From: Acutalibacteraceae bacterium
GTDB taxonomy: Bacteria > Bacillota > Clostridia > Oscillospirales > Acutalibacteraceae
Direction: 5' to 3'
Assembly: GCA_045629785.1 (NCBI GenBank)
Contig: JAZQRX010000012.1
Span: 22,135 to 86,134, forward strand
DNA: 64,000 bases
Shown here: piece by piece, positions 1 through 64,000 of the stretch
Layout of the letters: every line of letters begins with the position of its first letter
Numbering within the stretch: position 1 is the stretch's first letter
Translations under genes and position numbers: made by a program
The notes under the pieces: model-generated
The model's input: the letters and a program-made list of their open reading frames with translations, nothing else
Databases searched by the model: none
What the model was told of the DNA's origin: nothing

Positions 1-387
1 TCACTTTTTGTTGCAGGCTGTTGTGATGACGTTAAAACAAAAGAAACCATCAACAGAGTTTATAACGATTATGGTTATCTTGCTGATACTCATACAGCGG
101 TTGCTCTTGATGTGTGCGATTCTTATATTGCAAAAACAGGTGATACAACACCCGTAGTTGTTGCTTCTACAGCATCACCCTTCAAATTCTCAAAGGCGGT
201 GCTTACTGCAGTTGAGGGTGAAAAAGATTATGCTGACGAATTCAGTACAGTAAACGCACTCGAGGATATTTCTTCACTCAAAGCACCCACACAGCTTTCT
301 GAGCTTAAGGGCAAAGAGGTAAGATTTACAAAGGTAACATCTAAAGAGAATATGGCTGATGTTGTCTTTGAAATGCTTGGTATTTAA
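1..387 (+). CDS. thrC: threonine synthase, C-terminal fragment (5' end outside window)
   Basis: Frame 1 is open from base 1 to TAA 385-387. The translation ...YGYLADTHTAVALDV...VVVASTASPFKFSKAV resembles the conserved DPHTA / STAHPAKF C-terminal region of long-form threonine synthases. Confidence 0.8.
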   Translation, partial: SLFVAGCCDDVKTKETINRVYNDYGYLADTHTAVALDVCDSYIAKTGDTTPVVVASTASPFKFSKAVLTAVEGEKDYADEFSTVNALEDISSLKAPTQLSELKGKEVRFTKVTSKENMADVVFEMLGI

Positions 388-399
388 GGTGATTTACTG

Positions 400-1098
400 A
401 TGTCATTATTTGTTATCGGTGACCCTCATCTGTCATTTTCGGTCAATAAGCCTATGGATGTTTTCAGGGGTTGGACTGACTATACTGACAGACTCCGCAA
501 TAACTGGAATAATGTTGTGGGTGAGGGTGACAGTGTGGTTGTAGCAGGTGATATTTCCTGGGCAATGAATTTTGAGGAGGCAAAAAAGGATTTCGCTTTC
601 CTTAATGAACTCAACGGCACAAAGTATATCATAAAAGGCAACCACGATTATTGGTGGAACACCATGTCAAAAATGAATAAATTCCTTGAAGAAAATCATT
701 TTGACACCATAAAAATTATTCACAATAATGCCTATAGGGTAGAGGGCTTTGCTATTGCAGGTACCCGAGGTTGGTTTTACGATGACTCCGAGGGTGACGT
801 GCATAAGGTGATTCTTCGTGAGGCAGGCAGACTTCGTGCATCTCTCAAAGCGGCAGAGGAACTCGGCGGTGAAATAATTGCCTTTCTTCACTATCCGCCC
901 ATTAACGAGGTGCAGCGCTGTGACGAGTTACTTGATGTGCTCTCTGAGTTCCCTGTTAAAAGGTGCTTTTTTGGTCATCTTCACGGTTTTGTGGCGCCAG
1001 GCTGTGCAAAAGTAGGTAGCGATGATGTTGAATTCAGACTCATTTCTGCCGATTATCTGCAGTTTGTGCCAAGGCTTATACCACCTGTTGTTGAGTGA
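400..1098 (+). CDS. metallophosphoesterase family protein
   Basis: 232 aa with calcineurin-like phosphoesterase motifs GDPH, GDISW, GNHDYWW and GHLH. AAGGTGA RBS precedes the ATG. Confidence 0.75.
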   Translation: MSLFVIGDPHLSFSVNKPMDVFRGWTDYTDRLRNNWNNVVGEGDSVVVAGDISWAMNFEEAKKDFAFLNELNGTKYIIKGNHDYWWNTMSKMNKFLEENHFDTIKIIHNNAYRVEGFAIAGTRGWFYDDSEGDVHKVILREAGRLRASLKAAEELGGEIIAFLHYPPINEVQRCDELLDVLSEFPVKRCFFGHLHGFVAPGCAKVGSDDVEFRLISADYLQFVPRLIPPVVE

Positions 1099-1248
1099 TT
1101 TTTATAATTTTTTCTTGTTTTGCATAAAATTTCCATATATTTTACTAAAATGTGCAGTTTTTTTCAAAATATGGTGGAAAATAAAATATTCTTGTGATAT
1201 AATATCTCGGTAAAAATTATGTTCGCAAAATGAAAGGATGTTATTCAA

Positions 1249-2694
1249 ATGTTAAAGTCTTGCGAAAAAATCGAAACTAACGTATATGCGGTTGAAATTG
1301 CACTTGAGGGCGATGCTTTTAAAGCTGCAGTAACAAAGGCTTATACAAAAACAAGGGGTAAATACAACGTTCCCGGTTTCCGTAAGGGTAAAGCACCCAA
1401 GCACATCATCGAAACATACTATGGCAAAGAGGCTTTCTGGTATGATGCAATTGACGCAGAATACCCTGCACTCTACGAGGCAGCTGTTAAAGAAGCAGGT
1501 ATCAATCCTGTTGCTGCTCCCCATGATGATGAAATCGTTGATATGAGCGAAAACGGTTTCACAATTAAGTTCAAGGTTACAGTTAAACCCGAAGTTGAGC
1601 TTAAGGCTTACAAGGGCATCAAGGCTGAAAAAGAAAAGGTTACAGTTAAAAAGGCTGAAATCAAAGCAGAAGTTGATAAGGCTCTTGAAAAAGACGCTAA
1701 GCTTGTTGCTGTTGAAGGCAAGGCTGCAAAGAAGGGTGATATCGCAACTATCGATTTCGAAGGCTTCCTTGATGGCGTAGCATTCGAAGGCGGCAAGGGT
1801 GAAAGCTACGATCTCGAGCTTGGCTCAGGTAACTTCATCCCCGGTTTTGAGGAACAGGTTATCGGTCACAAGGTTGACGAGGAATTTGATATCGACGTTA
1901 CATTCCCTGAGGATTACGGCGCAGAAGACCTTGCAGGTAAAGCTGTAGTATTCAAAATCAAACTTCACAAGATTATGAAGAAAGAGCTTCCTAAGTACGA
2001 CGATGAGTTCGTTAAGGATGTTAGTGAATTCGATACAATTGCTGACTACGAAAAGAGCCTTGAGGAAGAAATCAAAGCAAGAAAAGAAGCAGCTGCTGAT
2101 CGCGAATTCGAAAACAAGGTTATGGATACACTCGTTGATAACGTTGTAGCAGAAATTCCTGCAGTTATGATCGAAAAAGAAATCGACAACCAGATTAACG
2201 AGTTCGATTACAGACTTCGTTCACAGGGTATGCAGATGGAAATGTACCTTCAGTACCTCGGTATGGATATTGCCGCACTTCGCGACAGTTACAAGGACGG
2301 CGCCGAGAAACAGGTTAAACTCCGTCTTGCTCTTGAAAAGATTGTTGAGCTTGAAAAGATTGACATCAGCGACGAAGATATCGAAACAGAGCTTAAGACT
2401 TATGCGGATGCATACAATATGCCTATCGAGAAGATTAAGTCACTTGTTTCTGCAGACGATGTAAAGGCAGATCTTGCTTGCAGAAAAGCTATGGATCTTG
2501 TTAAGGATACTGCTGTTGCAGGTGCAAAGAAGGCTCCTGCAAAGAAAAAGGCTGATGCTGACGATGCAGAGAAACCTGCAAAGAAAGCTCCTGCAAAGAA
2601 AAAGGCTGACGCTGACGATGCAGAAAAACCTGCAAAGAAAGCTCCTGCTAAAAAAGCTCCTGCAAAGAAGAAAGCAGAAGAAGCAGCAGAATAA
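1249..2694 (+). CDS. tig: trigger factor (ribosome-associated PPIase chaperone) with Lys/Ala-rich C-terminal extension
   Basis: 481 aa. N-terminal ribosome-binding motif GFRKGKAP and an FKBP-type central domain (GFIPGFEEQVIGH). Sits immediately upstream of clpP-clpX as in other Firmicutes. Confidence 0.95.
   Translation: MLKSCEKIETNVYAVEIALEGDAFKAAVTKAYTKTRGKYNVPGFRKGKAPKHIIETYYGKEAFWYDAIDAEYPALYEAAVKEAGINPVAAPHDDEIVDMSENGFTIKFKVTVKPEVELKAYKGIKAEKEKVTVKKAEIKAEVDKALEKDAKLVAVEGKAAKKGDIATIDFEGFLDGVAFEGGKGESYDLELGSGNFIPGFEEQVIGHKVDEEFDIDVTFPEDYGAEDLAGKAVVFKIKLHKIMKKELPKYDDEFVKDVSEFDTIADYEKSLEEEIKARKEAAADREFENKVMDTLVDNVVAEIPAVMIEKEIDNQINEFDYRLRSQGMQMEMYLQYLGMDIAALRDSYKDGAEKQVKLRLALEKIVELEKIDISDEDIETELKTYADAYNMPIEKIKSLVSADDVKADLACRKAMDLVKDTAVAGAKKAPAKKKADADDAEKPAKKAPAKKKADADDAEKPAKKAPAKKAPAKKKAEEAAE
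2533..2640 (+). repeat. 54-bp in-frame tandem duplication inside the tig 3' end (APAKKKADADDAEKPAKK x2)
   Basis: 2533-2586 and 2587-2640 differ at only a few synonymous positions. Followed by further AKKAP units. Confidence 0.9.
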
Positions 2695-2716
2695 TTTATT
2701 TTACTTAAAACCAAAC

Positions 2717-2760
2717 TATGCCGCCGCAGATTAATACCTGGGGCGGTATATGTGATTTTT
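2717..2760 (+). terminator. putative tig terminator hairpin
   Basis: TATGCCGCC (2717-2725) pairs with GGCGGTATA (2742-2750) including one G-U pair. A T-run lies at 2756-2760. Confidence 0.45.
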
Positions 2761-2829
2761 AGTGATGATTAAAATTAAATGTTTTAGTCAATAATCAACT
2801 TGAATTTTAGTTTCAGGAGGTCATTTATT

Positions 2830-3411
2830 ATGGCACTTGTACCTTATGTTGTTGAGCAAACCAGCCGTGGAGAACGTCAGTATGACATCTTTTCACGCCT
2901 TCTTAATGACAGAATAATCGTTCTTTCTGATGAAGTTAACGATGCAACTGCAAGTCTTGTTGTTGCACAGCTTCTTTACCTTGAGGGCCAGGACCCTGAA
3001 AAGGACATCAGCTTTTATATCAATAGCCCTGGTGGTAGCGTAACTGCAGGTCTTGCTATTTACGATACAATGCAGTACATCAAATGTGATGTTTCTACAA
3101 TCTGTATGGGTATGGCTGCTTCAATGGGTGCTTTCCTTTTCTCAGCAGGTACAAAGGGTAAACGCTATATTCTTCCTAATGCTGAGGTTATGATTCATCA
3201 GCCCTTAGGCGGTGCACAGGGTCAGGCAACAGAGATTCTTATTGCTGCAGACCACATTAAGCGCACCAAAGAGCGTCTTAACAAAATCCTTGCTGAAAAT
3301 ACAGGCAAGACAATTGAAGAAATCTTTGTTGATACAGAGCGTGACAATTGGCTCACTGCAGAGCAGGCTGTTGAGTATGGCCTTGCTGATAAAATTATCG
3401 AAAAAAGATAA
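2830..3411 (+). CDS. clpP: ATP-dependent Clp protease proteolytic subunit
   Basis: [25 protein letters not shown]... with catalytic-region motifs GMAASMG and MIHQP. AGGAGG RBS at 2815-2820 favours ATG 2830 over the longer ORF start at 2800. Confidence 0.95.
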
Positions 3412-3447
3412 TTTAATTTTACCCTAAATTAATCGGAGGTGCTACTT

Positions 3448-4701
3448 TTGGCACGAGATGATGAAAAGAAAGTCCGTTGTTCCTTTTGCGGCAAAACACA
3501 AGACCAGGTTGAAAGAATGATTTCAGGTCCGGGTGTGTACATCTGTGACGGTTGTGTTGAATTGTGTATGGATATTGTTGAGGGTATCCCCACAAAGCAA
3601 AAGGTAATTACACCAAAGCCTGCAAAAAAACTCCCCAAGCCTATGGAGATTAAGGCTGCCCTTGATGAATACGTTATCGGGCAGGAGAGGGCAAAGCAGG
3701 TTCTCAGTGTTGCGGTTTATAATCATTACAAAAGAATATATTTAAAATCCCCCGACGATGTAGAGATTAACAAAAGCAACGTGCTTATGTTAGGTCCCAC
3801 AGGTGTAGGTAAAACCTTACTTGCATCTACACTCGCCAAGATACTTGAGGTACCTTTTGCTATTGCAGATGCCACTACTCTTACTGAGGCAGGTTATGTT
3901 GGTGAAGACGTTGAGAATATTCTTCTCAGACTTATTCAGGCGGCAGATTATGATATGGAGCGTGCCGAACGTGGCATTATCTACATCGACGAAATTGACA
4001 AAATCGGCAGAAAGTCCGAAAATACATCAATTACACGTGACGTAAGCGGTGAGGGTGTTCAGCAGGCGCTTCTCAAGATTATTGAGGGCACAGTTGCAAA
4101 CGTTCCCCCTCAGGGTGGCAGAAAACACCCACAGCAAGAGTTTATTCAGATTGACACATCTAAAATACTCTTTATCTGTGGCGGTGCTTTCGCAGGTATC
4201 GAAAAGCTTGTTGAAGACAGAATGGGTAAATCCGTTGTAGGCTTTGGCGGTGAGTTACATTCAAAATCTGAGCTTAAGGCTATGGATATGTACTCACAGG
4301 TTATCCCTCAGGATTTAGTTAAGTTCGGTCTTATTCCCGTGCTTGTAGGTCGTATTCCTGTAATTACTTCACTCGAAAATCTTGATGTTGACGGTCTTGT
4401 AAACATTATCACACAACCCAAGAACGCTCTGCTTAAGCAGTATAAGAGTCTTCTTAAGATGGATAAGGTTGACCTTGATTTTACTGATGAAGCAGTAAGA
4501 AAGGTTGCAGAGCTTACAATTGAGCGTGAAACAGGCGCTCGTGGTCTTCGTTCTATAATGGAGAGTGTGCTTAACCCGATTATGTACCAGGTTCCCTCTG
4601 ATGACACTATTGAGGTTGTTAAAATCAGTGCGGATGTTGTTGAGGGTACAGGTGAGCCTGTTTTTGTTAAAAAACCAAAAACCGATAATAAAGCGGTTTA
4701 A
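3448..4701 (+). CDS. clpX: ATP-dependent Clp protease ATP-binding subunit ClpX
   Basis: N-terminal zinc ribbon CSFCGK...CDGC, Walker A GPTGVGKT and Walker [13 protein letters not shown] 3448 is 8 nt after a GGAGG; GTG 3439 is the alternative start. Confidence 0.95.
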
Positions 4702-4715
4702 TTATTAAGCTAACA

Positions 4716-4735
4716 GGGGAGTCATTCGACTCCCC
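4716..4735 (+). terminator. hairpin between clpX and lon (possible partial terminator or processing site)
   Basis: GGGGAGTC-attc-GACTCCCC, a perfect 8-bp stem with no following T-run. Confidence 0.3.
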
Positions 4736-4767
4736 GTTAAGTCTATATATACCTTTAGGAGAAATTT

Positions 4768-7203
4768 ATGACAGAAAACATCTATAAACCCGAAACCTTG
4801 CCTGTACTTGCGCTTCGCAATCTTGTTATTTTCCCCGGGCAGACAATCAGTTTTGAGGTTGGCAGACTTAAGTCTATAAGGGCAATCCGTTCTGCCGTTG
4901 ACAGTGACAACCGTAAAATTTTTCTTGTAGCACAAAAGGATGCATTGATTGAAGACCCTAAGTTTACTGACTTGGGTAATATTGGTGTTGTTGCTGAAAT
5001 TAAACAGATTTCAGGCTCATCTGACAGCAATAATTTTGAAATTGTTGTTGAGGGCCTTTACAGAGCTTGTGTTGCACAGGTCAGTCGCGAAAAAATTTCT
5101 TTAAGGGCAGTTATTCAGCGTGTACCTGAAATTCACGCACCTAAGGATAACCCTATGACCGAAGCTACATTACGTGCTCTCAAAAATAACTTTGATAATT
5201 ATCTTGCGGTTAATCCTCGTATTGCACCCGAAGTATTTCTTGCAATTTTAGAGGAAAGCAGTCTTCGTACCGCAACTGACAATATAGCAGGTCATTTTCA
5301 TTTCCCTGTAGAGGACAAGCAGACGCTTCTTGAAGAGCTTGATGTTCTTGTCAGGGCTGAGATGCTTTGCAAAATACTTGTTCGCGAAACTGAAATTCTT
5401 GGTATTGAGCTTGAAATTCAGGATAAGGTTCAGGAACGAATGGATAAAAACCAAAGGGATTATTACCTTCGTGAACAAATTAAGGTTGCTTCAACCGAGC
5501 TTGGTGAAGATGATTCACCCCTTGCTGAGGCACAAAAATATAAAGATGTTATAGCTACGTTGCCCATTGATGAAAAGTCTAAAAAACGACTTAATGAGGA
5601 GTGCGAAAGACTTGTAAAAACTACTCCTGGTTCACCTGAGGCAAACGTTTCGCGTACATATCTTGAGCGTGTTACAAACCTCCCCTGGGGTGTATTTACA
5701 GAGGATTCTTTAGATGTAGCAAAGGCTCGTAAGATTCTTGATAAAGACCATTACGGACTTGAAGATGTTAAAGAACGTATTTTAGAGCTTATTGCCGTTA
5801 AACGTCTTGCACCCGATGTTAATGCGCAGATTCTTTGTCTTGTTGGCCCACCCGGTGTAGGTAAAACATCAGTTGCAAGGTCTCTTGCAGCCGCTATGGG
5901 CAGAAAATATGTCCGTATTTCACTTGGCGGTGTACACGATGAGGCTGAAATCCGAGGTCATCGTAAAACGTATATCGGTTCAATGCCGGGTCGTATTATC
6001 ACTGCAATTGAACAGGCAGAAACACAGAATCCACTTATTCTGCTTGATGAGATTGATAAATTGGGCAGTGATTACAAGGGTGACCCCTCATCTGCACTTC
6101 TTGAGGTGCTTGATGGTGAGCAGAACAGTACATTTACCGACCATTACATAGATGTACCATTTGATTTAAGTAAGGTTCTTTTTATAACTACCGCAAATGA
6201 TGCTTCGCAGATACCTGGTCCACTCTATGACCGAATGGAAATTATCGAGCTTTACAGCTACACTGCAGAGGATAAATTCAGTATTGCTAAAAAGCATCTT
6301 GTACCACGTCAGGTAAAAAATTATGGTATGAATGCCAAAATGATTCGCTTTACTGATGGTGCTCTTCGTGAAATTATTGGTAGTTATACTAAAGAGGCAG
6401 GCGTACGTACACTTGACCGTGTGATTTGCAAAATTATACGTAAGGTTGCAGTTAAGTTTGCAGACGGCTTTGAGGGTAAGGTTACAATTGACCCTGCATC
6501 ATTAGAGGAGTATCTTGGTGCGCCTAAGTACAAGCCATCAAAATTTGATTTTGATGATATGATTGGTGCGGCAAACGGCTTGGCATGGACTTCTGTCGGC
6601 GGTGAGATGATGCAGATTGAGGTTGCTGTGCTTGATGGTACAGGCAAGCTTGAGCTCACAGGCTCATTGGGTGACGTTATGAAAGAGTCTGCAAAGGCTG
6701 CACTTACATATATCCGTAGCAGGGCAGAAGAGCTTTCAATTGATCCCGATTTTTATAAGAATAAAGATATTCATATCCACGTACCAGAGGGTGCTGTGCC
6801 AAAGGATGGCCCATCTGCAGGCGTTACAATGACAACAGCCCTTTGCTCTGCACTTACCGGTAGGGCGGTTGTGAAAACAGTTGCTATGACAGGTGAAATT
6901 ACATTAAGGGGTAGGGTTTTACCCATTGGCGGTCTTCGTGAAAAATCGACAGCCGCATTCAAAAATGGTATGAAAACTGTACTCATTCCTGAAGATAATC
7001 GCGCCGACCTTGATAAGGTAAACGAAACTGTGAAAAAGGCAATTGAATTTATTCCTGTTTCAAGTCTTGATGAGGTCCTTAGCGTTGCACTTGCACCTGC
7101 AAGGTCAACACCTGAATCAAAAAATGCACAGCGTAATAAAAAATCAATAAACACAACAGAGTCACAAAAAGGAACAAAGGGTGTTTATTGCCGCGAGGTA
7201 TAA
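4768..7203 (+). CDS. lon: ATP-dependent Lon protease (LonA type)
   Basis: 811 aa with a LON N-domain, Walker A GPPGVGKTS and the proteolytic-site motif PKDGPSAG. AGGAG RBS. Confidence 0.95.
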   Translation: MTENIYKPETLPVLALRNLVIFPGQTISFEVGRLKSIRAIRSAVDSDNRKIFLVAQKDALIEDPKFTDLGNIGVVAEIKQISGSSDSNNFEIVVEGLYRACVAQVSREKISLRAVIQRVPEIHAPKDNPMTEATLRALKNNFDNYLAVNPRIAPEVFLAILEESSLRTATDNIAGHFHFPVEDKQTLLEELDVLVRAEMLCKILVRETEILGIELEIQDKVQERMDKNQRDYYLREQIKVASTELGEDDSPLAEAQKYKDVIATLPIDEKSKKRLNEECERLVKTTPGSPEANVSRTYLERVTNLPWGVFTEDSLDVAKARKILDKDHYGLEDVKERILELIAVKRLAPDVNAQILCLVGPPGVGKTSVARSLAAAMGRKYVRISLGGVHDEAEIRGHRKTYIGSMPGRIITAIEQAETQNPLILLDEIDKLGSDYKGDPSSALLEVLDGEQNSTFTDHYIDVPFDLSKVLFITTANDASQIPGPLYDRMEIIELYSYTAEDKFSIAKKHLVPRQVKNYGMNAKMIRFTDGALREIIGSYTKEAGVRTLDRVICKIIRKVAVKFADGFEGKVTIDPASLEEYLGAPKYKPSKFDFDDMIGAANGLAWTSVGGEMMQIEVAVLDGTGKLELTGSLGDVMKESAKAALTYIRSRAEELSIDPDFYKNKDIHIHVPEGAVPKDGPSAGVTMTTALCSALTGRAVVKTVAMTGEITLRGRVLPIGGLREKSTAAFKNGMKTVLIPEDNRADLDKVNETVKKAIEFIPVSSLDEVLSVALAPARSTPESKNAQRNKKSINTTESQKGTKGVYCREV

Positions 7204-7204
7204 T

Positions 7205-7792
7205 ATGAATTATAATAAAGTAGAGTTTGAAGCCGCTTTCGGCACATTAAAACAGATTCCACCGTCTGATTTACCTGAGATTGTTTTTGCAGGTCGTTCA
7301 AATGTTGGCAAATCTTCAATGCTTAACCGCATTTTTAACCGTAAAAACCTTGCACGAGTATCATCAATGCCTGGTAAAACAATTACCATAAACTTCTTCA
7401 GGGTTGAAGATGTACGCATCGTTGACCTTCCCGGCTACGGCTACGCCAAGGTTGCCAAGGGTGAAAAACGTCGATGGGCAGAGATGATGGAAGGCTACTT
7501 TCAGTCACCACGTAACATAAAGCTTGTTGTTCAGCTTGTTGATATGCGTCATAAGCCATCTGAGGATGATTATATTATGATGCGTTTTCTTCAGGATGCA
7601 GGACTTCCCTTTATTGTTGCCGCAACTAAGAGTGACAAACTTAATAAAACTCAGTATAAAGAGCGTTGTGAAGCGCTTAAATCTGAGCTTAGCGAGTTTG
7701 GTGAGGATTTGGTTATTATTCCATTTTCATCTGAAAAAGGCGAGGGCACAGATACCCTTAAATCATATATTGAATCTGCATCAGAGAATTAA
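7205..7792 (+). CDS. engB: ribosome biogenesis GTPase EngB/YsxC
   Basis: G1 motif GRSNVGKSS and G3 motif DLPGYGYA. Lies downstream of lon as in Bacillus. ATG 7205 follows the lon stop. Confidence 0.9.
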   Translation: MNYNKVEFEAAFGTLKQIPPSDLPEIVFAGRSNVGKSSMLNRIFNRKNLARVSSMPGKTITINFFRVEDVRIVDLPGYGYAKVAKGEKRRWAEMMEGYFQSPRNIKLVVQLVDMRHKPSEDDYIMMRFLQDAGLPFIVAATKSDKLNKTQYKERCEALKSELSEFGEDLVIIPFSSEKGEGTDTLKSYIESASEN

Positions 7793-7815
7793 TTTTTTAA
7801 AAAGAAGGTGCTTTT

Positions 7816-8691
7816 GTGAAGCTTACCGATATACTAAATAATGGCAAACTGTCACTCAGCTTTGAGGTTTTTCCACCAAAAACAGATACCGCATTCAACA
7901 GCGTTAAAACTGCAACTGAAGAAATTGCCCGACTTAACCCTTCGTTTATGAGTGTTACTTATGGTGCAGGTGGTGGCACAAGCCAATATACACTTGATAT
8001 TGCACAGAATATTAAAAAGCAATACAATGTGCCTATGGTAGCCCACCTTACCTGCGTTTCATCAACAAAAGAAACAGTTGCCGAGCGCATTGAGTCAATG
8101 AAAAAGGCAGGTATAGAAAATGTACTTGCTTTAAGGGGTGACCTTACACCCGAGCTTGAAAAGGGTGACCGCAGTAAATGGGCATACCGCCACGCCATTG
8201 ATTTAATTCGTGATATTAAAGAGAGTGGAGCTGATTTTTGTATAGGTGGTGCTTGTTACCCCGAAATACACCCTGAAAGCAATAATCAGAACGAAGATAT
8301 AAAGTACCTTAAAGAAAAGGTAGATGCAGGTTGTTCGTTCCTTACAACACAGATGTTTTTTGATAACAATCTGCTCTATAACTTCCTTTATAAAATCCGT
8401 GAGGCAGGTATTACAGTGCCTGTTATTCCCGGTATAATGCCAATAACAAACGCTAATCAGGTTGAAAGGGCTATGAAGCTTTCAGGCTCGTTTATGCCAC
8501 AACGCTTCAAAAGTCTTGTTGATAAATTCGGCTATTCACCTGAGGCTATGAAGCAGGCAGGTATTGCATATGCAACTGACCAGATAATCGACTTGTTCGC
8601 AAACGGCATCACAAACGTACACGTTTACTCAATGAATAAGCCCGATATTGCCGCAAAAATACAATCAAATCTCTCTGATATTCTGGGGTGA
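7816..8691 (+). CDS. metF: 5,10-methylenetetrahydrofolate reductase
   Basis: 291 aa starting LSFEVFPPKT, with SVTYGAGG and LALRGD. GTG start 6 nt after GAAGGTG. Confidence 0.9.
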   Translation: MKLTDILNNGKLSLSFEVFPPKTDTAFNSVKTATEEIARLNPSFMSVTYGAGGGTSQYTLDIAQNIKKQYNVPMVAHLTCVSSTKETVAERIESMKKAGIENVLALRGDLTPELEKGDRSKWAYRHAIDLIRDIKESGADFCIGGACYPEIHPESNNQNEDIKYLKEKVDAGCSFLTTQMFFDNNLLYNFLYKIREAGITVPVIPGIMPITNANQVERAMKLSGSFMPQRFKSLVDKFGYSPEAMKQAGIAYATDQIIDLFANGITNVHVYSMNKPDIAAKIQSNLSDILG

Positions 8692-8696
8692 TTAAA

Positions 8697-11126
8697 ATGA
8701 ATCTTCGCGATTATATAAAGGATAATTTAATAATTCTTGACGGTGGTACAGGTACCATTCTTCAGGCAAACGGCCTTAAATCAGGTGAGTTACCCGAAAG
8801 GTGGAATATTACTCACCCTGATGTGATAACTGACCTTCATAAGGCTTATTTTGATGCAGGCAGTAATGTTGTAAATGCCAATACCTTTGGTGCAAATATA
8901 CTCAAGTTCAGTAAAAATGAGCTTGAAGAAATTGTTGCGTCGGCTATGAATAACCTGAAAGCCGCACGTGAAATCAGTTCAGGTACTCAACCAAAATGGA
9001 TTGGCTTTGATATAGGCCCGACAGGTAAAATGCTCAAGCCCTATGGTGAGCTTGATTTTGAAGATGCCGTTAACGTTTTTGCCGAAAGTGTAAAGCTTGG
9101 TGTTAAATATGGGGCAGAGCTTTTCTTTATTGAAACAATGAATGATAGCCTTGAAACAAAGGCGGCACTTCTTGCAGTAAAGGAAAATTCAGATTTACCC
9201 GTTTTTGTTTCAAACGCTTATGGTGAAGACGGTAAGCTTATGACAGGTGCCGACCCATCTGCTATGATTGCCCTTTTAGAGGGTATGGGTGCCGATGCTA
9301 TCGGTGTAAACTGTTCTTTAGGCCCGAAGGCACTTACCCCCATTGTTGAAAAGTACCTTGAGCTTTCATCAACTCCCGTTATACTTAAGCCCAACGCAGG
9401 GCTTCCCAAGGTTGTTGACGGCAAAACAGTATTTGATGTTTTACCCGACGAGTTTTCTGCAGACGTTTATAACCTTGTGCTTAAAGGTGTCAGAGCGGTG
9501 GGTGGCTGCTGTGGTACAACACCCGACTATATTAAAGCGGTAAAATCAAAGGTTGATGGCTTTAATGTTCAACCTATAACAGCTAAAAATATTACTTGTG
9601 TTTCTTCGTATTCACACTGCGTTTCCTTCGGTGATAAGCCTGTTTTAATTGGTGAAAGAATTAACCCCACAGGCAAAAAGAAATTTAAAGAAGCACTTAA
9701 AAATAATGATATTGACTATATTTTAAAAGAGGGTATTGCCCAGCAGGAAAAGGGCGTTCATATCCTTGATGTTAATGTAGGTCTGCCCGAAATTGACGAG
9801 GCTTCAATGCTTACCACCGCAGTATGCGAGTTGCAGGCGGTTACTGATTTACCCTTGCAGATTGATACCTCTGACCCCGTTGCTATGGAAAGTGCTTTGC
9901 GCAGATATAACGGTAAGGCTATGCTTAACTCTGTAAACGGCAAAGAGGAGTCTATGAAAGCGGTTTTCCCCCTTGCAAAAAAGTATGGCGGTCTTATTGT
10001 TGCACTTACCCTTGATGAAAACGGAATCCCCGAAACTGCCGAGGGCAGGGTGGCTATTGCAAACAAAATTCTTGATACCGCAAAAGAATATGGTATAAGC
10101 AAAAAAGATATTATCTTTGACCCCCTTGCACTTACTATTAGTGCTGATAAAAACGCAGGCAAGGAAACACTCAAGGCAGTTAATATAATTAAAAATGAAT
10201 TAGGTTGTCACACCTCACTTGGTGTTTCAAACGTTTCGTTTGGTCTGCCTAACCGTGAAATTATAAACAGTAATTTCTTTACACTTGCCTTGTGGCAAGG
10301 TCTTTCAGGGGCTATAATGAACCCTTATTCTGACGAAATGCTTAAATCTTATTATGCGTATTGCGCTTTGAATGGTCTTGACGATAATTGTGCAGAATAT
10401 GTTTCATTTACCGAAACTCTGCCACAGACAGTAACAACTACACAGGTTGTAACAACATCTACCCAAAAGGAAGAAACTGCAACAGGCCTCAAAAGAGCGG
10501 TTATAAAGGGACTTAAGGAACAGGCGGCAACTTTAACGGATGAGCTTTTAAAGAGCCGAGAGCCCCTTGATATCGTCCGTAATGAGATTATTCCTGCCCT
10601 TGACGAGGTGGGTATAGGCTTTGAGAATAAAACCGTATATCTTCCACAGCTTCTTATGAGTGCCGAGGCGGCAAAAAGTTCATTTGAATGTATAAAAAAA
10701 GCCGTAGGTACAAATAAATCTGCAGATAAATGCAGTTTCGTCATAGCTACAGTAAAAGGTGATATTCACGATATCGGTAAAAATATTGTTAAATTGCTTC
10801 TTGAAAACTACGGCTTTGACGTACACGATTTAGGTAAAGACGTACCGCCTGAAGCGGTTGTTGATAAGGTCTGTGAGCTTAACGCTCCCTTGGTAGGCTT
10901 AAGCGCACTTATGACAACCACAGTACCTGCTATGGAAGAAACCATCAAGCTCCTTCGTGCAAAAGCACCTTGGTGCAAGGTTGTAGTCGGTGGTGCAGTA
11001 CTTACACAAGAGTATGCCGACTCCATCGGCGCAGATAAATATGCAAAAGATGCTATGGAGACGGTAAGATACGCAGAAATGCAAAATGCAGAATGCAGAA
11101 TTAAAGGGCGCAAGCGCGGATTATAA
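8697..11126 (+). CDS. metH: cobalamin-dependent methionine synthase, short form lacking the AdoMet reactivation domain
   Basis: Homocysteine S-methyltransferase domain (GGCCGTTPDYI), a pterin-binding domain, and a B12-binding domain with DIHDIGKNIV and GLSALMTTT. The protein ends right after the B12 domain. Confidence 0.85.
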   Translation: MNLRDYIKDNLIILDGGTGTILQANGLKSGELPERWNITHPDVITDLHKAYFDAGSNVVNANTFGANILKFSKNELEEIVASAMNNLKAAREISSGTQPKWIGFDIGPTGKMLKPYGELDFEDAVNVFAESVKLGVKYGAELFFIETMNDSLETKAALLAVKENSDLPVFVSNAYGEDGKLMTGADPSAMIALLEGMGADAIGVNCSLGPKALTPIVEKYLELSSTPVILKPNAGLPKVVDGKTVFDVLPDEFSADVYNLVLKGVRAVGGCCGTTPDYIKAVKSKVDGFNVQPITAKNITCVSSYSHCVSFGDKPVLIGERINPTGKKKFKEALKNNDIDYILKEGIAQQEKGVHILDVNVGLPEIDEASMLTTAVCELQAVTDLPLQIDTSDPVAMESALRRYNGKAMLNSVNGKEESMKAVFPLAKKYGGLIVALTLDENGIPETAEGRVAIANKILDTAKEYGISKKDIIFDPLALTISADKNAGKETLKAVNIIKNELGCHTSLGVSNVSFGLPNREIINSNFFTLALWQGLSGAIMNPYSDEMLKSYYAYCALNGLDDNCAEYVSFTETLPQTVTTTQVVTTSTQKEETATGLKRAVIKGLKEQAATLTDELLKSREPLDIVRNEIIPALDEVGIGFENKTVYLPQLLMSAEAAKSSFECIKKAVGTNKSADKCSFVIATVKGDIHDIGKNIVKLLLENYGFDVHDLGKDVPPEAVVDKVCELNAPLVGLSALMTTTVPAMEETIKLLRAKAPWCKVVVGGAVLTQEYADSIGADKYAKDAMETVRYAEMQNAECRIKGRKRGL

Positions 11127-11135
11127 TGCTGTCGC
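11092..11135 (+). repeat. left arm of long inverted repeat bounding the metH/GH36 intergenic repeat island
   Basis: AATGCAGAATTAAAGG...GCAA...ATTATAATGCTGTCGC. Its reverse complement recurs at 11891-11934. The arm overlaps the last 11 codons and the stop of metH. Confidence 0.75.
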
Positions 11136-11150
11136 AAAATTTGTAGTTGT

Positions 11151-11215
11151 GCGAAGCCTTACCTCCCTAAGCCTAGGGAGGGGGACCTCGCCTTTGGCGT
11201 GGTGGTGGGTAGTTC
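11151..11215 (+). repeat. two-hairpin repeat unit A, copy 1
   Basis: GCGAAGCCTTACCTCCCTaagccTAGGGAGGGGGACCTCGCCtttGGCGTGGTGGTGGGTAGTTC. A second copy lies at 44840-44906. Confidence 0.8.
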
Positions 11216-11259
11216 TTTTACTGCTTTTCTTCACTTAAATAGAATAATAGATTTGCTGT

Positions 11260-11295
11260 GTGGTCTACCTCTCTGGTTTAAGAGAGGGGGACCAC
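11260..11295 (+). repeat. hairpin repeat unit B, copy 1
   Basis: GTGGTC-TA-CCTCTCT-ggttta-AGAGAGG-GG-GACCAC. Also present inverted at 11627-11664 and 11826-11859. Confidence 0.85.
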
Positions 11296-11365
11296 CTTTT
11301 TGTCAAGTTGTTGCTTAATTTATTTTTCAAGCGTGTGATTACTTTCGTATAAATGGAAAGCTTGT

Positions 11366-11557
11366 CGGGTGGTGGAGAGTTCCCGATGCGGCAGCATCGT
11401 GGAAACGAAGTTTCCATTGGAATTTACTGAATGGATATATCATTTATTTACGAACAATAAATATAATGTTTCATGTTTCATTTTTATAGACATTCAGTAT
11501 ATTACAGTTGAATCTCACGATTCAAAACGCTGGCGCGTTGGAACTCTCCACCGCCCG
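11366..11557. mobile_element. 192-bp MITE-like element with 18-bp terminal inverted repeats and AT-rich centre
   Basis: CGGGTGGTGGAGAGTTCC (11366-11383) matches the reverse complement of GGAACTCTCCACCGCCCG (11540-11557) at 17/18. Each end is followed inward by a short GC hairpin: CGATGC-ggca-GCATCG and AACGC-tggc-GCGTT. Confidence 0.55.
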
Positions 11558-11626
11558 TCGGACTGTATTTTAAACATCTAATATTCACTCGTTTGCTACT
11601 TGATTTGTATAATAAAATAAATGTAA

Positions 11627-11664
11627 GGCGGTCCCCCTCTCTTAAACCAGAGAGGTAGACCGCC
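11627..11664 (-). repeat. hairpin repeat unit B, copy 2 (inverted)
   Basis: GGCGGTCCCCCTCTCTTAAACCAGAGAGGTAGACCGCC. The outer stem differs from copy 1 by a compensatory pair: GCGGTC/GACCGC versus GTGGTC/GACCAC. Confidence 0.85.
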
Positions 11665-11825
11665 AATATGTTTTTTATCGCTTGAAAGCTTGTTGTATAG
11701 GCAAGTAACGTTAAGCCCTCTTGTGGTACCCAAAATTGTTTGCTCGTTGTTCACTTCGCACAATTTTGACCACTGCGCCAACTCACACTCCCTGTATCGC
11801 CCACAGGGCGCGGTCGTGTTCCTTG

Positions 11826-11859
11826 CCCCCCTCTCTTAAACCAGAGAGGTAGACCACAC
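11826..11859 (-). repeat. hairpin repeat unit B, copy 3 (inverted, one outer half-stem lost)
   Basis: CCCCCCTCTCTTAAACCAGAGAGGTAGACCACAC. Confidence 0.8.
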
Positions 11860-11890
11860 AGTAAGTTTTTGTTCTGTTTTAGTTGAATTT

Positions 11891-11934
11891 AGCGATAGCA
11901 TCATAATGCGTTGCAGATCCTTTAATTCTGCATT
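11891..11934 (-). repeat. right arm of long inverted repeat bounding the repeat island
   Basis: The reverse complement reads AATGCAGAATTAAAGGATCTGCAACGCATTATGATGCTATCGC and ends 1 nt before the GH36-like stop codon. Confidence 0.75.
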
Positions 11935-11935
11935 T

Positions 11936-14056
11936 TTATTCCGCTTCGTACAACACCAACTCCGACTCCATAGCCGAGCCTAAATAAACCTCTATACCTT
12001 TGCTTAACTCAAAGCCTGACACAGTAAATGTACAACCCTCATTATCGAGTGTAACGCTATAATTCTTGCTTCGGTCAATTCCTTTAGGCTTAACAACAAT
12101 GCTTTGTTCGCTTGTATTACACATAGTAAATACTGTTATAGCACCCTTTGATTTATCGGGTGCACCGATTTCTAGCACACAAACTTCCGCATCATATAAT
12201 TCGGGGGTGTGGTGGTAAATTACAGAGTCACTTAAGAATGTTCTTATGAAATTCTTGTAAATATCAGTGCTGTGCTTTACAAAAGCCATAGCCTCACCAT
12301 TTACTTCAGCACCCTCGGGTGAAATAACGTTGAGTGAGATGTGACCCAACATAGTATTCCTAAGGTGTGCTTTGAATGAGCCTATTGTGTGGCAACCCAT
12401 ACCTGCAAAAAGTCTGTCAACTCTTTCAGGGGGTAAAGCCATTGTCATTCCGTTGGTGATTGCAACAGAGTATGGCATTTTCTGATTATCTGAAACCCAG
12501 GTGTGGTTGAAATTCTTCATCATACCAAGGTCAGTTCTGCCACCGCCACCTGCACAGTTTTCAAATATAACGTGAGGGTACTTCTCTTTAAGTCGGTTAT
12601 ACATATCGTAAACCGCCTTGTTGTGCCTTAATGTCACACATTCCTTTATACCACAGCCTGTGTCACGCATACTGAAATACTCGGTGTAATCCACGTTATA
12701 GTCGACCCTCAAAAGATCTAATTCATATTCCTCAATAACCCTTGAAAGCTCGTTTTCTGCCCATTCGTTTACTTCAGGGATTGACATATCGATAAGTCTC
12801 GGATTCTTTGTGCCGAAAACGTTGTCAGACCTGAAATCAGGCCTTTCGTCAAATAAAGGACACAGCCTTCCTATGTTTTCTATATCCATCCACAAGCCGA
12901 ATTTAAGCCCCTTTTCGTGGGCGTAATCGCGTATTTCCTTGATGCCATTGGGGTATCGGTTTTCATCGGGGGTATTCAAGCCGTTATAATCACCCCAGCT
13001 TGTTTCTTCGTGGGGTGGGCAAACCCAACCTGCATCCACAATAAATACCTCGCCACCCATTTCTGCAAACTGGTCAATAAATGCTTTGCTTCCGATGATG
13101 TCCATATTGTGCTCTGCACCCATACCGCAACCAATAAGGGCAGGGGTGGGGTCTGCAAATTTATTGTTGAGTACACTTTTTCTTGTGTGGTAGTGCATTT
13201 CATTTATTGCACAATCAAGGTCACCGTGCACCATACCTATATGTACTTCGGGTGTGGTGAATTCTTCAAATGGTTTTAACACAAGAATAGGTGAGTGCCC
13301 TGTGATTTCTGCCTTGAATGAAAGGTGAGTTTCATCTTTAAAAGGTTTGGCGTTGTAGTCAATTGAAAAGCGGTAACCACCGCTGTAGCCAATCTGACAA
13401 AACCATATATGCCCCAAAACGTTGTTTTTTAAAAATACAATAGGGTGACGGAATCTGTCGCGCAAGAATCTGCCGTCAATGGCGGTTGTGTCGGGGTTAA
13501 GGCTTCTCCAACGGAATTGACCTTCACGACCCCATGAGTCATCGTCAAAATAACCTAAGGAGTAAAGGGCAGATTTATCGCTTGCGCCTTTAAGGTGGTC
13601 TGTATCCATATCCTCAAAGCCACCGCTTATGAGTGCAAGTTTGTTTACACATAAGGGCTTATCTGAAAGGTTCTTTATTTCAAGCCAACGGCTGAACATC
13701 TGTGAGCCGTCAAGGAGTGTGCACACAGTAATTTCAACGGGCTTTATATTGCTTTTCAGCGTAAGTCTGCAAAGCGAAGCGTTATCTGTTTCTTCCTTTT
13801 CAAATGAAACAAAATCAAGGTCATAGCTTACACTTTGCCCATCAATTTCAAGATTAAACGCAAAAGGCTCCGTATAACGCCTTGTGTCAAGCCTTGATGG
13901 GAAGTTTGTAAGCACGTCGAGTGGGTAACCCGAAGCATTCCAGCCACAAGGCATAAGAGCGCCTTTGTCAAAGCGCTCTTCATAAACTAAATCTTTACTT
14001 CTGTAACAAAATGTTTTTTTGCGTTCATTATAATATATATCAAAAAAACTGTTCAT
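11936..14056 (-). CDS. glycoside hydrolase, GH36-like (alpha-galactosidase family), no signal peptide
   Basis: Motifs FIVDAGW, GLWMDIENIG, LLRVDYNVDY and ENCAGGGGRTD resemble GH36 catalytic-domain blocks. Start placed at MNSFFDIYY (ATG 14056, GAGG RBS) because the longer ORF would overlap lepA by over 200 nt. Confidence 0.65.
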   Translation of the reverse strand: MNSFFDIYYNERKKTFCYRSKDLVYEERFDKGALMPCGWNASGYPLDVLTNFPSRLDTRRYTEPFAFNLEIDGQSVSYDLDFVSFEKEETDNASLCRLTLKSNIKPVEITVCTLLDGSQMFSRWLEIKNLSDKPLCVNKLALISGGFEDMDTDHLKGASDKSALYSLGYFDDDSWGREGQFRWRSLNPDTTAIDGRFLRDRFRHPIVFLKNNVLGHIWFCQIGYSGGYRFSIDYNAKPFKDETHLSFKAEITGHSPILVLKPFEEFTTPEVHIGMVHGDLDCAINEMHYHTRKSVLNNKFADPTPALIGCGMGAEHNMDIIGSKAFIDQFAEMGGEVFIVDAGWVCPPHEETSWGDYNGLNTPDENRYPNGIKEIRDYAHEKGLKFGLWMDIENIGRLCPLFDERPDFRSDNVFGTKNPRLIDMSIPEVNEWAENELSRVIEEYELDLLRVDYNVDYTEYFSMRDTGCGIKECVTLRHNKAVYDMYNRLKEKYPHVIFENCAGGGGRTDLGMMKNFNHTWVSDNQKMPYSVAITNGMTMALPPERVDRLFAGMGCHTIGSFKAHLRNTMLGHISLNVISPEGAEVNGEAMAFVKHSTDIYKNFIRTFLSDSVIYHHTPELYDAEVCVLEIGAPDKSKGAITVFTMCNTSEQSIVVKPKGIDRSKNYSVTLDNEGCTFTVSGFELSKGIEVYLGSAMESELVLYEAE

Positions 14057-14060
14057 ATTA

Positions 14061-15875
14061 TCAATCCTCATCAAGCTTGAGTATTGCCATAAATGCCTCC
14101 TGCGGAACCTCAACAGTACCGAATGAGCGCATTCTCTTTTTACCTTCTTTTTGTTTTTCAAGAAGCTTCTTTTTACGTGTGATGTCACCGCCGTAGCACT
14201 TTGCAAGAACGTCCTTACGCATAGCCTTAACGGTCTCACGGGCAATAACCTTGCCACCGATTGCAATCTGAATGGGTATTTCAAACATCTGTCTTGGAAT
14301 GTTATCCTTCAGCTTTTCTGCAATTTTACGTGCTCTGCCGTAAGCCTTGTCAGCGTGTACAATAAATGAAAGTGCGTCAACAACGTCACCGTTAAGAAGT
14401 ACGTCAAGCTTAACAAGGTTAGAGCGCACGTAATCAGATACCTCGTAATCAAGTGAAGCATATCCTCTTGTGCGTGACTTAAGTGCATCAAAGAAGTCGT
14501 AGATGATTTCATTAAGGGGTAAATCATACTTGATTTCTACACGATCACCTGAGATGTAGTCCATATTCTTGAACACACCACGTCTTTCCTGGCAAAGGTC
14601 CATAACTGCACCTACGTATTCTGTGGGGGCGTAAATGTGTGCATCTGCAATAGGCTCCTCGCAGAAGTCAATTTCTGCAGGGTCGGGGTAGTGTGTGGGG
14701 TTGTCAATTTCAACAACCTCGCCGTTTGTAAGGTGGATTTTATAAATAACGCTTGGTACAGTTGTAACAAGGTCAAGGTCATATTCTCTTTCAAGTCTTT
14801 CCTGAATAATTTCAAGGTGTAAAAGACCAAGGAATCCACAACGGAAGCCAAAGCCCAAAGCACCTGACGTTTCGGGCTCGTATGAAAGTGCGGCATCATT
14901 TAACTGTAATTTTTCGAGTGCCTCGTGAAGGTTTTCGTAATCAGCACCATCTGCAGGGTAAATACCACAGTAAACCATAGGTGTAGCCTTGTGGTATCCG
15001 GGCAGAGGCTCGCTTGCAGGTCTGTCGGCAAGGGTTACAGTATCACCAACAACTGCATCACGTACAGTTTTAATGGAGCCTGTAAGGTAACCAACCTCAC
15101 CCGCACAAAGCTTGCTTGTGGGGTTAAGTCCGGTTGCCTTCATTGTACCCACCTCAACAACATTGAACTCGGCACCGGTAGCCATCATTTTCATTGTATC
15201 ACCGGGCTTTATTGTGCCATCAACTATACGTGTGTAAACAATAACGCCTTTGTAGTTATCATAAACAGAGTCAAAAATAAGTGCTCTTAAGGGGGCGTCA
15301 TCGTCACCCTCGGGTGGGGGAACAAGCTCAACTATCTGCTCTAATACCTGCTCAACATTCTGACCTGTTTTTGCGGATACGCGTGGTGCTGTATCGCAAG
15401 GCAAACCGATAATATCCTCAACGTCAGCTGAAACTCTGTCGGGGTCAGCGGAGGGAAGGTCAATTTTATTGATTACAGGCACAAGTTCAAGGTTGTGGTC
15501 GAGTGCAAGGTATGTGTTAGCAAGTGTCTGCGCCTCAATACCCTGTGAAGCGTCAATGATAAGTATTGCGCCCTCACAAGCCGCAAGTGAACGAGAAACC
15601 TCATAGTTAAAGTCAACGTGACCGGGGGTGTCAATGAGGTTGAGCTGGTATTTTTCACCATTGTTTGCCAGGTAGTCAAGCTTAACTGCGTGCGCTTTAA
15701 TGGTGATGCCACGCTCTCTTTCCAAATCCATATCGTCAAGAATCTGTGACTCCATATCACGCTGTGAAACAGAATTTGTAATTTCAAGGAGTCGGTCGGC
15801 AAGTGTCGATTTGCCATGGTCAATATGAGCGATAATAGAAAAATTTCGTATATGCTCTTTCTTTACAAGGGACAT
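14061..15875 (-). CDS. lepA: translation elongation factor 4
   Basis: 604 aa starting [22 protein letters not shown], with DTPGHVDF and the LepA C-terminal domain. Confidence 0.95.
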
Positions 15876-15908
15876 TTTTAATGTTTCCTTTCCAAATATC
15901 TCTTATTT

Positions 15909-16352
15909 TTAAGTATTAAATTCAGTAAAAGTCTTTAGGGTGCTTATACTGAAAAGCTCTTTGAGTCTGTCGGTCTGACCACACAGATATAAGTAACCGC
16001 ACAAGGCTTCAAAGCCTGTTGCATAGCGGTAATCTGCCTCACTCTGATTTTTAGGTGAGTGGGCACTATGAGCATTTCTGCCACGCTTGAAAACAGCGGT
16101 TTCATCTTCTGTCAGGTGGGGGAGTAGCTCGCGTATCATTTCTGCCTGAAATGCCGCGTTTACGAGCTTTATTGATTCCTTGTGGAGCTTACCTGTAGGC
16201 TTGTTTGCCTGTTTTGTAAGCATGTCACGTACCATAAGGCTGTAAACCGCATCACCTAAAAAAGCAAGTGTCAATGGGCTGTACATACGTGCCTGTGGCT
16301 CACTTAAGGGTGTGCATATATTATTTAACAAATTCATTTCGTTAAGGCACAT
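15909..16352 (-). CDS. mrnC: mini-ribonuclease 3 (Mini-III)
   Basis: LAFLGDAVYSLMVR and GFEALCGYLYL motifs. ATG 16352 has a GGAG 7 nt upstream and overlaps the obg stop. Confidence 0.8.
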   Translation of the reverse strand: MCLNEMNLLNNICTPLSEPQARMYSPLTLAFLGDAVYSLMVRDMLTKQANKPTGKLHKESIKLVNAAFQAEMIRELLPHLTEDETAVFKRGRNAHSAHSPKNQSEADYRYATGFEALCGYLYLCGQTDRLKELFSISTLKTFTEFNT

Positions 16353-17613
16353 AGTCAAACTCCAAATCATAAATGCTTACTGTGTCACCTTCGGTAATGC
16401 CGTGGTCAATAAGTGACTTTATAATACCGCTTGTCTGTAACACATTCTGGAAATACTGAAGTGATGAGTAGTCATTGAGGTCGGTTTTCATAAGTATTTT
16501 ACCGAGCCATTCCGCTTCAACAATGAACACGTCATCTTCAACACGAATTTTATAATCCTGCTTTGCATTTTTGAATATCTCTTTTGGTGTGATTTCCTGT
16601 TTTTCGTAAATTTTAACAGGGGGGAGCTTCTGTAATTCACGTGCAACCGCATTTATAAGCTCTTGTGTACCTTCTGCAATAGGTGCAATAATCTCGTAAT
16701 ATTCAAGACCTTTGTCGCATATATAGTTTTTGAAAGCTTCTCTCTGCTCGTCTGTTGCAAGGTCGATCTTGTTACCTGCAACAATCTGCGGATATTGGCT
16801 AAGCTCTTCGTTATATTTGAAAAGCTCACTGTTGATTGCTTCAAAGTCTTCGATAGGGTCTCTGCCCTCGCTGCCTGCAACGTCAACAACGTGTACAAGA
16901 AGTCGGCAACGCTCAATGTGACGGAGGAATTCGTGACCAAGACCAACACCATCACTTGCACCCTCAATAATACCGGGAATATCAGCCATAACAAAGCTGC
17001 TTTCGGGACCCATTCTTACAACACCGGGTACAGGGATAAGGGTAGTGAAATGATAGTCGGCAATAATGGGCTTTGCTTCGCTTACAACTGAAATAAGTGT
17101 AGATTTACCAACATTAGGGAAGCCAATCAGACCAACGTCTGCAAGTAGCTTTAATTCAAGTGTTACCTCCCAATCCTCACCGGGCGCACCATCTTTTGCA
17201 AAACGGGGAACTTGCCTTGTTGCTGTTTTAAAGTGAGAGTTACCCCAGCCACCCTTGCCGCCTTTTGCAGCAATAAAGCTTTCTTCGACGCTCATATCAG
17301 CCATAACAAAGCCTGTTTCAACCTCTTTGATAACAGTTCCGCGTGGCACCTTGATAATAAGGTCTTCGCCTTTTTTACCATTACAGTTAGAGCCTCTGCC
17401 GTTATCACCGTTAGATGCCTTGTATTTTCTTTTATAACGGAAATCCGCAAGGGTAGAGATGTTGTCATCTACAACAAATACAACGTTACCGCCTCTACCG
17501 CCATCACCGCCGTCAGGGCCACCTGCGGCTACGTATTTCTCTCTGTGAAAGGCAACGGCACCATTACCGCCGTTACCTGCAATTATTCGTATTTTTGCTT
17601 TATCAACAAACAT
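16342..17613 (-). CDS. obg: GTPase Obg/CgtA
   Basis: MFVDKAKIRIIAGNGGNGAVAFHREKY, a glycine-rich Obg fold, G1 motif GFPNVGKST, and a C-terminal TGS-like OCT domain. Confidence 0.95.
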   Translation of the reverse strand: MFVDKAKIRIIAGNGGNGAVAFHREKYVAAGGPDGGDGGRGGNVVFVVDDNISTLADFRYKRKYKASNGDNGRGSNCNGKKGEDLIIKVPRGTVIKEVETGFVMADMSVEESFIAAKGGKGGWGNSHFKTATRQVPRFAKDGAPGEDWEVTLELKLLADVGLIGFPNVGKSTLISVVSEAKPIIADYHFTTLIPVPGVVRMGPESSFVMADIPGIIEGASDGVGLGHEFLRHIERCRLLVHVVDVAGSEGRDPIEDFEAINSELFKYNEELSQYPQIVAGNKIDLATDEQREAFKNYICDKGLEYYEIIAPIAEGTQELINAVARELQKLPPVKIYEKQEITPKEIFKNAKQDYKIRVEDDVFIVEAEWLGKILMKTDLNDYSSLQYFQNVLQTSGIIKSLIDHGITEGDTVSIYDLEFDYVP

Positions 17614-17889
17614 TTTTATCTGACCTCGTGTTTTAATTTTTGCATACTTACGCATTATTTATCGTATTATACTATATTATTATAAAAAATTAAATACTTA
17701 TTTTTAATTTTCTTAATAACTTTTTGTTCTTTTTTTGCAGAAGATATGTTCGTTTTTGTGCTATTTTTTATAACTTTATAAAATTCTTTTGTTCGATAAA
17801 AAACACCCCAAAAAAGTCTGAAACCCCTGAAATAAGGCACAAAGACCCTAAAATGGTACTACAAAACAGAATAAATTAGAACATTTGTG

Positions 17890-17917
17890 TTGACTTTTGT
17901 CGAAGGTGTGGTATAAT
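17890..17917 (+). promoter_or_regulatory. sigma-A-type promoter bracketed by a 10-bp inverted repeat
   Basis: TTGACT (17890-17895), 16-nt spacer, TGgTATAAT (-10 at 17912-17917). GAACATTTGT at 17879-17888 and its reverse complement at 17930-17939 flank it. Confidence 0.5.
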
Positions 17918-17962
17918 AAAATCACAAAAACAAATGTTCGCTATGTGTTCGGAGGTATAAAT

Positions 17963-18244
17963 ATGACAACATTAGCATTACTTAAATTATTCGCAGAGGT
18001 TGCCCTCGTTCTTTTAGGCGCATATGCCATTTATCGTGAAAAGGATATTGCAAAATTTGAACGTAAGGTTGCAAAATATATCAAGGCATTTTTTAAGGCT
18101 GTTTATTACACAGTTAAACAGAAAAAACAGCCTAAGGCTAAAAGGGTAATCAGACCCACATACCATAATGCAGAGTATGATGAGATGCTCGCAAGCCTTA
18201 ACAAGGGTGCTAACACTTCACTTCAGGATGTTCTTGTTGCCTGA
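17963..18244 (+). CDS. hypothetical small membrane protein
   Basis: GGAGG RBS 7 nt before ATG 17963. One N-terminal hydrophobic helix followed by a Lys-rich tail. Confidence 0.5.
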   Translation: MTTLALLKLFAEVALVLLGAYAIYREKDIAKFERKVAKYIKAFFKAVYYTVKQKKQPKAKRVIRPTYHNAEYDEMLASLNKGANTSLQDVLVA

Positions 18245-18293
18245 TACTGCTTTTTGTGATAAAATATCCGTATATTGATATGGAGTTGGTTTT

Positions 18294-19190
18294 ATGACCG
18301 AAAAATCACTTGATTTAAAATCTGCTAACCGGCTTTTACCCAAAAGGGAGCAAAACTCACATAAGGGTACATTTGGTAGCGTGCTACTCATTTGTGGTAG
18401 TAAAAATATGATTGGTTGTTGTGTCCTTGCGGCAGAGGGTGCTTTGCGTAGCGGGGCAGGGCTTGTTACAATTGCTTTCCCCGATATACTTTATAATGCC
18501 CTTACAAGCCGTCTTACAGAGTGCCTTTTTATGCCCCTGCCAACAGATGATAACGGCTTTATAAGTCACCTTGCTTTGCCTCAGCTTCTTGATGCTGTTG
18601 AAAAGGCAGATGTTGTAGCCGTTGGTTGTGGTATAGGTGTGGGTTATGCGCAAAGTCTTATTACAACAACCTTGTTAGAGTATGAGAATAAGCCTGTTAT
18701 TTTTGATGCTGATGCCCTTAATTGTATAGCGCAGGCACCGAGTATTTTAAAAAAGGCTACTGCAAAGGTTTTGCTGACACCCCATCCGGGTGAATTGAGT
18801 CGTCTTACAGGTGAAAGCGTTAGTTATATTGAGTCAAACCGTAAAAAAGTAATCTCCGAATTTTCAGATAAATATAATGTAAACATTCTTCTTAAAGGTC
18901 ATAATACCCTTGTTTGTAATGATTGTTGTGATGAGCTTTATGTAAATAATACAGGTAATTCAGCCCTCGCCAAGGGCGGTGCAGGTGATTTGCTTACGGG
19001 TATTATTGCAGGTCTTACACCTTCCTTGAATGGTGATGTGTTTAAATCAGCCGTTTTAGGTGCATTTGTTCATGGACTTACGGCAGATTTAGCTGTAAAA
19101 GCTCAGTCAGAATATTCTGTTTTACCATCTGATTGCGCCTTAAGGTTAGGCGAAGTGTACTATACAATCGAAAAGAGTGATATAGGTTAA
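18294..19190 (+). CDS. nnrD: ADP-dependent NAD(P)H-hydrate dehydratase (YjeF C-terminal domain only)
   Basis: HKGTFGSVLLICGS...GAGLVT and the C-terminal GGAGDLLTGIIAG motif. Confidence 0.85.
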   Translation: MTEKSLDLKSANRLLPKREQNSHKGTFGSVLLICGSKNMIGCCVLAAEGALRSGAGLVTIAFPDILYNALTSRLTECLFMPLPTDDNGFISHLALPQLLDAVEKADVVAVGCGIGVGYAQSLITTTLLEYENKPVIFDADALNCIAQAPSILKKATAKVLLTPHPGELSRLTGESVSYIESNRKKVISEFSDKYNVNILLKGHNTLVCNDCCDELYVNNTGNSALAKGGAGDLLTGIIAGLTPSLNGDVFKSAVLGAFVHGLTADLAVKAQSEYSVLPSDCALRLGEVYYTIEKSDIG

Positions 19191-19299
19191 AAAATCATTT
19201 CTGTTAATTTTACCCCTGCTTTTTTTATCGTTCCTTTTTAGCGGTTGTGGTAAAAATCCTGTTAAAAACAGGACATCGGAAGTTGATTTAAATAATAAA

Positions 19300-19671
19300 T
19301 TGTCTGTACAGCTTCAGTACAGACAATTTGTTTATAATTGCGAATTATTTTATTGTAACGATAGTATCACCATAGGCTTTGCAGGTAATGACGATTTTCC
19401 TGATGGCTTTACCTTTGTGTGTGATAATGATGTTTGCACACTTTCTTATGAAGGGCTTGCAAAAAAATATAATCGTAAAAATCTGCCTCTTGATTATCTA
19501 CCTGTTGTTTTAAAAGATTTTTTTGGTTCTTTTGAGGGTGAAATTATCACAGAAGGGTACAACGAGAGTAAAGGGTGCTCGTACATTAAAAGAACCGTAA
19601 ATGATTCTTTTGTCACCCTTGAGGTGTTTAATCAAGGTAATAAACCTGCTTATAATATTGTGATAAATTAA
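19300..19671 (+). CDS. hypothetical lipoprotein; coordinates begin at the first canonical start, but the signal peptide is encoded upstream from about 19186
   Basis: The same frame is open from 19186 and encodes KKSFLLILPLLFLSFLFSGCGKN (lipobox) with no ATG/GTG/TTG before TTG 19300. Confidence 0.5.
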   Translation: MSVQLQYRQFVYNCELFYCNDSITIGFAGNDDFPDGFTFVCDNDVCTLSYEGLAKKYNRKNLPLDYLPVVLKDFFGSFEGEIITEGYNESKGCSYIKRTVNDSFVTLEVFNQGNKPAYNIVIN

Positions 19672-19677
19672 AAATAA

Positions 19678-19714
19678 AGTGGATTTCTCAATTAAAGAGA
19701 AATCCACTTTTAAA
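19678..19714. terminator. bidirectional terminator between the lipoprotein gene and nagB
   Basis: AAGTGGATTTCTC-aattaaa-GAGAAATCCACTT, a 13-bp perfect stem flanked by A/T runs. Confidence 0.75.
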
Positions 19715-19715
19715 A

Positions 19716-20444
19716 TTACTTGCTGAGGAGTGAAGCAGCATCTTCATCAAGGAAGATGAGTACATCGTCATGCTCCTGGAGGATCGATGCAGGTACCTGT
19801 GCTGTAACAGGACCCTCAATCATATTTTTGATAGCCTCTGCCTTTTTGGGGCCTGTTGCAATAAGGATAATCTTTTTTGCAGACATAATCTGCTTGATAC
19901 CCATTGTAAGAGCGTGTGTAGGCATGGGGTTTTCATCAAAATAAATCTTGTTAGCATCGATTGTGCTCTGTGTAAGAGTTACCTTGAATGAGCCGTTTGT
20001 GAATTCATCTGCAGGTTCATTAAAGCCGATGTGGGCGTTGTTGCCGATACCAAGAAGCTGAATATCAATACCGCCTGCAGCATTGATTTCATCATCATAG
20101 CGTTTGCACTCTGCTTCAGTATTAACTGCATTACCATCAAGGAAATGAACGTTTTCTTCGAGAATGTCAAGGCTGTCAAACAACTGCTTGTGCATAAATG
20201 TGTAGTAGCTGTTTTTGTCCTCTTTGGGGAGGTTGCAATACTCGTCAAGGTTGTATGTTTTAACATCCTTGAATGAAACACCGCCATCATTGTAGTTTTT
20301 GATTATGTTGTTGTATGTAGGGATGGGTGTAGCACCTGTTGCAAGACCCAATACACTTGCGGGATTTTCTTTTACCTGGTTTGTGAAAATTTCGGCAACC
20401 GCTACGCCGATTTCCTCTGCTGTTTTGAATGTTTTGATAATCAT
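19716..20444 (-). CDS. nagB: glucosamine-6-phosphate deaminase
   Basis: LGLATGATP, NLDEY and GIGNNAHIGFNEP motifs. AAGGGTGA RBS before ATG 20444. Confidence 0.9.
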   Translation of the reverse strand: MIIKTFKTAEEIGVAVAEIFTNQVKENPASVLGLATGATPIPTYNNIIKNYNDGGVSFKDVKTYNLDEYCNLPKEDKNSYYTFMHKQLFDSLDILEENVHFLDGNAVNTEAECKRYDDEINAAGGIDIQLLGIGNNAHIGFNEPADEFTNGSFKVTLTQSTIDANKIYFDENPMPTHALTMGIKQIMSAKKIILIATGPKKAEAIKNMIEGPVTAQVPASILQEHDDVLIFLDEDAASLLSK

Positions 20445-20580
20445 TTGTATCACCCTTATCATCAATTTGTTGTAATTATATCATAACTTTTCTGGGATAT
20501 AAAGGGAATTTTAAAAATTTTTACATAATTATTGAAAAAATTATATTAAATGTTATAATGTAATAGTGGTGATTTATGGT

Positions 20581-21189
20581 ATGGTGAAAAATATTGTTTT
20601 TGATATGGGTGGCGTACTTATTGATTTAAACGTACGTCGCACAATAACAGAGCATTTCCCTGAAGCATACGTTGATGATATTATAAATAATGTCTTTTAT
20701 GGTGAGGAATGGCGCCTTATGGATGCTGGTCTTATGCGGTGTGATGAGGCAAAACAGATTCTGTTACCCCGTTACCCTGAAAAAATTAGGCCACTTCTCG
20801 GTGAAATGATTACAAATTTTTACCCGTATATGCCACCAATTCCTGAGTCGGAACAGCTTGTTGCCCGACTTAAAAAGGCTGGGTATAACATATACCTTTT
20901 GTCAAATGCTACACCACGTGTATTTGATGAGTATCACAATATACCGGCTTTTAAGTATATGGATGGTTTTTTTGTTTCAGCACTGTACAAGCTTTTAAAG
21001 CCAAGTGCCGAAATCTACAACGCTTTTTGTGATAAATTTTCACTTAAAGCAGATGAATGCTTCTTTATTGATGATATGGAGGCTAATATAAAAGGTGCAG
21101 TTGCCTGCGGTATGAAGGGCTTTGTTTTTGATACCCGTGATTACCAAGCCCTTGAAAAGGCGCTTAATGAAGAAAATGTATTTTTTTAA
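20581..21189 (+). CDS. HAD-superfamily hydrolase
   Basis: DxD motif in IVFDMGGVLI, LLSNAT, and DD in FFIDDMEANI. TGTTATAAT extended -10 at 20551-20559. Confidence 0.8.
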   Translation: MVKNIVFDMGGVLIDLNVRRTITEHFPEAYVDDIINNVFYGEEWRLMDAGLMRCDEAKQILLPRYPEKIRPLLGEMITNFYPYMPPIPESEQLVARLKKAGYNIYLLSNATPRVFDEYHNIPAFKYMDGFFVSALYKLLKPSAEIYNAFCDKFSLKADECFFIDDMEANIKGAVACGMKGFVFDTRDYQALEKALNEENVFF

Positions 21190-21201
21190 TCGGAGGCTAT
21201 T

Positions 21202-22032
21202 ATGAAAAAGATAATTTCTATTTGTGCGGTTATTCTTTCACTTGCTTTGCTTATTACAATTTTTGCTGCTTGCGGCAAAAAAGAAGGCGAAGACACAACA
21301 ACCACTACAGCGGCAGCTGTTGCAACCGGTGAGTACAGCCTTGAGGTTGCTACCGATAAGGCAATTGTTAAAAAAGGTGATACTGTTTTCCAAGAGCTTA
21401 AATACCCACAGGGTATAGGCTATGAATTTGATTTAGCATACGCTAAAGAGCATTATGAGTTTATTGATATGAACTTTGATGGCAACCTTGACCTTTACCT
21501 TGCAGTAAGTAAGGTTGATAACATAATCAGTTATTATTGTTGGCTTTATAACGCTACTGATAATAAGTTTGATTTTTCAGCATCACTTTCAGCACTCAAG
21601 AACATTTCTGTTGATTCAGCTGAACAGATCGTTTTATCAAAAACCTACTTTAATGGCATCGAAAAGGTTACTACCTATGAGTGGGTTGACGGTGTACTTA
21701 CAATGAAAGAAAGATATGGTAATGAGGGTGAAACAATTCCTCAGAACATAATTCAGTCATTAAATGACAACACAATCGGTGAGGTTTCTAATACAGATAA
21801 AACTACTTCAGGTGCTACAACACAGGCAAGTGGTGATAAAACAACAGCGGCACAGGGTGGTAATAAAACAACTACATCTGCAAATGGTGGCAACAATACT
21901 ACCAGTGGTAACGCTGATAACAAAACAACAACATCAGCACCTAAGCCTACCAAACCCTTACTTACAACAACCAATCCTGCTGCAGACGGTATCGAGGTTC
22001 TTCCCTCAAAGCCCAACGATGGCTGGTATTAA
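21202..22032 (+). CDS. hypothetical lipoprotein with Thr/Gly/Asn-rich C-terminal low-complexity tail
   Basis: Signal peptide with lipobox ITIFAAC. GGAGG RBS. Confidence 0.7.
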   Translation: MKKIISICAVILSLALLITIFAACGKKEGEDTTTTTAAAVATGEYSLEVATDKAIVKKGDTVFQELKYPQGIGYEFDLAYAKEHYEFIDMNFDGNLDLYLAVSKVDNIISYYCWLYNATDNKFDFSASLSALKNISVDSAEQIVLSKTYFNGIEKVTTYEWVDGVLTMKERYGNEGETIPQNIIQSLNDNTIGEVSNTDKTTSGATTQASGDKTTAAQGGNKTTTSANGGNNTTSGNADNKTTTSAPKPTKPLLTTTNPAADGIEVLPSKPNDGWY

Positions 22033-22047
22033 TAAGGAGTTTTTGAA

Positions 22048-22482
22048 ATGGAAAAAGAAATTTTAAATGCACAAGAGCCTCAGGCGGAGACAATCGTTGA
22101 CACACAGCCCGTTGAAGCAGCTCAGGTTAATGCACAACCGGTTGCCGAGCAAATTGTTCAGCAGGCTGTACAGCCTCAGGCAGAGTCAACCGTTGATACA
22201 CAGCAGGGTGATTTCAAGGGTTTTGATTTTAAATTCTTCCGTAATTGCTCAGCATCTCTTAAGAGGTTTTCAATTCTTATATTTGTAATTAATCTCTTTA
22301 TTTCACTTGGTATCGTAGGTGCGTTGACGGTAGTACTCGCAATTTCACTTGGTACACAAATGCTTTCATTACTTGCGTTACCTATCGTAACACTCTTTGT
22401 AATACTTGTAGTTATTGCAAGATTTGTTTCCGCACTCGTTTACGGGTTTGCTGAAATTGTAGAAAAAGCAGAAAAGAACTAA
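22048..22482 (+). CDS. hypothetical membrane protein with Gln/Val/Pro-rich N-terminal repeat
   Basis: The N-terminus repeats PQAE-(T/S)-(I/T)VDTQ twice. The C-terminal half has two or three hydrophobic helices. Confidence 0.6.
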   Translation: MEKEILNAQEPQAETIVDTQPVEAAQVNAQPVAEQIVQQAVQPQAESTVDTQQGDFKGFDFKFFRNCSASLKRFSILIFVINLFISLGIVGALTVVLAISLGTQMLSLLALPIVTLFVILVVIARFVSALVYGFAEIVEKAEKN

Positions 22483-22499
22483 AAAAATTATTTTTTTAC

Positions 22500-22528
22500 T
22501 TGACAAACAACTTTTGTGGGAGTAGTAT
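22500..22528 (+). promoter_or_regulatory. sigma-A-type promoter of the aromatic amino acid operon
   Basis: TTGACA (22500-22505), 17-nt spacer, TAGTAT (22523-22528). Confidence 0.55.
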
Positions 22529-22559
22529 TGAAACATAATTTTTGCGAAAGGTGATACAG

Positions 22560-22634
22560 ATGTTTACAAACTTTAGTTATCGATTTTATTATTGTAAAAC
22601 AGATTGTCTGTGTGCCTTTCCCAAATGCAAGTAA
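22560..22634 (+). CDS. putative Phe/Tyr-rich leader peptide (24 aa, MFTNFSYRFYYCKTDCLCAFPKCK)
   Basis: AAGGTGA RBS 7 nt upstream. Six of the first eleven codons are Phe or Tyr. Lies between the promoter and the aro operon; the stop codon sits in the loop of hairpin AATGCAA-gtaa-TTGCATT (22624-22641). Confidence 0.45.
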   Translation: MFTNFSYRFYYCKTDCLCAFPKCK

Positions 22635-22658
22635 TTGCATTGGTTAGTGTAAATAGTC

Positions 22659-22719
22659 AGTCCGCATTCTGCTATGCTTTTATTAGTGTAACGGTTTGCG
22701 GATTTTTATTTTAATAAAA
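22659..22719 (+). terminator. putative attenuator/terminator upstream of the aminotransferase gene
   Basis: AGTCCGCA (22659-22666) pairs with TGCGGATT (22697-22704), followed by TTTTATTTT. The loop is long (30 nt), so this is weaker than a textbook terminator. Confidence 0.4.
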
Positions 22720-22736
22720 TGATTAGGAGTATATTT

Positions 22737-23924
22737 ATGATTTCATCCAAAATGCTTGAATTAGGCAAAAAAAGTTCTGTTATCCGTGAGATTTTTGAGT
22801 ACGGATTAAAACGTAAGGCAGAAATAGGTGCTGAAAATGTCTATGACTTCAGTCTTGGTAACCCAAGCGTACCTGCACCTCAAAAGGTGACAGACGTTAT
22901 GACAAAGCTTATCACAGAAACACCTGCTGAGGTTCTTCATGGCTATACATCTGCACCCGGTGACGTTAAGGTACGTACTGCTATTGCAGAGAATATTAAA
23001 GAAAAGTTCGGGGTGGATGCATCACTTGCTAATATTTATATGACCTGTGGTGCAGCAGCATCACTCACAATTACTCTTAATGCTATCGTCGAAGATGGTG
23101 ACGAGGTTATTGCTTTTGCTCCATTTTTTCCCGAGTACAAAGTTTTTGTTGAGCAGGCAGGCGCAAAACTTGTAGTCGTAAGCAACAAAACCGAGGATTT
23201 ACAGCTTGACTTTGATGCCATCGAAAAGGCAATCACACCAAACACAAAGGCTGTTATTATCAATTCACCAAATAATCCGTCGGGTGTAATTGTTCCTGAA
23301 TGTGACATTATTAAACTCTGTGATTTGCTTAATAAAAAACAGGCTGAATATGGTAAAGAGATTTTCCTTGTTTCCGACGAGCCTTACAGAGAGCTTGTTT
23401 TCACAGGTGAAAAGGTAGCATATATTCCTTGCTATTACGATAACGCTATTGTTTGCTATTCATATAGCAAGGCGCTTTCACTCCCGGGTGAACGTATAGG
23501 CTACATATTTGTTGCACCAACCGTAAAGGATAGCGGTGATGTTTTTGCTGCAATCTGTGGATCGGGCAGAGCGCTTGGTTATGTTTGTGCACCAAGTCTT
23601 ATGCAGTATACAATCGCACAATGTCTTAATGATACTGCAGATGTTTCAATTTATGAGAAAAATAGAAATCTTCTTTATAACGCTCTTACTGATATGGGCT
23701 ATACAGTTATCAAGCCTGATGGTGCATTTTATATGTTTGTAAAATCACTTGAGGATGATGCAAACGCATTTTATGAAAGAGCAAAGAAATTTGATTTACT
23801 TATTGTACCAAGTGACAGCTTTGGTGTACCTGGATTTGTAAGAATTTCTTACTGTGTTGACACAGCGCTCATTGAACGTTCACTTCCATCATTCAAAGCA
23901 CTTTATGAGGATTATCAGAAATGA
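22737..23924 (+). CDS. class I/II PLP-dependent aminotransferase (aspartate/aromatic type)
   Basis: NPSVPAP, INSPNNPSG and YSYSKALSLPGERIGY (PLP lysine region). AGGAG RBS favours ATG 22737. Confidence 0.85.
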   Translation: MISSKMLELGKKSSVIREIFEYGLKRKAEIGAENVYDFSLGNPSVPAPQKVTDVMTKLITETPAEVLHGYTSAPGDVKVRTAIAENIKEKFGVDASLANIYMTCGAAASLTITLNAIVEDGDEVIAFAPFFPEYKVFVEQAGAKLVVVSNKTEDLQLDFDAIEKAITPNTKAVIINSPNNPSGVIVPECDIIKLCDLLNKKQAEYGKEIFLVSDEPYRELVFTGEKVAYIPCYYDNAIVCYSYSKALSLPGERIGYIFVAPTVKDSGDVFAAICGSGRALGYVCAPSLMQYTIAQCLNDTADVSIYEKNRNLLYNALTDMGYTVIKPDGAFYMFVKSLEDDANAFYERAKKFDLLIVPSDSFGVPGFVRISYCVDTALIERSLPSFKALYEDYQK

Positions 23925-25009
23925 TTGATTATACCAAAAAATTTCACGAGGCACGAAAGACCATCAGTGAAATCGATAAAGAGATTGCATCACTTTTTGA
24001 AAAAAGAATGAAAGCCGTTGAGGATGTTGCCGAATATAAAAAGGTAAACGGAATCCCTGTTGAGGATTCTGTGCGTGAAGCACAGCTTATTGAGGCAAAC
24101 GGCGCTCTTATCAGTAATGATGAAATTCGCTCTTATTACGTAAGCTTTCTCAAAAATACAATGAAGCTTTCTAAAGACTATCAGCATAGTCTGATTGATG
24201 GCACTCGTGTAGCTTTTTCGGGTGTAAAGGGTGCTTTTGCAGAGCTTGCAGTTAAAAAGTTTTTTCCCGATTGTGTTCCTGTTCCTTGCCAGGATTTCAA
24301 AGCTGCTTATAAATCTGTTGAAAACGGCGAATGTGAAATTGCTGTGTTGCCTATCGAAAACAGTTATGAGGGTGATGTTGCAAGGGTAATGGATTTAACA
24401 TATTTTGGCTCATTGTACATTAACGGCGTTTACGATATGTCCATTGAGCAACACCTTTTCGGCACACCCGATGCTGACCATAAATCAATAAAGAGGGTAA
24501 TCAGTCACCCTCAGGCTCTCGGTCAATGTGCAGATTTTATTGAGGCAAAGGGTTATGAAACCAAAGAGGCGGTCAATACAGCGGTTGCGGCTCAGCTTGT
24601 TCGTGACAGCGGTGATAGTTCTTTGGGGGTTATCTGTTCGCTTGAAGCAGGTAGTGAATACGGGCTTAAGCTTATTGATCGTAAAATAAATAAAGATAGC
24701 ACCAATACTACGCGTTTTGCGGTGTTTTCACGTGTTCCGCGAGACTATTCTAAGGATCAGAATAACTTTATTATTCTTTTTACCGTGCGCGACGAGGCAG
24801 GCTCGCTCAGTAAGGCTGTTTCTGTTTTTGGTGAATGTGGATATAACCTTAAAGCACTCAAAAGCAGACCCTCAAAGGATGTTATCTGGAATTATTATTT
24901 CTTCCTTGAGGGTGAAGGTCACCTCACGCCTGAGGATGAGCAAAAAATGGTAGACAAGCTATCAAAGGTTTGTACCAATGTTCGTGTAGTTGGTAAATAT
25001 GCCAGATAA
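23921..25009 (+). CDS. pheA: bifunctional chorismate mutase / prephenate dehydratase
   Basis: N-terminal chorismate mutase helices, a prephenate dehydratase domain (ENSYEGDV, TRFAVF) and a C-terminal ACT domain (GSLSKAV...YNLKALKSRP). The start overlaps the upstream stop (ATGA). Confidence 0.85.
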   Translation: MIDYTKKFHEARKTISEIDKEIASLFEKRMKAVEDVAEYKKVNGIPVEDSVREAQLIEANGALISNDEIRSYYVSFLKNTMKLSKDYQHSLIDGTRVAFSGVKGAFAELAVKKFFPDCVPVPCQDFKAAYKSVENGECEIAVLPIENSYEGDVARVMDLTYFGSLYINGVYDMSIEQHLFGTPDADHKSIKRVISHPQALGQCADFIEAKGYETKEAVNTAVAAQLVRDSGDSSLGVICSLEAGSEYGLKLIDRKINKDSTNTTRFAVFSRVPRDYSKDQNNFIILFTVRDEAGSLSKAVSVFGECGYNLKALKSRPSKDVIWNYYFFLEGEGHLTPEDEQKMVDKLSKVCTNVRVVGKYAR

Positions 25010-25029
25010 GGAAGGCAGATGTTTTTTGT

Positions 25030-26043
25030 ATGATTCTGAATGTTAAAACTCAGGGTGATAATTACAATATAATTCTTGAACGCGGTGTGCTCTGCCGTGT
25101 TGCAGATTTTTGTGATACGTCAAAAAAGGCTCTTGTTGTAACCGATAGCGGAGTGCCCTTTGAGTATGCAGAAGCGGTTTCTTTGCAATTCAGTAACAGT
25201 ATAATCAAGGTTATTCCGCAGGGTGAAAAAAGCAAATGCTTTGATGTTTATAAAGAACTTCTTGAAACCCTTTGTGAAAATGAGTTTTCACGCTCTGATT
25301 GTGTTGTTGCTGTTGGCGGTGGCGTTGTTGGTGATTTATCAGGCTTTTGTGCCGCTACATATATGAGGGGTATCGACTTTATAAATATCCCCACAACTGT
25401 GCTTTCGCAGGTTGATTCTTCTATCGGTGGAAAAACCGCAATTGATTTTTCAGGCTACAAAAACATTGTAGGCGCTTTTTATCAACCTAAGGTAGTTATT
25501 ATTGACCCTGACGTACTCAAAACCCTACCACAAAGGCAGATTAACAATGGTCTTGCCGAAAGCATTAAAATGGCAGCAACCTCAGACAAAGACTTGTTTG
25601 AGTTTATGGAAAACAACAACCTTTATGAAAATATTGATAAAATAATAGAGGATTCCTTGAAAATCAAAAAATCTGTTGTTGAAGCAGACGAAAAGGAGCA
25701 AGGGCTCCGTAAGGTACTTAACTTCGGTCACACCGCTGCTCATGCTATTGAAACTGCAACAGGTCTTGGTGATTACCTTCACGGGGAATGTGTTGCCCTT
25801 GGTATGTTAGCATTTTCTTCACAAGCCGTAAGGGAACGTTTAACTGACATTCTCAAAAAATGCGGATTGCCTACGGAAATAGATTTTTCTGATGATACAA
25901 TTCTTGAAGCACTCCGACACGATAAAAAGTCTGCAGGTAATGGTGTAAATGTAGTATATGTGAATGAAATCGGTTCATTTGAATTCAAGTTTTTAGAATA
26001 TAGTCATTTAGATGAAATTGTAAAGGGGGCATACCTTAAATGA
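25030..26043 (+). CDS. aroB: 3-dehydroquinate synthase
   Basis: VAVGGGVVGDLSGF, IPTTVLSQVDSSIGGKT and NFGHTAAHAIE. Confidence 0.9.
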   Translation: MILNVKTQGDNYNIILERGVLCRVADFCDTSKKALVVTDSGVPFEYAEAVSLQFSNSIIKVIPQGEKSKCFDVYKELLETLCENEFSRSDCVVAVGGGVVGDLSGFCAATYMRGIDFINIPTTVLSQVDSSIGGKTAIDFSGYKNIVGAFYQPKVVIIDPDVLKTLPQRQINNGLAESIKMAATSDKDLFEFMENNNLYENIDKIIEDSLKIKKSVVEADEKEQGLRKVLNFGHTAAHAIETATGLGDYLHGECVALGMLAFSSQAVRERLTDILKKCGLPTEIDFSDDTILEALRHDKKSAGNGVNVVYVNEIGSFEFKFLEYSHLDEIVKGAYLK

Positions 26044-27134
26044 AAAACACCTTTGGTAATAATGTAAGTATAACCCTTTTTGGTGAAAGTCACGGTGAGT
26101 CTATCGGTGCTGTTGTTGACGGACTTCCTGCGGGGATTACCGTTGACGAGGATTTTATTGCTTCTCAGCTTACTTTACGTAGACCTGTGGGTAAAATTTC
26201 TACGTCGCGCTCTGAAAAGGATACATTCAGTATTGTTAGCGGTATGTTTAACGGCAAAACAACAGGCACACCCCTTTGCATAATTATCCCTAATGAGGAT
26301 ACTCATTCTAAGGATTATTCACTTAATTATGGCAAGGCAAGACCGGGCCATGCAGATTTCACCGCCTTTTCAAAGTATAATGGGTGCGAGGATTATCGCG
26401 GTGGTGGTCATTTTAGTGGCAGAGTAACGGCAGGTCTTGTTGCCGCAGGTGCTATTGCAATTGATTTGCTTAAAAAGAAAAATATTTTCATTGGCACACA
26501 TATTCTTAGTTGTGCAGGTGTAAGTGATGTTGAATTTAAAGATGTTGAAAAAGAGGTAAAGGATATTTCTTCAAAGGCCTTTTCTGTTATAGATGACTCT
26601 GCAGGGGACAGAATGATTGAAAAAATTCAGTCTGCCGCCGCAGATGGTGACAGCGTTGGCGGGGTTTTGCAGACCGCAGTTACGGGCTTACCCGTTGGTG
26701 TTGGTGAGCCTTGGTTCGATTCACTCGAAAGTGTGCTTTCTCATGGGCTTTTCGCTATTCCCGGTGTAAAGGGCGTTGAGTTTGGCGTTGGTTTTGGTTG
26801 TGCCGAACTTATGGGGAGCGAAATGAACGATGAATATTATTTTGAAAATAATGTTGTGAAAACTGCCACTAATAACAATGGTGGTATAAATGGCGGTATT
26901 TCAAATGGTATGCCAATTGTGTTCAATTGTGCCGTGAAGCCTACGCCATCAATTTCAAAAACACAAAACACAATTGATTTTGTAAATGGTGAAAACACAG
27001 TTCTTGCCACACATGGTAGACACGACCCTTGCATTGTACATAGGGCAAGAGTTGTGGTTGACAGTATAACCGCCCTTGCTTTGTGCGATTTATTATCACA
27101 GAAATTTGGCATTGATTGGCTTGGTGAAAACTGA
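26040..27134 (+). CDS. aroC: chorismate synthase
   Basis: FGESHGESIGAVVDG, ARPGHAD, GGGHFSGR and GRHDPC motifs. Confidence 0.95.
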   Translation: MKNTFGNNVSITLFGESHGESIGAVVDGLPAGITVDEDFIASQLTLRRPVGKISTSRSEKDTFSIVSGMFNGKTTGTPLCIIIPNEDTHSKDYSLNYGKARPGHADFTAFSKYNGCEDYRGGGHFSGRVTAGLVAAGAIAIDLLKKKNIFIGTHILSCAGVSDVEFKDVEKEVKDISSKAFSVIDDSAGDRMIEKIQSAAADGDSVGGVLQTAVTGLPVGVGEPWFDSLESVLSHGLFAIPGVKGVEFGVGFGCAELMGSEMNDEYYFENNVVKTATNNNGGINGGISNGMPIVFNCAVKPTPSISKTQNTIDFVNGENTVLATHGRHDPCIVHRARVVVDSITALALCDLLSQKFGIDWLGEN

Positions 27135-28384
27135 TGGAATACGGTTGTATAGGTGAGCATCTTACTCATAGCTTTTCAAAAGAGATTCATAATGCCCTTG
27201 CTGATTATGATTATTGTATTCAGGAATTGACACCCGAGCAGTTGCCACAGTTTATGGAAGCTCGTGATTTTAAGGCAATAAATGTTACCATACCGTATAA
27301 AAAAGACGTTATACCTTTTCTAGAGTGGATTTCCCCTGAGGCAAAGGCGATAAATGCAGTTAATACAATCGTCAATGTTGATGGTAAGCTGTACGGTTAT
27401 AATACGGATTTTTACGGACTGAAGTCGCTTATAGAAAGGCAGAATGTAAGTCTTAAAGAAAATTTCGTTGCAATTTTAGGTAGTGGTGGTACATCAAATA
27501 CCGCATTTGCCGTTGCAAAATCAATGGGTGCTTCTGACATTGTTAAGGTTTCACGTACACTTGACAAAGGTTATATCTCGTATGATGAACTGTATGAAAT
27601 TGCAGATAAGGTGAACATAATAATAAACACCACACCCTGTGGTATGTACCCTAATATCGGCAAATCAGCTGTTGATGTTGCACGTTTCAAAAATCTTTTT
27701 GCAGTATTCGATGCTGTGTATAACCCCCTTGTGTCAAAGCTTGTGTATGATGCAAGGCGTAGGGGCATAACTGCAACAGGTGGACTTTATATGCTTGTTT
27801 CACAAGCCGCCTATGCGGTTGAAAAATTCATTGATGCACCTGTTGATAATAACAAGGTTGAAAAGATATATAGTGATTTGTATAAATCAAAAATGAATAT
27901 TGTTCTTGTGGGTATGCCTTCTTGTGGTAAATCTACTATAGGCAAAAAGCTTGCAGAAAGACTTAATAAATACTTTGTTGATACTGATGAATATATAGTT
28001 TCTTGCGATGGCAGAGAAATTCCTCGTATATTCCAAGAGGATGGTGAGGAAATGTTCCGTCAAAAGGAATGTGATGCAGTCATTGAAATTGCAAAAAATA
28101 ATTCAGCTATTGTTGCTACGGGCGGCGGTGTTGTGCTGAATGAAAGCAATATTGATATTTTAAAAGAAAACGGCAGAGTTTATTTTATAGACAGACCCCT
28201 GGATTTGCTTGTTTCAACGGGTGACAGACCCTTGTCAAGCAATAGGTCAGACCTTGAAAAAAGGTACAATGAACGCTACTCGTTATACACCACTTGCGCT
28301 GATGCTATTATTGACGGCACAGGTACAGTTGATGAAGTAGCGCAAAGAATCGAGGCGGATTATTACGGATATACTTGTAATTAA
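27134..28384 (+). CDS. aroE: fused shikimate dehydrogenase (N) / shikimate kinase (C)
   Basis: The N-terminal ~250 aa carry AroE motifs (NVTIPYK, NTDFYG, GSGGTS). The C-terminal part carries the shikimate kinase P-loop GMPSCGKSTIG and ATGGGVV. Confidence 0.85.
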   Translation: MEYGCIGEHLTHSFSKEIHNALADYDYCIQELTPEQLPQFMEARDFKAINVTIPYKKDVIPFLEWISPEAKAINAVNTIVNVDGKLYGYNTDFYGLKSLIERQNVSLKENFVAILGSGGTSNTAFAVAKSMGASDIVKVSRTLDKGYISYDELYEIADKVNIIINTTPCGMYPNIGKSAVDVARFKNLFAVFDAVYNPLVSKLVYDARRRGITATGGLYMLVSQAAYAVEKFIDAPVDNNKVEKIYSDLYKSKMNIVLVGMPSCGKSTIGKKLAERLNKYFVDTDEYIVSCDGREIPRIFQEDGEEMFRQKECDAVIEIAKNNSAIVATGGGVVLNESNIDILKENGRVYFIDRPLDLLVSTGDRPLSSNRSDLEKRYNERYSLYTTCADAIIDGTGTVDEVAQRIEADYYGYTCN

Positions 28385-28799
28385 CGGACCAAATCTTAAT
28401 ATGCTGGGCATTCGTGAGCCCCATATCTACGGCAGAGAAACCTACAATTCTCTCGTTGAAAAAATTGAAAATTATGCTAAAGAAAAGGACGTATATGTAA
28501 ACTGTTATCAGTCAAACCACGAGGGTGACCTGGTCGATGCCATCCAATTTGCTTATGGTAGATTTCAAGGTATTGTCATAAATCCGGGCGCATATACCCA
28601 TACAAGTATAGCAATACTTGATGCGGTGAAGGCAGTTGGTATACCTACTGTAGAGGTACATATATCAGACGTTGACTCCCGCGAGGATTTCAGGAAAATA
28701 AGCTATATAAGACAGGCTTGTTTTAAAACAATCAGCGGTGAGGGTACAGACGGCTATCTTCGTGCTATTGACAGTATTATTGAGAAGGTGACAGAATGA
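28362..28799 (+). CDS. aroQ: type II 3-dehydroquinate dehydratase; start uncertain, probably non-canonical ATT
   Basis: The conserved ILVINGPNLNMLGIREPHIYG N-terminus is encoded from 28371, upstream of the first ATG (28401). GAGG at 28352-28355 precedes ATT 28359/28362. Other motifs: QSNHEG and INPGAYTHTS. Confidence 0.8.
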   Translation: MTDILVINGPNLNMLGIREPHIYGRETYNSLVEKIENYAKEKDVYVNCYQSNHEGDLVDAIQFAYGRFQGIVINPGAYTHTSIAILDAVKAVGIPTVEVHISDVDSREDFRKISYIRQACFKTISGEGTDGYLRAIDSIIEKVTE

Positions 28800-30001
28800 A
28801 TGTAACCATAAAACCTTCTGTTGCCAAAGGCTTTGTAACTCCGCCACCCTCAAAAAGCTACGCTCATAGACTTCTTGTGTGTGCTGCCCTTTGTGAGGGC
28901 GAAAGTGTAATTCAAAATATCGGCACAAATGACGATATACTTGCCACAGCAGATTGCCTTAAAAATATTGGGGCTGATATCAGAATCAACGGCACAACCG
29001 CCACGGTTAAGGGGATTGGTGCAAGGGATAGAAACGATGCTTTATCTCTTTTTTGCAACGAAAGCGGAAGTACCTTGCGTTTTCTTATTCCATTGTCACT
29101 TGTGTTTTCAAAAAAGACAACGTTTTGTGGCAAAGGCAGACTTATGGAGCGTCCCCAGACAGTTTACGAACAACTTTTTGCTGAGAAAGGCTGTTCCATT
29201 GAAAAAACGTCGGATAACCTGATTGTAACAGGTAAGCTTTGCAGCGGTATATATGAGGTTGCAGGGAATGTGAGCAGTCAGTTTATAACGGGTTTGCTTT
29301 TCACGTTACCGTTGCTTGAGGGTGATAGTGAAATTCGACTCACAACCCCCTTACAAAGTGCACCGTATGTGGATATTACTATCGATGTGCTTTCACGCTT
29401 TGGTGTTGATATTGTGAAAACTCCTACCGGTTTTTTTATAAAAGGCTGTCAGGCGTACAAGCCTTGTAACGATGTTTGTGAGGGTGATTGGTCAAACGGA
29501 GCATTCCTTGATGGTTTTAACCTTGCAGATGGTGAAGTGATTCTCGAAAATATGAATTGTCACAGTAAGCAGGGCGATATGATTTATAAGGATTATTTTC
29601 GTCTGTTGTGTGATGGTACACCACAGCTTGATATCAGTCATTGTCCTGATTTAGGTCCCGTTCTTATTGCTTGTGCTGTTCTTAAAAATGGTGCAACCTT
29701 AAAGGGTACAAATCGTCTTAAAATAAAAGAAAGTGATAGGGGAGTCGCTATGGCACAAGAACTTAAAAAGTTCGGTGTCAATATAGAAATAGGTGATGAT
29801 TACATCACAATCCCCCAATGTAAGCTCTGCACCCCTTGTGAAAGCATTGACTGTCACAATGACCATCGTATAGCTATGAGCTTTGCTTTGCTTTGTAGCG
29901 TTGTGGGTGGTACTTTGGTTGGCGCAGAATGTGTTAAAAAAAGTTATCCCGATTTCTTTGAGCACATCAAAAAAATCGGAATAGAATATAAAATCATTTA
30001 A
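28796..30001 (+). CDS. aroA: 3-phosphoshikimate 1-carboxyvinyltransferase (EPSP synthase)
   Basis: PPSKSYAHR, GSTLRFL and DHRIAMSFAL motifs. The start overlaps the aroQ stop (ATGA). Confidence 0.9.
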   Translation: MNVTIKPSVAKGFVTPPPSKSYAHRLLVCAALCEGESVIQNIGTNDDILATADCLKNIGADIRINGTTATVKGIGARDRNDALSLFCNESGSTLRFLIPLSLVFSKKTTFCGKGRLMERPQTVYEQLFAEKGCSIEKTSDNLIVTGKLCSGIYEVAGNVSSQFITGLLFTLPLLEGDSEIRLTTPLQSAPYVDITIDVLSRFGVDIVKTPTGFFIKGCQAYKPCNDVCEGDWSNGAFLDGFNLADGEVILENMNCHSKQGDMIYKDYFRLLCDGTPQLDISHCPDLGPVLIACAVLKNGATLKGTNRLKIKESDRGVAMAQELKKFGVNIEIGDDYITIPQCKLCTPCESIDCHNDHRIAMSFALLCSVVGGTLVGAECVKKSYPDFFEHIKKIGIEYKII

Positions 30002-30020
30002 TTTAAAGGAGATTTTTTAA

Positions 30021-31049
30021 ATGGGTATGAACTTCAAAAGGAAGTTGCCCATTCCCATGGAGATTAAGGAGCAGTTACCCCTTACCATAGAAATGGCGCA
30101 ACAAAAGGTGAAAAATGATGCAGAGATTAAAGCCGTTTTTACAGGTGAATCAGACAAGCTCTTACTTATTATAGGACCTTGCTCGGCAGATTCAAAAGAG
30201 CCGGTGCTTGACTATATTTCACGCCTTGCAGAGATACGCGAAAAGGTAAAAGATAAAATTGTTATTGTACCTCGTATATACACAAACAAGCCCCGTACAA
30301 CGGGCGCAGGCTATAAGGGTATGCTCCATCAACCCGACCCGAATGAAAAACCCGATATGCTTCACGGTATTATTGCTATACGTGATTTGCATATGTGTGC
30401 ACTTAAAGAGTATGGTTTTTCTTGTGCTGATGAAATGCTTTATCCCGATAACTATCGTTATCTTTCAGATCTGATTTCATACGTTGCAATCGGTGCTCGC
30501 TCTGTTGAAAATCAGCAGCACCGCCTTACTTCAAGTGGTATTGATGCCCCTGTTGGTATGAAAAACCCCACAAGCGGTGATTTGTCAATAATGATGAATG
30601 CTATTACAGCGGCACAGAGTAAGCACACCTTTATTTATCGTGGCTGGGAGGTAGAAAGTGAGGGTAATCCTTACGCACATGCTATTATGCGCGGTTTTGT
30701 TGATAGAGATGGGCATAATATTTCTAACTACCATTACGAGGATTTGGCAAATCTTAGCGAAGTATACGCTAAGTCAGGTCTTGTGAATCCTGCGTGTATT
30801 GTTGATGCCAACCACGCAAATTCAGCTAAAAAATACCTTGAGCAGATTCGTATCTGTAAGGATATTATGTATAGCCGTAATCATAACGATGACATCAAAA
30901 AGCTTGTCAAAGGTATTATGATTGAGAGCTATATTGAAGATGGTGCACAGAAAATCGGTGACGGAATTTATGGTAAATCAATTACCGACCCATGCCTTGG
31001 CTGGGAAAAAACCGAAAGACTTATTCTTGATATTGCAGAAGAAGTGTAA
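30021..31049 (+). CDS. aroF: 3-deoxy-7-phosphoheptulonate (DAHP) synthase, class I-alpha like
   Basis: LLIIGPCSADS and PRIYTNKPRTTGAGYKGM resemble the E. coli AroG/F block GPCS...KPRTT. Confidence 0.85.
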   Translation: MGMNFKRKLPIPMEIKEQLPLTIEMAQQKVKNDAEIKAVFTGESDKLLLIIGPCSADSKEPVLDYISRLAEIREKVKDKIVIVPRIYTNKPRTTGAGYKGMLHQPDPNEKPDMLHGIIAIRDLHMCALKEYGFSCADEMLYPDNYRYLSDLISYVAIGARSVENQQHRLTSSGIDAPVGMKNPTSGDLSIMMNAITAAQSKHTFIYRGWEVESEGNPYAHAIMRGFVDRDGHNISNYHYEDLANLSEVYAKSGLVNPACIVDANHANSAKKYLEQIRICKDIMYSRNHNDDIKKLVKGIMIESYIEDGAQKIGDGIYGKSITDPCLGWEKTERLILDIAEEV

Positions 31050-31053
31050 AATT

Positions 31054-31081
31054 AACCCCGAGAGTTTAAACTCTCGGGGTT
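31054..31081. terminator. bidirectional terminator between the aro operon and ychF
   Basis: AACCCCGAGAG-tttaaa-CTCTCGGGGTT, a perfect 11-bp stem followed by GTTTGTT. Confidence 0.8.
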
Positions 31082-31097
31082 GTTTGTTGTAGTTGTA

Positions 31098-32192
31098 TTA
31101 AACGTTAAATCTGAACAGAACAATATCGCCATCCTGCATAACGTACTCTTTGCCTTCAGAGCGTACAAGACCTTTTTCCTTTGCAACTGTCATAGAGCCA
31201 CATTCCATAAGCACGTCAAAGGAAACAACCTCTGCTCTGATAAATCCACGCTCAAAGTCAGAGTGGATTTTACCTGCTGCCTGTGGAGCTTTTGTACCTT
31301 TTTTGATTGTCCAAGCTCTTACCTCGGGCTGACCTGCAGTAAGGTAACTCATAAGACCAAGCAAATCATAGCTACGCTCAATAAGTAAATCAAGACCGCC
31401 TGTTTTAATACCCAGCTCTGAAAGGAACATTTCTTTTTCTTCCTTATCAAGCTCTGCAATCTGTGCCTCAAGCTCTGCACAAATGGGTAGTACCTGACTA
31501 CCTTCCTCTGCGGCAATAGCCTTAACTGCGTTGTAACGCTCGTTTGTAGTGATTTCAGCTGCGAAATCCTCTTCGCTCATGTTACAAGCGTAAATAACAG
31601 GGTTTGATGTGAGCAGGTCAACTGTATCAATAATTGCCTTTTCATCATCTGTAAGGTCAACTGTACGTGCGCAAAGACCATTGTCAAGTGCATCGCGTAC
31701 TTTTTCAAGCACTGATAATTCACCGGCAAGAGTTTTATCACCCTTCATAGCCTTTGTTGTTCTGTCAATTCTTCTGCCGAGAATTTCAGCATCAGAGAGT
31801 ATAAGCTCAAGGTTGATTGTTTCAATGTCACGCTGGGGGTTAACGTCACCGTCAACGTGCATAATGTCATCGTTATCAAAGCAACGTACAACGTGAATAA
31901 TAGCATCAACCTCACGGATATGTGAAAGGAACTTGTTGCCAAGACCTTCACCCTGTGATGCACCCTTAACAAGACCTGCAATATCAACAAATTCAATTGT
32001 TGCAGGTGTAACCTTTGCGGGGTTGTACATTTCACAAAGTGCGTCAAGTCTGCTGTCAGGCACAGCGACAACACCGATGTTGGGTTCGATTGTGCAGAAT
32101 GCATAGTTAGCCGCCTGTGCACCTGCATTTGTAAGTGCGTTAAAAAGTGTGCTCTTGCCAACGTTAGGCAAGCCTACAATACCAAGCTTCAT
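31098..32192 (-). CDS. ychF: redox-regulated ribosome-binding ATPase YchF
   Basis: [21 protein letters not shown] and the C-terminal TGS domain (FIRAEV...). Start at ATG 32192 with an AGGAAG RBS. Confidence 0.95.
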
Positions 32193-32280
32193 TATAAAAA
32201 ACTTCCTTTTTAAAAAATACACGTCATTTTAACACATAATACCTTTCTTTGCAATATGTTTGTTGGTTTTTAATGAAAAC

Positions 32281-32309
32281 GGGCACACGGGAAAATCAAC
32301 CGTATGCCC
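32281..32309 (-). terminator. terminator of the small basic protein / acidic lipoprotein operon
   Basis: On the minus strand GGGCATACGG-ttgattttc-CCGTGTGCCC (one U-G pair) is followed by a T-rich stretch. Confidence 0.5.
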
Positions 32310-32315
32310 ATAAAT

Positions 32316-32516
32316 TTATTTGAATAACTTTTTCCAACTGAATGATGTTTTGTTATAAACCTTGTTGTATGTTGCCTTTTTGGGATTCTTTATCCATCCC
32401 GAGCCTTTTTTGCCGTAACCGGGGATGAGAGCTTTCTTTACAGCTCTTTTTGCTTTGCCTGTTGTACGCGCTTTAATACTTCGTTTCAGGGAAGGTTTTC
32501 TTATACCAAATTTCAT
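32316..32516 (-). CDS. hypothetical small highly basic protein (66 aa)
   Basis: Lys/Arg-rich ORF 12 nt downstream of the lipoprotein gene, with a GAGG-like RBS. Confidence 0.5.
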   Translation of the reverse strand: MKFGIRKPSLKRSIKARTTGKAKRAVKKALIPGYGKKGSGWIKNPKKATYNKVYNKTSFSWKKLFK

Positions 32517-32528
32517 GATGTTACCTCA

Positions 32529-32990
32529 TTAATACGCACACTTTTTACAAGGACCATAACTTCCACTTACATCGTCGAGGTCTCGTTCCATAGCATTTTT
32601 ACCTGCACATGCCTTGCTGTAGTGATACTTTGAGCCCGTTGGTGTTATATATACAGTTGTACCACTTTTTTGTTCTTCAGTTTCTTCTTCAGTTTCTTCT
32701 TCGGTTTCTTCTTCGATTTCTTCTTTAGTTTGCTTTTCTGTTAGTTCTTCAGTTTGTTCGTTGGTTTCTTCTTCAATTTCTTCGGTCGCTTCTTCGGTGG
32801 TATCTTTTTCGTTTTTCTCTGTGCTTTCTGATGTTGGTTTTTTAGTTGAGGGTTGTATGGTTTCTTCTGTTGTAATTGTTGTTTCTTCGGTTGTTTCTGT
32901 GTTTTCGGTTGTTTCACTACAAGCGATAAGCGACAAAGTGAAACATAGTACAAGTACTACAGATATGATTTTTTTGTTTATATTCTTCAT
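32529..32990 (-). CDS. acidic lipoprotein with Glu/Thr repeat and C-terminal Cys-containing GSKYH...C...CKKC module
   Basis: Signal peptide with lipobox SLIAC, a long E/T-rich region, and the C-terminal TGSKYHYSKACAG...GPCKKC. Confidence 0.65.
   Translation of the reverse strand: MKNINKKIISVVLVLCFTLSLIACSETTENTETTEETTITTEETIQPSTKKPTSESTEKNEKDTTEEATEEIEEETNEQTEELTEKQTKEEIEEETEEETEEETEEQKSGTTVYITPTGSKYHYSKACAGKNAMERDLDDVSGSYGPCKKCAY
32673..32732 (-). repeat. 12-bp in-frame tandem repeat (about 5 units) encoding (E-E-T-E)n
   Basis: TTCTTCAGTTTC TTCTTCAGTTTC TTCTTCGGTTTC TTCTTCGATTTC TTCTTTAGTTTG on the plus strand. Confidence 0.85.
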
Positions 32991-33101
32991 AAAAACACTC
33001 CTCTAAATTTAATTAATATGTTTCGGATAGTATCCGTATATATGGTAATCCTAAAAAGGGGAAATGTCAAGAGGGTAACCCTTTGGTAGAATAATTATGG
33101 A

Positions 33102-33359
33102 GTGATGATTGTGTCAGAATTTAATAGTATTATTGATATAAAAGAATATGGAAAAGTCAGAATAAAACTTGCTGAAATTATGGATGCAAAGGGAATCACA
33201 CGCAATAAAATGCGTAGTCTTACTGGCGTAAAATACGAGGTTGTTGATAGGTATTATAAAGCCGAAAATGTTGAACGTGTTGATCTCGATTTTTTGGCTA
33301 AGGCTTGTTACGTTTTAGATTGTAAAATATGTGATTTGCTCGAATATCAAAATAAGTGA
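33102..33359 (+). CDS. XRE-family helix-turn-helix transcriptional regulator
   Basis: IKLAEIMDAKGITRNKMRSLTGV..., a typical HTH_XRE layout. The true start may be GTG 33111, 8 nt after a GGAG. Confidence 0.7.
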   Translation: MMIVSEFNSIIDIKEYGKVRIKLAEIMDAKGITRNKMRSLTGVKYEVVDRYYKAENVERVDLDFLAKACYVLDCKICDLLEYQNK

Positions 33360-33413
33360 AAAAGTGAATACAAAATTCTCGCCTTACCAATAATATTGGT
33401 GAGGTGATTTTTT

Positions 33414-34292
33414 ATGGATTTCAGAACTGATTTAGCGTTGGAACGAAGGGAAATGCTCAATACTCATATCGACGGTGTTGAGGTTACCGAGTATGAAAAC
33501 GAAGAGTGCAAAACAACCCTGATTAAAATACTGACACCTGAGGCTGCAGAGCGTCTTGGTAAGGGTGTTGGTAAATTTATTACAATTGAAACAGATGCAT
33601 TCTCTGATGCTGCTGTGGTCAGCGATGGCAGACTTTCTGCCCTTGTGAAAAGCATTAAGGCACTTTTACCCAAAGGTGATGGTACTGTGCTTGTGGTTGG
33701 TGTAGGTAACTCTGCTATGACTTCAGATTCATTAGGTCCACAGACTGCTTCACTTATTTTTGCTACCCGTCATATAGGTGATGAACTTCACAAGCAAGCA
33801 GGCTTTGAGGAGTCCCTCAGGTCAGTTGCCGTGCTTTCAACAGGTGTGCTGGGTCAGACGGGTATTGAAACAAGTGAGTATATCAAAAGCATCTGCAATA
33901 CCATAAAGCCCTGCTGTGTAATTACAGTTGATGCCCTTGCGGCAGGTAGTGTTTCGCGCCTTGGTAATACTGTGCAGATGTCAGATACGGGTATTGCGCC
34001 CGGGTCGGGCATAGGTAATACAAGGGGCCGTATTGATGAAGCTTACCTGGGGGTGCCCGTTATTGCAATCGGTGTACCTACTGTTGTTGATGCGCTTTCA
34101 CTTGCAGCCGAGCTTACGGGCGTTGGTCACGGTAAGTTTTCAAACGAAAATCGTAATAAGGGTGAGGGTCTTGTTGTTGCGCCCAAGGATATTGATTTGC
34201 TTGTTAAGAATGCATCGTATCTGTTGGCTATGGCTATAAATTGTGCTTTGCAGCCCACCTTAACACCACAAGAGCTTTATGCACTAATGTAA
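33414..34292 (+). CDS. gpr: germination protease (spore endopeptidase)
   Basis: MDFRTDLALERREM N-terminus and GVGNSAMTSDSLGP. Confidence 0.9.
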   Translation: MDFRTDLALERREMLNTHIDGVEVTEYENEECKTTLIKILTPEAAERLGKGVGKFITIETDAFSDAAVVSDGRLSALVKSIKALLPKGDGTVLVVGVGNSAMTSDSLGPQTASLIFATRHIGDELHKQAGFEESLRSVAVLSTGVLGQTGIETSEYIKSICNTIKPCCVITVDALAAGSVSRLGNTVQMSDTGIAPGSGIGNTRGRIDEAYLGVPVIAIGVPTVVDALSLAAELTGVGHGKFSNENRNKGEGLVVAPKDIDLLVKNASYLLAMAINCALQPTLTPQELYALM

Positions 34293-34321
34293 TATATAGT
34301 GTCACTCCTTCATATTTATAT

Positions 34322-35434
34322 ATGAAAAGGGGTGACGTTGTGGTTTTACACTATGAAAGCTTAAGACGTGTTTTGTGTTGTGTGGTATGTTTTTCCGTTG
34401 TTTTTGCTACGTTAAGGTGGGGTGGCACCTTGGCTGATTCAACACACAGTTGGTTGCATACTGTAGGTGAAAGAAGTCTTAAGGGCGGGTATTCAACAGA
34501 CAGTAACAATGTTGCCGTAAATACTGATGCACCACAAGTGACGGGCTATGGCGGTGGTGGTTATGCCGTCGATAAGGTCAATACTGTGCCCGTTGATATT
34601 GATGTGTTGACCAAAGAGGCAGAGTCGCTTTATAAAACCTACAAAAAAAGCGGTAATATCAAAGAAATGCAGATGGGTGGAAGCTCTGCGTGTGTTAGCT
34701 ACGGAATTATTGACGTTAACAATAAAACCGATGAAAGTATTGATATAAAGTCAATTCTTAACACTAAACCTCACCTTGGCAAAGTAACTAAAGATGAGCC
34801 TTATATACTCATTTACCATACCCATACCACCGAGGGCTATGAGTTGCTTGATTTAGGTTGGTATTCTGACCAGTATAACTCGCGTACAGAGGATGAGTCC
34901 AAAAATATGGTCAGGGTAGGTGATGAACTGACAAAGAGCCTTGAAGGGGCAGGGTACAAGGTTATTCACGATAGGAATATATACGATAAGGCATATAACG
35001 GAGCCTATGACCGTTCACGTGTTATGGTTGAAAAATATCTTGAACAGTACCCATCAATAGTTGTCACCCTTGACGTTCATCGTGATGCCATTAAGTATGA
35101 CAACGGCACCAAGGGTAAGCCTACTGCATTTGTTAACGGCAGAAAAGCGGCACAGGTTATGATAATTACAGGTTGTCAGGGTGATGGCATAACCGACTTC
35201 CCTTTGTGGGAGCAAAACCTTACCTTTGCCCTGCATTTGCAAAATACTGTTGAGGAAAGCTACCAGGGTCTTATGCGGCCTGTGTTTTTTTGCAATCGCA
35301 GATACAATATGAATATCACACCTTGCTCATTACTTCTTGAATTTGGCACTGATGCCAATACTCTTGCAGAGGCTGTTTATTCGGCAGAGCTTATCGGTGA
35401 AAGCCTTGCTAAAATGCTTGATAGTTATAAGTAG
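34322..35434 (+). CDS. spoIIP: stage II sporulation protein P
   Basis: N-terminal membrane anchor, then ILIYHTHTTEGY and VTLDVHRDA motifs. Follows gpr as in many Clostridia. Confidence 0.85.
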   Translation: MKRGDVVVLHYESLRRVLCCVVCFSVVFATLRWGGTLADSTHSWLHTVGERSLKGGYSTDSNNVAVNTDAPQVTGYGGGGYAVDKVNTVPVDIDVLTKEAESLYKTYKKSGNIKEMQMGGSSACVSYGIIDVNNKTDESIDIKSILNTKPHLGKVTKDEPYILIYHTHTTEGYELLDLGWYSDQYNSRTEDESKNMVRVGDELTKSLEGAGYKVIHDRNIYDKAYNGAYDRSRVMVEKYLEQYPSIVVTLDVHRDAIKYDNGTKGKPTAFVNGRKAAQVMIITGCQGDGITDFPLWEQNLTFALHLQNTVEESYQGLMRPVFFCNRRYNMNITPCSLLLEFGTDANTLAEAVYSAELIGESLAKMLDSYK

Positions 35435-35445
35435 AAAGGATTTTT

Positions 35446-35610
35446 ATGGAGTTTGATAGAATTTTTAAGTTTTACACTGTTTTTGCAGTAGTGATTATGC
35501 TCCTGATAACAGTGATATGTCTTGGTTTTGTTATTGTTAAAAGGGCAGATGCTAATCTTAATGGAGCGCAAGATTTGTTAAAGGTTACAATAATTGAACC
35601 TGTTTATTGA
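35446..35610 (+). CDS. hypothetical small membrane protein (54 aa)
   Basis: AAAGGA RBS. One hydrophobic helix (FYTVFAVVIMLLITVICLGFVIV). Shorter than the ORF-track cutoff. Confidence 0.35.
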   Translation: MEFDRIFKFYTVFAVVIMLLITVICLGFVIVKRADANLNGAQDLLKVTIIEPVY

Positions 35611-35748
35611 CAAAATGTTAAAAAATGTGTGTTTTTTTGTAAAAGTGCAAAAATTCTATTGAAATGATGATTGGTTTATTGTAAAATATTAGCAAGAAAC
35701 AGTACACTTAATAGGTGTAATGATTTCATTGTCACAGGAGATGAACTA

Positions 35749-37077
35749 ATGTCAGTTAAGCTTAACACACGTTACCTTGAGGGCTTTGTTAATGATGAAG
35801 ACATCAAAGCAATAGCACCCGAAGTTACTGCAGCGGCTGAGTTGCTTGATTCCCGTACAGGCGCAGGTAATGATTTCCTCGGTTGGATTGATTTACCCGT
35901 TGATTATGATAAAGAGGAATTTGCACGCATCAAAGCAGCAGCAGAAAAAATCCGTAACGACAGCGAGGTTCTTGTTGTTATCGGTATCGGCGGTTCTTAT
36001 CTCGGTGCCCGCGCGGCAATCGAGTTCTGTAAATCACAGAATCGCAACCTTTTTGAAAAACCTCAGATTATTTTTGCGGGTAATACCCTTTCATCTGCCG
36101 CATTGGCAGAGGCTGTTGCACTTTGCGATGGCAAGGATTTTTCCGTAAACGTTATTTCAAAATCAGGCACTACTACAGAGCCTACAATCGCTTTCCGCGT
36201 ATTTAAAGATTTACTCGAAAAGAAGTATGGCAAGGAGGAGGCTGCTAAGCGTATCTACGCTACAACAGATAAGGCTCGCGGCACTCTTAAAGAGCTTTCA
36301 GATCGTGAGGGTTATCAGACCTTTGTTATCCCTGACGATGTTGGTGGCAGATATTCTGTACTTACTGCAGTAGGTCTTTTACCCATCGCCGTTGCAGGTA
36401 TCGATATCGATGCTATGATGAAAGGTGCACAGGATGCCCGTTCAGAGCTTGCAGCAGGTGATGTTTATACAAACGATTGTTACAAATACGCCGCTATGCG
36501 TAACATTCTTTACCGTAAAGGCAAATCAGTAGAAATGATGATTTCTTACGAGCCTGATTATACCCTTATGAACGAGTGGTTCAAGCAGCTCTTTGGTGAG
36601 AGTGAGGGTAAAGAGGGTAAGGGTATTTACCCATCATCAGCAGTATTTTCAACTGACTTGCACTCTCTTGGTCAGTATGTGCAAGAGGGCGAGCGCCTTA
36701 TGTTTGAAACAGTTGTTATGTTCAACAAACCCAAACAGGAGCTTGTTATCGGTCTTGACCCCGAAAATGGCGACGGCTTTAACTTTGTTGCAGGTCAGAC
36801 AGTAGACTATGTTAACAAAAAAGCCTTCCTTGGCACAGTACTTGCCCACACAGATGGTGGCGTGCCCAATATGATTCTTGAAATGGAACAGATGAACGAA
36901 TATGAATTCGGTTATCTTGCATACTTCCTTGAAAAGGCTTGTGCAGTTTCAGGTTATATCTTAGGCATCAATCCATTTGACCAGCCCGGTGTTGAGAGCT
37001 ACAAAAAGAATATGTTTGCTCTCTTGGGTAAACCCGGCTATGAGGAGCATCAAAAAGCTCTCGAAGCCAGACTTTAA
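35749..37077 (+). CDS. pgi: glucose-6-phosphate isomerase
   Basis: [24 protein letters not shown] and [11 protein letters not shown] motifs. AGGAG RBS before ATG 35749. Confidence 0.95.
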
Positions 37078-37133
37078 TAAAATCAGAAATCACGCCGTAA
37101 GGCGAGAAATATAAACGACGGAGGTAAATCACC

Positions 37134-37550
37134 ATGATTTCACTTATTATAGGCAACAAAGGTTCCGGTAAAACAAAAAGACTTATCGCTCTCATTAATG
37201 ATGCGGTAGCAAATTCTGACGGAACAGTAGTTTGCATTGAAAAATCCCCGTTACTTACTTATGAGGTAACTCACAAAGCAAGACTTATCGAAACAGAGCG
37301 TTTTGCAATTGAGGGTTGTGACGCTTTCTATGGTATGGTATGTGGCATTATCGCACAGGACCATGACATTACAGAGATTTTTGTTGACGCAACATTCAAA
37401 ATCGTTGGCAGAGATTACGATGAGTTCGCTGCTCTTATTAATAAACTCAGCAAGGTTTCTGAAGATACCGGCGTTAAGTTTGTATTCACAGTTTCTGAAG
37501 ATAAAGAGAAACTCCCCGAAGCACTTTTCGCAAATGTAGAGGTTATCTGA
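37134..37550 (+). CDS. hypothetical small P-loop NTPase-like protein
   Basis: Walker A-like GNKGSGKT at the N-terminus and a Walker B-like EIFVDAT. GGAGG RBS. Confidence 0.5.
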   Translation: MISLIIGNKGSGKTKRLIALINDAVANSDGTVVCIEKSPLLTYEVTHKARLIETERFAIEGCDAFYGMVCGIIAQDHDITEIFVDATFKIVGRDYDEFAALINKLSKVSEDTGVKFVFTVSEDKEKLPEALFANVEVI

Positions 37551-37560
37551 TTGCAAATTT

Positions 37561-37598
37561 AAAAGTCCCCTCAACAGAGGGGACTTTTTCTGTTTTTT
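37561..37598 (+). terminator. rho-independent terminator
   Basis: AAAAGTCCCCTC-aaca-GAGGGGACTTTT followed by TCTGTTTTTT. Confidence 0.85.
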
Positions 37599-37635
37599 AT
37601 TGTCATTAAAATATCAAAAAAATCAAAATTTGATA

Positions 37636-37664
37636 TTGACAAAATGAGATTAAGATAATATAAT
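37636..37664 (+). promoter_or_regulatory. sigma-A-type promoter of yceD-rpmF
   Basis: TTGACA (37636-37641), 17-nt spacer, TATAAT (37659-37664). Confidence 0.65.
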
Positions 37665-37691
37665 ATTCGGGTATGTTGAGAGGTAATGTGT

Positions 37692-38186
37692 ATGATTATC
37701 GAACTTGAATCAATTTTCAATACAGAGGGTATGAAGGTTCCTTTTGAATATGAGCTTTCGCTTTCTTCTATCGATGTTGCAGGGTATAGCCCTGTTACAG
37801 AGCCCGTTAGGGTTAGCGGTCTTGTTGAAAATAAAGCAGGTATAGTTAATCTTACTGCAAGTGTTGGTCTTACATACGGGGCACCTTGTGACCGTTGCGC
37901 TAAAGATGTTGAGCGTCAGTTCAATTATAATTTTGAGCACACCTTGGTCGTTGCCCTCGAAAGTGGCGAAAACGATGCCTTTTTAGAGGTACCTAATATG
38001 CGCCTTGACCTTGATGCACTTGTTGAGGAAGATGTCAATCTCGCTCTTCCCTCTAAATACCTTTGCGACGATGATTGTAAAGGTCTTTGCCCACAGTGTG
38101 GTCAGAACCTTAACGAGAGCCAATGCAATTGTAAAGCGCCCATTGATCCACGCTTTGAGGCACTTTTACAGCTTTTGGATGAGTAA
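37692..38186 (+). CDS. yceD: DUF177/YceD family protein (large ribosomal RNA subunit accumulation protein)
   Basis: Lies immediately upstream of rpmF. C-terminal Cys cluster CDDDCKGLCPQCGQNLN...CNC. Confidence 0.85.
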   Translation: MIIELESIFNTEGMKVPFEYELSLSSIDVAGYSPVTEPVRVSGLVENKAGIVNLTASVGLTYGAPCDRCAKDVERQFNYNFEHTLVVALESGENDAFLEVPNMRLDLDALVEEDVNLALPSKYLCDDDCKGLCPQCGQNLNESQCNCKAPIDPRFEALLQLLDE

Positions 38187-38221
38187 GTAATTTTTTAAAC
38201 ATTATATAGGAGGTAGTACTA

Positions 38222-38401
38222 ATGGCAGTACCTAAGAGAAGAGTTTCTAAAGCAAGACGTGACAAGAGAAGATCCAACGTTTGGAAAATGGATGCAGCTG
38301 CACTCGTAAAGTGCCCCAACTGTGGTGAATTCAAAAGACCCCACAGACTTTGCACAGCATGCGGCTACTACAACGGCAAGCAGGTTATCGCAGTAGACTA
38401 A
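38222..38401 (+). CDS. rpmF: 50S ribosomal protein L32
   Basis: [22 protein letters not shown]...[20 protein letters not shown], 59 aa, AGGAGG RBS. Shorter than the ORF-track cutoff. Confidence 0.95.
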
Positions 38402-38495
38402 TCTGTAATAGTTGCAACTCGTATTTCAGAGGGCGGTGAGAGAAAAGTCTCCCCGCCCTGTTGGACTTTAATCAGGAAAGTAAGGGGGTGGGCTT

Positions 38496-39806
38496 GTGTC
38501 TGTAATTGTAAAAGATGTTGTTGACGGCTCTTATGGTCACAGGGCAGGTGTTTTGCCGGGTGACGAGCTTGTTGCCATAAATTCACACGATATTTTTGAT
38601 GTGCTTGATTATCGTTTTTATATTCAGTCACGTAAGCTCACGCTTTCTGTTAATCGTAATGGTGAGCAATTAACCTTTAATATCCGCAAGGGTGACGAAT
38701 TTGCAGATATCGGGCTTGATTTTGAAACATACCTTATGGATAAACAACATTCCTGCAAAAACAAGTGTGTTTTCTGCTTTGTTGATCAAATGCCAAAGGG
38801 TATGCGTGACACCTTGTATTTTAAAGATGACGATGCACGAATGTCCTTTCTTTTCGGTAATTACATCACCTTAACGGGTCTTTGTGAGCGTGAGGTTCAG
38901 CGCATTATTGATATGCACATTTCACCGATAAACATTTCTGTTCACACAATGAACCCTGCTTTACGCGTTGAAATGATGAAAAATCCCAATTCGGGTGAGT
39001 CACTTAAGATTATCGACAGATTTTCTCAAAGTGGTATTGAAATGAACACTCAGCTTGTGCTTTGTCCCGGTATTAATGATGGTGATGAACTGCGCTTTTC
39101 TTTAAGTGAACTTGCAAAGCATAAAACGGTCAAAAGTATCGCGGCCGTTCCTGTAGGTCTTACAAAGTACCGCGATGGGCTTTACCCTTTAAGGACTTAT
39201 ACCAAGGATGAGGCAGCGGCAGTTATTGATATTATCGATGAATTTAACGCTCATTACGCGTTCTTTAATGATGGACAGATTCTTGCCTATGCATCTGATG
39301 AATTTTACCTTATAGCAGAGCGACCATTACCCACCGCAGAATATTATGGTGAGTTTTCACAGCTTGATAATGGCGTGGGTGTATGTGCACTCCTTAAGGA
39401 TGAATTTATAAACGCACTTACAGATACCCAAAGCAGGTCAGTAAACCGCACAGTCACAATTGCCACAGGTGATGCTGCATATGACTTGTTGTGTGAGCTT
39501 TCACATATGGCAGAAGAAAAGTTCAACGGATTAAAAATAAATGTAATTAAAATTATAAACAATTTCTTCGGTGAGACGGTAACTGTTGCAGGGCTTATTA
39601 CCGGGCAGGACTATAAAGTGCAGCTTAAAGGTAAATATTTAGGTGATGCTTTATTTATTCCACGTGTCTCTCTTCGTAATGAGGGTGATAAATTCCTTGA
39701 TGACGTTACATTCCAGGAGCTTGAAGAATTTTTAGGTGTAAAAACTTATGCCGTGCCCAACGATGGGTATGTGCTTTTAGATATGTTAATTGACGGAGGT
39801 GTTTAA
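38496..39806 (+). CDS. PDZ-domain / radical-SAM-like DUF512 family protein
   Basis: N-terminal PDZ-like GHRAGVLPGDELVAING and the Cys motif CKNKCVFCF. Commonly sits upstream of der in Clostridia. Confidence 0.75.
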   Translation: MSVIVKDVVDGSYGHRAGVLPGDELVAINSHDIFDVLDYRFYIQSRKLTLSVNRNGEQLTFNIRKGDEFADIGLDFETYLMDKQHSCKNKCVFCFVDQMPKGMRDTLYFKDDDARMSFLFGNYITLTGLCEREVQRIIDMHISPINISVHTMNPALRVEMMKNPNSGESLKIIDRFSQSGIEMNTQLVLCPGINDGDELRFSLSELAKHKTVKSIAAVPVGLTKYRDGLYPLRTYTKDEAAAVIDIIDEFNAHYAFFNDGQILAYASDEFYLIAERPLPTAEYYGEFSQLDNGVGVCALLKDEFINALTDTQSRSVNRTVTIATGDAAYDLLCELSHMAEEKFNGLKINVIKIINNFFGETVTVAGLITGQDYKVQLKGKYLGDALFIPRVSLRNEGDKFLDDVTFQELEEFLGVKTYAVPNDGYVLLDMLIDGGV

Positions 39807-39807
39807 T

Positions 39808-41145
39808 ATGCCAAGACCTGTTGTTGCCATTGTTGGCAGACCTAACGTAGGTAAATCAACACTTTTCAATAAGCTTACAGGTACAAGACTTGCAATTGTT
39901 GATAACACTCCCGGTGTTACTCGTGACCGACTTTTTGGTGATTGCGAGTGGCTGGGTCACAATATGATGCTTGTTGATACAGGCGGTATCGAGCCTTATT
40001 CAACAGATGTTATTCTTTCACAGATGCGCCGTCAGGCTCAGCTTGCCATTGATAGTGCAAACGTAATTATTATGGTTACTGATGTGCGTGATGGTATTGT
40101 TGCAACAGACGAAGAGGTTGCCACAATGCTTCAGAAAAGCGGTAAGCCCATTGTCCTTGCTGTAAATAAGTGCGATGGTCTCGGTGCACCACCACCCGAG
40201 CTTTACGAGTTCTATAACTTAGGTCTCGGTGACCCCATTCCCGTTTCATCTGTTCATGGTCACGGTACAGGTGATTTGCTTGATGAAGTTCTTAAGCATT
40301 TACCTGAGGAATACCTTGCAGAGGATAACGATGAGGATGATTATATCAAGGTTGCTGTTATTGGTAAGCCTAATGTAGGTAAATCATCACTTGTCAACAG
40401 AATCATCGGTGAGGACAGAATGATTGTTTCTAACATCGCAGGTACAACACGCGATGCTACCGATAGCTTTGTTGAGAATGACCATGGCAAGTTTATGTTT
40501 ATTGATACTGCGGGTCTTCGTCGTAAATCAAAGGTCGACGAGGCTGTAGAAAAATACAGCGTACTTCGTACAGATATGGCTATTGAACGTGCCAATGTCT
40601 GCGTTATTATGGTAGATGCCCTTGAGGGCTTTACCGAGCAGGATAGCAAGGTTGCAGGTAAAGCACTTGACCTTGGTAAGGCTTGTATTATCGCTGTTAA
40701 TAAGTGGGATGCTTATGCAAAAGACGGCAAAACAATGGATAGCTACCGCAAAGAGCTTATGAAGGATTTTGCGTTTATGTCATTTGCTCCGATTATTTTC
40801 ATTTCAGCTAAAACCGGTCAGCGTGTTGATCGCCTTTATGAGCTTATAAAGTTTGTTGATACACAGAATGCTATGCGTATCAAAACAGGTCAGCTTAATG
40901 AGATTCTTGCAGCGGCAACACTTCGTGTGCAACCCCCAACAGATAGGGGCAAGCGCTTGAAGATTTATTATATGACTCAGGCATCAACAAGACCGCCAAC
41001 ATTTATCTGCTTTGTTAATAGTGCAGAGCTTTTCCATTACAGCTATCAGCGCTATCTCGAAAACCAGATTCGTGAGGTTTACGGCCTTGAAGGCACGCCC
41101 GTACGCTTCGTAATCCGCGAGCGTGACGATAAAAGCAAACACTAA
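39808..41145 (+). CDS. der: ribosome biogenesis GTPase Der/EngA
   Basis: Two G domains ([12 protein letters not shown] and GKPNVGKSSLVN) plus a KH-like C-terminus. GGAGG RBS before ATG 39808. Confidence 0.95.
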   Translation: MPRPVVAIVGRPNVGKSTLFNKLTGTRLAIVDNTPGVTRDRLFGDCEWLGHNMMLVDTGGIEPYSTDVILSQMRRQAQLAIDSANVIIMVTDVRDGIVATDEEVATMLQKSGKPIVLAVNKCDGLGAPPPELYEFYNLGLGDPIPVSSVHGHGTGDLLDEVLKHLPEEYLAEDNDEDDYIKVAVIGKPNVGKSSLVNRIIGEDRMIVSNIAGTTRDATDSFVENDHGKFMFIDTAGLRRKSKVDEAVEKYSVLRTDMAIERANVCVIMVDALEGFTEQDSKVAGKALDLGKACIIAVNKWDAYAKDGKTMDSYRKELMKDFAFMSFAPIIFISAKTGQRVDRLYELIKFVDTQNAMRIKTGQLNEILAAATLRVQPPTDRGKRLKIYYMTQASTRPPTFICFVNSAELFHYSYQRYLENQIREVYGLEGTPVRFVIRERDDKSKH

Positions 41146-41160
41146 ATAAATTTGTATTTT

Positions 41161-41194
41161 AAAACGGTAGGTTTAAGCCTGCCGTTTTTCTTTT
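41161..41194 (+). terminator. rho-independent terminator after der
   Basis: AAAACGGTAGG-tttaag-CCTGCCGTTTT (one U-G pair) followed by TCTTTT. Confidence 0.75.
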
Positions 41195-41206
41195 AATTAT
41201 CTGATG

Positions 41207-41224
41207 TTGTTGAAAAATCAACAA
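41207..41224. promoter_or_regulatory. palindromic operator-like site overlapping the -35 of the GH30-like/transporter operon
   Basis: TTGTTGA-aaaa-TCAACAA, perfect 7-bp arms. The embedded TTGAAA lies 17 nt from TATAAT. Confidence 0.4.
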
Positions 41225-41272
41225 ATGTATAATATAATATGAACAATACAGTGAAAAAAATAAGGTGATTTT

Positions 41273-42646
41273 ATGGAGCTGAAAATCAACCCTAAAAAAG
41301 AATATCAGACCTTCAAGAGCATTGGCGCAAGCGGTGCTTGGTGGGCGCAGATTGTTGGTGGCTGGAGTCATATTGACCCACAATCGGGCAAGCCTGTCCG
41401 CGATAGAATTGCAGAGCTATTATATAACAAAGAAACAGGCATTGGTATGGGTGTATACCGCTACAATATCGGTGGTGGCTCCAAGCATTCGGGCAAGGGT
41501 GAATACAGTCAGCCTGCACGTGCTACAGAGTGCTTTGAAACAGCCCCCGGTGAATATGACTGGAACCGTGACAAAAACGCAGTTTATATGATGAAAAAGT
41601 GCGTTGAAAATGGTGCTGACGAAGTAATATTCTTTGTTAATTCACCTATTGAAAGGCTTACTAAAAACGGACTTGCCCATAACAAAAAGTATCAGCTTTT
41701 TCACGAGAATATCAGTAAGAAAAATTACAAGGAATTTGCAAAATACTGCCTTGATGTTACCGAGCATTTTGTTGGTGAGGGTATGCCGATAAAATACCTT
41801 TCACCTGTCAATGAGCCTATATGGGTGTGGAATGGTGGTCAGGAGGGCTGCTTTTACCGCCCTCGTAGTGTAAAAAATGTTTTTAAGGTTTTTGCCGAAG
41901 AAATTGATAAGCGTGATTCCCTCAAAAACATAAAGCTTTCGGGTGCAGAATCAGGTGATTTGCGTTGGTTTAACAAGTCCTACACCCGACAGCTCCTTAA
42001 GGATAAAAACGTACGTGATCACCTTGATGGTGTAGACGTTCACTCCTATTGTCTGCCTTTGCCGTTACCCATAACCATTCCGTTTCTTAACGACAGATTA
42101 GGCTTTGTAAAGCGTTTTCGTAAGTTTATGGATAAAAAATATCCCGATGTGCCCATTATAATGAGCGAATGGACTCATATGCAGGGTGGCAGAGATTATG
42201 GTATGGATTCTGCCCTTGTTACCGCCAAAACAATGTACGAGGATTTTACACTCCTTAATGCGGTTTCGTGGCAGCATTGGATTGCCGTTTCTGAGGTGGA
42301 TTATTGCGACGGACTTATTTACATAAATCTTGACGAAAAAACCTTTGAAATTACCAAAAGATATTATGTGACAGGTAACTATTCAAAGTATGTAACGCCC
42401 GGCTCAAAGCGTATCGAGGCAAGCATTGATGATAACGATTTGCTTGTTACTGCATTTAAAAATAGCGATGAAATTGTTCTTGTTATTGTAAATAATTCAG
42501 AATGCGAAAAGGGGATTGTGTTACCCCGATATAATGACATTGTGCTTTCTGTTACAGATAAAGATAATAACCTTGCAGAAGCCAAAGCAATTTCAAACCA
42601 AATTAAGCTAACGCCCAAATCTGTTACAACTGTGGTGATGAAATGA
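41273..42646 (+). CDS. intracellular glycoside hydrolase, clan GH-A (GH30-like)
   Basis: IGASGAWW near the N-terminus, the acid/base-like motif SPVNEPIW and the nucleophile-like motif MSEWTH. No signal peptide. Confidence 0.5.
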   Translation: MELKINPKKEYQTFKSIGASGAWWAQIVGGWSHIDPQSGKPVRDRIAELLYNKETGIGMGVYRYNIGGGSKHSGKGEYSQPARATECFETAPGEYDWNRDKNAVYMMKKCVENGADEVIFFVNSPIERLTKNGLAHNKKYQLFHENISKKNYKEFAKYCLDVTEHFVGEGMPIKYLSPVNEPIWVWNGGQEGCFYRPRSVKNVFKVFAEEIDKRDSLKNIKLSGAESGDLRWFNKSYTRQLLKDKNVRDHLDGVDVHSYCLPLPLPITIPFLNDRLGFVKRFRKFMDKKYPDVPIIMSEWTHMQGGRDYGMDSALVTAKTMYEDFTLLNAVSWQHWIAVSEVDYCDGLIYINLDEKTFEITKRYYVTGNYSKYVTPGSKRIEASIDDNDLLVTAFKNSDEIVLVIVNNSECEKGIVLPRYNDIVLSVTDKDNNLAEAKAISNQIKLTPKSVTTVVMK

Positions 42647-44823
42647 AAAATAAAATATTAAGTATTTTGCTATCAGTCAAAAAGAATTGGAAAACTGCCC
42701 CCGATGATAGATTTATTCCTTTCAGGGAGATTGCTTCCCTTGCCGTTGGCGGTATCGGTGTTAAATTTATTGTGTATTGTGTCAGCACAATGATATTAAG
42801 CGTGGGTAACACACTTATCGGTAACACTATCGGTATACCGCCTACGTCTATTTACTTTATTTACATACTCAGCGTTATTGCAAGCTTCCCCTTGACAGGC
42901 TTAAGGGCAAAAATGATTGACAATTCAAAGAGTATGAAGGGTAAATACCGCCCATATATACTTACTATGGGCTTGCCTACAGTCCTTCTTGGTATCGGCT
43001 TTATATGGGCACCGTATGAGCTTATGTCTATGCCCGTGAAATGTATAGTTGTGTTGCTATTTAACATCGGCTTTCAGTTTTTCTATAACTTTTTGCTTGA
43101 TGCAAATGACAGCATCATAAACGTTCTTTCACCTAATTCAATTGAGCGTACAGATGTCTATGCGGTGAAGTCGGTTATTGAAAATATTTCACCCTCAATC
43201 GCAAGTATATTCCTCCCCATTGTGGCAAAGGCAATAACAGGTGATAACACACTTTATGATATGACAGTTTACAGAGTGCTCTATCCACCTATGCTTGTTG
43301 TTGGCTTCCTTGTATCAATCATCATTTACGTTAATACAGAGGAACGAATTGTTCAGCCTAAAAATCATACAGTCAGTATGAGCTTTATCGATTCTTTTCG
43401 CGCCGTTGCAAGAAATAAATATTTCTGGATAATTTCTCTCGCAGGGTGGATAGGCTTCCTTGAGGGGTCATTCGGTACCATTCTTGGCTGGATGTACAAT
43501 TATCAGGAGGTTTGCTCAGCATCACAGTATGCAATAATTACAGCTATTGTGGGTAATGCCTCATTGTGGCCCAATCTTTTTGCCCCATTCCTTATAAGGC
43601 GTTTTGGTAAAAAGAAAATACTTATTTTAAGCAACGTGCTCAATATCATATTTATTGCTCTTATGCTGCCCGTTATACGAATGAGTGGTGGCGGTGTGAT
43701 ATGGATTCTGCTTGTATTTATCTTTATAAATCAGTTGCTGACTTCCTGTGGCCATTTTATGAACCCCAGCCTTAATGCTGATATAAGGGATTATCAGCAG
43801 TACATCAGCGGTGAGCGTATTGACGGTATGTTCTCTGCAATTGGTCTTGTGGGTAGTATAATCACACTTGCAACATCATCCGTTTTACCTGCAATTTATG
43901 AAAAGGCAGGTCTTAATGCAGAAAAAGCCGTAGCCCTTGGCTACAGCGCAGATAACGTGTATGATGTGCTTTATAATACAGAGCTTTTTCAATCAATATG
44001 CTCTGTGCTTATTATAGCATCGGTTGTGGGTGCAACCCTTAACGTTATACCTTTTTTCTTCTATGACCTGACTGAAACTAAGCAAAAGGCTATGGTTCAG
44101 GTTCTTCGTATCCGAGCATATTTTGAGGATGCGCTGGGTGGAATCGCAACTAAAGAACAAGAGAGTGAATTTAACGAGCTTGTAAATACTGCGAAAGCAT
44201 TTTCAGATAAAGAAATCCGCACTATTACCAAGGGTATGAGCAAGGCGGAGAAAAAGCAGATTCGTGAAGATAACGAGCAGATAGAAATTTCAAGGATTAT
44301 TCTTAATGAGCTTAACTATTTCAATACACCTCAGGGTGAATTTGAACTAAAATATGCTCAGCAGGTTGTGTCGGGTAAGGGTGTTGATGCCTCTGCGCTC
44401 CTTGTGCAAATGAAAGCATTACCCAAAACCACCACAGAGGAAAAAGACTTCCGTAGAAAAATGATTTCTTCTGTAAAGGATTTCAAAATTGCTGAAAAAA
44501 CAGCGGCTAGTGAAAAGTTCATATCTGCCGCAGATTTTGATAGTAGCATTTTTACAGACCTTTTCAATACATCTGACAGACTAACCCTTGAAATTACAGA
44601 TGTACAAAAGAAGCTTAAATCAGCTAAAGAGTCCAAAAATGATACAAAAGCGCTTAAAGAAAAAATAGCCATTCTTCAAAAAGAACGTAATATCAATGAT
44701 TCTAAAATCAAGGATGCAAAAAAGAAACACATTCTTTACAGCCGTGCTCACAAGCCTACTCTTGATGCACGTAAGTGTATTGCAAGGTGCGAAAGCTACC
44801 GCAATTATCTGAACGTTAATTAA
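42643..44823 (+). CDS. GPH/MFS-type glycoside transporter with ~245-aa hydrophilic Lys/Glu-rich C-terminal extension
   Basis: About 12 hydrophobic segments in the first ~480 aa, then a charged tail that is helical-looking. The start overlaps the hydrolase stop (ATGA). Confidence 0.7.
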   Translation: MKNKILSILLSVKKNWKTAPDDRFIPFREIASLAVGGIGVKFIVYCVSTMILSVGNTLIGNTIGIPPTSIYFIYILSVIASFPLTGLRAKMIDNSKSMKGKYRPYILTMGLPTVLLGIGFIWAPYELMSMPVKCIVVLLFNIGFQFFYNFLLDANDSIINVLSPNSIERTDVYAVKSVIENISPSIASIFLPIVAKAITGDNTLYDMTVYRVLYPPMLVVGFLVSIIIYVNTEERIVQPKNHTVSMSFIDSFRAVARNKYFWIISLAGWIGFLEGSFGTILGWMYNYQEVCSASQYAIITAIVGNASLWPNLFAPFLIRRFGKKKILILSNVLNIIFIALMLPVIRMSGGGVIWILLVFIFINQLLTSCGHFMNPSLNADIRDYQQYISGERIDGMFSAIGLVGSIITLATSSVLPAIYEKAGLNAEKAVALGYSADNVYDVLYNTELFQSICSVLIIASVVGATLNVIPFFFYDLTETKQKAMVQVLRIRAYFEDALGGIATKEQESEFNELVNTAKAFSDKEIRTITKGMSKAEKKQIREDNEQIEISRIILNELNYFNTPQGEFELKYAQQVVSGKGVDASALLVQMKALPKTTTEEKDFRRKMISSVKDFKIAEKTAASEKFISAADFDSSIFTDLFNTSDRLTLEITDVQKKLKSAKESKNDTKALKEKIAILQKERNINDSKIKDAKKKHILYSRAHKPTLDARKCIARCESYRNYLNVN

Positions 44824-44839
44824 CTAAAACAAAAGGAAC

Positions 44840-44906
44840 GCGAAGCCTTACCTCCCTGACCATAGGGAGTGGGACCGTTGCCTTTAGCAACGGTGGTGGG
44901 TAGTTC
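44840..44906 (+). repeat. two-hairpin repeat unit A, copy 2
   Basis: GCGAAGCCTTACCTCCCTgaccatAGGGAGTGGGACCGTTGCctttaGCAACGGTGGTGGGTAGTTCC. The flanks match copy 1 at 11151-11215, and the second stem is rewritten with pairing preserved. Confidence 0.8.
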
Positions 44907-44935
44907 CGTTTATCGTTAGCCTTCAGTTGCTCAAA

Positions 44936-44968
44936 ACAAAACCCCACAGAGTTTTCTCTGTGGGGTTT
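44936..44968. terminator. bidirectional terminator between the transporter and the APC permease
   Basis: CCCCACAGAG-tttt-CTCTGTGGGG, a perfect 10-bp stem with an A-run upstream and TTT downstream. Confidence 0.8.
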
Positions 44969-44986
44969 GCTATTATAAAGCATCAA

Positions 44987-46462
44987 TCAGTTTTTATTTG
45001 TTTTAGGCTTCATCATAATAGCACCGATTGCCATGATTACAACGAATACAATAAGGTAGAAGAGTACGGGGCATGAGAAGCCGCCTTCAGCCTTGGCTGC
45101 AACGTAAGGTGCATAGCCGTGTGAATAGATAGCTGCAAATACCATAAATGCAGAGCCTATAATACCAAGCAAGGGAAGAATAAATCTCTTAACAGCAGGC
45201 AGAGATTTTTCTTTTCTCATAAACTGAATAAACATAGGGATGTAAAGTGCATAGATTGTGATAATGGGAAGCTCAGAAGAATCAAAGCTGAATTTACCGA
45301 ACCAGGGAGTTTCTACAAGGTTTGCACCGTAGAAGTAAACAAGCCATGCTGCAACTATTACAAGACCAACAATACATGAGTTAGAGGGCATACCTGATGC
45401 AGGGTCAACCTGCTTCATAAGCTCAACCTTGGGGCCCATATTACGTACTGAAAGTGAATACATACCACGGATACAACCAATAAGAAGACCATTGAGTGTA
45501 CCAAGGCAGGATACTGAAACAAACAAATTAAGAATGTTGCCGAATACATTACCGAATACATTTACGAAAGCAACAGGAGCGCCCTGATTTGCATCCTTGA
45601 GTACCTCAACAGGGGCACCACCTGCAACACCAATGTAATAGAAAAGGTAAATTGCAATTATAATGATACCGCCTATGATAAGCGCAATAGGAAGATTTTT
45701 CTTGGAGTTTTTAATCTCTGAGTTAATTGATGTAGCAAGAATCCAACCCTCATAAGCAAAAGCAGTTGCAACAACAGCGCCAAAGAGTGGTGCGATAGTA
45801 CCTCCGCTTGTGCTGAAATTATCTGCAAGGAGTGATGTAGCATTTTGTACCGGTTCACCTGCAATATTGTGTGAAAGACCATAAATAATGCCGCCAATAG
45901 CCATTGCAAGAAGGGGAATGAATTTGATAAATGTAGCACTTATCTGAAGCTTACCTGCAAGCTTTGATGAAAGTGTGTTAACTGCAAATACAAGTATAAG
46001 AATAAATCCTGCTATAAGGAATGTTTCTGAACTGCTTACGGGACCAAAGTCAGTACCATTTGTTGTAACACTTGCTATGGAAAAATCAGGGTTAACTGAT
46101 TTTACAAAGGTAAGGAAATATCTTGCTGTAAGCCATGCAAGAACAGATGTCATAGCAGGGGTGTAGATTGTGGTGGTAAACCATCCCATCATATAAGCAT
46201 ATTTACTGCCGATTGTTGCCTCTGAATAGTCAACAAGGCCATTAACCCTTTCGTATCTCTGTGCCATAACGCAAAAAGCAAGGATACAGAAAAGCATAAC
46301 AGTACCGCCGATAATCCAGGCAATAATACCAAGGGGCATATCACCATTGGTTTTGTCAAGTATTGTCTGTGCTTTAAAGAATACACCAGAGCCAACAACA
46401 GTACCTACAACCATACAGATAGCCATCAAAAGTCCGTATTGTTTTTTTAATCCGTTTTCCAT
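44987..46462 (-). CDS. APC-family amino acid permease
   Basis: 491 aa with about 12 hydrophobic helices. The N-terminal MAICMVVGTVVGSGVFF is typical of APC transporters. Confidence 0.85.
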   Translation of the reverse strand: MENGLKKQYGLLMAICMVVGTVVGSGVFFKAQTILDKTNGDMPLGIIAWIIGGTVMLFCILAFCVMAQRYERVNGLVDYSEATIGSKYAYMMGWFTTTIYTPAMTSVLAWLTARYFLTFVKSVNPDFSIASVTTNGTDFGPVSSSETFLIAGFILILVFAVNTLSSKLAGKLQISATFIKFIPLLAMAIGGIIYGLSHNIAGEPVQNATSLLADNFSTSGGTIAPLFGAVVATAFAYEGWILATSINSEIKNSKKNLPIALIIGGIIIIAIYLFYYIGVAGGAPVEVLKDANQGAPVAFVNVFGNVFGNILNLFVSVSCLGTLNGLLIGCIRGMYSLSVRNMGPKVELMKQVDPASGMPSNSCIVGLVIVAAWLVYFYGANLVETPWFGKFSFDSSELPIITIYALYIPMFIQFMRKEKSLPAVKRFILPLLGIIGSAFMVFAAIYSHGYAPYVAAKAEGGFSCPVLFYLIVFVVIMAIGAIMMKPKTNKN

Positions 46463-46528
46463 AAAACCACCCTTTTTAAAAGAGAATATATATATAACAC
46501 AAACTGTGTTTATACCGTTATTGTGTGT

Positions 46529-46975
46529 TTATACTGTAAAAAAGTGTTTGTCTAATATATCAGCCGCAGTAATAACAAACTTTACACAGGGACGCACCTT
46601 GTAATACTCTGCTGTGCGTGGGTCTGAAACAGGGCTTGTTGATTTGCCAAGGTTACCTAAAAGGTCACGGCAGATAATTGTTGAGTGCTCTGCTTTAAAC
46701 TCATTTGCAAGCTGTTGAATAAGTGCATAGTGCTGATCCTTTTTTTCTTTAGGGTCATCGTTAGTGTACCCTGCAAGAAGTCCTGCAACCATAAACATAC
46801 CCGAAACAGCACCGCATACCTCACGGAGTCTGCCCATACCACCACCAAAAGATGATGATAAAAGTGCGGCAGTTTTTTCGCTTAAGCCGCAATCCTCTGC
46901 AAATGCAACAAGAACAGCCTGACTGCAGTTATAGCCCTCGCAAAATAATTTTGCGGCACGCTCTGAATGACTCAT
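46529..46975 (-). CDS. C_GCAxxG_C_C family putative redox-active protein
   Basis: CEGYNCSQAV, CGAVSG and a C-terminal RPC. Confidence 0.8.
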   Translation of the reverse strand: MSHSERAAKLFCEGYNCSQAVLVAFAEDCGLSEKTAALLSSSFGGGMGRLREVCGAVSGMFMVAGLLAGYTNDDPKEKKDQHYALIQQLANEFKAEHSTIICRDLLGNLGKSTSPVSDPRTAEYYKVRPCVKFVITAADILDKHFFTV

Positions 46976-47210
46976 AAAAATAAACACTCACTTAAAACTG
47001 AAATTAAATACATAAAAAATGTATTTATATGTAATAATATTATACCAAATTCAACTAATTGTAAATTGTCATATATTGAAAATTTAATACTAACTTTTTG
47101 TACATATTATTAAATTTATGCCACTTTATTGAAAAATCATAAATCTTTGTGGTATAATTATTAAAATCAAATTTATTGTAGTGTTCAGATATAAACGGAA
47201 GGATATTTTA

Positions 47211-48155
47211 ATGAAGCTTTCACTTGTTGTGCCTTGCTTTAATGAGCAAGATAATGTTCAGCCCTTTTACGAGGCGGTTGAAAATGCGTTTCATGGTATT
47301 GTGCGTGATTACGAAATAGTTTTTGTGAATGATGGTAGTACAGATAAAACTGCCGAAAATCTAAAGGTTTTATATAATTATCATCAAAGCAAGGTTCAGG
47401 TACTGACATTCAGTCGTAATTTTGGTAAAGAGGCGGCTATTTATGCAGGTCTTTCTCACGCAAAGGGGGATTTGGTATGCATTATAGATGCCGATTTACA
47501 GCAACGCCCTGAGGTTGTTGTTGAAATGCTTCAGGTTATGGCAAGTGATGAAAATATAGATTGTGTTGCCGCTTATCAGGCAAACCGCCGTGAGAGCAAG
47601 TCAATGTCAGCCGTAAAATCAGCTTTTTACAAAGTAATCAATAAAATTGCCGAGGTTGATTTTGTTAACGGAGCTTCTGATTTCAGGTTAATGAAACGCC
47701 CTATGGTTGATGCTGTTTTAAGCCTTAGTGAACGCCATCGTTTTTCGAAGGGTATTTTCAGTTGGGTCGGCTTTAACACAAAGTATATTCCGTATGATGT
47801 TGCCGAGCGACAGTCAGGTGAAACAAAATGGAGTGTGTACAAGCTCTTTAAATATGCCTTTGACGGCATAATTTCATTTTCAACATTCCCGCTTAAGCTT
47901 GCTACGGGTGTGGGTCTTGTCACCTCTGCAATATCAGTTTTATATCTTTTTGTTGTTATTATTCAAAAACTGTTTTTTGGTATAGATGTACCCGGTTATG
48001 CAACCATAGTAGTGCTTGTATTGTTCCTTGGTGGTATGCAGTTGTTTTGCTTGGGCATTCTGGGTGAATATATTTCAAAGCTTTTCATTCAATCAAAAAA
48101 TCGTCCCATTTATATTTTAAAGGAGCATTTGGGTAAAAATGAGCACGAAGATTAA
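47211..48155 (+). CDS. family 2 glycosyltransferase (polyprenyl-phosphate sugar transferase, GtrB-like)
   Basis: LSLVVPCFNE, VNDGSTD and DADLQ motifs, plus two C-terminal transmembrane helices. Confidence 0.85.
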   Translation: MKLSLVVPCFNEQDNVQPFYEAVENAFHGIVRDYEIVFVNDGSTDKTAENLKVLYNYHQSKVQVLTFSRNFGKEAAIYAGLSHAKGDLVCIIDADLQQRPEVVVEMLQVMASDENIDCVAAYQANRRESKSMSAVKSAFYKVINKIAEVDFVNGASDFRLMKRPMVDAVLSLSERHRFSKGIFSWVGFNTKYIPYDVAERQSGETKWSVYKLFKYAFDGIISFSTFPLKLATGVGLVTSAISVLYLFVVIIQKLFFGIDVPGYATIVVLVLFLGGMQLFCLGILGEYISKLFIQSKNRPIYILKEHLGKNEHED

Positions 48156-48621
48156 ACACCTCGTAAAAAAGTACCGCGAAATATTACTTTATGGCGTTTT
48201 TGGTGTTGTAACAACCCTTGCCAATTTGTTTACCTTTTTGTTTTTTACTGCGGTATTAGGTGAGAGCTTTTATCTTTTAAATAATGCACTTGCTTGGCTT
48301 GCAGGTGTAATAGTTGCTTTTTTGACAAATAAAAGCTGGGTTTTCGGCTCTCGTGACTGGGGGCTTCGTCAGGTTTCAAAGGAGTTTGCTGAGTTTGCGG
48401 TTGCACGTCTTTTCAGTTTCGGCTTTGAAGAGGGCGGAATGCTACTGTTCATTACCGTTCTCGGCTGGGGTGCAAATTCTTTTACCTTGTTCGGGTTTGA
48501 AATTACGGGTCAGATTATTGTTAAAACACTCTTATCCGTTGGTGTTGTTATAATGAACTACTTTTTTAGCAAATTCTTTATTTTTAAGAAGAATAACGAA
48601 AAAAAGAAGAAAGAAAAATAA
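48139..48621 (+). CDS. GtrA-family membrane protein
   Basis: Four hydrophobic helices. Overlaps the GT2 gene by 17 nt in the usual GtrB/GtrA pairing. Confidence 0.8.
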   Translation: MSTKIKHLVKKYREILLYGVFGVVTTLANLFTFLFFTAVLGESFYLLNNALAWLAGVIVAFLTNKSWVFGSRDWGLRQVSKEFAEFAVARLFSFGFEEGGMLLFITVLGWGANSFTLFGFEITGQIIVKTLLSVGVVIMNYFFSKFFIFKKNNEKKKKEK

Positions 48622-48629
48622 ATGTAAAA

Positions 48630-48667
48630 AATCCCCTGTGGAACGTTTCACCGTTTCACGGGGGATT
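48630..48667. terminator. bidirectional terminator
   Basis: AATCCCCTGTG ... CACGGGGGATT (one wobble pair) between convergent genes. Confidence 0.6.
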
Positions 48668-48669
48668 GT

Positions 48670-49416
48670 TCATTTTATTTCATATTCAATCGAGTTTATT
48701 ACAAGGCAATCATCGGACTTGAAATGTACTTCCATATCTTTGAACTCGCCCCACTCACCAATATAAACTCTCTGAGGCTTTTTCGATATTTTGAATATCA
48801 GTAATTTTATAGGCTTTTTGTTTTTATGTACATCAACAACGGTATTGCCGCCCAGGGCACCCTGGTCAATGCTGATTATTTGCGCATATTGTGAGCTGTC
48901 GGGAGAATCAATGGTTTTCAAAACCGTATTTTCACCAATGTTTCCGGCAAAAAGACATATAACTAAAAAGAATAGGGTGATAACAAAAGGTAGAAGAAAT
49001 ATAATAATTGTAAGTATTTTTCCCTTTGCGTCTTTGACATGTATTACAGCAAGACTACAGCAACATATGGCGATTAACAGCATACAAATCATAGCGGTAA
49101 GTGTGCAGTAATTGAAACCAAAAATGGCTGTACTTATTAAGGCGAAGAGGGGTGATAGTGAGCATAAAAGCAACGCTTTATCGGATTTCACGTGTTTTTT
49201 AAAAATTATATTTAAAACAACTGTGGCTATTGCTATCACCACACCACCGGCACAATAAAACGTTGGATATGTTACTTCAAATCTATATCCACAAACACTG
49301 CAAAGTATCAGAAAAGCAGGGTAAAGGATAATAAACCCGAATAAAACATAGATTGAGATTGTGGCAATTAGAGCTTTATTATCTTTGTATTCACAGGCAA
49401 TATGATTGTTTTTCAT
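48670..49416 (-). CDS. hypothetical polytopic membrane protein
   Basis: 248 aa with 5-6 hydrophobic helices and a soluble C-terminal ~70 aa. Confidence 0.6.
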   Translation of the reverse strand: MKNNHIACEYKDNKALIATISIYVLFGFIILYPAFLILCSVCGYRFEVTYPTFYCAGGVVIAIATVVLNIIFKKHVKSDKALLLCSLSPLFALISTAIFGFNYCTLTAMICMLLIAICCCSLAVIHVKDAKGKILTIIIFLLPFVITLFFLVICLFAGNIGENTVLKTIDSPDSSQYAQIISIDQGALGGNTVVDVHKNKKPIKLLIFKISKKPQRVYIGEWGEFKDMEVHFKSDDCLVINSIEYEIK

Positions 49417-49529
49417 AATATCACCTCCATCACAATTATAACACGAAGGGTGTTTGTTTTCAAGAAAAGGTGTATTTATTGATTGTTACCATGGTGATTG
49501 AGATATGATTTTTCTGTGAACTTATATAC

Positions 49530-49557
49530 TTGACAAATGTCTTTTGTTTGATATAAT
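49530..49557 (+). promoter_or_regulatory. sigma-A-type promoter of the tRNA gene
   Basis: TTGACA (49530-49535), 16-nt spacer, TGaTATAAT (-10 at 49552-49557). Confidence 0.65.
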
Positions 49558-49582
49558 TATCAATGTTGTTTAATAAATATCT

Positions 49583-49657
49583 GCCTCCATAGTTAAATGG
49601 ATATAATAAACCCCTCCTAAGGGTTAGTTATAGGTTCGATTCCTATTGGGGGTGCCA
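49583..49657 (+). tRNA. tRNA-Arg (anticodon CCU)
   Basis: Hand-folded cloverleaf. The 7-bp acceptor stem GCCTCCA/TGGGGGT has two G-U pairs. The D-loop contains GG. The anticodon stem is AACCC/GGGTT with loop CTCCTAA, the T-arm is ATAGG-TTCGATT-CCTAT, and the CCA end is encoded. Confidence 0.85.
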
Positions 49658-49692
49658 AAAAAGCACTTGAACATCTTGTTCAAGTGCTTTTT
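49658..49692 (+). terminator. rho-independent terminator after the tRNA
   Basis: AGCACTTGAAC-atctt-GTTCAAGTGCT followed by TTTT. Confidence 0.8.
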
Positions 49693-49800
49693 GCTAGTTG
49701 ATTAAGTTTGACTCAATTTTTGATAAATAATATAACTATTGCTTTTTGTTTATTAGGGGTGCTATAATCATCTTACCAAATTAAATTACGGGGTGATTTT

Positions 49801-50667
49801 ATGTTCAAAATCAATAACTTTGTAAACAATGATGATATAGATATCATTGCCGAAAAGGGACCATTTAAGGTTGCACAGTACAAAAGGGACCTCAGCGTTT
49901 CTCCTGCAACTGCAATGAATGCATATTTCTGCGATGAAATGAATATCAGAAAACGTCAGGTTATATGCGATCTCTCAAAATCTTCCGGCATTGTTTGTCA
50001 GTCAGGTGCAATGCAGTGGACTGTCGGTAACGTGAATGCCACAACAGGTGTAAAGGGCGCGGGCGATTTCCTCGGTAAGCTTGTAAAGGGTAAGGTTACG
50101 GGTGAAAGTGCAATCAAGCCTGAATACGTTGGTGACGGTGTTTTGGTTTTGGAGCCTACATACAGACACATTATTTTGCTTGATACAGCTGCGTGGAACG
50201 GCAGGGTTGTTCTTGATGATGGTCTTTTTCTTGCTTGCGAAGCTTCAATAAAACAAAAGCTTGTTGCGCGTTCAAATGTTTCTTCCGCTGTCCTTGGCGG
50301 TGAAGGCTTATTCAATCTTGCTCTTGAGGGTATGGGTACAGCTGTTCTTGAGTGCCGTTGCCCGAGGGAAGAGCTTATTGAGGTTGAGCTTAGCGACGAT
50401 GTTCTTAAGGTTGATGGGAATTTTGCTATTGCGTGGAGTGATACACTTAGCTTTAGTGTTGAACGTTCAGGTAAAACGCTTGTCGGCTCTGCCGCATCGG
50501 GTGAGGGCTTTGTTAACGTATATCGCGGCTCAGGTAAGGTTCTCCTTGCTCCCGTTGACAGAACAATCGGCGGACTTACAAACCCTGCTACACCTACTTC
50601 AGGTGGTAGTAAAGCAGCAGGTGCGTTAGGCTCACTTTTGGGCGGAATCGCAGAAGCACTTGATTAA
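49801..50667 (+). CDS. AIM24/DUF124 (TIGR00266-like) family protein
   Basis: GAMQW, GESAIKP..GDGVLVLEP and GGEGLFNLALEGMGTAVLE..., the repeated beta-rich pattern typical of AIM24, plus a Gly-rich C-terminal tail. Confidence 0.65.
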   Translation: MFKINNFVNNDDIDIIAEKGPFKVAQYKRDLSVSPATAMNAYFCDEMNIRKRQVICDLSKSSGIVCQSGAMQWTVGNVNATTGVKGAGDFLGKLVKGKVTGESAIKPEYVGDGVLVLEPTYRHIILLDTAAWNGRVVLDDGLFLACEASIKQKLVARSNVSSAVLGGEGLFNLALEGMGTAVLECRCPREELIEVELSDDVLKVDGNFAIAWSDTLSFSVERSGKTLVGSAASGEGFVNVYRGSGKVLLAPVDRTIGGLTNPATPTSGGSKAAGALGSLLGGIAEALD

Positions 50668-50690
50668 TTTTAAAATTCATAACTTTTACA

Positions 50691-50717
50691 GAGCAGACCT
50701 CGGTCTGCTCTTTTTTT
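50691..50717 (+). terminator. rho-independent terminator
   Basis: GAGCAGAC-ctcg-GTCTGCTC followed by T7. Confidence 0.8.
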
Positions 50718-50764
50718 CATAAAAACATCTTTTTTTCAAATAATAATATTGAAAGGAGCTTGTT

Positions 50765-51016
50765 ATGAAAAATAATAAAAATGAATTTAATACTGAATTA
50801 TCTGTCGAAAAATTTATCCGTAACCCCGAAACTGTTGATGAAATGCTCAACTCATACGGTACGTATAATATTCAACCTACAGCTATAAATGAAAATGATT
50901 TTCCTGCAATAGCACAGGGTGAAAATAAGCGGATGAAGGATCGGCCTCATGAGTTCTTTCGTGGGCAGGGTGACAAAAATCCTGCATCAGATACAACTAA
51001 AAAAGAAGCGTACTGA
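50765..51016 (+). CDS. hypothetical small hydrophilic protein (83 aa)
   Basis: AGGAG RBS (50754-50758). I recognise no motif. Confidence 0.45.
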   Translation: MKNNKNEFNTELSVEKFIRNPETVDEMLNSYGTYNIQPTAINENDFPAIAQGENKRMKDRPHEFFRGQGDKNPASDTTKKEAY

Positions 51017-51084
51017 ATGTAACAAAGTGTTACTGAAGCTGTATTTGTAACATAATTGTATCATTATTGTAACCGCCTGTTTCG

Positions 51085-51113
51085 TTGACTTTGGGGGTAG
51101 CGTTTGTTATAAT
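51085..51113 (+). promoter_or_regulatory. sigma-A-type promoter
   Basis: TTGACT (51085-51090), 17-nt spacer, TATAAT (51108-51113). Confidence 0.65.
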
Positions 51114-51146
51114 TTCACCACAAATTCTGTTGAAAGGGTGTGTGGT

Positions 51147-52004
51147 ATGAGTATAAATAATGCAGATAATAATCAGCATAAAGAACAAGTGAATGCTGAT
51201 AAAACAAGCACCACATCTCCCTTTGTGAAAGGCGTTATTATAACGTGTTGCCTGGTTATTGTGGCAATTATCGTAGTGACAGCACTTTCTGTTATAAATA
51301 ATTCGGGTGAAATCACGCCTACTGCCGAGGCGCGAAGTATTGATCAGCCTGTTGTTGTACCTGCCGAGGTTGATGCATCCGTTTATGGCTATGTTAGTGA
51401 GGTTGATATTCAACCTGATATTCTGCCTGAGAAATCAGAATGTAGTCAGCTTATTCTTGCAGATTGTGATGGATCAGATGTTAAAATCGACTTTTTTGAG
51501 TTGATTGATAACAAGTGGGTTCATCGACTTTCTACTTCGGGCAAATGTGGGTCAAACGGCACAACCAAAAATAAAACTGATGGTGATTTGTGTACCCCGG
51601 AGGGTGAGTTTGAGCTTACATTTTGTTGCGGTATAAGTAAGCCTACAACCAACCTTGATTTTCAATGGGTAGATTCAGATACTGTTTGGGTTGATGACCC
51701 CGATTCAGTTTATTATAATACCATTCAATCATCTGTCATTAAAGGTGAGTGGAATTCTGCCGAGTTACTTTATACCGATTATTTCAGCAATAAAAGCCAT
51801 AATTATTGTATAAATATTGCAGTTAATGGTGACGGCTTAACCCGTGGTGAAGCAATTCCGGGCAAGGGCGCTTTCATAACAATTTGCGGTAAAACTACGC
51901 CACTTAAAGAAACCGAAGGCTGTATTGATATACCTGCCTCGCAGATGTCGGCTTTACTCGGTTATCTTGATGCTAATAAAAACCCCGAAATTATAATTTA
52001 TTAA
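51147..52004 (+). CDS. membrane-anchored protein with YkuD-like (L,D-transpeptidase fold) C-terminal domain, putative
   Basis: N-terminal transmembrane helix. DGDLCTPEGEF and ...GAFITICG...TEGCIDIP resemble the (S/T)xGC(I/V) active-site block of YkuD-like domains. AAGGGTG RBS. Confidence 0.4.
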   Translation: MSINNADNNQHKEQVNADKTSTTSPFVKGVIITCCLVIVAIIVVTALSVINNSGEITPTAEARSIDQPVVVPAEVDASVYGYVSEVDIQPDILPEKSECSQLILADCDGSDVKIDFFELIDNKWVHRLSTSGKCGSNGTTKNKTDGDLCTPEGEFELTFCCGISKPTTNLDFQWVDSDTVWVDDPDSVYYNTIQSSVIKGEWNSAELLYTDYFSNKSHNYCINIAVNGDGLTRGEAIPGKGAFITICGKTTPLKETEGCIDIPASQMSALLGYLDANKNPEIIIY

Positions 52005-52019
52005 AATCAAACTTTTGTG

Positions 52020-52049
52020 ACTCCTGTAAGAAATTACGGGAGTTTTTTC
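52020..52049 (+). terminator. rho-independent terminator
   Basis: ACTCCTGTA-agaaat-TACGGGAGT (one wobble pair) followed by TTTTTTC. Confidence 0.7.
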
Positions 52050-52188
52050 TTTTTGTCTTTATAAGAACATTTTTTTGATAGTATAAGCGTTTTTGCGACA
52101 AAAATATTCATATATGCGTTTCATAAAGTGACATTTTTTTCTTGTCATATTGTTTAAAATTGTAAAAAACAGTTATTGGAGTTTTATT

Positions 52189-54528
52189 ATGAGTGTTTTG
52201 CAAGGTGCAAGGGTTGTTTCAAAGGGTGTTTTAAAGAAGGATAATTCAAAAATAAAAGATAATGTAATCAGACACACGTTATCTTTTTTTTGCGGTATGC
52301 TATTTACTTTTGCCGGGTTTGGTAATAATTTTTCACCATTTGGTGTTTCTTTTTCTTGTAGTGTGCCGTCGCCATATTTGTTAACATCAACAATCGGCGT
52401 CATTGTTGGGTGCTTTATCAGTCTTGATTCTGTTTCTGCTCTCAGGTATACCGCAACCGCACTCGCTATGACCGTTATTATGATTTCTTTTAAATCTATG
52501 GGTCAATTACATAAAAATCCCGCTGTAAAGGTTGGGGTTGTTTTTGTTACATTATTTGTAACAGGCTTTGCAATTGCATTTGCTGACGGATTATCATCAA
52601 TGAATATCTTGTTGTGCTTTTCGGAAAGCGTAATCGGCGGTGCATCTGCATTTATTTTTAACAGATGTCTGCACGTGTTAAATTCATCAAAAGGTTTATC
52701 CGCAGTATCCTCAAAGGATGCAACTGCATTTGTTGTTACTGTTACCTTGCTGTTGTTATCTATAAATGAAATCAATGTATACAGCATTTATCCTGCACAC
52801 ATAATCGCAGGGCTTCTGATACTCGTTTGTGGCTTTTATGGGGGCGAGTCAGGTGGTGCAATAGTTGGCATATGTGCAGGTATAACCACAACCCTTACCG
52901 ATGGTGCAACGGAGCTTTCTGCTTTTTATTCACTGGGTGGTTTACTTTGCGGTGTATTTTCACGCTTCGGTAAAATCCCTTGCGCTTTGGCTTTTGCTTT
53001 TTCAGGACTTGCCGTAACCATTTTGTCAAATGGTGCACAATCAATTGTAACCCTTGGTATAGAAACTGCCATTTCTGCAGTTTTGTTTTTGATAATAACT
53101 TATCGTTTTAACAGTAGCTTCGAAAAATTGCTTGTTCCCGTTGTAACATCGCCTGTAATAGAGTCTGTAAAAAGCGACATTGTATCAAAACTGCGTCGGG
53201 CAGCGGATTTTTCAACTGAAATATGTACTTCTGTAACAGCGGTAAACAATGCTTTGCAAAAGAGTGAAAGTGCAGATTACGTTGATATTATCAAAAAAAC
53301 CAAAAACAACGTGTGTGGCTCCTGTGGACTTTATGACAACTGTTGGAAGGAGTCCTTGCAAACCACAGTACAAAGCTTCAATACCTTGCTTGATTTAAAG
53401 AAAAATGGTGTTTACCTTGAGTATAAAACAGTACCGCAGGGCTTTTCATCTACTTGTATCAGGTCTGAAAATATAAGCAGTAGCTTTAACAAGCTTTATT
53501 CGGAATACAAGGTGAAATTTCTGACTGAAAACAGGATGAATGAAATATATTCCCTTGCAACCGAGCAATTTGTTAACGTGGCAGAGTTACTTAATTCATT
53601 AAGCGATACAATCCATCAGAGCGTAAAATTTGATATGGAGGCTGCCGCACAAATCCGCCTTATTGCAACAGATTGTGGGCTTGAGGTTGTTAATTGTGTA
53701 TGCGTTCTTAATGATACCGATAAAATGAAAGTTGAACTGCAGATTAAGAATGATTATACCAAAGATGCGCTCCTTAGCTTTAATGACAGGGTTGAAGCTA
53801 CCATAAAACGTAAATTGGATTTACCTGAAAAAGAGCAATACGATGATTGTGTGAAATTCATTTATAAAGAAATGGCAGATTATAAAATAATAAATTCAGC
53901 GGTGCAATACAATGCAGGTAATGAAAAATATTCGGGCGACAGTTATTCTTGCTTTCAGGATGGTAACGGCTATTTTTATGCAGTTATATGCGATGGTATG
54001 GGTACAGGCACAAGGGCGGCTATAACCTCGTCACTTGCTGTAAGCCTTCTTGAAAAGCTCATAAAAGCAGGATTTGGTGTAAAGCCATCTATAAAAACAA
54101 TCAACACCTGCCTTATATCAAAATCGGGCGATGAATGTTCATCATCTTTAGATTTGTTTTGTGTTGATTTGTATACAGGCTATGCCGAGTTCTATAAATG
54201 CGGTGCAGCTGATACCCTTGTTAAAAAGAGGGGGAGGGTCGTTGATATCGGCTTCGAATCCTTACCGCTTGGTATTCTTGGTGAGTGCGATATTGCTTGT
54301 GGTACAGGTTACCTTGATTCTGGCGATATTGTTGTGCTTTGTTCAGATGGTGTGCGCCCCGAGGATTATTATGACATAAGGCAGAGTCTAAAAAAATTCA
54401 AGGGTGGTAGTGTAAAAGTATTTACAGAAAAATTCACCGAAGAAGTAAGAAAAAAACAACCCGAAAAAAATGATGATATGACAGTATTAACACTTGTTTT
54501 AACAAAGAATGGAGAAAATGATGTATAA
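52189..54528 (+). CDS. spoIIE: stage II sporulation protein E (membrane PP2C phosphatase)
   Basis: About 10 N-terminal transmembrane helices, a central regulatory region, and a C-terminal PP2C domain (SGDSYS..., VICDGMGTG, DDMTVL). Confidence 0.9.
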   Translation: MSVLQGARVVSKGVLKKDNSKIKDNVIRHTLSFFCGMLFTFAGFGNNFSPFGVSFSCSVPSPYLLTSTIGVIVGCFISLDSVSALRYTATALAMTVIMISFKSMGQLHKNPAVKVGVVFVTLFVTGFAIAFADGLSSMNILLCFSESVIGGASAFIFNRCLHVLNSSKGLSAVSSKDATAFVVTVTLLLLSINEINVYSIYPAHIIAGLLILVCGFYGGESGGAIVGICAGITTTLTDGATELSAFYSLGGLLCGVFSRFGKIPCALAFAFSGLAVTILSNGAQSIVTLGIETAISAVLFLIITYRFNSSFEKLLVPVVTSPVIESVKSDIVSKLRRAADFSTEICTSVTAVNNALQKSESADYVDIIKKTKNNVCGSCGLYDNCWKESLQTTVQSFNTLLDLKKNGVYLEYKTVPQGFSSTCIRSENISSSFNKLYSEYKVKFLTENRMNEIYSLATEQFVNVAELLNSLSDTIHQSVKFDMEAAAQIRLIATDCGLEVVNCVCVLNDTDKMKVELQIKNDYTKDALLSFNDRVEATIKRKLDLPEKEQYDDCVKFIYKEMADYKIINSAVQYNAGNEKYSGDSYSCFQDGNGYFYAVICDGMGTGTRAAITSSLAVSLLEKLIKAGFGVKPSIKTINTCLISKSGDECSSSLDLFCVDLYTGYAEFYKCGAADTLVKKRGRVVDIGFESLPLGILGECDIACGTGYLDSGDIVVLCSDGVRPEDYYDIRQSLKKFKGGSVKVFTEKFTEEVRKKQPEKNDDMTVLTLVLTKNGENDV

Positions 54529-56944
54529 ATTCACAGGCTTTACAGACGTAGCAAATAATGCCCTGAATTACGCAGTAGAGACTGCCGAAAATATGGGGCA
54601 TACATACATTGGTAGTGAGCATCTTTTGCTTGGGCTTTTATCAGATTCACGTATGGTATCTGCATCGGTGCTTGGGCTGAAAAGGGTAACTATGAAAAAA
54701 GCAGAGGAGCAAATAAAGGCGCGTATAGGTGTAGGCTTGCCAACAAACCTTACACCCGATGATATAACGCCACGTTGCCGTAAAATAATTGAAAGTGCCT
54801 TGTCTGCTGTAAAACCAACACCATCGTCAGATGCAGGTACAGAGCAATTGCTTCTGGCACTTGCCGGGGAGGGTGAGTGTGCTGCTTGTAAAATACTTAT
54901 AAGCCTTGGTGTGCAACCGTATGAAATATTAATGCCACCTCGCAATAAGCGGAGCGATAGCGACAGTAAAAGCAGTAAGGATTCAAAAACCTCAACAGCA
55001 ACACTTGATAAATATGGTAAAGACCTGACAGCACTTGCCCGTAATGGTGAAATAGACCCTGTCATAGGTCGTGATAAAGAGCTTGAGCGTGTGACAGAAA
55101 TTCTTTGCCGTCGCACCAAAAACAACCCTTGCCTTATTGGTGAATCGGGCGTGGGTAAAACCGCTGTTGCCGAGGCACTTGCTTTGCAGATTGCACGTGG
55201 TACAGTACCTGCACCTCTAAAATCCAAAAGGGTGATAAGCGTTGATTTAACCTGTATGGTTGCAGGTACAAAATATCGGGGCGATTTTGAAGAGCGTATA
55301 AAAAATATTGTAGAGGAGGTTTGCCGTGAAGGTAACGTTATACTTTTTATTGATGAGCTTCACAATATAGTAGGGGCAGGGTCTGCCGAGGGTGCGGTCG
55401 ATGCGGCAAATATTTTAAAGCCATCTCTTGCACGTGGTGAAATACAGGTTATAGGCGCTACAACTGTTGATGAGTACCGAAAGTATATTGAAAAAGATTC
55501 TGCTTTAGAAAGGCGTTTTCAAACGGTTTCTGTTGAAGAGCCAACACCTGAGGATGCGGTTATTATGTTGCAGGGTCTTAAAAGCCGATACGAAAATCAT
55601 CACAAGGTTGAAATTTCAGACGATGCCATTTTTGATGCTGTAAGACTCAGCATAAGGTATATAAATGATAGGTTTTTACCCGATAAAGCCATTGATTTAA
55701 TTGACGAGGCTGCCGCAAAGGTTCGTTTGCAGGGGTATACTGTGCCCGATGAGGTTTTGTTACTTGAAAATAAGCTTGAAACAACAATATCACAAAAGCA
55801 GGATGCGGTAAAAAACCAGGATTTTGAAACTGCCGCAGGTCTGCGTGATAAAGAAAAAGCCGTAATGAAAGAGCTACGTAATGCAAAGCAATTGTGGGAG
55901 GATTCTTTAGAAAACACACGGCGCACCGTAACAAGTGACGATGTTGCGCAGGTTGTTTCTATGTGGACTAATATACCCGTTGCACGTATAACCCAGGCAG
56001 AGAGTGAACGGCTTTTAGAGCTTGAAAAAACATTACATAAACGCATAGTGGGGCAGGAGGAGTGCGTAACAGCCGTATCAAAGGCAATACGTCGAGGGCG
56101 TTCTGTTTTTAAAAATCCAAAAAGACCCATAGGCTCATTTTTGCTGTTAGGCCCTACAGGTGTTGGTAAAACAGAATTAACCAAAGCCCTTGCCCAATCT
56201 CTTTTTGGCTCTGAGCAACGAATAATACGCTTTGATATGTCTGAGTATATGGAAAAACACTCTGCATCAAAGCTTGTAGGTGCACCACCAGGTTATGTAG
56301 GCTTTGATGATGGTGGTCAGTTAACAACCCAAATCAGGCGTCACCCATATTCTATTGTTTTGTTTGATGAAATTGAAAAAGCCGATACCGAAATATTTAA
56401 CCTTTTACTTCAGATTTTAGAGGACGGTATTTTGACTGACTCAAACGGCAAAAAAGCCGATTTTAAAAATAGCGTAATTATAATGACCTCAAATATAGGC
56501 GCAAAGCTGATTACCAATAAAAACGCTATGGGCTTTACAGATGATTATGACGAAAATCGTCATTACACCCGTATGAAAAGCCTTGTTGTTGACGAGGTTA
56601 AGCATTTTTTTAAACCCGAGTTTGTAAACAGAATTGATGAAATAATTGTTTTTTCACTACTCACCAAAGAACAGATTGTTGAAATAACACGCAATATGCT
56701 TGATGATTTTAAACAGCGGTGCAAATCAACGGGTATTGAAGTTGATTTTACCGACAAGGTGATAACTGCACTTGCAGAAATCGGTACCGATTCACAATAC
56801 GGTGCCCGTCCCTTAAGACGCGCCATCACAACCCATATAGAAGATACCTTTGCCGAAAAATACCTGACGGGGGAAATAAAACAAGGTATGCACCTTGTGT
56901 GTGATTGGGGAAATGATAAGGTTGAATTAATTATAAATAAATAG
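54518..56944 (+). CDS. clpC: ATP-dependent Clp protease ATP-binding subunit ClpC
   Basis: Clp_N repeats ([11 protein letters not shown]), two AAA+ modules (GESGVGKTA and GPTGVGKTE) and a UVR-like linker ([13 protein letters not shown]). The start overlaps the spoIIE 3' end. Confidence 0.9.
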
Positions 56945-57032
56945 TTTTTAATTAAAAATTTTGGAACGCTACGCGTAGATTATAATTAACCTACCATAAT
57001 AAACGCATTTATGGGTTTAAATAGATTAACAA

Positions 57033-57990
57033 AAAAACACGCTCTTTTTTGTTAATTGTGCCATTTTGAAATAATTGAATGTTCTGTAAAATTATGTTAA
57101 TATGATTTTATAGAATTTATACGGAGATGGTTTTATGAAAAAATCCATAAGCTTAATTTTAGCAATAATAATGCTTTTCAGCGTTGTTAATGTAAGCGTA
57201 TTTGCGGCAGGTGTTGCCACACCAAAGGCAACTGCATCTAACGATGTAGGTGGCATAAAGGTGTATTGGAATAAGGTCGATGGTGCTGTAAAATACGAGG
57301 TTTACCGCAGAGTTGGTGGCTCAAGCTCCTGGGACTATGTAAACACAACCACAGGCACAAAAATCATTGATAAGGGTGTTTCTAACGGCAAATACTATGC
57401 CTATTCTGTCCGTGCGTATAACTCACAAGGCGGATATAGTGCTTATAACCAAAGTATGACATACACAACCAAATGTGTTGCTACACCTAAGCTCACAAGC
57501 CTTGTAAATGATACAAACGGTCTCAAGCTTACTTGGGGTGCAGTTTCAGGTGCAAGCTATCGTGTATATCGTCGCGGTGCAGGGTCAACAAGCTGGACAT
57601 ACCTCGGCACAACAAACAGCACAACCTTTACAGATTCCAAAGCTGCAAGTGGCAAGTATTGGCGATATACTGTCAGAGCTGTCAGTAGTGGTTACTATAG
57701 TGGTTTTGACACAAACGGACTTTACACTATGCGCCTTGCTAATCCCTATTCTATCAAGGCAGTAGTGGTTCAAAACGGTGTGCAGGTAAATTGGGCAAAA
57801 ATCAATGGTGCTACTGGTTACAGAGTGTACCGCCGTGGCGCTGGTCAGTCCTCCTGGACATATCTTGGTGCCGTATCAACAAATAGATTTATTGATACAA
57901 AAGTATCACAGAATGCATATTACAGATACACTGTAAGAGCAACAAATGGTGGAGCTATAAGTTCTTTCTATAGTGAGGGCTATGTTATCT
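57033..57990 (+). repeat. duplicated block, copy 1: promoter, 5' UTR, signal peptide and three Fn3-like modules
   Basis: Paralogous to 58795-59765. 57045-57134 versus 58809-58898 is 88/90 identical by manual alignment; the coding part is visibly more diverged. Confidence 0.85.
57075..57103 (+). promoter_or_regulatory. candidate promoter of the first Fn3 paralog
   Basis: TTGAAT, 17-nt spacer, TGtTAATAT. The same arrangement occurs at 58839-58867, with TTGAAC as the -35. Confidence 0.45.
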
Positions 57991-58721
57991 GCACCAGCTT
58001 GAAGAATGAGTTGATTAACAATTTATGGAAGTATTCTGATTACACGTATGTATTTTTCTCTGATGGGTCAGGTATGATACTTGGTGGTTCTCTCACAGAA
58101 CTGTTTTCTTACTCGCTCTATGGTAATAAAATAACAATGATGTATGAAGATGGAACTACAGTTGTTCGATACTTGATAACAAAAAATAGTAGCAATATCT
58201 GGACTAACAATTCCTATTTTGTTAATAATTATGCACCATATATTTCGGGCGATGAGTATATCATTGCGGAAGAAGATGGATATACTGTTTTAGTGAAAGG
58301 CGATTCTAAAACTGCCAAAGCAGAAATAGCATACTATAAAGTGTGGCGCCAATGTCTTTATAACTGGTATGGTAATAAAAACATCAAGGAATATGCACTC
58401 CACGATATAAATGAAGATGGTATACCGGAATTTATAATACATGGTGGCTCTTGTGAGGCTGACAGATACTATTATTTCTATACATATAGTGGTGGTAAAG
58501 CAGTGTATATGGGCTCTATGTCTGCAAGTCATTCGGGAATAGCAGATGCTAAGGGTTATATAATTCTTTTTGGCGGACATATGGGTTATGGTAGGTCCAG
58601 TGAACTGTATATGGTTAATAACAAAATAGTTGCTAAAAACAGTAAAACGTTTGACTTTAATTATACACCATTCCCTGATTTTGGACCGCGTGTCGAGTTT
58701 GTTGTTGATAATAACTATTAA
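57135..58721 (+). CDS. secreted protein: signal peptide, three Fn3-like modules and a unique C-terminal domain
   Basis: Signal peptide MKKSISLILAIIMLFSVVNVSVFA. Three ~85-aa modules follow the pattern G(I/L)K(V/L)xWxxVxGAxxYxVYRRxxGSSxW...YxYxVRA. Confidence 0.8.
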   Translation: MKKSISLILAIIMLFSVVNVSVFAAGVATPKATASNDVGGIKVYWNKVDGAVKYEVYRRVGGSSSWDYVNTTTGTKIIDKGVSNGKYYAYSVRAYNSQGGYSAYNQSMTYTTKCVATPKLTSLVNDTNGLKLTWGAVSGASYRVYRRGAGSTSWTYLGTTNSTTFTDSKAASGKYWRYTVRAVSSGYYSGFDTNGLYTMRLANPYSIKAVVVQNGVQVNWAKINGATGYRVYRRGAGQSSWTYLGAVSTNRFIDTKVSQNAYYRYTVRATNGGAISSFYSEGYVICTSLKNELINNLWKYSDYTYVFFSDGSGMILGGSLTELFSYSLYGNKITMMYEDGTTVVRYLITKNSSNIWTNNSYFVNNYAPYISGDEYIIAEEDGYTVLVKGDSKTAKAEIAYYKVWRQCLYNWYGNKNIKEYALHDINEDGIPEFIIHGGSCEADRYYYFYTYSGGKAVYMGSMSASHSGIADAKGYIILFGGHMGYGRSSELYMVNNKIVAKNSKTFDFNYTPFPDFGPRVEFVVDNNY

Positions 58722-58752
58722 GATATTTATTGTTTGGTTTTATACTGATTTA

Positions 58753-58788
58753 AAAGCCATTCTCTCAAATGAAGAGAGTGGCTTTCTT
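58753..58788 (+). terminator. terminator after the first Fn3 paralog
   Basis: AAAGCCATTCTCTC-aaatgaa-GAGAGTGGCTTT (one bulge) followed by CTT. Confidence 0.6.
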
Positions 58789-58794
58789 ATGCAC

Positions 58795-59765
58795 AAAAAC
58801 ACAGTTGATTTTTTGTTAATTGTGCCATTTTGAAATAATTGAACATTCTGTAAAATTATGTTAATATGATTTTATAGAATTTATACGGAGATGGTTTTAT
58901 GAAAAAATCCATAAGCTTAGTTTTAGCAATAATAATGCTTTTCAGCGTTGTTAATGTGAGTGTGTTTGCGGCAAGAGTTGCAACACCCAAGGCTACCTCA
59001 TCCAACGATGTTGGTGGCATTAAGGTGTATTGGAATAAGGTTAATGGTGCAGTGAAGTATAACGTTTACCGCAGGGTAGGTGGCTCAAGCAGTTGGGTGC
59101 TTGCAGGTACTACAACCGGCACACAAGTGATTGATAAAGGTGTCGCTAACGGTAAATATTATGTTTATTCTGTTCGTGCGTATAATGCTCAGGGTAGCTA
59201 CAGCGCGTATAATCAGAATATGACATACACAACCAAGTGTGTTGCCACACCCAAGCTTACAAGCCTTACTAATGACACAAACGGCCTTAAGCTTACCTGG
59301 AGTGCAGTTTCAGGAGCAACCTATCGTGTTTACAGACGCGGTGCAGGCTCCACAACATGGACATACCTCGGCACAACAAGCATCACAACTTATACAGATT
59401 CAAAGGCATCAAGTGGTGCATACTGGCGCTATACTGTGCGTGCCGTTAGCAGTGGTTATTACAGTGGCTTTGACACCAACGGCCTTTATATAATGCGCTT
59501 AGCAAATCCTTATTCCATCAAGGCAAGTCAGGTTCAGGGTGGTGTAAATGTAACCTGGGCAAAAATCAATGGTGCTACAGGCTACAGAGTTTACCGCCGT
59601 GGTGCAGGTTCTTCAAATTGGACATACCTTGGCGCAACAACTACAAACAGTTTCAAAGATACAAAAATAGCTTATGGGGAAAACTACTATCGCTACACAG
59701 TAAGGGCAACACGTGGTAATATTTACAGTGGTTTTTATACCGATGGTGCGGTTGTGAAAGCATCA
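58795..59765 (+). repeat. duplicated block, copy 2
   Basis: See 57033-57990. Confidence 0.85.
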
Positions 59766-60518
59766 AAAGTCAGAGCAACCTTCTCTTCAGAAATCGGTGC
59801 GGTTAATGGAACTGTATATAGTGCTCGACACATCGGTCACAAAAAAGACAGTGATGGGACTTGGGGTAAAACCGCGAATTCAAAAATCCCTGTTTTACCT
59901 GTATATAAACCCAACAAAAACTTGCTTGTCGCCAGCTTCTGTTATTACGACGGCTATATTTATTATACATTGAGTCAAGATTGCTCTGGTGGGTTTGATG
60001 TTTGGTTGTATAGATGTAATCTTGATTTCACTAACACAAAATTGCTTGCTTTTTCTGATGGTTCAGATGATGATTGGGAGAATGATTTCAACAGATATTT
60101 TTATATTTACGAAAACAAGTTGTACCTTGGTTGGAGTAATAGTAGTGAAAATTTCTGCATCAATCTCTCAACATTAAATATGACTAAAGAAAAGTCTGTG
60201 GATTTTTATTCAATATATAATGTTGACAAAAATAATGTTAGTGAATTCGGTCAACTGGAAATATACAATGACAATGTTTTTTATTCGGATGATTTCGGAG
60301 AAGCAAATATATATTTAATTAAGAACTCTAAAAGACAATTAATTATGCAAAAGGCTGAGTTAGATGGCGGTTATGTTAACGGATGTATTTATTATAGTCG
60401 CTATAATTATAACAATGGCAACGGACAGCTTTGGCGAAAAAATCTCAGCACCGGAAAAACAGAGTTTTTAGATGAAAAGCCAACCGCTGGTGGCGGCGGA
60501 TTATACTTTAATTGGTAA
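58899..60518 (+). CDS. secreted protein: signal peptide, three Fn3-like modules and a DUF5050-like repeat C-terminal domain
   Basis: The N-terminal ~290 aa are paralogous to the previous gene. The C-terminal part has recurrent (I/L)YY and NxxxxxxIYY beta-propeller-like repeats. Confidence 0.8.
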   Translation: MKKSISLVLAIIMLFSVVNVSVFAARVATPKATSSNDVGGIKVYWNKVNGAVKYNVYRRVGGSSSWVLAGTTTGTQVIDKGVANGKYYVYSVRAYNAQGSYSAYNQNMTYTTKCVATPKLTSLTNDTNGLKLTWSAVSGATYRVYRRGAGSTTWTYLGTTSITTYTDSKASSGAYWRYTVRAVSSGYYSGFDTNGLYIMRLANPYSIKASQVQGGVNVTWAKINGATGYRVYRRGAGSSNWTYLGATTTNSFKDTKIAYGENYYRYTVRATRGNIYSGFYTDGAVVKASKVRATFSSEIGAVNGTVYSARHIGHKKDSDGTWGKTANSKIPVLPVYKPNKNLLVASFCYYDGYIYYTLSQDCSGGFDVWLYRCNLDFTNTKLLAFSDGSDDDWENDFNRYFYIYENKLYLGWSNSSENFCINLSTLNMTKEKSVDFYSIYNVDKNNVSEFGQLEIYNDNVFYSDDFGEANIYLIKNSKRQLIMQKAELDGGYVNGCIYYSRYNYNNGNGQLWRKNLSTGKTEFLDEKPTAGGGGLYFNW

Positions 60519-60673
60519 GTGTATTCAGATATCTTCAAAACTTATATATATAGCAATCATTAAAATATCCTTTTACCAACTATTCCAAGATGCTATAATA
60601 TTATTGATTAGAGCACTTTCGTTCTGAGCATCTTCTGATGTGCTTATATAACTTTTCGGTCTGTTAAACAACA

Positions 60674-60706
60674 AATCACTCTGCATTTTGCAGGGTGATT
60701 TTTTTG
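60674..60706 (+). terminator. rho-independent terminator about 160 nt downstream of the preceding stop
   Basis: AATCACTCTGC-atttt-GCAGGGTGATT (one wobble pair) followed by T7. Confidence 0.75.
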
Positions 60707-60834
60707 TGACTTAATATTTTCTCTGTTAGGGTGAAAAATTGAATATTTGAAGCAATATTTTGATATAGATAAAGTTCAATGTTTTGTGCTCAAAATAAGA
60801 ACCTTACCACAAAAATCAACCGCTTATTTTGTAA

Positions 60835-60863
60835 TTGACATTTATATAAAATAATTTTATAAT
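60835..60863 (+). promoter_or_regulatory. sigma-A-type promoter of the LRR/Fn3 gene
   Basis: TTGACA (60835-60840), 17-nt spacer, TATAAT (60858-60863). Confidence 0.65.
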
Positions 60864-60902
60864 ATAAGGTAATTTATTATATTATTATGCGGTGGTGATT
60901 TT

Positions 60903-63326
60903 ATGAAGAAAAAAGCTTTATCAATCCTTTTAGCTATCTTTATAATTTTTACAACAATGTCGGCGCTTGCTGTGTCCGCAAGTGCTGCAGCATACACCGG
61001 TACTGTTACAGGTGTTATGAAAGATACATCAGACCCTGATAATACCACAGTCAACTGGAGCTTTTCGTATAACCGATATGAGGGTACTGCAACACTTACC
61101 CTCAGCGGTACAGGTTATATGCCTAATGCCCTTTATGAGGATTCATGGCTTCCTGCTCAGTATGCAGTGCAGTGTTACATAACCAAGCTCATTGTTAAAG
61201 ACGGCGTCAAAAGCATTATGGAAAATGCCTTTATGGGTGAAGTTTACCTCAGAGAGGTTTCTTTGCCTGATTCAATTGAGTATATCGGTGAAGGTGCATT
61301 TGCATATACCTCAATTAAGCAGATGTATATTCCCCAAAAGGTTGATTACGTCAATGCACGTATGTTTGTGGGCTCGCCCATAACAAACTATACTGTTTCG
61401 GCATATAATCAGTACTATAAAAGCAGCGGCGGTTTCATTTATTCAAAAGATATGACCGAGCTCGTTGTTGCCCCCGCAGGTAAGTGGGTTGACAATGCTA
61501 ATTATTCATATACAATCCCTTCAACTGTTAATACTATTATGCCATATGCCTTTATGGGTGTTAACATTAACAGTATCACCATTCCCTCAAACGTCAAAAC
61601 AATCAAACAGATGGCGTTTATGTCGTCTGCCTTGAGCAGAGTGTATTTCCGTAATGGTATCGAAATGCTCTATGACAGCGTTTTTATTGATTGCCCTAAG
61701 CTTACCTTTGTACATATTCCTTCATCATTAAAATATATGGGTTCATATACCTTCGGGTATAATTATGAAATAGACTATGCCTCAATCCGCAGGGTGCTTA
61801 ACGAAGAAGGGATATCCTACGGCTCATTGAATGAGGATAACGTTGAGGGTTATCTTGAGCAGGCAGGCTACACAATCGACCAATTCTATATTCCCTATGT
61901 AAATAAATCATTCCAGATTTTTGCACCTGATAATTCTGCGGCTTCAAAATATGCTAAAAATAACGGAATGAAGTATATAAAAAGCCAGGCGCTTACTCCG
62001 TCTATATCAAGTGTAACATCTTCAGATGGCGGTATGCTTGTTAAGTGGACAAATTCAAGCGATGCAACAGGCTATTACCTTTACCGCAAAAACACGAGTG
62101 GTACATGGGAGCGTATTGCTGTTCTGCGTGGCGCAGCAAATACATCTTACATTGATGCCAATGCCTATGCAGGTAAAACAAATACATATACAGTAAGGGC
62201 ATATAACTCCACCGGTCAGAGTTATTGTTATCAGACGGGCGTTTCAGCGGTTTACGTGCCGAGCACAAAGCTTTTGTCAATTGGTAATAACGTTGGCGGT
62301 ATCCGTATAAACTGGTCAAGGCAAAGCGGTGTTTCCAACTATATTATTTACCGCAAATTCGCAGGTCAGGGTTCATGGCACCAAATTGCTAAGGTTTCAG
62401 GCTATGTTTCTTCTTACCTTGATAAAACAGTAAGCTCCAATACTCGTTATTCATATACAGTAAAGGCTGTTGTCGGTAGTGCAAGCGGTGCGTATAATCA
62501 ATCCGGTCTTACCGAAACCTATGTAAGCGCACCAACTGTCAGCGTTTATAATATAACAAACGGTGTTGCCATTAAATGGTCGCACAGTTCTTATGCAGAT
62601 AACTTCCGTATTTACCGCAAAACAAACGGCGGTAGCTGGCAGCTTATTAAAATCGCAAATAGTAATGATACTGTTTATTATGATAAAGCAGTTACTCGCG
62701 GTACATCTTATACATACACAGTAAGGGCAAGCTACAAAAATGTACTCAGTAGCTATGACCCTGCAGGTAAGGCTATTATTTCTATTGATGCACCTTTAAC
62801 CATAAAGGCTGAAAACAGAGTTTCAGGCGCATTGGTTAGCTGGAATAAATGTTCAGGTGCACAGGGCTACTACGTATATCGTAAAACTTCAGGTGGTAGC
62901 TGGGTGCGTATCGCAACTGTTTCGGGTATTAACAACCTGCAGTATCTTGATACAAAGGCTCAAAGCGGTACAACCTACTATTACACAGTAAGGGCGTATA
63001 ATGGCTCAGCTCTTTCAACATATGATACAGCAGGTAAATCACTTCTATTCTTGTATACACCCCGATTAGTATCGGCTGAAAGCACCCGTGATGGTGTTGT
63101 TATAAATTACACCAAATCTGCAAATTGTGATGGTTACTACATTTATCGCAAAACCCCTGGCTCAGGTTGGGTCAGAATAAAGCACGTGTATGGTGCAAAT
63201 AACGTGTCTTTTACAGATACTCGTGCTGAAAAGGGTACAACGTACATTTACACAGTCAAAGCATTTAAAGGCTCGGCTATGAGTGGTTATTTTGCTAATG
63301 GCATTGAGATTAAGGATAAATATTAA
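60903..63326 (+). CDS. secreted protein: BspA-type leucine-rich repeat domain followed by ~5-6 Fn3-like modules
   Basis: Signal peptide ending AVSASA. LRR_5-like repeats (IxxxAFxxCxxLxxVxIPxSV). The YRK...W...YTVRA module pattern recurs in five full modules plus a diverged one, so about five to six copies in my reading. Confidence 0.8.
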   Translation: MKKKALSILLAIFIIFTTMSALAVSASAAAYTGTVTGVMKDTSDPDNTTVNWSFSYNRYEGTATLTLSGTGYMPNALYEDSWLPAQYAVQCYITKLIVKDGVKSIMENAFMGEVYLREVSLPDSIEYIGEGAFAYTSIKQMYIPQKVDYVNARMFVGSPITNYTVSAYNQYYKSSGGFIYSKDMTELVVAPAGKWVDNANYSYTIPSTVNTIMPYAFMGVNINSITIPSNVKTIKQMAFMSSALSRVYFRNGIEMLYDSVFIDCPKLTFVHIPSSLKYMGSYTFGYNYEIDYASIRRVLNEEGISYGSLNEDNVEGYLEQAGYTIDQFYIPYVNKSFQIFAPDNSAASKYAKNNGMKYIKSQALTPSISSVTSSDGGMLVKWTNSSDATGYYLYRKNTSGTWERIAVLRGAANTSYIDANAYAGKTNTYTVRAYNSTGQSYCYQTGVSAVYVPSTKLLSIGNNVGGIRINWSRQSGVSNYIIYRKFAGQGSWHQIAKVSGYVSSYLDKTVSSNTRYSYTVKAVVGSASGAYNQSGLTETYVSAPTVSVYNITNGVAIKWSHSSYADNFRIYRKTNGGSWQLIKIANSNDTVYYDKAVTRGTSYTYTVRASYKNVLSSYDPAGKAIISIDAPLTIKAENRVSGALVSWNKCSGAQGYYVYRKTSGGSWVRIATVSGINNLQYLDTKAQSGTTYYYTVRAYNGSALSTYDTAGKSLLFLYTPRLVSAESTRDGVVINYTKSANCDGYYIYRKTPGSGWVRIKHVYGANNVSFTDTRAEKGTTYIYTVKAFKGSAMSGYFANGIEIKDKY

Positions 63327-63327
63327 T

Positions 63328-63879
63328 ATGCTTTTTAAAAAGAAACCTAAAGAAAATAAAGGCTATTCATTCAAGCCCAGGCAATTTGACAGGGATGAAA
63401 AGATAGAAATACAAAAAATCGTTTCATCAATCCCTGTTACACGTAAATTATTGTCACAGGATTTGCTTGTTACAGCCATTAATAATTTTGTGGTAAAGAA
63501 TATCAAAATTGGCTCAACCGCCGCACATCATATTAATACCACAAAGCATCCCCAATTATTTTTTCAATCTGTTAATGATTTAATATCTTCGACAGAGAAT
63601 TTGCAAAAACTGGAGCCATATTGGCGCTTTGAGGGTCACAGTCCTACCGAACAGCTCGAGGATTTTGTTTCAAGGCGTGATAAAATTATTCGTGGCTTTA
63701 TTTACGAATCGTTTACACAGCTTGTTACTGATATCGAGGCTAAAAAAAGTCCCACACAAAAGCAGAGGCTATTTGATGAATATCAGGTGTCGCTTTTAAA
63801 TAATCTTGATGTTTGCGGTGAAGAAAATTTTGAGTTTTTCAAAGACTTGTGCCGTGAAAAATTAAATATTACTGAATAA
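63328..63879 (+). CDS. hypothetical cytoplasmic protein
   Basis: 183 aa. ATG 63328 lies 1 nt after the upstream stop. I recognise no motif. Confidence 0.5.
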   Translation: MLFKKKPKENKGYSFKPRQFDRDEKIEIQKIVSSIPVTRKLLSQDLLVTAINNFVVKNIKIGSTAAHHINTTKHPQLFFQSVNDLISSTENLQKLEPYWRFEGHSPTEQLEDFVSRRDKIIRGFIYESFTQLVTDIEAKKSPTQKQRLFDEYQVSLLNNLDVCGEENFEFFKDLCREKLNITE

Positions 63880-63899
63880 ACATAAAGGAGAAATAGAAA

Positions 63900-64000
63900 T
63901 GGCTTATCTTACAGATATTGAAATTGCACAGAGTTGTCAGATGAAACCTATCACTGAAATTGCAAAAAAAGCCGGGGTAGGCGATGAATTTCTTGAGCCT
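63900..64000 (+). CDS. fhs: formate--tetrahydrofolate ligase, N-terminal fragment (3' end outside window)
   Basis: MAYLTDIEIAQSCQMKPITEIAKKAGVGDEFLEP matches the conserved Fhs N-terminus (SDIEIAQ...PI.EIA). AGGAG RBS. Confidence 0.8.

Follow-up and report, generated by a model that had tools for sequence, protein, structure and literature searches.

A nested island of gene-less palindromic repeats between metH and a GH36 gene in an Acutalibacteraceae bacterium, and the predicted DUF559 endonuclease gene of its complete relatives

The window analyzed here, a 64-kb stretch (64,000 nucleotides) of an Acutalibacteraceae genome, contains metH, which has the four Pfam MetH domains and a stop codon at 11124-11126, and a convergent Melibiase/GH36 gene on the minus strand, the stop codon of which lies at 11936-11938. 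The spacer between these genes is 809 bp long (11127-11935) and contains no credible ORF: the ORFs within it are at most 70 aa and all cross repeats, and the two longest have no match in Pfam, which agrees with the original prediction of an ORF-free island between convergent genes. All of the features named by that prediction are present where it placed them. Its module boundaries, however, do not hold, because the 192-bp part is the core of an element of approximately 400 bp and units A and B are variants of one unit. The features of the island, together with a second unit A elsewhere in the window, are as follows.

11077-11098, plus strand: heptad array AAATGCA AAATGCA GAATGCA G.., the outer edge of the left arm, within the last metH codons
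11099-11127, plus strand: left arm core, with AATTAAAGG, the small hairpin GCGCAAGCGC and the palindromic ATTATAAT (11120-11127); includes the metH stop
11128-11150, plus strand: cargo left end, GCTGTCGC and the leader AAAATTTGTAGTTGT; mirror of 11877-11899
11151-11215, plus strand: unit A, two hairpins, with P2 (CCTCCCT/AGGGAGG) within 11160-11187, the variable P3 at 11188-11200 and the 3' strand GGTGGTGGGTAGTTC at 11201-11215
11216-11254, plus strand: unit A extension, homologous to the leader of the DUF559 gene in locus L068, which extends up to the ATG
~11255-11670: E400, a gene-less palindromic element of ~400 bp (16 aligned copies)
11262-11293, plus strand: B1, the left end of E400, followed by a 74-nt insert, the inner repeat GGGTGGTGGAGAGTTCC (11367-11383) and two small hairpins (11384-11416)
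11417-11507: AT-rich center of E400
11508-11661: right half of E400, with mirror hairpins (11508-11539), the inner repeat (11540-11556), a 77-nt insert and, on the minus strand, B2 (11630-11661), the right end
11662-11826, plus strand: spacer s4, the 3' 117 nt of which are module S (11710-11826)
11826-11855, minus strand: B3, the third B hairpin, its 3' arm fused to module S; this S-B junction is found in 9 loci
11856-11899, minus strand: mirror of the pre-B extension and cargo right end GCGATAGC (11892-11899); 61-nt arms, 80% complementary
11900-11938, minus strand: right arm, with ATCATAAT (11900-11907), a decayed hairpin, CCTTTAATT (11919-11927) and one heptad; abuts the GH36 stop
44840-44906, plus strand: solo unit A, the second in the window, 16 nt past the stop of the gene at 42643-44823 and ahead of a plain terminator

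The outer arms (11092-11135 and 11891-11934) are inverted copies of each other, with 38 of the 47 aligned columns identical (approximately 81%, against the 80% first estimated) and 16 nt perfect. Each arm module is ordered as AATGCAR heptads, AATTAAAGG, a small hairpin and ATTATAAT. The left arm starts inside the metH codons, where two relatives (L001 and L002) have one heptad more than the window; the 7-nt heptad loss changes the MetH tail from ..ECKMQN to ..ECRIKGRKRGL, each followed by the stop, and this rewriting of the MetH C-terminus by heptad slippage is seen as a side effect. The arms had been described as closing this island. They are not peculiar to this locus: the arm module, with a covarying hairpin, is found at approximately 20 other loci and brackets the same cargo in other genomes.

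ATTATAAT is present at both arm/cargo junctions, and a single ATTATAAT is present in the one candidate empty pad (L049). A regex search found no further empty pads, and no precise pair of empty and filled sites was found. No direct repeat is present at the outer (heptad) boundaries, and no target-site duplication is seen. A promoter function of the arms was considered in that ATTATAAT resembles a -10 box, and was rejected because the conserved A2 is lost in variants, no -35 accompanies it and the scan did not call it. The core pattern has no match and the arm pattern one match in viral contigs, and a phage origin is thus unsupported. On a phage contig, heptads and AATTAAAGG lie directly before a true terminator.

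Units A and B are variants of one unit, with the common core TACCTCYCT-N6-AGRGAGGGGGACC followed by a variable hairpin and GGTGGWGG. This pattern matches the window five times, compared with 0.00 matches expected from 100 shuffles. The unit A in the island, its copy at 44840 and the three B hairpins had all been recognized in the original prediction, and the two copies of unit A differ by compensatory changes in hairpin 2. RNAalifold, applied to 30 of the 80 copies of unit A listed, called P2 and P3 with five covarying pairs. A three-way junction (P1) was rejected for unit A, as RNAalifold did not recover P1, in which the pairs do not vary. The unit consensus reads ..YTACC-TCYCT.., with no GTAG 5' of the stem.

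E400 is an inverted doublet of two half-units. Its inner palindrome (11366-11557, 192 bp) has 18-nt terminal repeats that are 94% complementary and had been described as an independent nested MITE-like element; the palindrome is present, but it forms the core of the conserved element bounded by B1 and B2. E400 recurs in at least 16 other loci, and one MAG (JAGASD01) has approximately 11 copies on different contigs; the inner parts are found in either orientation. Between genomes, the conservation of module S is 95% or higher, and the module also follows the gene-bearing elements of loci L081 and L015; its G.U pairs favor the plus strand.

The modules also occur outside the island: among the matches listed, over 112 loci in Clostridia of the gut and rumen have the core pattern; these loci were chosen by exact pattern and lie mostly in MAG assemblies. 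The repeat family occurs widely among uncultured Clostridia of these habitats (Acutalibacteraceae, Oscillospiraceae and relatives), and the view of the modules as dispersed, hairpin-forming, non-coding repeats of the REP/BIME/MITE kind without a named family is borne out. Tens of gene-less unit copies are present per genome, and a termite MAG contains A(-)/A(+) pairs. The full arm-to-arm composite recurs at unrelated sites, for example at L050 with 84% identity over 640 nt.

In close relatives, which were reached through MetH homologues, the metH/GH36 junction differs: it measures approximately 800 bp where it is rearranged, 622 bp where the cargo is a different one and 127 bp where it has one hairpin. 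L001 and L002 have an identical 70-nt left arm, with a wholly different unit A loop and P3 and different cargo, and the content between the arms is wholly different among strains that are 95-98% related. Other cargo ORFs lie between the arms in L110 (177 aa) and L002 (small ORFs). L002 was considered to lack the right arm, but a variant right arm with AATGGCA heptads is present. The 127-bp spacer of L003 was likewise rejected as an empty site, because degenerate heptads on both sides and one A-like hairpin are kept; this hairpin is perfect, is flanked by A and T runs and resembles a bidirectional terminator. The spacer between convergent genes may tolerate the pile-up of repeats.

The repeats had been described without any link to an enzyme, whereas the complete copies, as judged from their sequence, carry a gene for a putative DUF559 (Vsr-like PD-(D/E)XK) endonuclease. 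Loci L081 and L015 align with E400 of the window over approximately 200 nt at each end, and a 132-aa ORF with its RBS replaces the short AT-rich center. In L068, the DUF559 gene lies between inverted short A units, and its leader aligns with 11216-11250 of the window. The 132-aa ORF matches Pfam DUF559 (PF04480) with E = 3e-30; further matches of the DUF559 ORF are PDB 3hrl (4e-14), the PADLOC HEase (1e-4) and, weakly, the homing endonuclease I-Bth0305I (3r3p, 0.025). The residues E-x-D-G-x-x-H are invariant in the DUF559 ORFs. A cluster of 191-aa ORFs was considered as read-through of B hairpins; this was rejected, as Pfam shows a real DUF559 domain. Some MAGs contain both gene-bearing and gene-less copies, and the contrast between them is one of paralogous or heterologous copies, not of proven orthologous alleles. 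No protein other than DUF559 is repeatedly located exactly between units, and its gene has mirror-image units on both sides.

The association of DUF559 genes with hairpins is general, as revealed by a test that started from the protein only and used DUF559 genes from unrelated metagenomes. Flanking inverted repeats are present at 32 of 65 genes compared with 1 of 151 shifted controls (p = 6e-19), and a CYTCYYY-N3-9-RRRGARG hairpin (CCTCC...GGAGG-type) lies within 250 nt of 42 of 68 genes compared with 2 of 152 controls (p = 1e-24), being found on both sides. A-like units abut the DUF559 gene in L136, L149, L129, L120 and L121. Additionally, E. coli ycjD adjoins a dispersed, GC-rich palindromic repeat of approximately 15 copies per genome, which is probably boxC. 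Close DUF559 homologues lie mostly on contigs of 0.6-3 kb, consistent with multi-copy DNA; one DUF559 gene (P0239) occupies the same site in 10 of the 10 places listed, like a resident gene. The literature searched yielded no earlier description of the repeat sequences or of a link between DUF559/PF04480 (including ycjD/boxC) and dispersed repeats.

The island is rather likely to consist of nested, piled-up derivatives of palindromic DUF559-nuclease elements, all without the gene, comparable to REPIN-RAYT with another enzyme. The basic unit would be a pyrimidine-loop-purine hairpin (TACCTCYCT-N6-AGRGAGGGGGACC), a hairpin of free sequence and length, and then GGTGGWGG..TTC; a complete element would comprise two such units, inverted, which enclose the gene of a DUF559 (Vsr/PD-(D/E)XK, EDxHD-like) endonuclease of approximately 130 aa. 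The window would then contain gene-less derivatives only, namely a solo end (unit A and its leader), E400 with an AT-rich stub in place of the gene, and an extra B hairpin with module S, and the inverted heptad-plus-hairpin arms may form a recurrent outer shell or landing pad around the pile. The nuclease may be the mobilizing enzyme: supplied in trans by a gene-bearing copy elsewhere in the genome, it would recognize and cut the conserved hairpin or palindrome, and host repair or recombination among homologous copies would then copy, swap, invert and nest the modules. Supply in trans is assumed because no DUF559 gene is present in the 64-kb window or in L001-L003. A nuclease of 130 aa is incapable of strand transfer, and mobility must therefore rest on host functions. 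As a side effect, the hairpins of the island probably act as terminators. Such a system would resemble a homing endonuclease that acts on dispersed palindromes, or REPIN-RAYT with a different enzyme.

The units may instead be regulatory parts at the host or gene level (Shine-Dalgarno-sequestering leaders and terminators of DUF559 genes, bidirectional terminators or stabilizers of mRNAs between convergent genes) that are spread and shuffled by ordinary recombination, with the DUF559 protein not the mobilizer. In L120 and L121, the gene takes its Shine-Dalgarno sequence from the unit 3' strand, and that of ycjD is sequestered by a perfect hairpin; since the hairpin upstream of the DUF559 gene sequesters its Shine-Dalgarno sequence in these three cases, part of the DUF559-hairpin association could be gene regulation. 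The terminator-like hairpin of L003, the terminator behind the heptads of the phage contig and the direction of downstream genes, which point towards the unit twice as often as away from it (42 vs 21), also agree with this explanation. However, a genome has tens of gene-less units, which face either way and lie at unrelated sites, some of them upstream of gene starts; mirror-image units flank the gene on both sides; and the primary sequence is kept across bacterial families while P3 varies freely. None of the hairpins of the island qualified in a terminator consensus scan of 10900-12100, the sole site (11962-11977) lying outside the island in the 3' end of the GH36 gene. Regulation as the account of the repeats is considered unlikely.

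It is more doubtful still that the repeats are classical non-autonomous elements moved by another transposase encoded elsewhere (a DDE IS with shared termini or a RAYT-type HUH enzyme), with DUF559 as a passenger. Terminal inverted repeats, the lack of an ORF, multiple copies, nesting and the other cargo ORFs between arms would fit such an origin. However, no recurrent transposase-like protein cluster is found in approximately 0.8 Mb around 112 copies, and tblastn detects no Y1/IS200-like TnpA in the window and approximately 0.9 Mb of loci, although this test is a weak one. That no target-site duplication was seen and that DUF559 alone is repeatedly present between units, an association that also holds from the protein side, argue in the same direction.

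The originally suggested alternative of a long structured RNA with pairing ends, or of several small RNAs, is highly improbable: the very stable end-to-end fold (z = -18.6), the covarying hairpins and the conservation and strand-specific G.U pairs of module S are in its favor, but the fold is a trivial consequence of nested inverted DNA repeats, which elsewhere surround a protein gene, the between-arm content is replaced among close strains, unit orientation is unbiased with respect to the gene upstream (37 same, 35 opposite), no convincing promoter was called in the island, and Rfam covariance models, including ROOL, GOLLD and raiA, matched no family in the island (window at the gathering threshold, island and gene-bearing loci at a permissive threshold), the only hits being a tRNA elsewhere in the window and sub-threshold plant-miRNA noise (MITE-like hairpins).

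The preferred reading, a pile of gene-less derivatives of DUF559-nuclease elements, has a close parallel in REPIN-RAYT, in which REP doublets are mobilized by a REP-associated tyrosine transposase (Bertels and Rainey, PMC3116915, PMC3337134). In both systems, short palindromes lie in extragenic DNA and also occur as inverted doublets, which fold into long hairpins (here E400); a genome has gene-less copies by the tens, a single small gene stands between inverted copies of the repeat, and copies pile up at gene 3' ends. The gene here, however, encodes a DUF559 PD-(D/E)XK nuclease and not a HUH Y1 transposase (PF01797), the GTAG head is absent, each unit comprises two hairpins, of which one is free in sequence, an outer heptad-arm shell is present, and the hosts are Clostridia rather than Gammaproteobacteria. 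Homing endonucleases of the Vsr-like EDxHD family, such as I-Bth0305I (PMC3239194), have free-standing or intron-borne genes and form one superfamily clade with VSR/DUF559 (PMC3424549). These enzymes share with the present ORFs the invariant E, D and H and gene presence or absence at a defined position in conserved sequence, whereas the gene here is not in an intron or intein and its putative target is a dispersed palindromic repeat and not a unique host gene. MITEs such as Correia/NEMIS, RUP and bcr1 are similar in their terminal inverted repeats, lack of an ORF, sub-kilobase length, loss of an internal gene from a longer element and nesting, but here no target-site duplication is found, the ends are structured two-hairpin units, and the partner with the same ends encodes only the 132-aa DUF559 nuclease and no DDE transposase. 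PATEs derived from IS200/IS605 differ in having direct subterminal hairpins and TnpA/TnpB, as the units here are inverted and TnpA was not found. BOX, compared by description, and BIME elements are likewise mosaics of short hairpin modules of variable number and order in intergenic DNA, with no evident relationship in sequence to the units here; we know of no enzyme associated with BOX.

It can be suggested, if only tentatively, that selfish palindromic elements built around DUF559 (Vsr-like) mini-nucleases are a widespread class that has so far escaped description and that extends from rumen Clostridia as far as E. coli. In this class, a nuclease gene of approximately 130 aa, placed between inverted pyrimidine-loop-purine hairpins, would give rise to gene-less units and doublets. 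Such elements would be functional analogues of REPIN-RAYT based on a PD-(D/E)XK nuclease and host repair, and would nest in the ATTATAAT center of the heptad arms, which would act as a palindromic landing pad.

To our knowledge, DUF559, one of the very common protein families, has not been assigned a role, and its consistent physical link to dispersed palindromic repeats provides a testable one. Several intergenic repeat families are, as far as we know, without a known enzyme, and DUF559 is a candidate enzyme for such orphan families, possibly including the GC-rich palindromes adjacent to ycjD in E. coli. The elements rewrite gene ends, as in the MetH tail here, and break metagenome assemblies, and in the annotation of rumen MAGs they might be mistaken for ORFs or RNAs. 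If the nuclease drives the repeats, they would represent a second, independent way to REPIN-like populations, by cut-and-repair and not by HUH transposition.

The spacer between metH and the convergent Melibiase/GH36 gene (the island) spans 809 bp and has no ORF longer than 70 aa; those present cross repeats, and a Pfam scan of the two longest yields zero matches. All of the features listed in the original prediction (the two-hairpin repeat unit A, three copies of the related shorter hairpin B, a palindrome, the outer inverted arms and a second unit A) are located in the window, as follows:

8697-11126, + strand: metH, with S-methyl_trans, Pterin_bind and two B12-binding domains
11092-11135 and 11891-11934: outer inverted arms, identical in 38 of 47 aligned columns
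11151-11215: unit A
11262-11293 (+), 11630-11661 (-) and 11826-11855 (-): the three B hairpins, B1 to B3
11366-11557: palindrome with 18-nt ends
11710-11826: module S, 117 nt
11936-11938, - strand: stop codon of the Melibiase/GH36 gene
44840: second unit A

The core common to A and B, TACCTCYCT-N6-AGRGAGKGGGACC, occurs five times in the window versus zero expected. An exact-pattern scan of species-representative genomes reveals that the modules recur in at least 112 loci of other genomes (L numbers); those listed come almost all from MAGs of gut, rumen or termite origin, assigned to Acutalibacteraceae, Oscillospiraceae and "Clostridia bacterium", and also include Christensenellaceae and Acidaminococcaceae. 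Elsewhere in the window, two 300-nt direct repeats (57029-59092; 89% identical, 1764 nt apart) and a 31-nt motif present seven times (57910-63262; last five copies spaced about 261-267 nt) probably reflect repeated domains of large surface proteins. Additionally, 54-nt tandem repeats at 2523-2699 code for a Lys/Ala-rich tail (AKKAPAKKK..) and, by synteny with L001, probably form the 3' end of the gene for trigger factor.

B(+)/B(-) pairs lie 358-370 bp apart in at least 16 loci, and the copies align over their full length across at least 16 loci as a palindromic element of approximately 400 bp (E400), which is bounded by B1 and B2 in the window. The palindrome is real, but the "192-bp MITE" of the original prediction is the core of E400 and not a separate element. 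The first half of E400 comprises a B hairpin, a 74-78-nt insert, GGTGG(T)GGAGAGTTCC and two small covarying hairpins, and is followed by an AT-rich centre and the mirror image of the first half; the inner part occurs in either orientation relative to the outer part. Unit A and either half of E400 are one kind of unit, with the order conserved hairpin, ACC, free hairpin and GGT-GGWGG..TTC. The free hairpin ranges from 6 to 79 nt and exists in more than 25 different self-complementary versions, and both hairpins of unit A, P2 and P3, are called by RNAalifold, with five covarying pairs. Module S, located between E400 and B3, is at least 95% identical in nine loci of different MAGs and better conserved than the neighbouring repeats; it is also found away from E400 (L031 897-1016, L062 1922-2042), and the G.U pairs in its two hairpins favour the + strand.

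The arms form a separate module. The outer part consists of 3-5 tandem heptads AATGCAR (elsewhere AGGAATK, AATGCGT, AAATTTA or AATGGCA), and the inner part runs from AATT-NNN-GG through a short hairpin, whose sequence varies, to the palindromic ATTATAAT; GCTGTCGC usually comes next and is the start of the cargo. Inverted arms enclose A and/or E400 in L038, L008, L070, L083, L050, L087, L110 and L036, of which L038 is the minimal case (250 bp) and L083 is doubly nested. L049 2290-2400, with the order arm(+), single ATTATAAT, arm(-), is possibly an empty pad and is the sole example among the loci searched. No target-site duplication is seen at the heptad boundaries inspected. Other cargo between arms includes a 177-aa ORF outside any Pfam family (L110 5758-6291) and ORFs of 89 aa and 32-53 aa (L002 12618-13036). 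The sole viral match to the arm pattern, in an IMG/VR phage contig (L116 3640-3730), presents a stop codon, heptads and AATTAAAGG in this order; directly after them come a terminator hairpin of canonical form, with its T run, and a TTGACA/TATGAT promoter. Another hairpin repeat, GTAGTGAACGCATTTATGCGTTCACTAC, is likewise dispersed, often adjoins arms (L008, L067, L087, L110, L113, L117, L118) and is absent from the window.

Relatives at the same locus, reached through MetH homologues, are of four kinds, and the junction comparison that had been suggested reveals spacers of differing content. L001 (MetH identity 98%) has a spacer of ~800 bp in which the same modules are present but in part inverted and joined anew; the gene beyond it is a different one. 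In L002 (95%), the spacer is 622 bp, the left arm is identical over 70 nt, and unit A is present with a loop and second hairpin wholly different from those of the window; next come a terminator and small ORFs, and the right arm is a variant whose heptads read AATGGCA. The 127-bp spacer of L003 (89%) contains one perfect A-like hairpin, which resembles a bidirectional terminator, with degenerate heptads on both sides, and in L117 and L118 (83%) MetH ends in ..EINKLI* before a plain terminator and other synteny. The heptad arms persist while the interiors differ, and therefore the arms stay and the content turns over rapidly. The close-clade MetH tail, ..NAECKMQN*, is itself coded by the heptad array of the element (window 11075-11126); the window array is one 7-nt heptad shorter than those of L001 and L002, and this loss explains the frameshifted tail ..RIKGRKRGL* in place of KMQN*.

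ORF clustering around the 112 listed loci reveals no transposase, and one recurrent ORF near them is DUF559, a Vsr-like PD-(D/E)XK nuclease family (PF04480, E = 3e-30; PDB 3hrl, 4e-14), which also matches the homing endonuclease I-Bth0305I weakly and in which E-x-D-G-x-x-H is invariant. In L081 (467-865), L015, L062, L018 and L056, a 132-aa DUF559 gene with its own RBS occupies the exact centre of an E400-type element; the L068 gene lies between inverted short A units, and in L069 (Christensenellaceae) it adjoins an A unit. When L081 and L015 are aligned with the window E400, ~200 nt per side are homologous and the gene in the middle is present or absent; its 3' end is still faintly traceable in the gene-less centre. 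The window sequence 3' of unit A aligns with the L068 leader up to the ATG of the gene, and gene-bearing and gene-less copies coexist within single MAGs. The 64-kb window itself contains no DUF559 gene. Close DUF559 homologues (70-96% identical) are mostly on contigs of 0.6-3 kb, as expected because repeats break assemblies. These comparisons show the island to be made up of solo ends and gene-less members of one family, the complete members of which encode a DUF559 nuclease.

The reciprocal analysis used 80 DUF559 loci from unrelated metagenomes, chosen by protein only and at most 52% identical. Inverted repeats hug the gene in 32 of 65 cases versus 1 of 151 shifted control windows (p = 6e-19), and a pyrimidine-loop-purine hairpin, CYTCYYY-N3-9-RRRGARG, lies within 250 nt of the gene (upstream, downstream or both) in 42/68 versus 2/152 controls (p = 1e-24). 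Complete A-like units stand directly beside the gene in L136, L149 (two in tandem), L129, L120, L121 and L135. Upstream of the DUF559 gene in L200 (1500-2500) is an array made up of half-units in tandem, further tandem repeats of ~100 nt and a second copy of the gene 5' end; this gene recurs at a single site across many gut samples from pigs and humans, and most contigs end at the upstream array. In E. coli K-12 (NC_000913.3; L210 7030-7840), a perfect 17-bp SD-sequestering hairpin precedes ycjD (DUF559), and downstream are a duplicated fragment of the 3' end of ycjD and two inverted copies of a GC-rich palindromic repeat whose end, ..GAGGGGACC, resembles unit B. This repeat, which we take to be probably the "boxC" family, has a median of 15 occurrences per genome across all 5426 complete E. 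coli genomes. The literature searched links neither this repeat to ycjD nor DUF559 to repeats.

On the reading that we consider most likely, the nuclease would recognise the conserved hairpin or palindrome. Enzymes of the PD-(D/E)XK class typically bind palindromes in dimeric form. Vsr recognises T:G mismatches, and the folded unit would present such mismatches to the nuclease. The hairpin or palindrome would then be cut, and host repair among many homologous copies would leave modules copied, exchanged, inverted and nested. The nuclease-and-repair reading fits four observations: L001 and L002 have identical arms around swapped interiors, flip-flop isomers occur, duplications are lacking, and elements nest at ATTATAAT. 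The proposed process recalls homing with a dispersed palindrome as its target and, for the population as a whole, a REPIN-RAYT system; the family is REPIN/MITE-like, but the enzyme is different. Against this reading, one DUF559 gene is at the same site in 10 of 10 places listed, and no clean empty/filled pair is found among the loci compared. Part of the hairpin-DUF559 association could also be leader regulation, because the 3' strand of the unit is the SD of the DUF559 gene in L120 and L121.

The units could instead be hairpins with a regulatory or terminator role that recombination has spread; we consider this unlikely. Movement by another, unseen transposase is still less probable, given that no transposase recurs around the listed loci and that no Y1 match is obtained with the query sequences used. 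The long structured RNA offered in the original prediction beside the modular repeats is highly improbable: the island does fold end to end (z = -18.6), as nested inverted repeats necessarily do, but it matches no relevant Rfam family (the sole match in the window is a tRNA gene at 49583-49654), has no convincing promoter, and units of the family show no preferred orientation with respect to the upstream gene (37 vs 35). The modules make up repeat mosaics, and the original prediction is partly right.

In itself the island is nothing unusual: a non-autonomous repeat pile in a safe spacer. The repeat family to which it belongs is undescribed, and the island brings to light a general and statistically strong association of DUF559 nucleases with dispersed hairpin repeats, one that apparently has no earlier report.

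What the first reader, a model, noticed from the sequence alone, without database searches (positions are those of the whole stretch)
44840..44906. Repeat unit A recurs 33 kb away with compensatory changes that preserve a stem
Copy 1 (11151-11215) and copy 2 (44840-44906) share identical flanks: GCGAAGCCTTACCTCCCT ... GGTGGTGGGTAGTTC. The second internal helix is rewritten. Copy 1 reads ACCTCGCC-ttt-GGCGTGGT and copy 2 reads ACCGTTGC-cttta-GCAACGGT. Several positions differ on both strands while pairing is kept. The first helix (CTCCCT/AGGGAG) keeps its stem while its loop differs. Both copies sit in the same orientation a few tens of nt after the stop of a plus-strand gene. This covariation argues for selection on secondary structure in RNA or single-stranded DNA, not simple sequence drift.
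Basis: seen in the sequence. Interest (0 to 1): 0.65.

Follow-up and report, generated by a model that had tools for sequence, protein, structure and literature searches.

The report
Three-strand hairpin repeat from nuclease cassettes
The two look-alike stretches are stray single copies of a folded DNA repeat that, in related gut Clostridia, brackets a small DUF559 nuclease gene. Its variable hairpin always pairs and its G-rich tail mirrors the first stem, as in the 'triplex' repeats of E. coli, so it looks like selfish repeat DNA and not a host regulatory RNA.

Summary
Both copies exist, share identical 18- and 15-nt flanks (chance expectation 0.01), and differ in a second hairpin that still pairs.

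In 70 distinct relatives from other genomes, both helices are supported: 94.7% of cells pair against 79.7% in shuffles, and 78 copies carry 52 different versions of hairpin 2.

The G-rich tail after hairpin 2 is the mirror image of the purine strand of helix 1, and it changes with that strand across seven helix types (45 of 48 unforced units fit a mirror better than a direct repeat). This is the layout of the BoxC/PIT/TMECO intrastrand-triplex repeats, but here the second loop is replaced by a sequence-free clamp hairpin.

The units are the inverted ends of small DUF559 (Vsr-like nuclease) cassettes. No RAYT gene was seen beside any unit, though I did not search for one.

Copy 2 is a 107-bp insert between a stop codon and a terminator. 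Two syntenic relatives have the empty site. Three near-identical strains have let helix 1 and the tail decay.

Verdict: a real structured repeat, most likely selfish DNA, and a new variant of a known kind. The nuclease-driven mechanism and the triplex fold are inferred, not shown.

The parts
44824..44930 (+). Copy 2, whole insert (107 bp). It lies between the TAA stop of the MFS gene and the terminator.
   Evidence: It is absent from the syntenic loci L073 and L086, whose intergenic gaps are 59 and 55 nt, against 163 nt here. There is no R1 hit in L073-L075. It is present in L072 and L087.
44824..44850 (+). 5' extension CTAAAACAAAAGGAAC plus GCGAAGCCTTA.
   Evidence: The same A-rich lead-in and GCGAAGCC are shared by about 30 copies of the subfamily.
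44851..44857 (+). Helix 1, pyrimidine strand CCTCCCT.
44864..44870 (+). Helix 1, purine strand AGGGAGT. The last base is mutated; relatives have G.
44874..44894 (+). Hairpin 2: ACCGTTGC-cttta-GCAACGGT. ACC/GGT are invariant closing pairs and the inner stem is free in sequence.
44895..44901 (+). Tail (third strand) GGTGGGT, the mirror of AGGGAGG with T opposite A.
44902..44930 (+). 3' extension AGTTCCGTTTATCGTTAGCCTTCAGTTGC(TC).
   Evidence: It is shared with other copies (…GTAGTTCC…AGCCTTC[A/T]GTTG).
44939..44968 (.). Context, not part of the element: a palindromic intrinsic terminator of the convergent genes.
   Evidence: The empty sites keep it.
11151..11246 (+). Copy 1. Its parts are GCGAAGCCTTA, helix 1 (11162-11168 / 11175-11181), GGG, hairpin 2 (11185-11203), tail GGTGGGT (11204-11210), and a 3' extension up to CTTCACTTAAATAGAA.
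   Evidence: The 3' extension matches the leader of the L053 cassette up to its ATG.
11073..11150 (+). Upstream module joined to copy 1: hairpin GGCGC-aa-GCGC, GATTATAAT, GCTGTCGC…. It overlaps the last codons of metH.
   Evidence: Similarity to L002, L008, L039, L043 and L051 starts at 11073-11077. The same module stands before 10 of 31 copies.
11268..11380 (+). Unit of the same family with helix 1 CCTCTCT/AGAGAGG, a 69-nt insert in the hairpin-2 loop, and tail GGAGAGT.
   Evidence: R1 hit, E = 2.4e-11. The layout matches the 5' end of the L061 DUF559 cassette.
11543..11655 (-). Inverted partner of the previous unit.
   Evidence: R1 hit, E = 1.4e-11.
11792..11853 (-). Degenerate unit of the family.
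   Evidence: R1 hit, 24.7 bits, E = 2.4e-8.

Best explanation
Unit A is a solo copy of the roughly 110-bp terminal arm of small DUF559-nuclease cassettes that are common in rumen and gut Clostridia.

Each arm reads, in order:
- a pyrimidine strand
- a loop
- a purine strand
- GGG
- hairpin 2
- a G-rich tail

Helix 1 is a Watson-Crick hairpin. The tail is the mirror of its purine strand, so it can lie back on helix 1 as a purine-motif third strand (G*G:C, T/A*A:T). Hairpin 2 is a sequence-free clamp. Its invariant ACC/GGT closing pairs bring the 3' end of the purine strand and the 5' end of the tail together. Only its pairing matters, so its sequence drifts or is rewritten freely.

The fold matters for the element's own spread or upkeep as DNA. 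That DNA would be a single strand during replication or repair, or extruded under supercoiling. The cassette's nuclease presumably recognises it.

It does not serve the host. Copy 2 was inserted between a stop codon and a terminator and is now decaying.

Shown: family membership, covariation in both helices, the mirror tail, DUF559 bracketing, the empty sites, and the decay.

Inferred: triplex formation, the clamp role of hairpin 2, and the role of the nuclease.
For: - **Family.** 54 genome loci and 17 metagenome loci carry the unit, giving 70 distinct copies in alignment A1.
- **Helices.** 94.7% of cells pair against 79.7% in shuffles. The hairpin-2 columns show 3-5 pair types each. Among 78 copies there are 52 distinct hairpin-2 sequences. 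The mean flush stem is 6.8 pairs within a copy against 4.3 when arms from different copies are combined.
- **Mirror tail.**
  - Seven helix-1 types each carry their own mirror tail: AGGGAGG>GG[T/A]GGG[T/A], AGAGAGG>GGAGAGT, AGAAAGG>GGAAAGT, AAGAAGG>GGAAGAT, AAGGAGG>GGAGGAT, AGGAAGG>GGAAGGT, AGGAGGG>GGGAGGT.
  - Among units whose tail was not fixed by the first retrieval pattern (57 units), a unit's own mirror beats every other type in 51.
  - Among the 48 distinct such units, the mirror fits with 0.42 mismatches per 7 against 2.08 for a direct repeat, and is better in 45.
- **DUF559.** PF04480 at E = 1e-27. The genes lie between units in 11 repeat-sampled loci. All four lineages sampled by protein show the same bracketing.
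- **Hairpin 2 is not nuclease-specific.** Cassettes with nucleases 88-93% identical carry different versions of hairpin 2.
- **Large inserts sit in the hairpin-2 loop** and are still closed by ACCACC/GGTGGT.
- **Empty sites** are seen in L073 and L086. The MAG behind L086 has the repeat elsewhere, at L017.
- **Decay.** There are 9 variable sites among 3 strains. All lie in the element and none in the 56 nt outside it.
- **Published relative.** In E. coli, the published TMECO pattern lies about 170 nt from ycjD, the DUF559 gene in the 12 kb examined. The triplex fold of TMECO was shown in vitro (PMC4666352).
Against: - No triplex, nuclease activity, cut site or transposition event has been shown for this family.
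- Two units (L006, L051) have a changed helix 1 with an unchanged tail (6 of 7 triplets).
- Some subfamilies place the tails pointing away from the gene (L013), so the cassette layout is not uniform.
- How a solo arm could arise from an inverted pair is unexplained. The nuclease could be a passenger or a homing gene that targets the repeat.
- The retrieval patterns fixed part of helix 1 and ACC/GGT, so invariance there is partly by construction.
- The copies are related by descent, so the shuffle statistics overstate independence.
None lies in the 64-kb window.
Confidence: 0.6

Rival explanations
1. The unit acts in the host as a cis-acting RNA at gene 3' ends, for example an mRNA-stabilising or terminating structure or a 3'-UTR-derived small RNA. 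On this reading, covariation reflects selection on RNA folding.
For: - Both window copies lie just after stop codons and are co-oriented with the upstream gene.
- About two thirds of subfamily copies have a co-oriented ORF upstream (a noisy measure).
- G.T pairs outnumber A.C (17 against 6) in hairpin 2, which favours folding of the + strand.
- Other copies appear in metatranscriptome contigs.
Against: - There is no Rfam match.
- The unit has no T-run, and a separate terminator follows copy 2. That terminator is all that the empty-site relatives have.
- Orthologous copies lose helix-1 pairs at about the rate of silent sites.
- Units occur in both orientations, as doublets, and around a nuclease gene.
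- The mirror tail has no role in an ordinary RNA hairpin, and purine-motif triplexes are reported not to form in RNA (PMC4666352, introduction).
- RNA coverage of this locus was too thin to test.
Confidence: 0.1
2. The paired changes in hairpin 2 are a by-product of mutation, not of selection. Quasi-palindrome template switching, or gene conversion between copies, repairs one arm from the other. Any short palindrome then stays perfect while its sequence wanders.
For: - Whole stems differ as blocks (AAAATC, AAAAGC, GTTGCC, GCGCC, GCGACG…) rather than by single pairs.
- The same blocks recur in different genomes.
- Hairpin 2 shows no relation to the nuclease lineage.
- Established knowledge: quasi-palindrome-templated mutation in bacteria (Ripley; Lovett laboratory), cited from my own knowledge.
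Against: - It does not explain the invariant ACC/GGT closure.
- It does not explain why a hairpin stands at exactly this place across phyla.
- It does not explain why 69-nt inserts are tolerated only in its loop.
- It does not explain the three-way match of the tail with helix 1.
- It can act together with the main explanation.
Confidence: 0.2
3. The repeat is the target of the nuclease, not its vehicle. DUF559 would be a homing-type endonuclease gene that inserts into a pre-existing host or selfish palindromic doublet, and solo units would be uncut or half sites.
For: - Inverted doublets without a gene, about 100-115 nt apart, are common (L007, L049, L060, L068, L070, L071).
- The window itself has such a pair at 11268-11655.
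- Cassettes sit exactly between inward-facing units.
Against: - No intact empty doublet has been matched to a filled one at the same locus.
- Copy 2 is a single arm inserted on its own.
- The repeat's own spread would still need another mechanism.
Confidence: 0.15
4. The two copies resemble each other only by chance or assembly artefact.
For: None beyond the modest single-sequence z-scores.
Against: - The identical 18-mer occurs twice, with 0.01 expected.
- More than 100 related units were found in other assemblies.
- The locus with the unit was recovered in independent bovine metagenome contigs and in two other assemblies.
Confidence: 0.01

Closest known systems
BoxC / PIT elements / TMECO intrastrand-triplex motif repeats (Hoyne et al. 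2000; Holder et al. 2015, PMC4666352)
   Same: - The order is pyrimidine stem, loop, purine stem, spacer, then a G-rich stem that mirrors the purine stem (purine-motif class).
- Both are multi-copy and intergenic.
- The loops are less conserved than the stems.
- In E. coli MG1655 a copy matching the published pattern lies about 170 nt from the DUF559 gene ycjD.
   Different: - The stems are 7 nt (CCTCCCT type), not 9 nt (CCCTCNCCC).
- The 3-nt second loop is replaced by GGG plus a 12-31-nt hairpin, or a hairpin with a 69-nt loop. The ITxF search (loops 1-6 nt) could not have found it.
- The hosts are Clostridia, Absconditabacterales (CPR), Synergistaceae and Melainabacteria, not Enterobacteria or Cyanobacteria.
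- The published work found no link to mobile elements or to any gene.
REP / REPIN - RAYT systems (Nunvar 2010; Bertels and Rainey 2011; my own knowledge)
   Same: - Short structured intergenic repeats occur as singlets and as inverted doublets.
- A small single gene is bracketed by inverted copies of the same repeat.
- Copies accumulate after gene 3' ends.
   Different: - The bracketed gene is a PD-(D/E)xK Vsr-like DUF559 nuclease, not an IS200/IS605-type Y1 transposase.
- The unit has two hairpins plus a mirror tail, not one imperfect palindrome with a GTAG head.
- No mobilisation has been shown.
MITE-like and mosaic repeats of Firmicutes (BOX, RUP, SPRITE of Streptococcus pneumoniae; my own knowledge)
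   Same: Modular, hairpin-rich, intergenic, mosaics of sub-units, and found in many copies.
   Different: - A solo unit A has no terminal inverted repeats.
- No clear target-site duplication was found, only a possible 9-nt AAAACAAAA repeat.
- There is no transposase relative.
- It has the mirror-repeat tail.
Free-standing homing endonuclease genes of the Vsr-like/EDxHD kind (I-Bth0305I; my own knowledge)
   Same: A small nuclease gene is the only cargo of a short selfish cassette.
   Different: - The flanks here are inverted structured repeats that also exist alone in many copies.
- No intron, intein or defined homing site is involved.

Membership tests
Intrastrand triplex motif repeats (TM / TMECO = BoxC = PIT) | A pyrimidine stem and a purine stem form a Watson-Crick hairpin. 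| tested here: met
   Helix 1 pairs in 98.4% of cells. Three pairs change on both sides.
Intrastrand triplex motif repeats (TM / TMECO = BoxC = PIT) | A third stem mirrors the purine stem and obeys the G*G:C and A/T*A:T triplets. | tested here: met
   Seven helix types each have their own mirror tail. The mirror fits with 0.42 mismatches per 7 against 2.08 for a direct repeat, and is better in 45 of 48 unforced units. L006 and L051 are exceptions.
Intrastrand triplex motif repeats (TM / TMECO = BoxC = PIT) | The published pattern CCCTCNCCC-N3-6-GGGNGAGGG-N3-GGGNGAGGG, or the ITxF limits (stems 6-15 nt, loops 1-6 nt). | tested here: not met
   The stems are 7 nt and within range. The second loop is 15-34 nt (GGG plus a 12-31-nt hairpin) or more than 100 nt. 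The sequence also differs from the pattern in PMC4666352.
Intrastrand triplex motif repeats (TM / TMECO = BoxC = PIT) | Many intergenic copies per genome. | tested here: inconclusive
   There are five units in this 64-kb window and several per MAG. Metagenome word depth peaks 18-fold over the unit.
Intrastrand triplex motif repeats (TM / TMECO = BoxC = PIT) | The triplex fold is shown physically (CD, NMR, footprint). | not testable with these tools
   The folding tools model Watson-Crick and wobble pairs only.
REP/REPIN-RAYT | A RAYT (IS200/IS605-like Y1 transposase) gene is flanked by the repeat. | tested here: not met
   The gene flanked by the units is DUF559 (PF04480) in 15 loci. No RAYT gene was seen beside any unit. 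I did not search the loci for RAYT specifically, and no genome-wide search was possible.
REP/REPIN-RAYT | Singlets and inverted doublets of a short palindromic unit. | tested here: met
   Solos (window copy 2) and doublets about 100-115 nt apart (L007, L049, L068, L070, L071).
MITE | Terminal inverted repeats and a target-site duplication. | tested here: inconclusive
   Solo unit A has no terminal inverted repeats. The only direct repeat at the one datable insertion is a 9-nt AAAACAAAA, and it overlaps the element's own conserved lead-in.
Any Rfam RNA family | A match to a covariance model. | tested here: not met
   Only a tRNA is found in the window at gathering score. Nothing on the units at E <= 1 in five loci.
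Intrinsic terminator | A GC-rich hairpin followed by a T-run. | tested here: not met
   The only terminator-like site near copy 2 is 44939-44968, outside the insert.

The most novel reading that the evidence does not exclude
A three-stranded DNA fold, held together by a sequence-free clamp hairpin, is the selected end-structure of a widespread and undescribed class of selfish cassettes whose only gene is a DUF559 (Vsr-like) nuclease. The fold is helix 1 plus a mirror tail as a purine-motif triplex. The cassettes occur in Clostridia, CPR bacteria (Absconditabacterales), Synergistaceae and Melainabacteria, and E. coli BoxC/TMECO with ycjD would be the same system. The three-way covariation of pyrimidine strand, purine strand and tail would then be comparative evidence that an intrastrand DNA triplex is under selection in living cells. 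DUF559 would be the missing enzyme partner of an orphan repeat class.
Probability: 0.3. Interest if true: 0.8.

Novelty: new variant of a known kind. Interest (0 to 1): 0.55.

Why it matters
BoxC/PIT/TMECO repeats have been known since the 1990s, with no partner protein and no accepted function.

This family adds three things:
- The same mirror-repeat logic in distant phyla.
- A third strand that changes together with the duplex in seven helix types.

It also ties the repeats to DUF559, one of the large nuclease families of unknown function.

If the fold and the nuclease link hold up, they would give a testable mechanism for a whole class of bacterial repeats, and a natural case of selected triplex DNA.

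For genome annotation the practical point is smaller. These units break metagenome assemblies (many DUF559 contigs are under 1.5 kb). They can also supply gene 3' ends.

Tried and rejected
- **Whole-genome tools.** I could make no whole-genome census and no search for DUF559 or RAYT in the window's own assembly.
- **Exact look-up of the amino-acid permease** found nothing. The MFS gene's homologues worked instead.
- **Rfam.** Nothing was found at the gathering score or at E <= 1.
- **RNA evidence.** Four metatranscriptome runs gave only thin contig coverage of this locus. They say nothing on transcript ends, although other copies of the family appear in RNA contigs.
- **Skipping joints.** No joint skipping the unit was found in four DNA metagenomes. 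The empty sites came from more distant relatives.
- **Gene-context statistics from raw ORFs** were too noisy to claim a rule of position after stop codons.
- **Target-site duplication.** Only a 9-nt A-rich repeat was found. It overlaps the element's own conserved lead-in, so I do not claim it.
- **Tail pairing with the pyrimidine strand.** I considered that the tail is a direct copy of the purine strand, giving an alternative Watson-Crick partner for the pyrimidine strand (a switch). I rejected this because the direct model fits far worse than the mirror model.
- **Strict perfect-stem detector.** It missed the units around the protein-sampled DUF559 genes. The covariance model and the inverted-repeat search found them.
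- **Literature.** No paper was found linking DUF559 with these repeats. There is one table row listing DUF559 as enriched among predicted inversion targets (PMC9881135).

Full report
**1. The observation**

The two copies read as described.
- The 18-mer GCGAAGCCTTACCTCCCT occurs exactly twice in the window, with 0.01 expected by chance.
- The 15-mer GGTGGTGGGTAGTTC occurs exactly at both copies. Two 2-3-mismatch relatives lie at 11368 and 11541.
- Between the flanks, helix 1 is CCTCCCT/AGGGAGG. Its loop differs between the copies.
- Hairpin 2 keeps its outer ACC/GGT pairs and has three inner pairs changed on both sides.

Two small corrections are needed. Copy 1 has a T.T mismatch in hairpin 2, and copy 2 has a C.T mismatch at the base of helix 1.

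Both copies follow the stop codons of + strand genes. These are metH (812 aa) and an MFS_2 transporter gene (726 aa).

Each copy alone folds only moderately better than shuffled sequence (z -1.7 to -2.5 as RNA or DNA, on either strand). Two copies therefore could not settle the matter.

**2. More copies**

- A pattern that left two positions of each helix-1 strand, all of hairpin 2 and the far tail free found 54 genome loci.
- Most come from Acutalibacteraceae and other Clostridia MAGs of ruminant and rabbit guts.
- Others come from Christensenellaceae, Oscillospiraceae, Phascolarctobacterium, Synergistaceae, Melainabacteria, Absconditabacterales and Peribacteria.
- One Acidobacteria hit (L027) is a chance match.
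- A second pattern excluded the common helix 1 and left the tail free. It found 17 metagenome loci.

The window's organism occurs in bovine, sheep and pig gut metagenomes.

**3. Covariation**

Seventy distinct copies align well (A1). Results for the two helices I named:

| Measure | Observed | Control |
|---|---|---|
| Cells forming a standard pair | 94.7% | 79.7% in shuffles; 39-75% with the partner slid |
| Covariation score | 0.336 | 0.105 in shuffles (0 of 500 as high) |
| Pair types per variable hairpin-2 column | 3-5 | - |

- The 78 copies carry 52 different hairpin-2 sequences.
- The flush stem averages 6.8 pairs within a copy. It averages 4.3 when the 5' arm of one copy meets the 3' arm of another.
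- Helix 1 has three pairs with changes on both sides. One is the eighth pair (T-A against A-T), which the scan did not constrain.
- Caveats: the copies are related by descent, and the retrieval fixed ACC/GGT and part of helix 1. The inner hairpin-2 columns were unconstrained.

**4.

After the closing GGT of hairpin 2 comes GGTGGGT. This is the purine strand AGGGAGG read backwards, with T opposite A.

When helix 1 differs, the tail differs to match:

| Purine strand of helix 1 | Tail |
|---|---|
| AGGGAGG | GG[T/A]GGG[T/A] |
| AGAGAGG | GGAGAGT |
| AGAAAGG | GGAAAGT |
| AAGAAGG | GGAAGAT |
| AAGGAGG | GGAGGAT |
| AGGAAGG | GGAAGGT |
| AGGAGGG | GGGAGGT |

- Among 57 units whose tail was not fixed by the first retrieval pattern, a unit's own mirror fits better than the mirror of every other helix type in 51.
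- Among the 48 distinct such units, the mirror model gives 0.42 mismatches per 7 against 2.08 for a direct repeat. It is better in 45.
- Switches occur inside single subfamilies that share the same loop and flanks ('ggcga': CCC against CTC; 'tcga/tcaa': CTC, CCTCCTT, CCTTCTT). The match is therefore not one ancient split.
- Two units (L006, L051) changed helix 1 without changing the tail.

A mirror repeat cannot pair by Watson-Crick rules. It is the signature of a purine-motif third strand: antiparallel to the purine strand, with G*G:C and T/A*A:T triplets.

The geometry fits. The tail starts where the purine strand ends, with only GGG plus hairpin 2 between them.

**5. Comparison with the known triplex repeats**

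Holder et al. 2015 (PMC4666352) define TMECO as CCCTCNCCC-N3-6-GGGNGAGGG-N3-GGGNGAGGG. The same repeat was earlier called BoxC and PIT.
- They showed a triplex in vitro.
- They found the motif in more than 260 genomes.
- They saw no link to mobile elements.
- They state that purine-motif triplexes do not form in RNA.

The present units have the same order of parts and the same mirror rule. They differ in having 7-nt stems and a second loop made of GGG plus a hairpin. That hairpin (ACC to GGT) is 12-31 nt, or carries a 69-nt insert in its loop, as at window 11268-11380 and in the L061 cassette.

I therefore call this a new variant that works like a TM repeat, not a member of TMECO as published.

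My reading of hairpin 2 is that it is a clamp. It keeps the two ends of a long linker together so the tail can reach helix 1. This would explain three things:
- Only pairing is conserved.
- The ACC/GGT closure never varies.
- Inserts land in its loop.

This reading is inference.

**6. The gene that goes with it**
- In L012, L038 and L053, inverted units with tails facing inward bracket a 132-aa ORF. The ORF is DUF559, PF04480, at E = 1e-27.
- An iterated search of all ORFs in the loci found DUF559 next to units in 11 loci.
- As a test in the other direction, I sampled homologues of the protein at 61-70% identity without regard to repeats. I then fetched their contigs.
- All four lineages (L076, L079, L083, L084) are bracketed by inverted repeats carrying AGGGAGGGGGACC…GGTGGTGGGTAGTTC and by R1 model hits.
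- No RAYT gene was seen beside any unit, though I did not search the loci for one.
- Cassettes with nearly identical nucleases carry different versions of hairpin 2, so hairpin 2 is not a specificity element.
- In E. coli MG1655, a copy of the published TMECO pattern lies about 170 nt beyond ycjD, the DUF559 gene in the 12 kb examined. Holder et al. report 23 copies in 4.6 Mb.
- The only printed hint I found is one table row that lists DUF559 as enriched among predicted inversion targets (PMC9881135). Searches for a described link found nothing.

**7. What the window's copies are**

The covariance model R1 finds five units in the window:
- copy 1
- copy 2
- an inverted pair with 69-nt loop inserts, at 11268-11380 (+) and 11543-11655 (-)
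- a degenerate unit at 11792-11853 (-)

The 3' extension of copy 1 (…CTTCACTTAAATAGAA) matches the leader of the L053 cassette up to its ATG. It is therefore a cassette arm without its gene.

No DUF559 gene lies in the 64-kb window.

Copy 2 is a lone arm.
- In two syntenic relatives, the gap between the MFS gene and the convergent permease gene is 59 and 55 nt. These are L073 (MFS 84% identical) and L086 (85%).
- That gap is the stop codon, 6-7 nt, and the terminator CCCCACAGAG…CTCTGTGGGG.
- In the window and in two strains at 97-98% (L072, L087) the gap is 163 nt.
- The insert is 44824-44930 (107 bp).
- The MAG behind L086 carries the repeat elsewhere (L017), so its site is truly empty.
- A 9-nt direct repeat, AAAACAAAA, flanks the insert. 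It overlaps the element's own conserved lead-in, so I do not call it a target duplication.

**8. No sign of host function**

Among the three strains that carry copy 2, nine sites vary. All lie inside the 107-bp element, and none lies in the other 56 nt, which include the terminator.
- Three changes break helix-1 pairs.
- One change hits the tail.
- No change hits hairpin 2. About 1.8 would be expected if the nine were spread evenly, so this is not significant.

Divergence of the element between the window and L072 (5.6%) lies between the third-position divergence of the two flanking genes (9.9% and 2.8%).

The unit has no T-run, and a separate terminator follows it. No Rfam family matches. RNA data for the locus were too thin to use.

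The structure therefore seems to matter when the element multiplies, and not for the neighbouring genes afterwards.

**9. Mechanism, and how sure I am**

Shown:
- a structured repeat family
- two covarying helices
- a mirror tail that covaries with helix 1
- bracketing of DUF559 genes
- insertion polymorphism
- decay of a resident copy

Inferred:
- The fold is a DNA triplex with a clamp hairpin.
- The nuclease recognises or processes it.
- Solos are non-autonomous or relic arms.

I put 0.6 on the overall reading. The specific nuclease-plus-triplex mechanism gets about 0.3.

Rivals:
- a host RNA element (0.1)
- purely mutational upkeep of the palindrome, which can coexist with the main reading (0.2)
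- the repeat as the homing target and not the vehicle (0.15)

**10. Earlier notes of this scan**

Notes on the same genome and on other genomes had already linked such repeats with DUF559 and BoxC. I used them as leads only.
- I re-derived the DUF559 link from my own loci, in both directions.
- I tested the mirror rule here.
- I checked the E. coli ycjD case directly.

Noticed in passing
window 11268-11380 (+) and 11543-11655 (-): The '36-nt unit B' and the '192-bp MITE with 18-bp terminal repeats' are not separate things. Each unit B hairpin, a 69-nt AT-rich insert and the 'terminal repeat' GGTGGTGGAGAGTTC together form one full unit of the same family (helix 1, a hairpin 2 with a large loop, and the mirror tail). 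The two units face each other like a cassette that has lost its gene.
   Followed up: partly
L059, L062, L064, L066, L022, L035 (after the tail); window 11383-11400: Many units carry a third variable hairpin just after the tail (GCGCC-gaaa-GGCGC, GCACC-gaaa-GGTGC, GCCC-gtca-GGGC, CGATGC-ggca-GCATCG). In several subfamilies it is followed by GTATAAT, a -10-like box facing the cassette interior. This may be the promoter of the nuclease gene.
   Followed up: no
window 11073-11150: A further module (a short GC hairpin, GATTATAAT, GCTGTCGC…) precedes copy 1 and 10 of 31 other copies. In the window it overlaps the last codons of metH, so the end of metH may be supplied by repeat DNA.
   Followed up: partly
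L076-L079: Some DUF559 cassettes sit between genes of what looks like a peptide-maturation cluster (PqqD, ScmC-like, radical SAM). L079 has two DUF559 genes about 1.1 kb apart, with several units around each.
   Followed up: no
one search hit list: Many close DUF559 homologues are known only from contigs of 500-1500 bp. This suggests that these repeat-flanked cassettes routinely break metagenome assemblies. In one search, contigs also end at the unit, and word depth rises about 18-fold over 44844-44877.
   Followed up: no
L013 3155-3678: In the 'GATTC-tail' subfamily (Christensenellaceae) the two units around the DUF559 gene point their tails away from the gene. This is the opposite of the Acutalibacteraceae cassettes.
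   Followed up: no
L088 7400-7430 (E. coli ycjD 3' end): The last codons of ycjD contain CCCTCTCCC-tgaaagagc-GAGGGGG, a second partial pyrimidine/purine hairpin. This is in addition to the full TMECO copy about 170 nt downstream.
   Followed up: no
window 32645-32846: Twelve-base tandem repeat (TTTCTTCTTCAG-like, about 17 units). It probably encodes a Glu/Lys-rich repeat on the minus strand.
   Followed up: no
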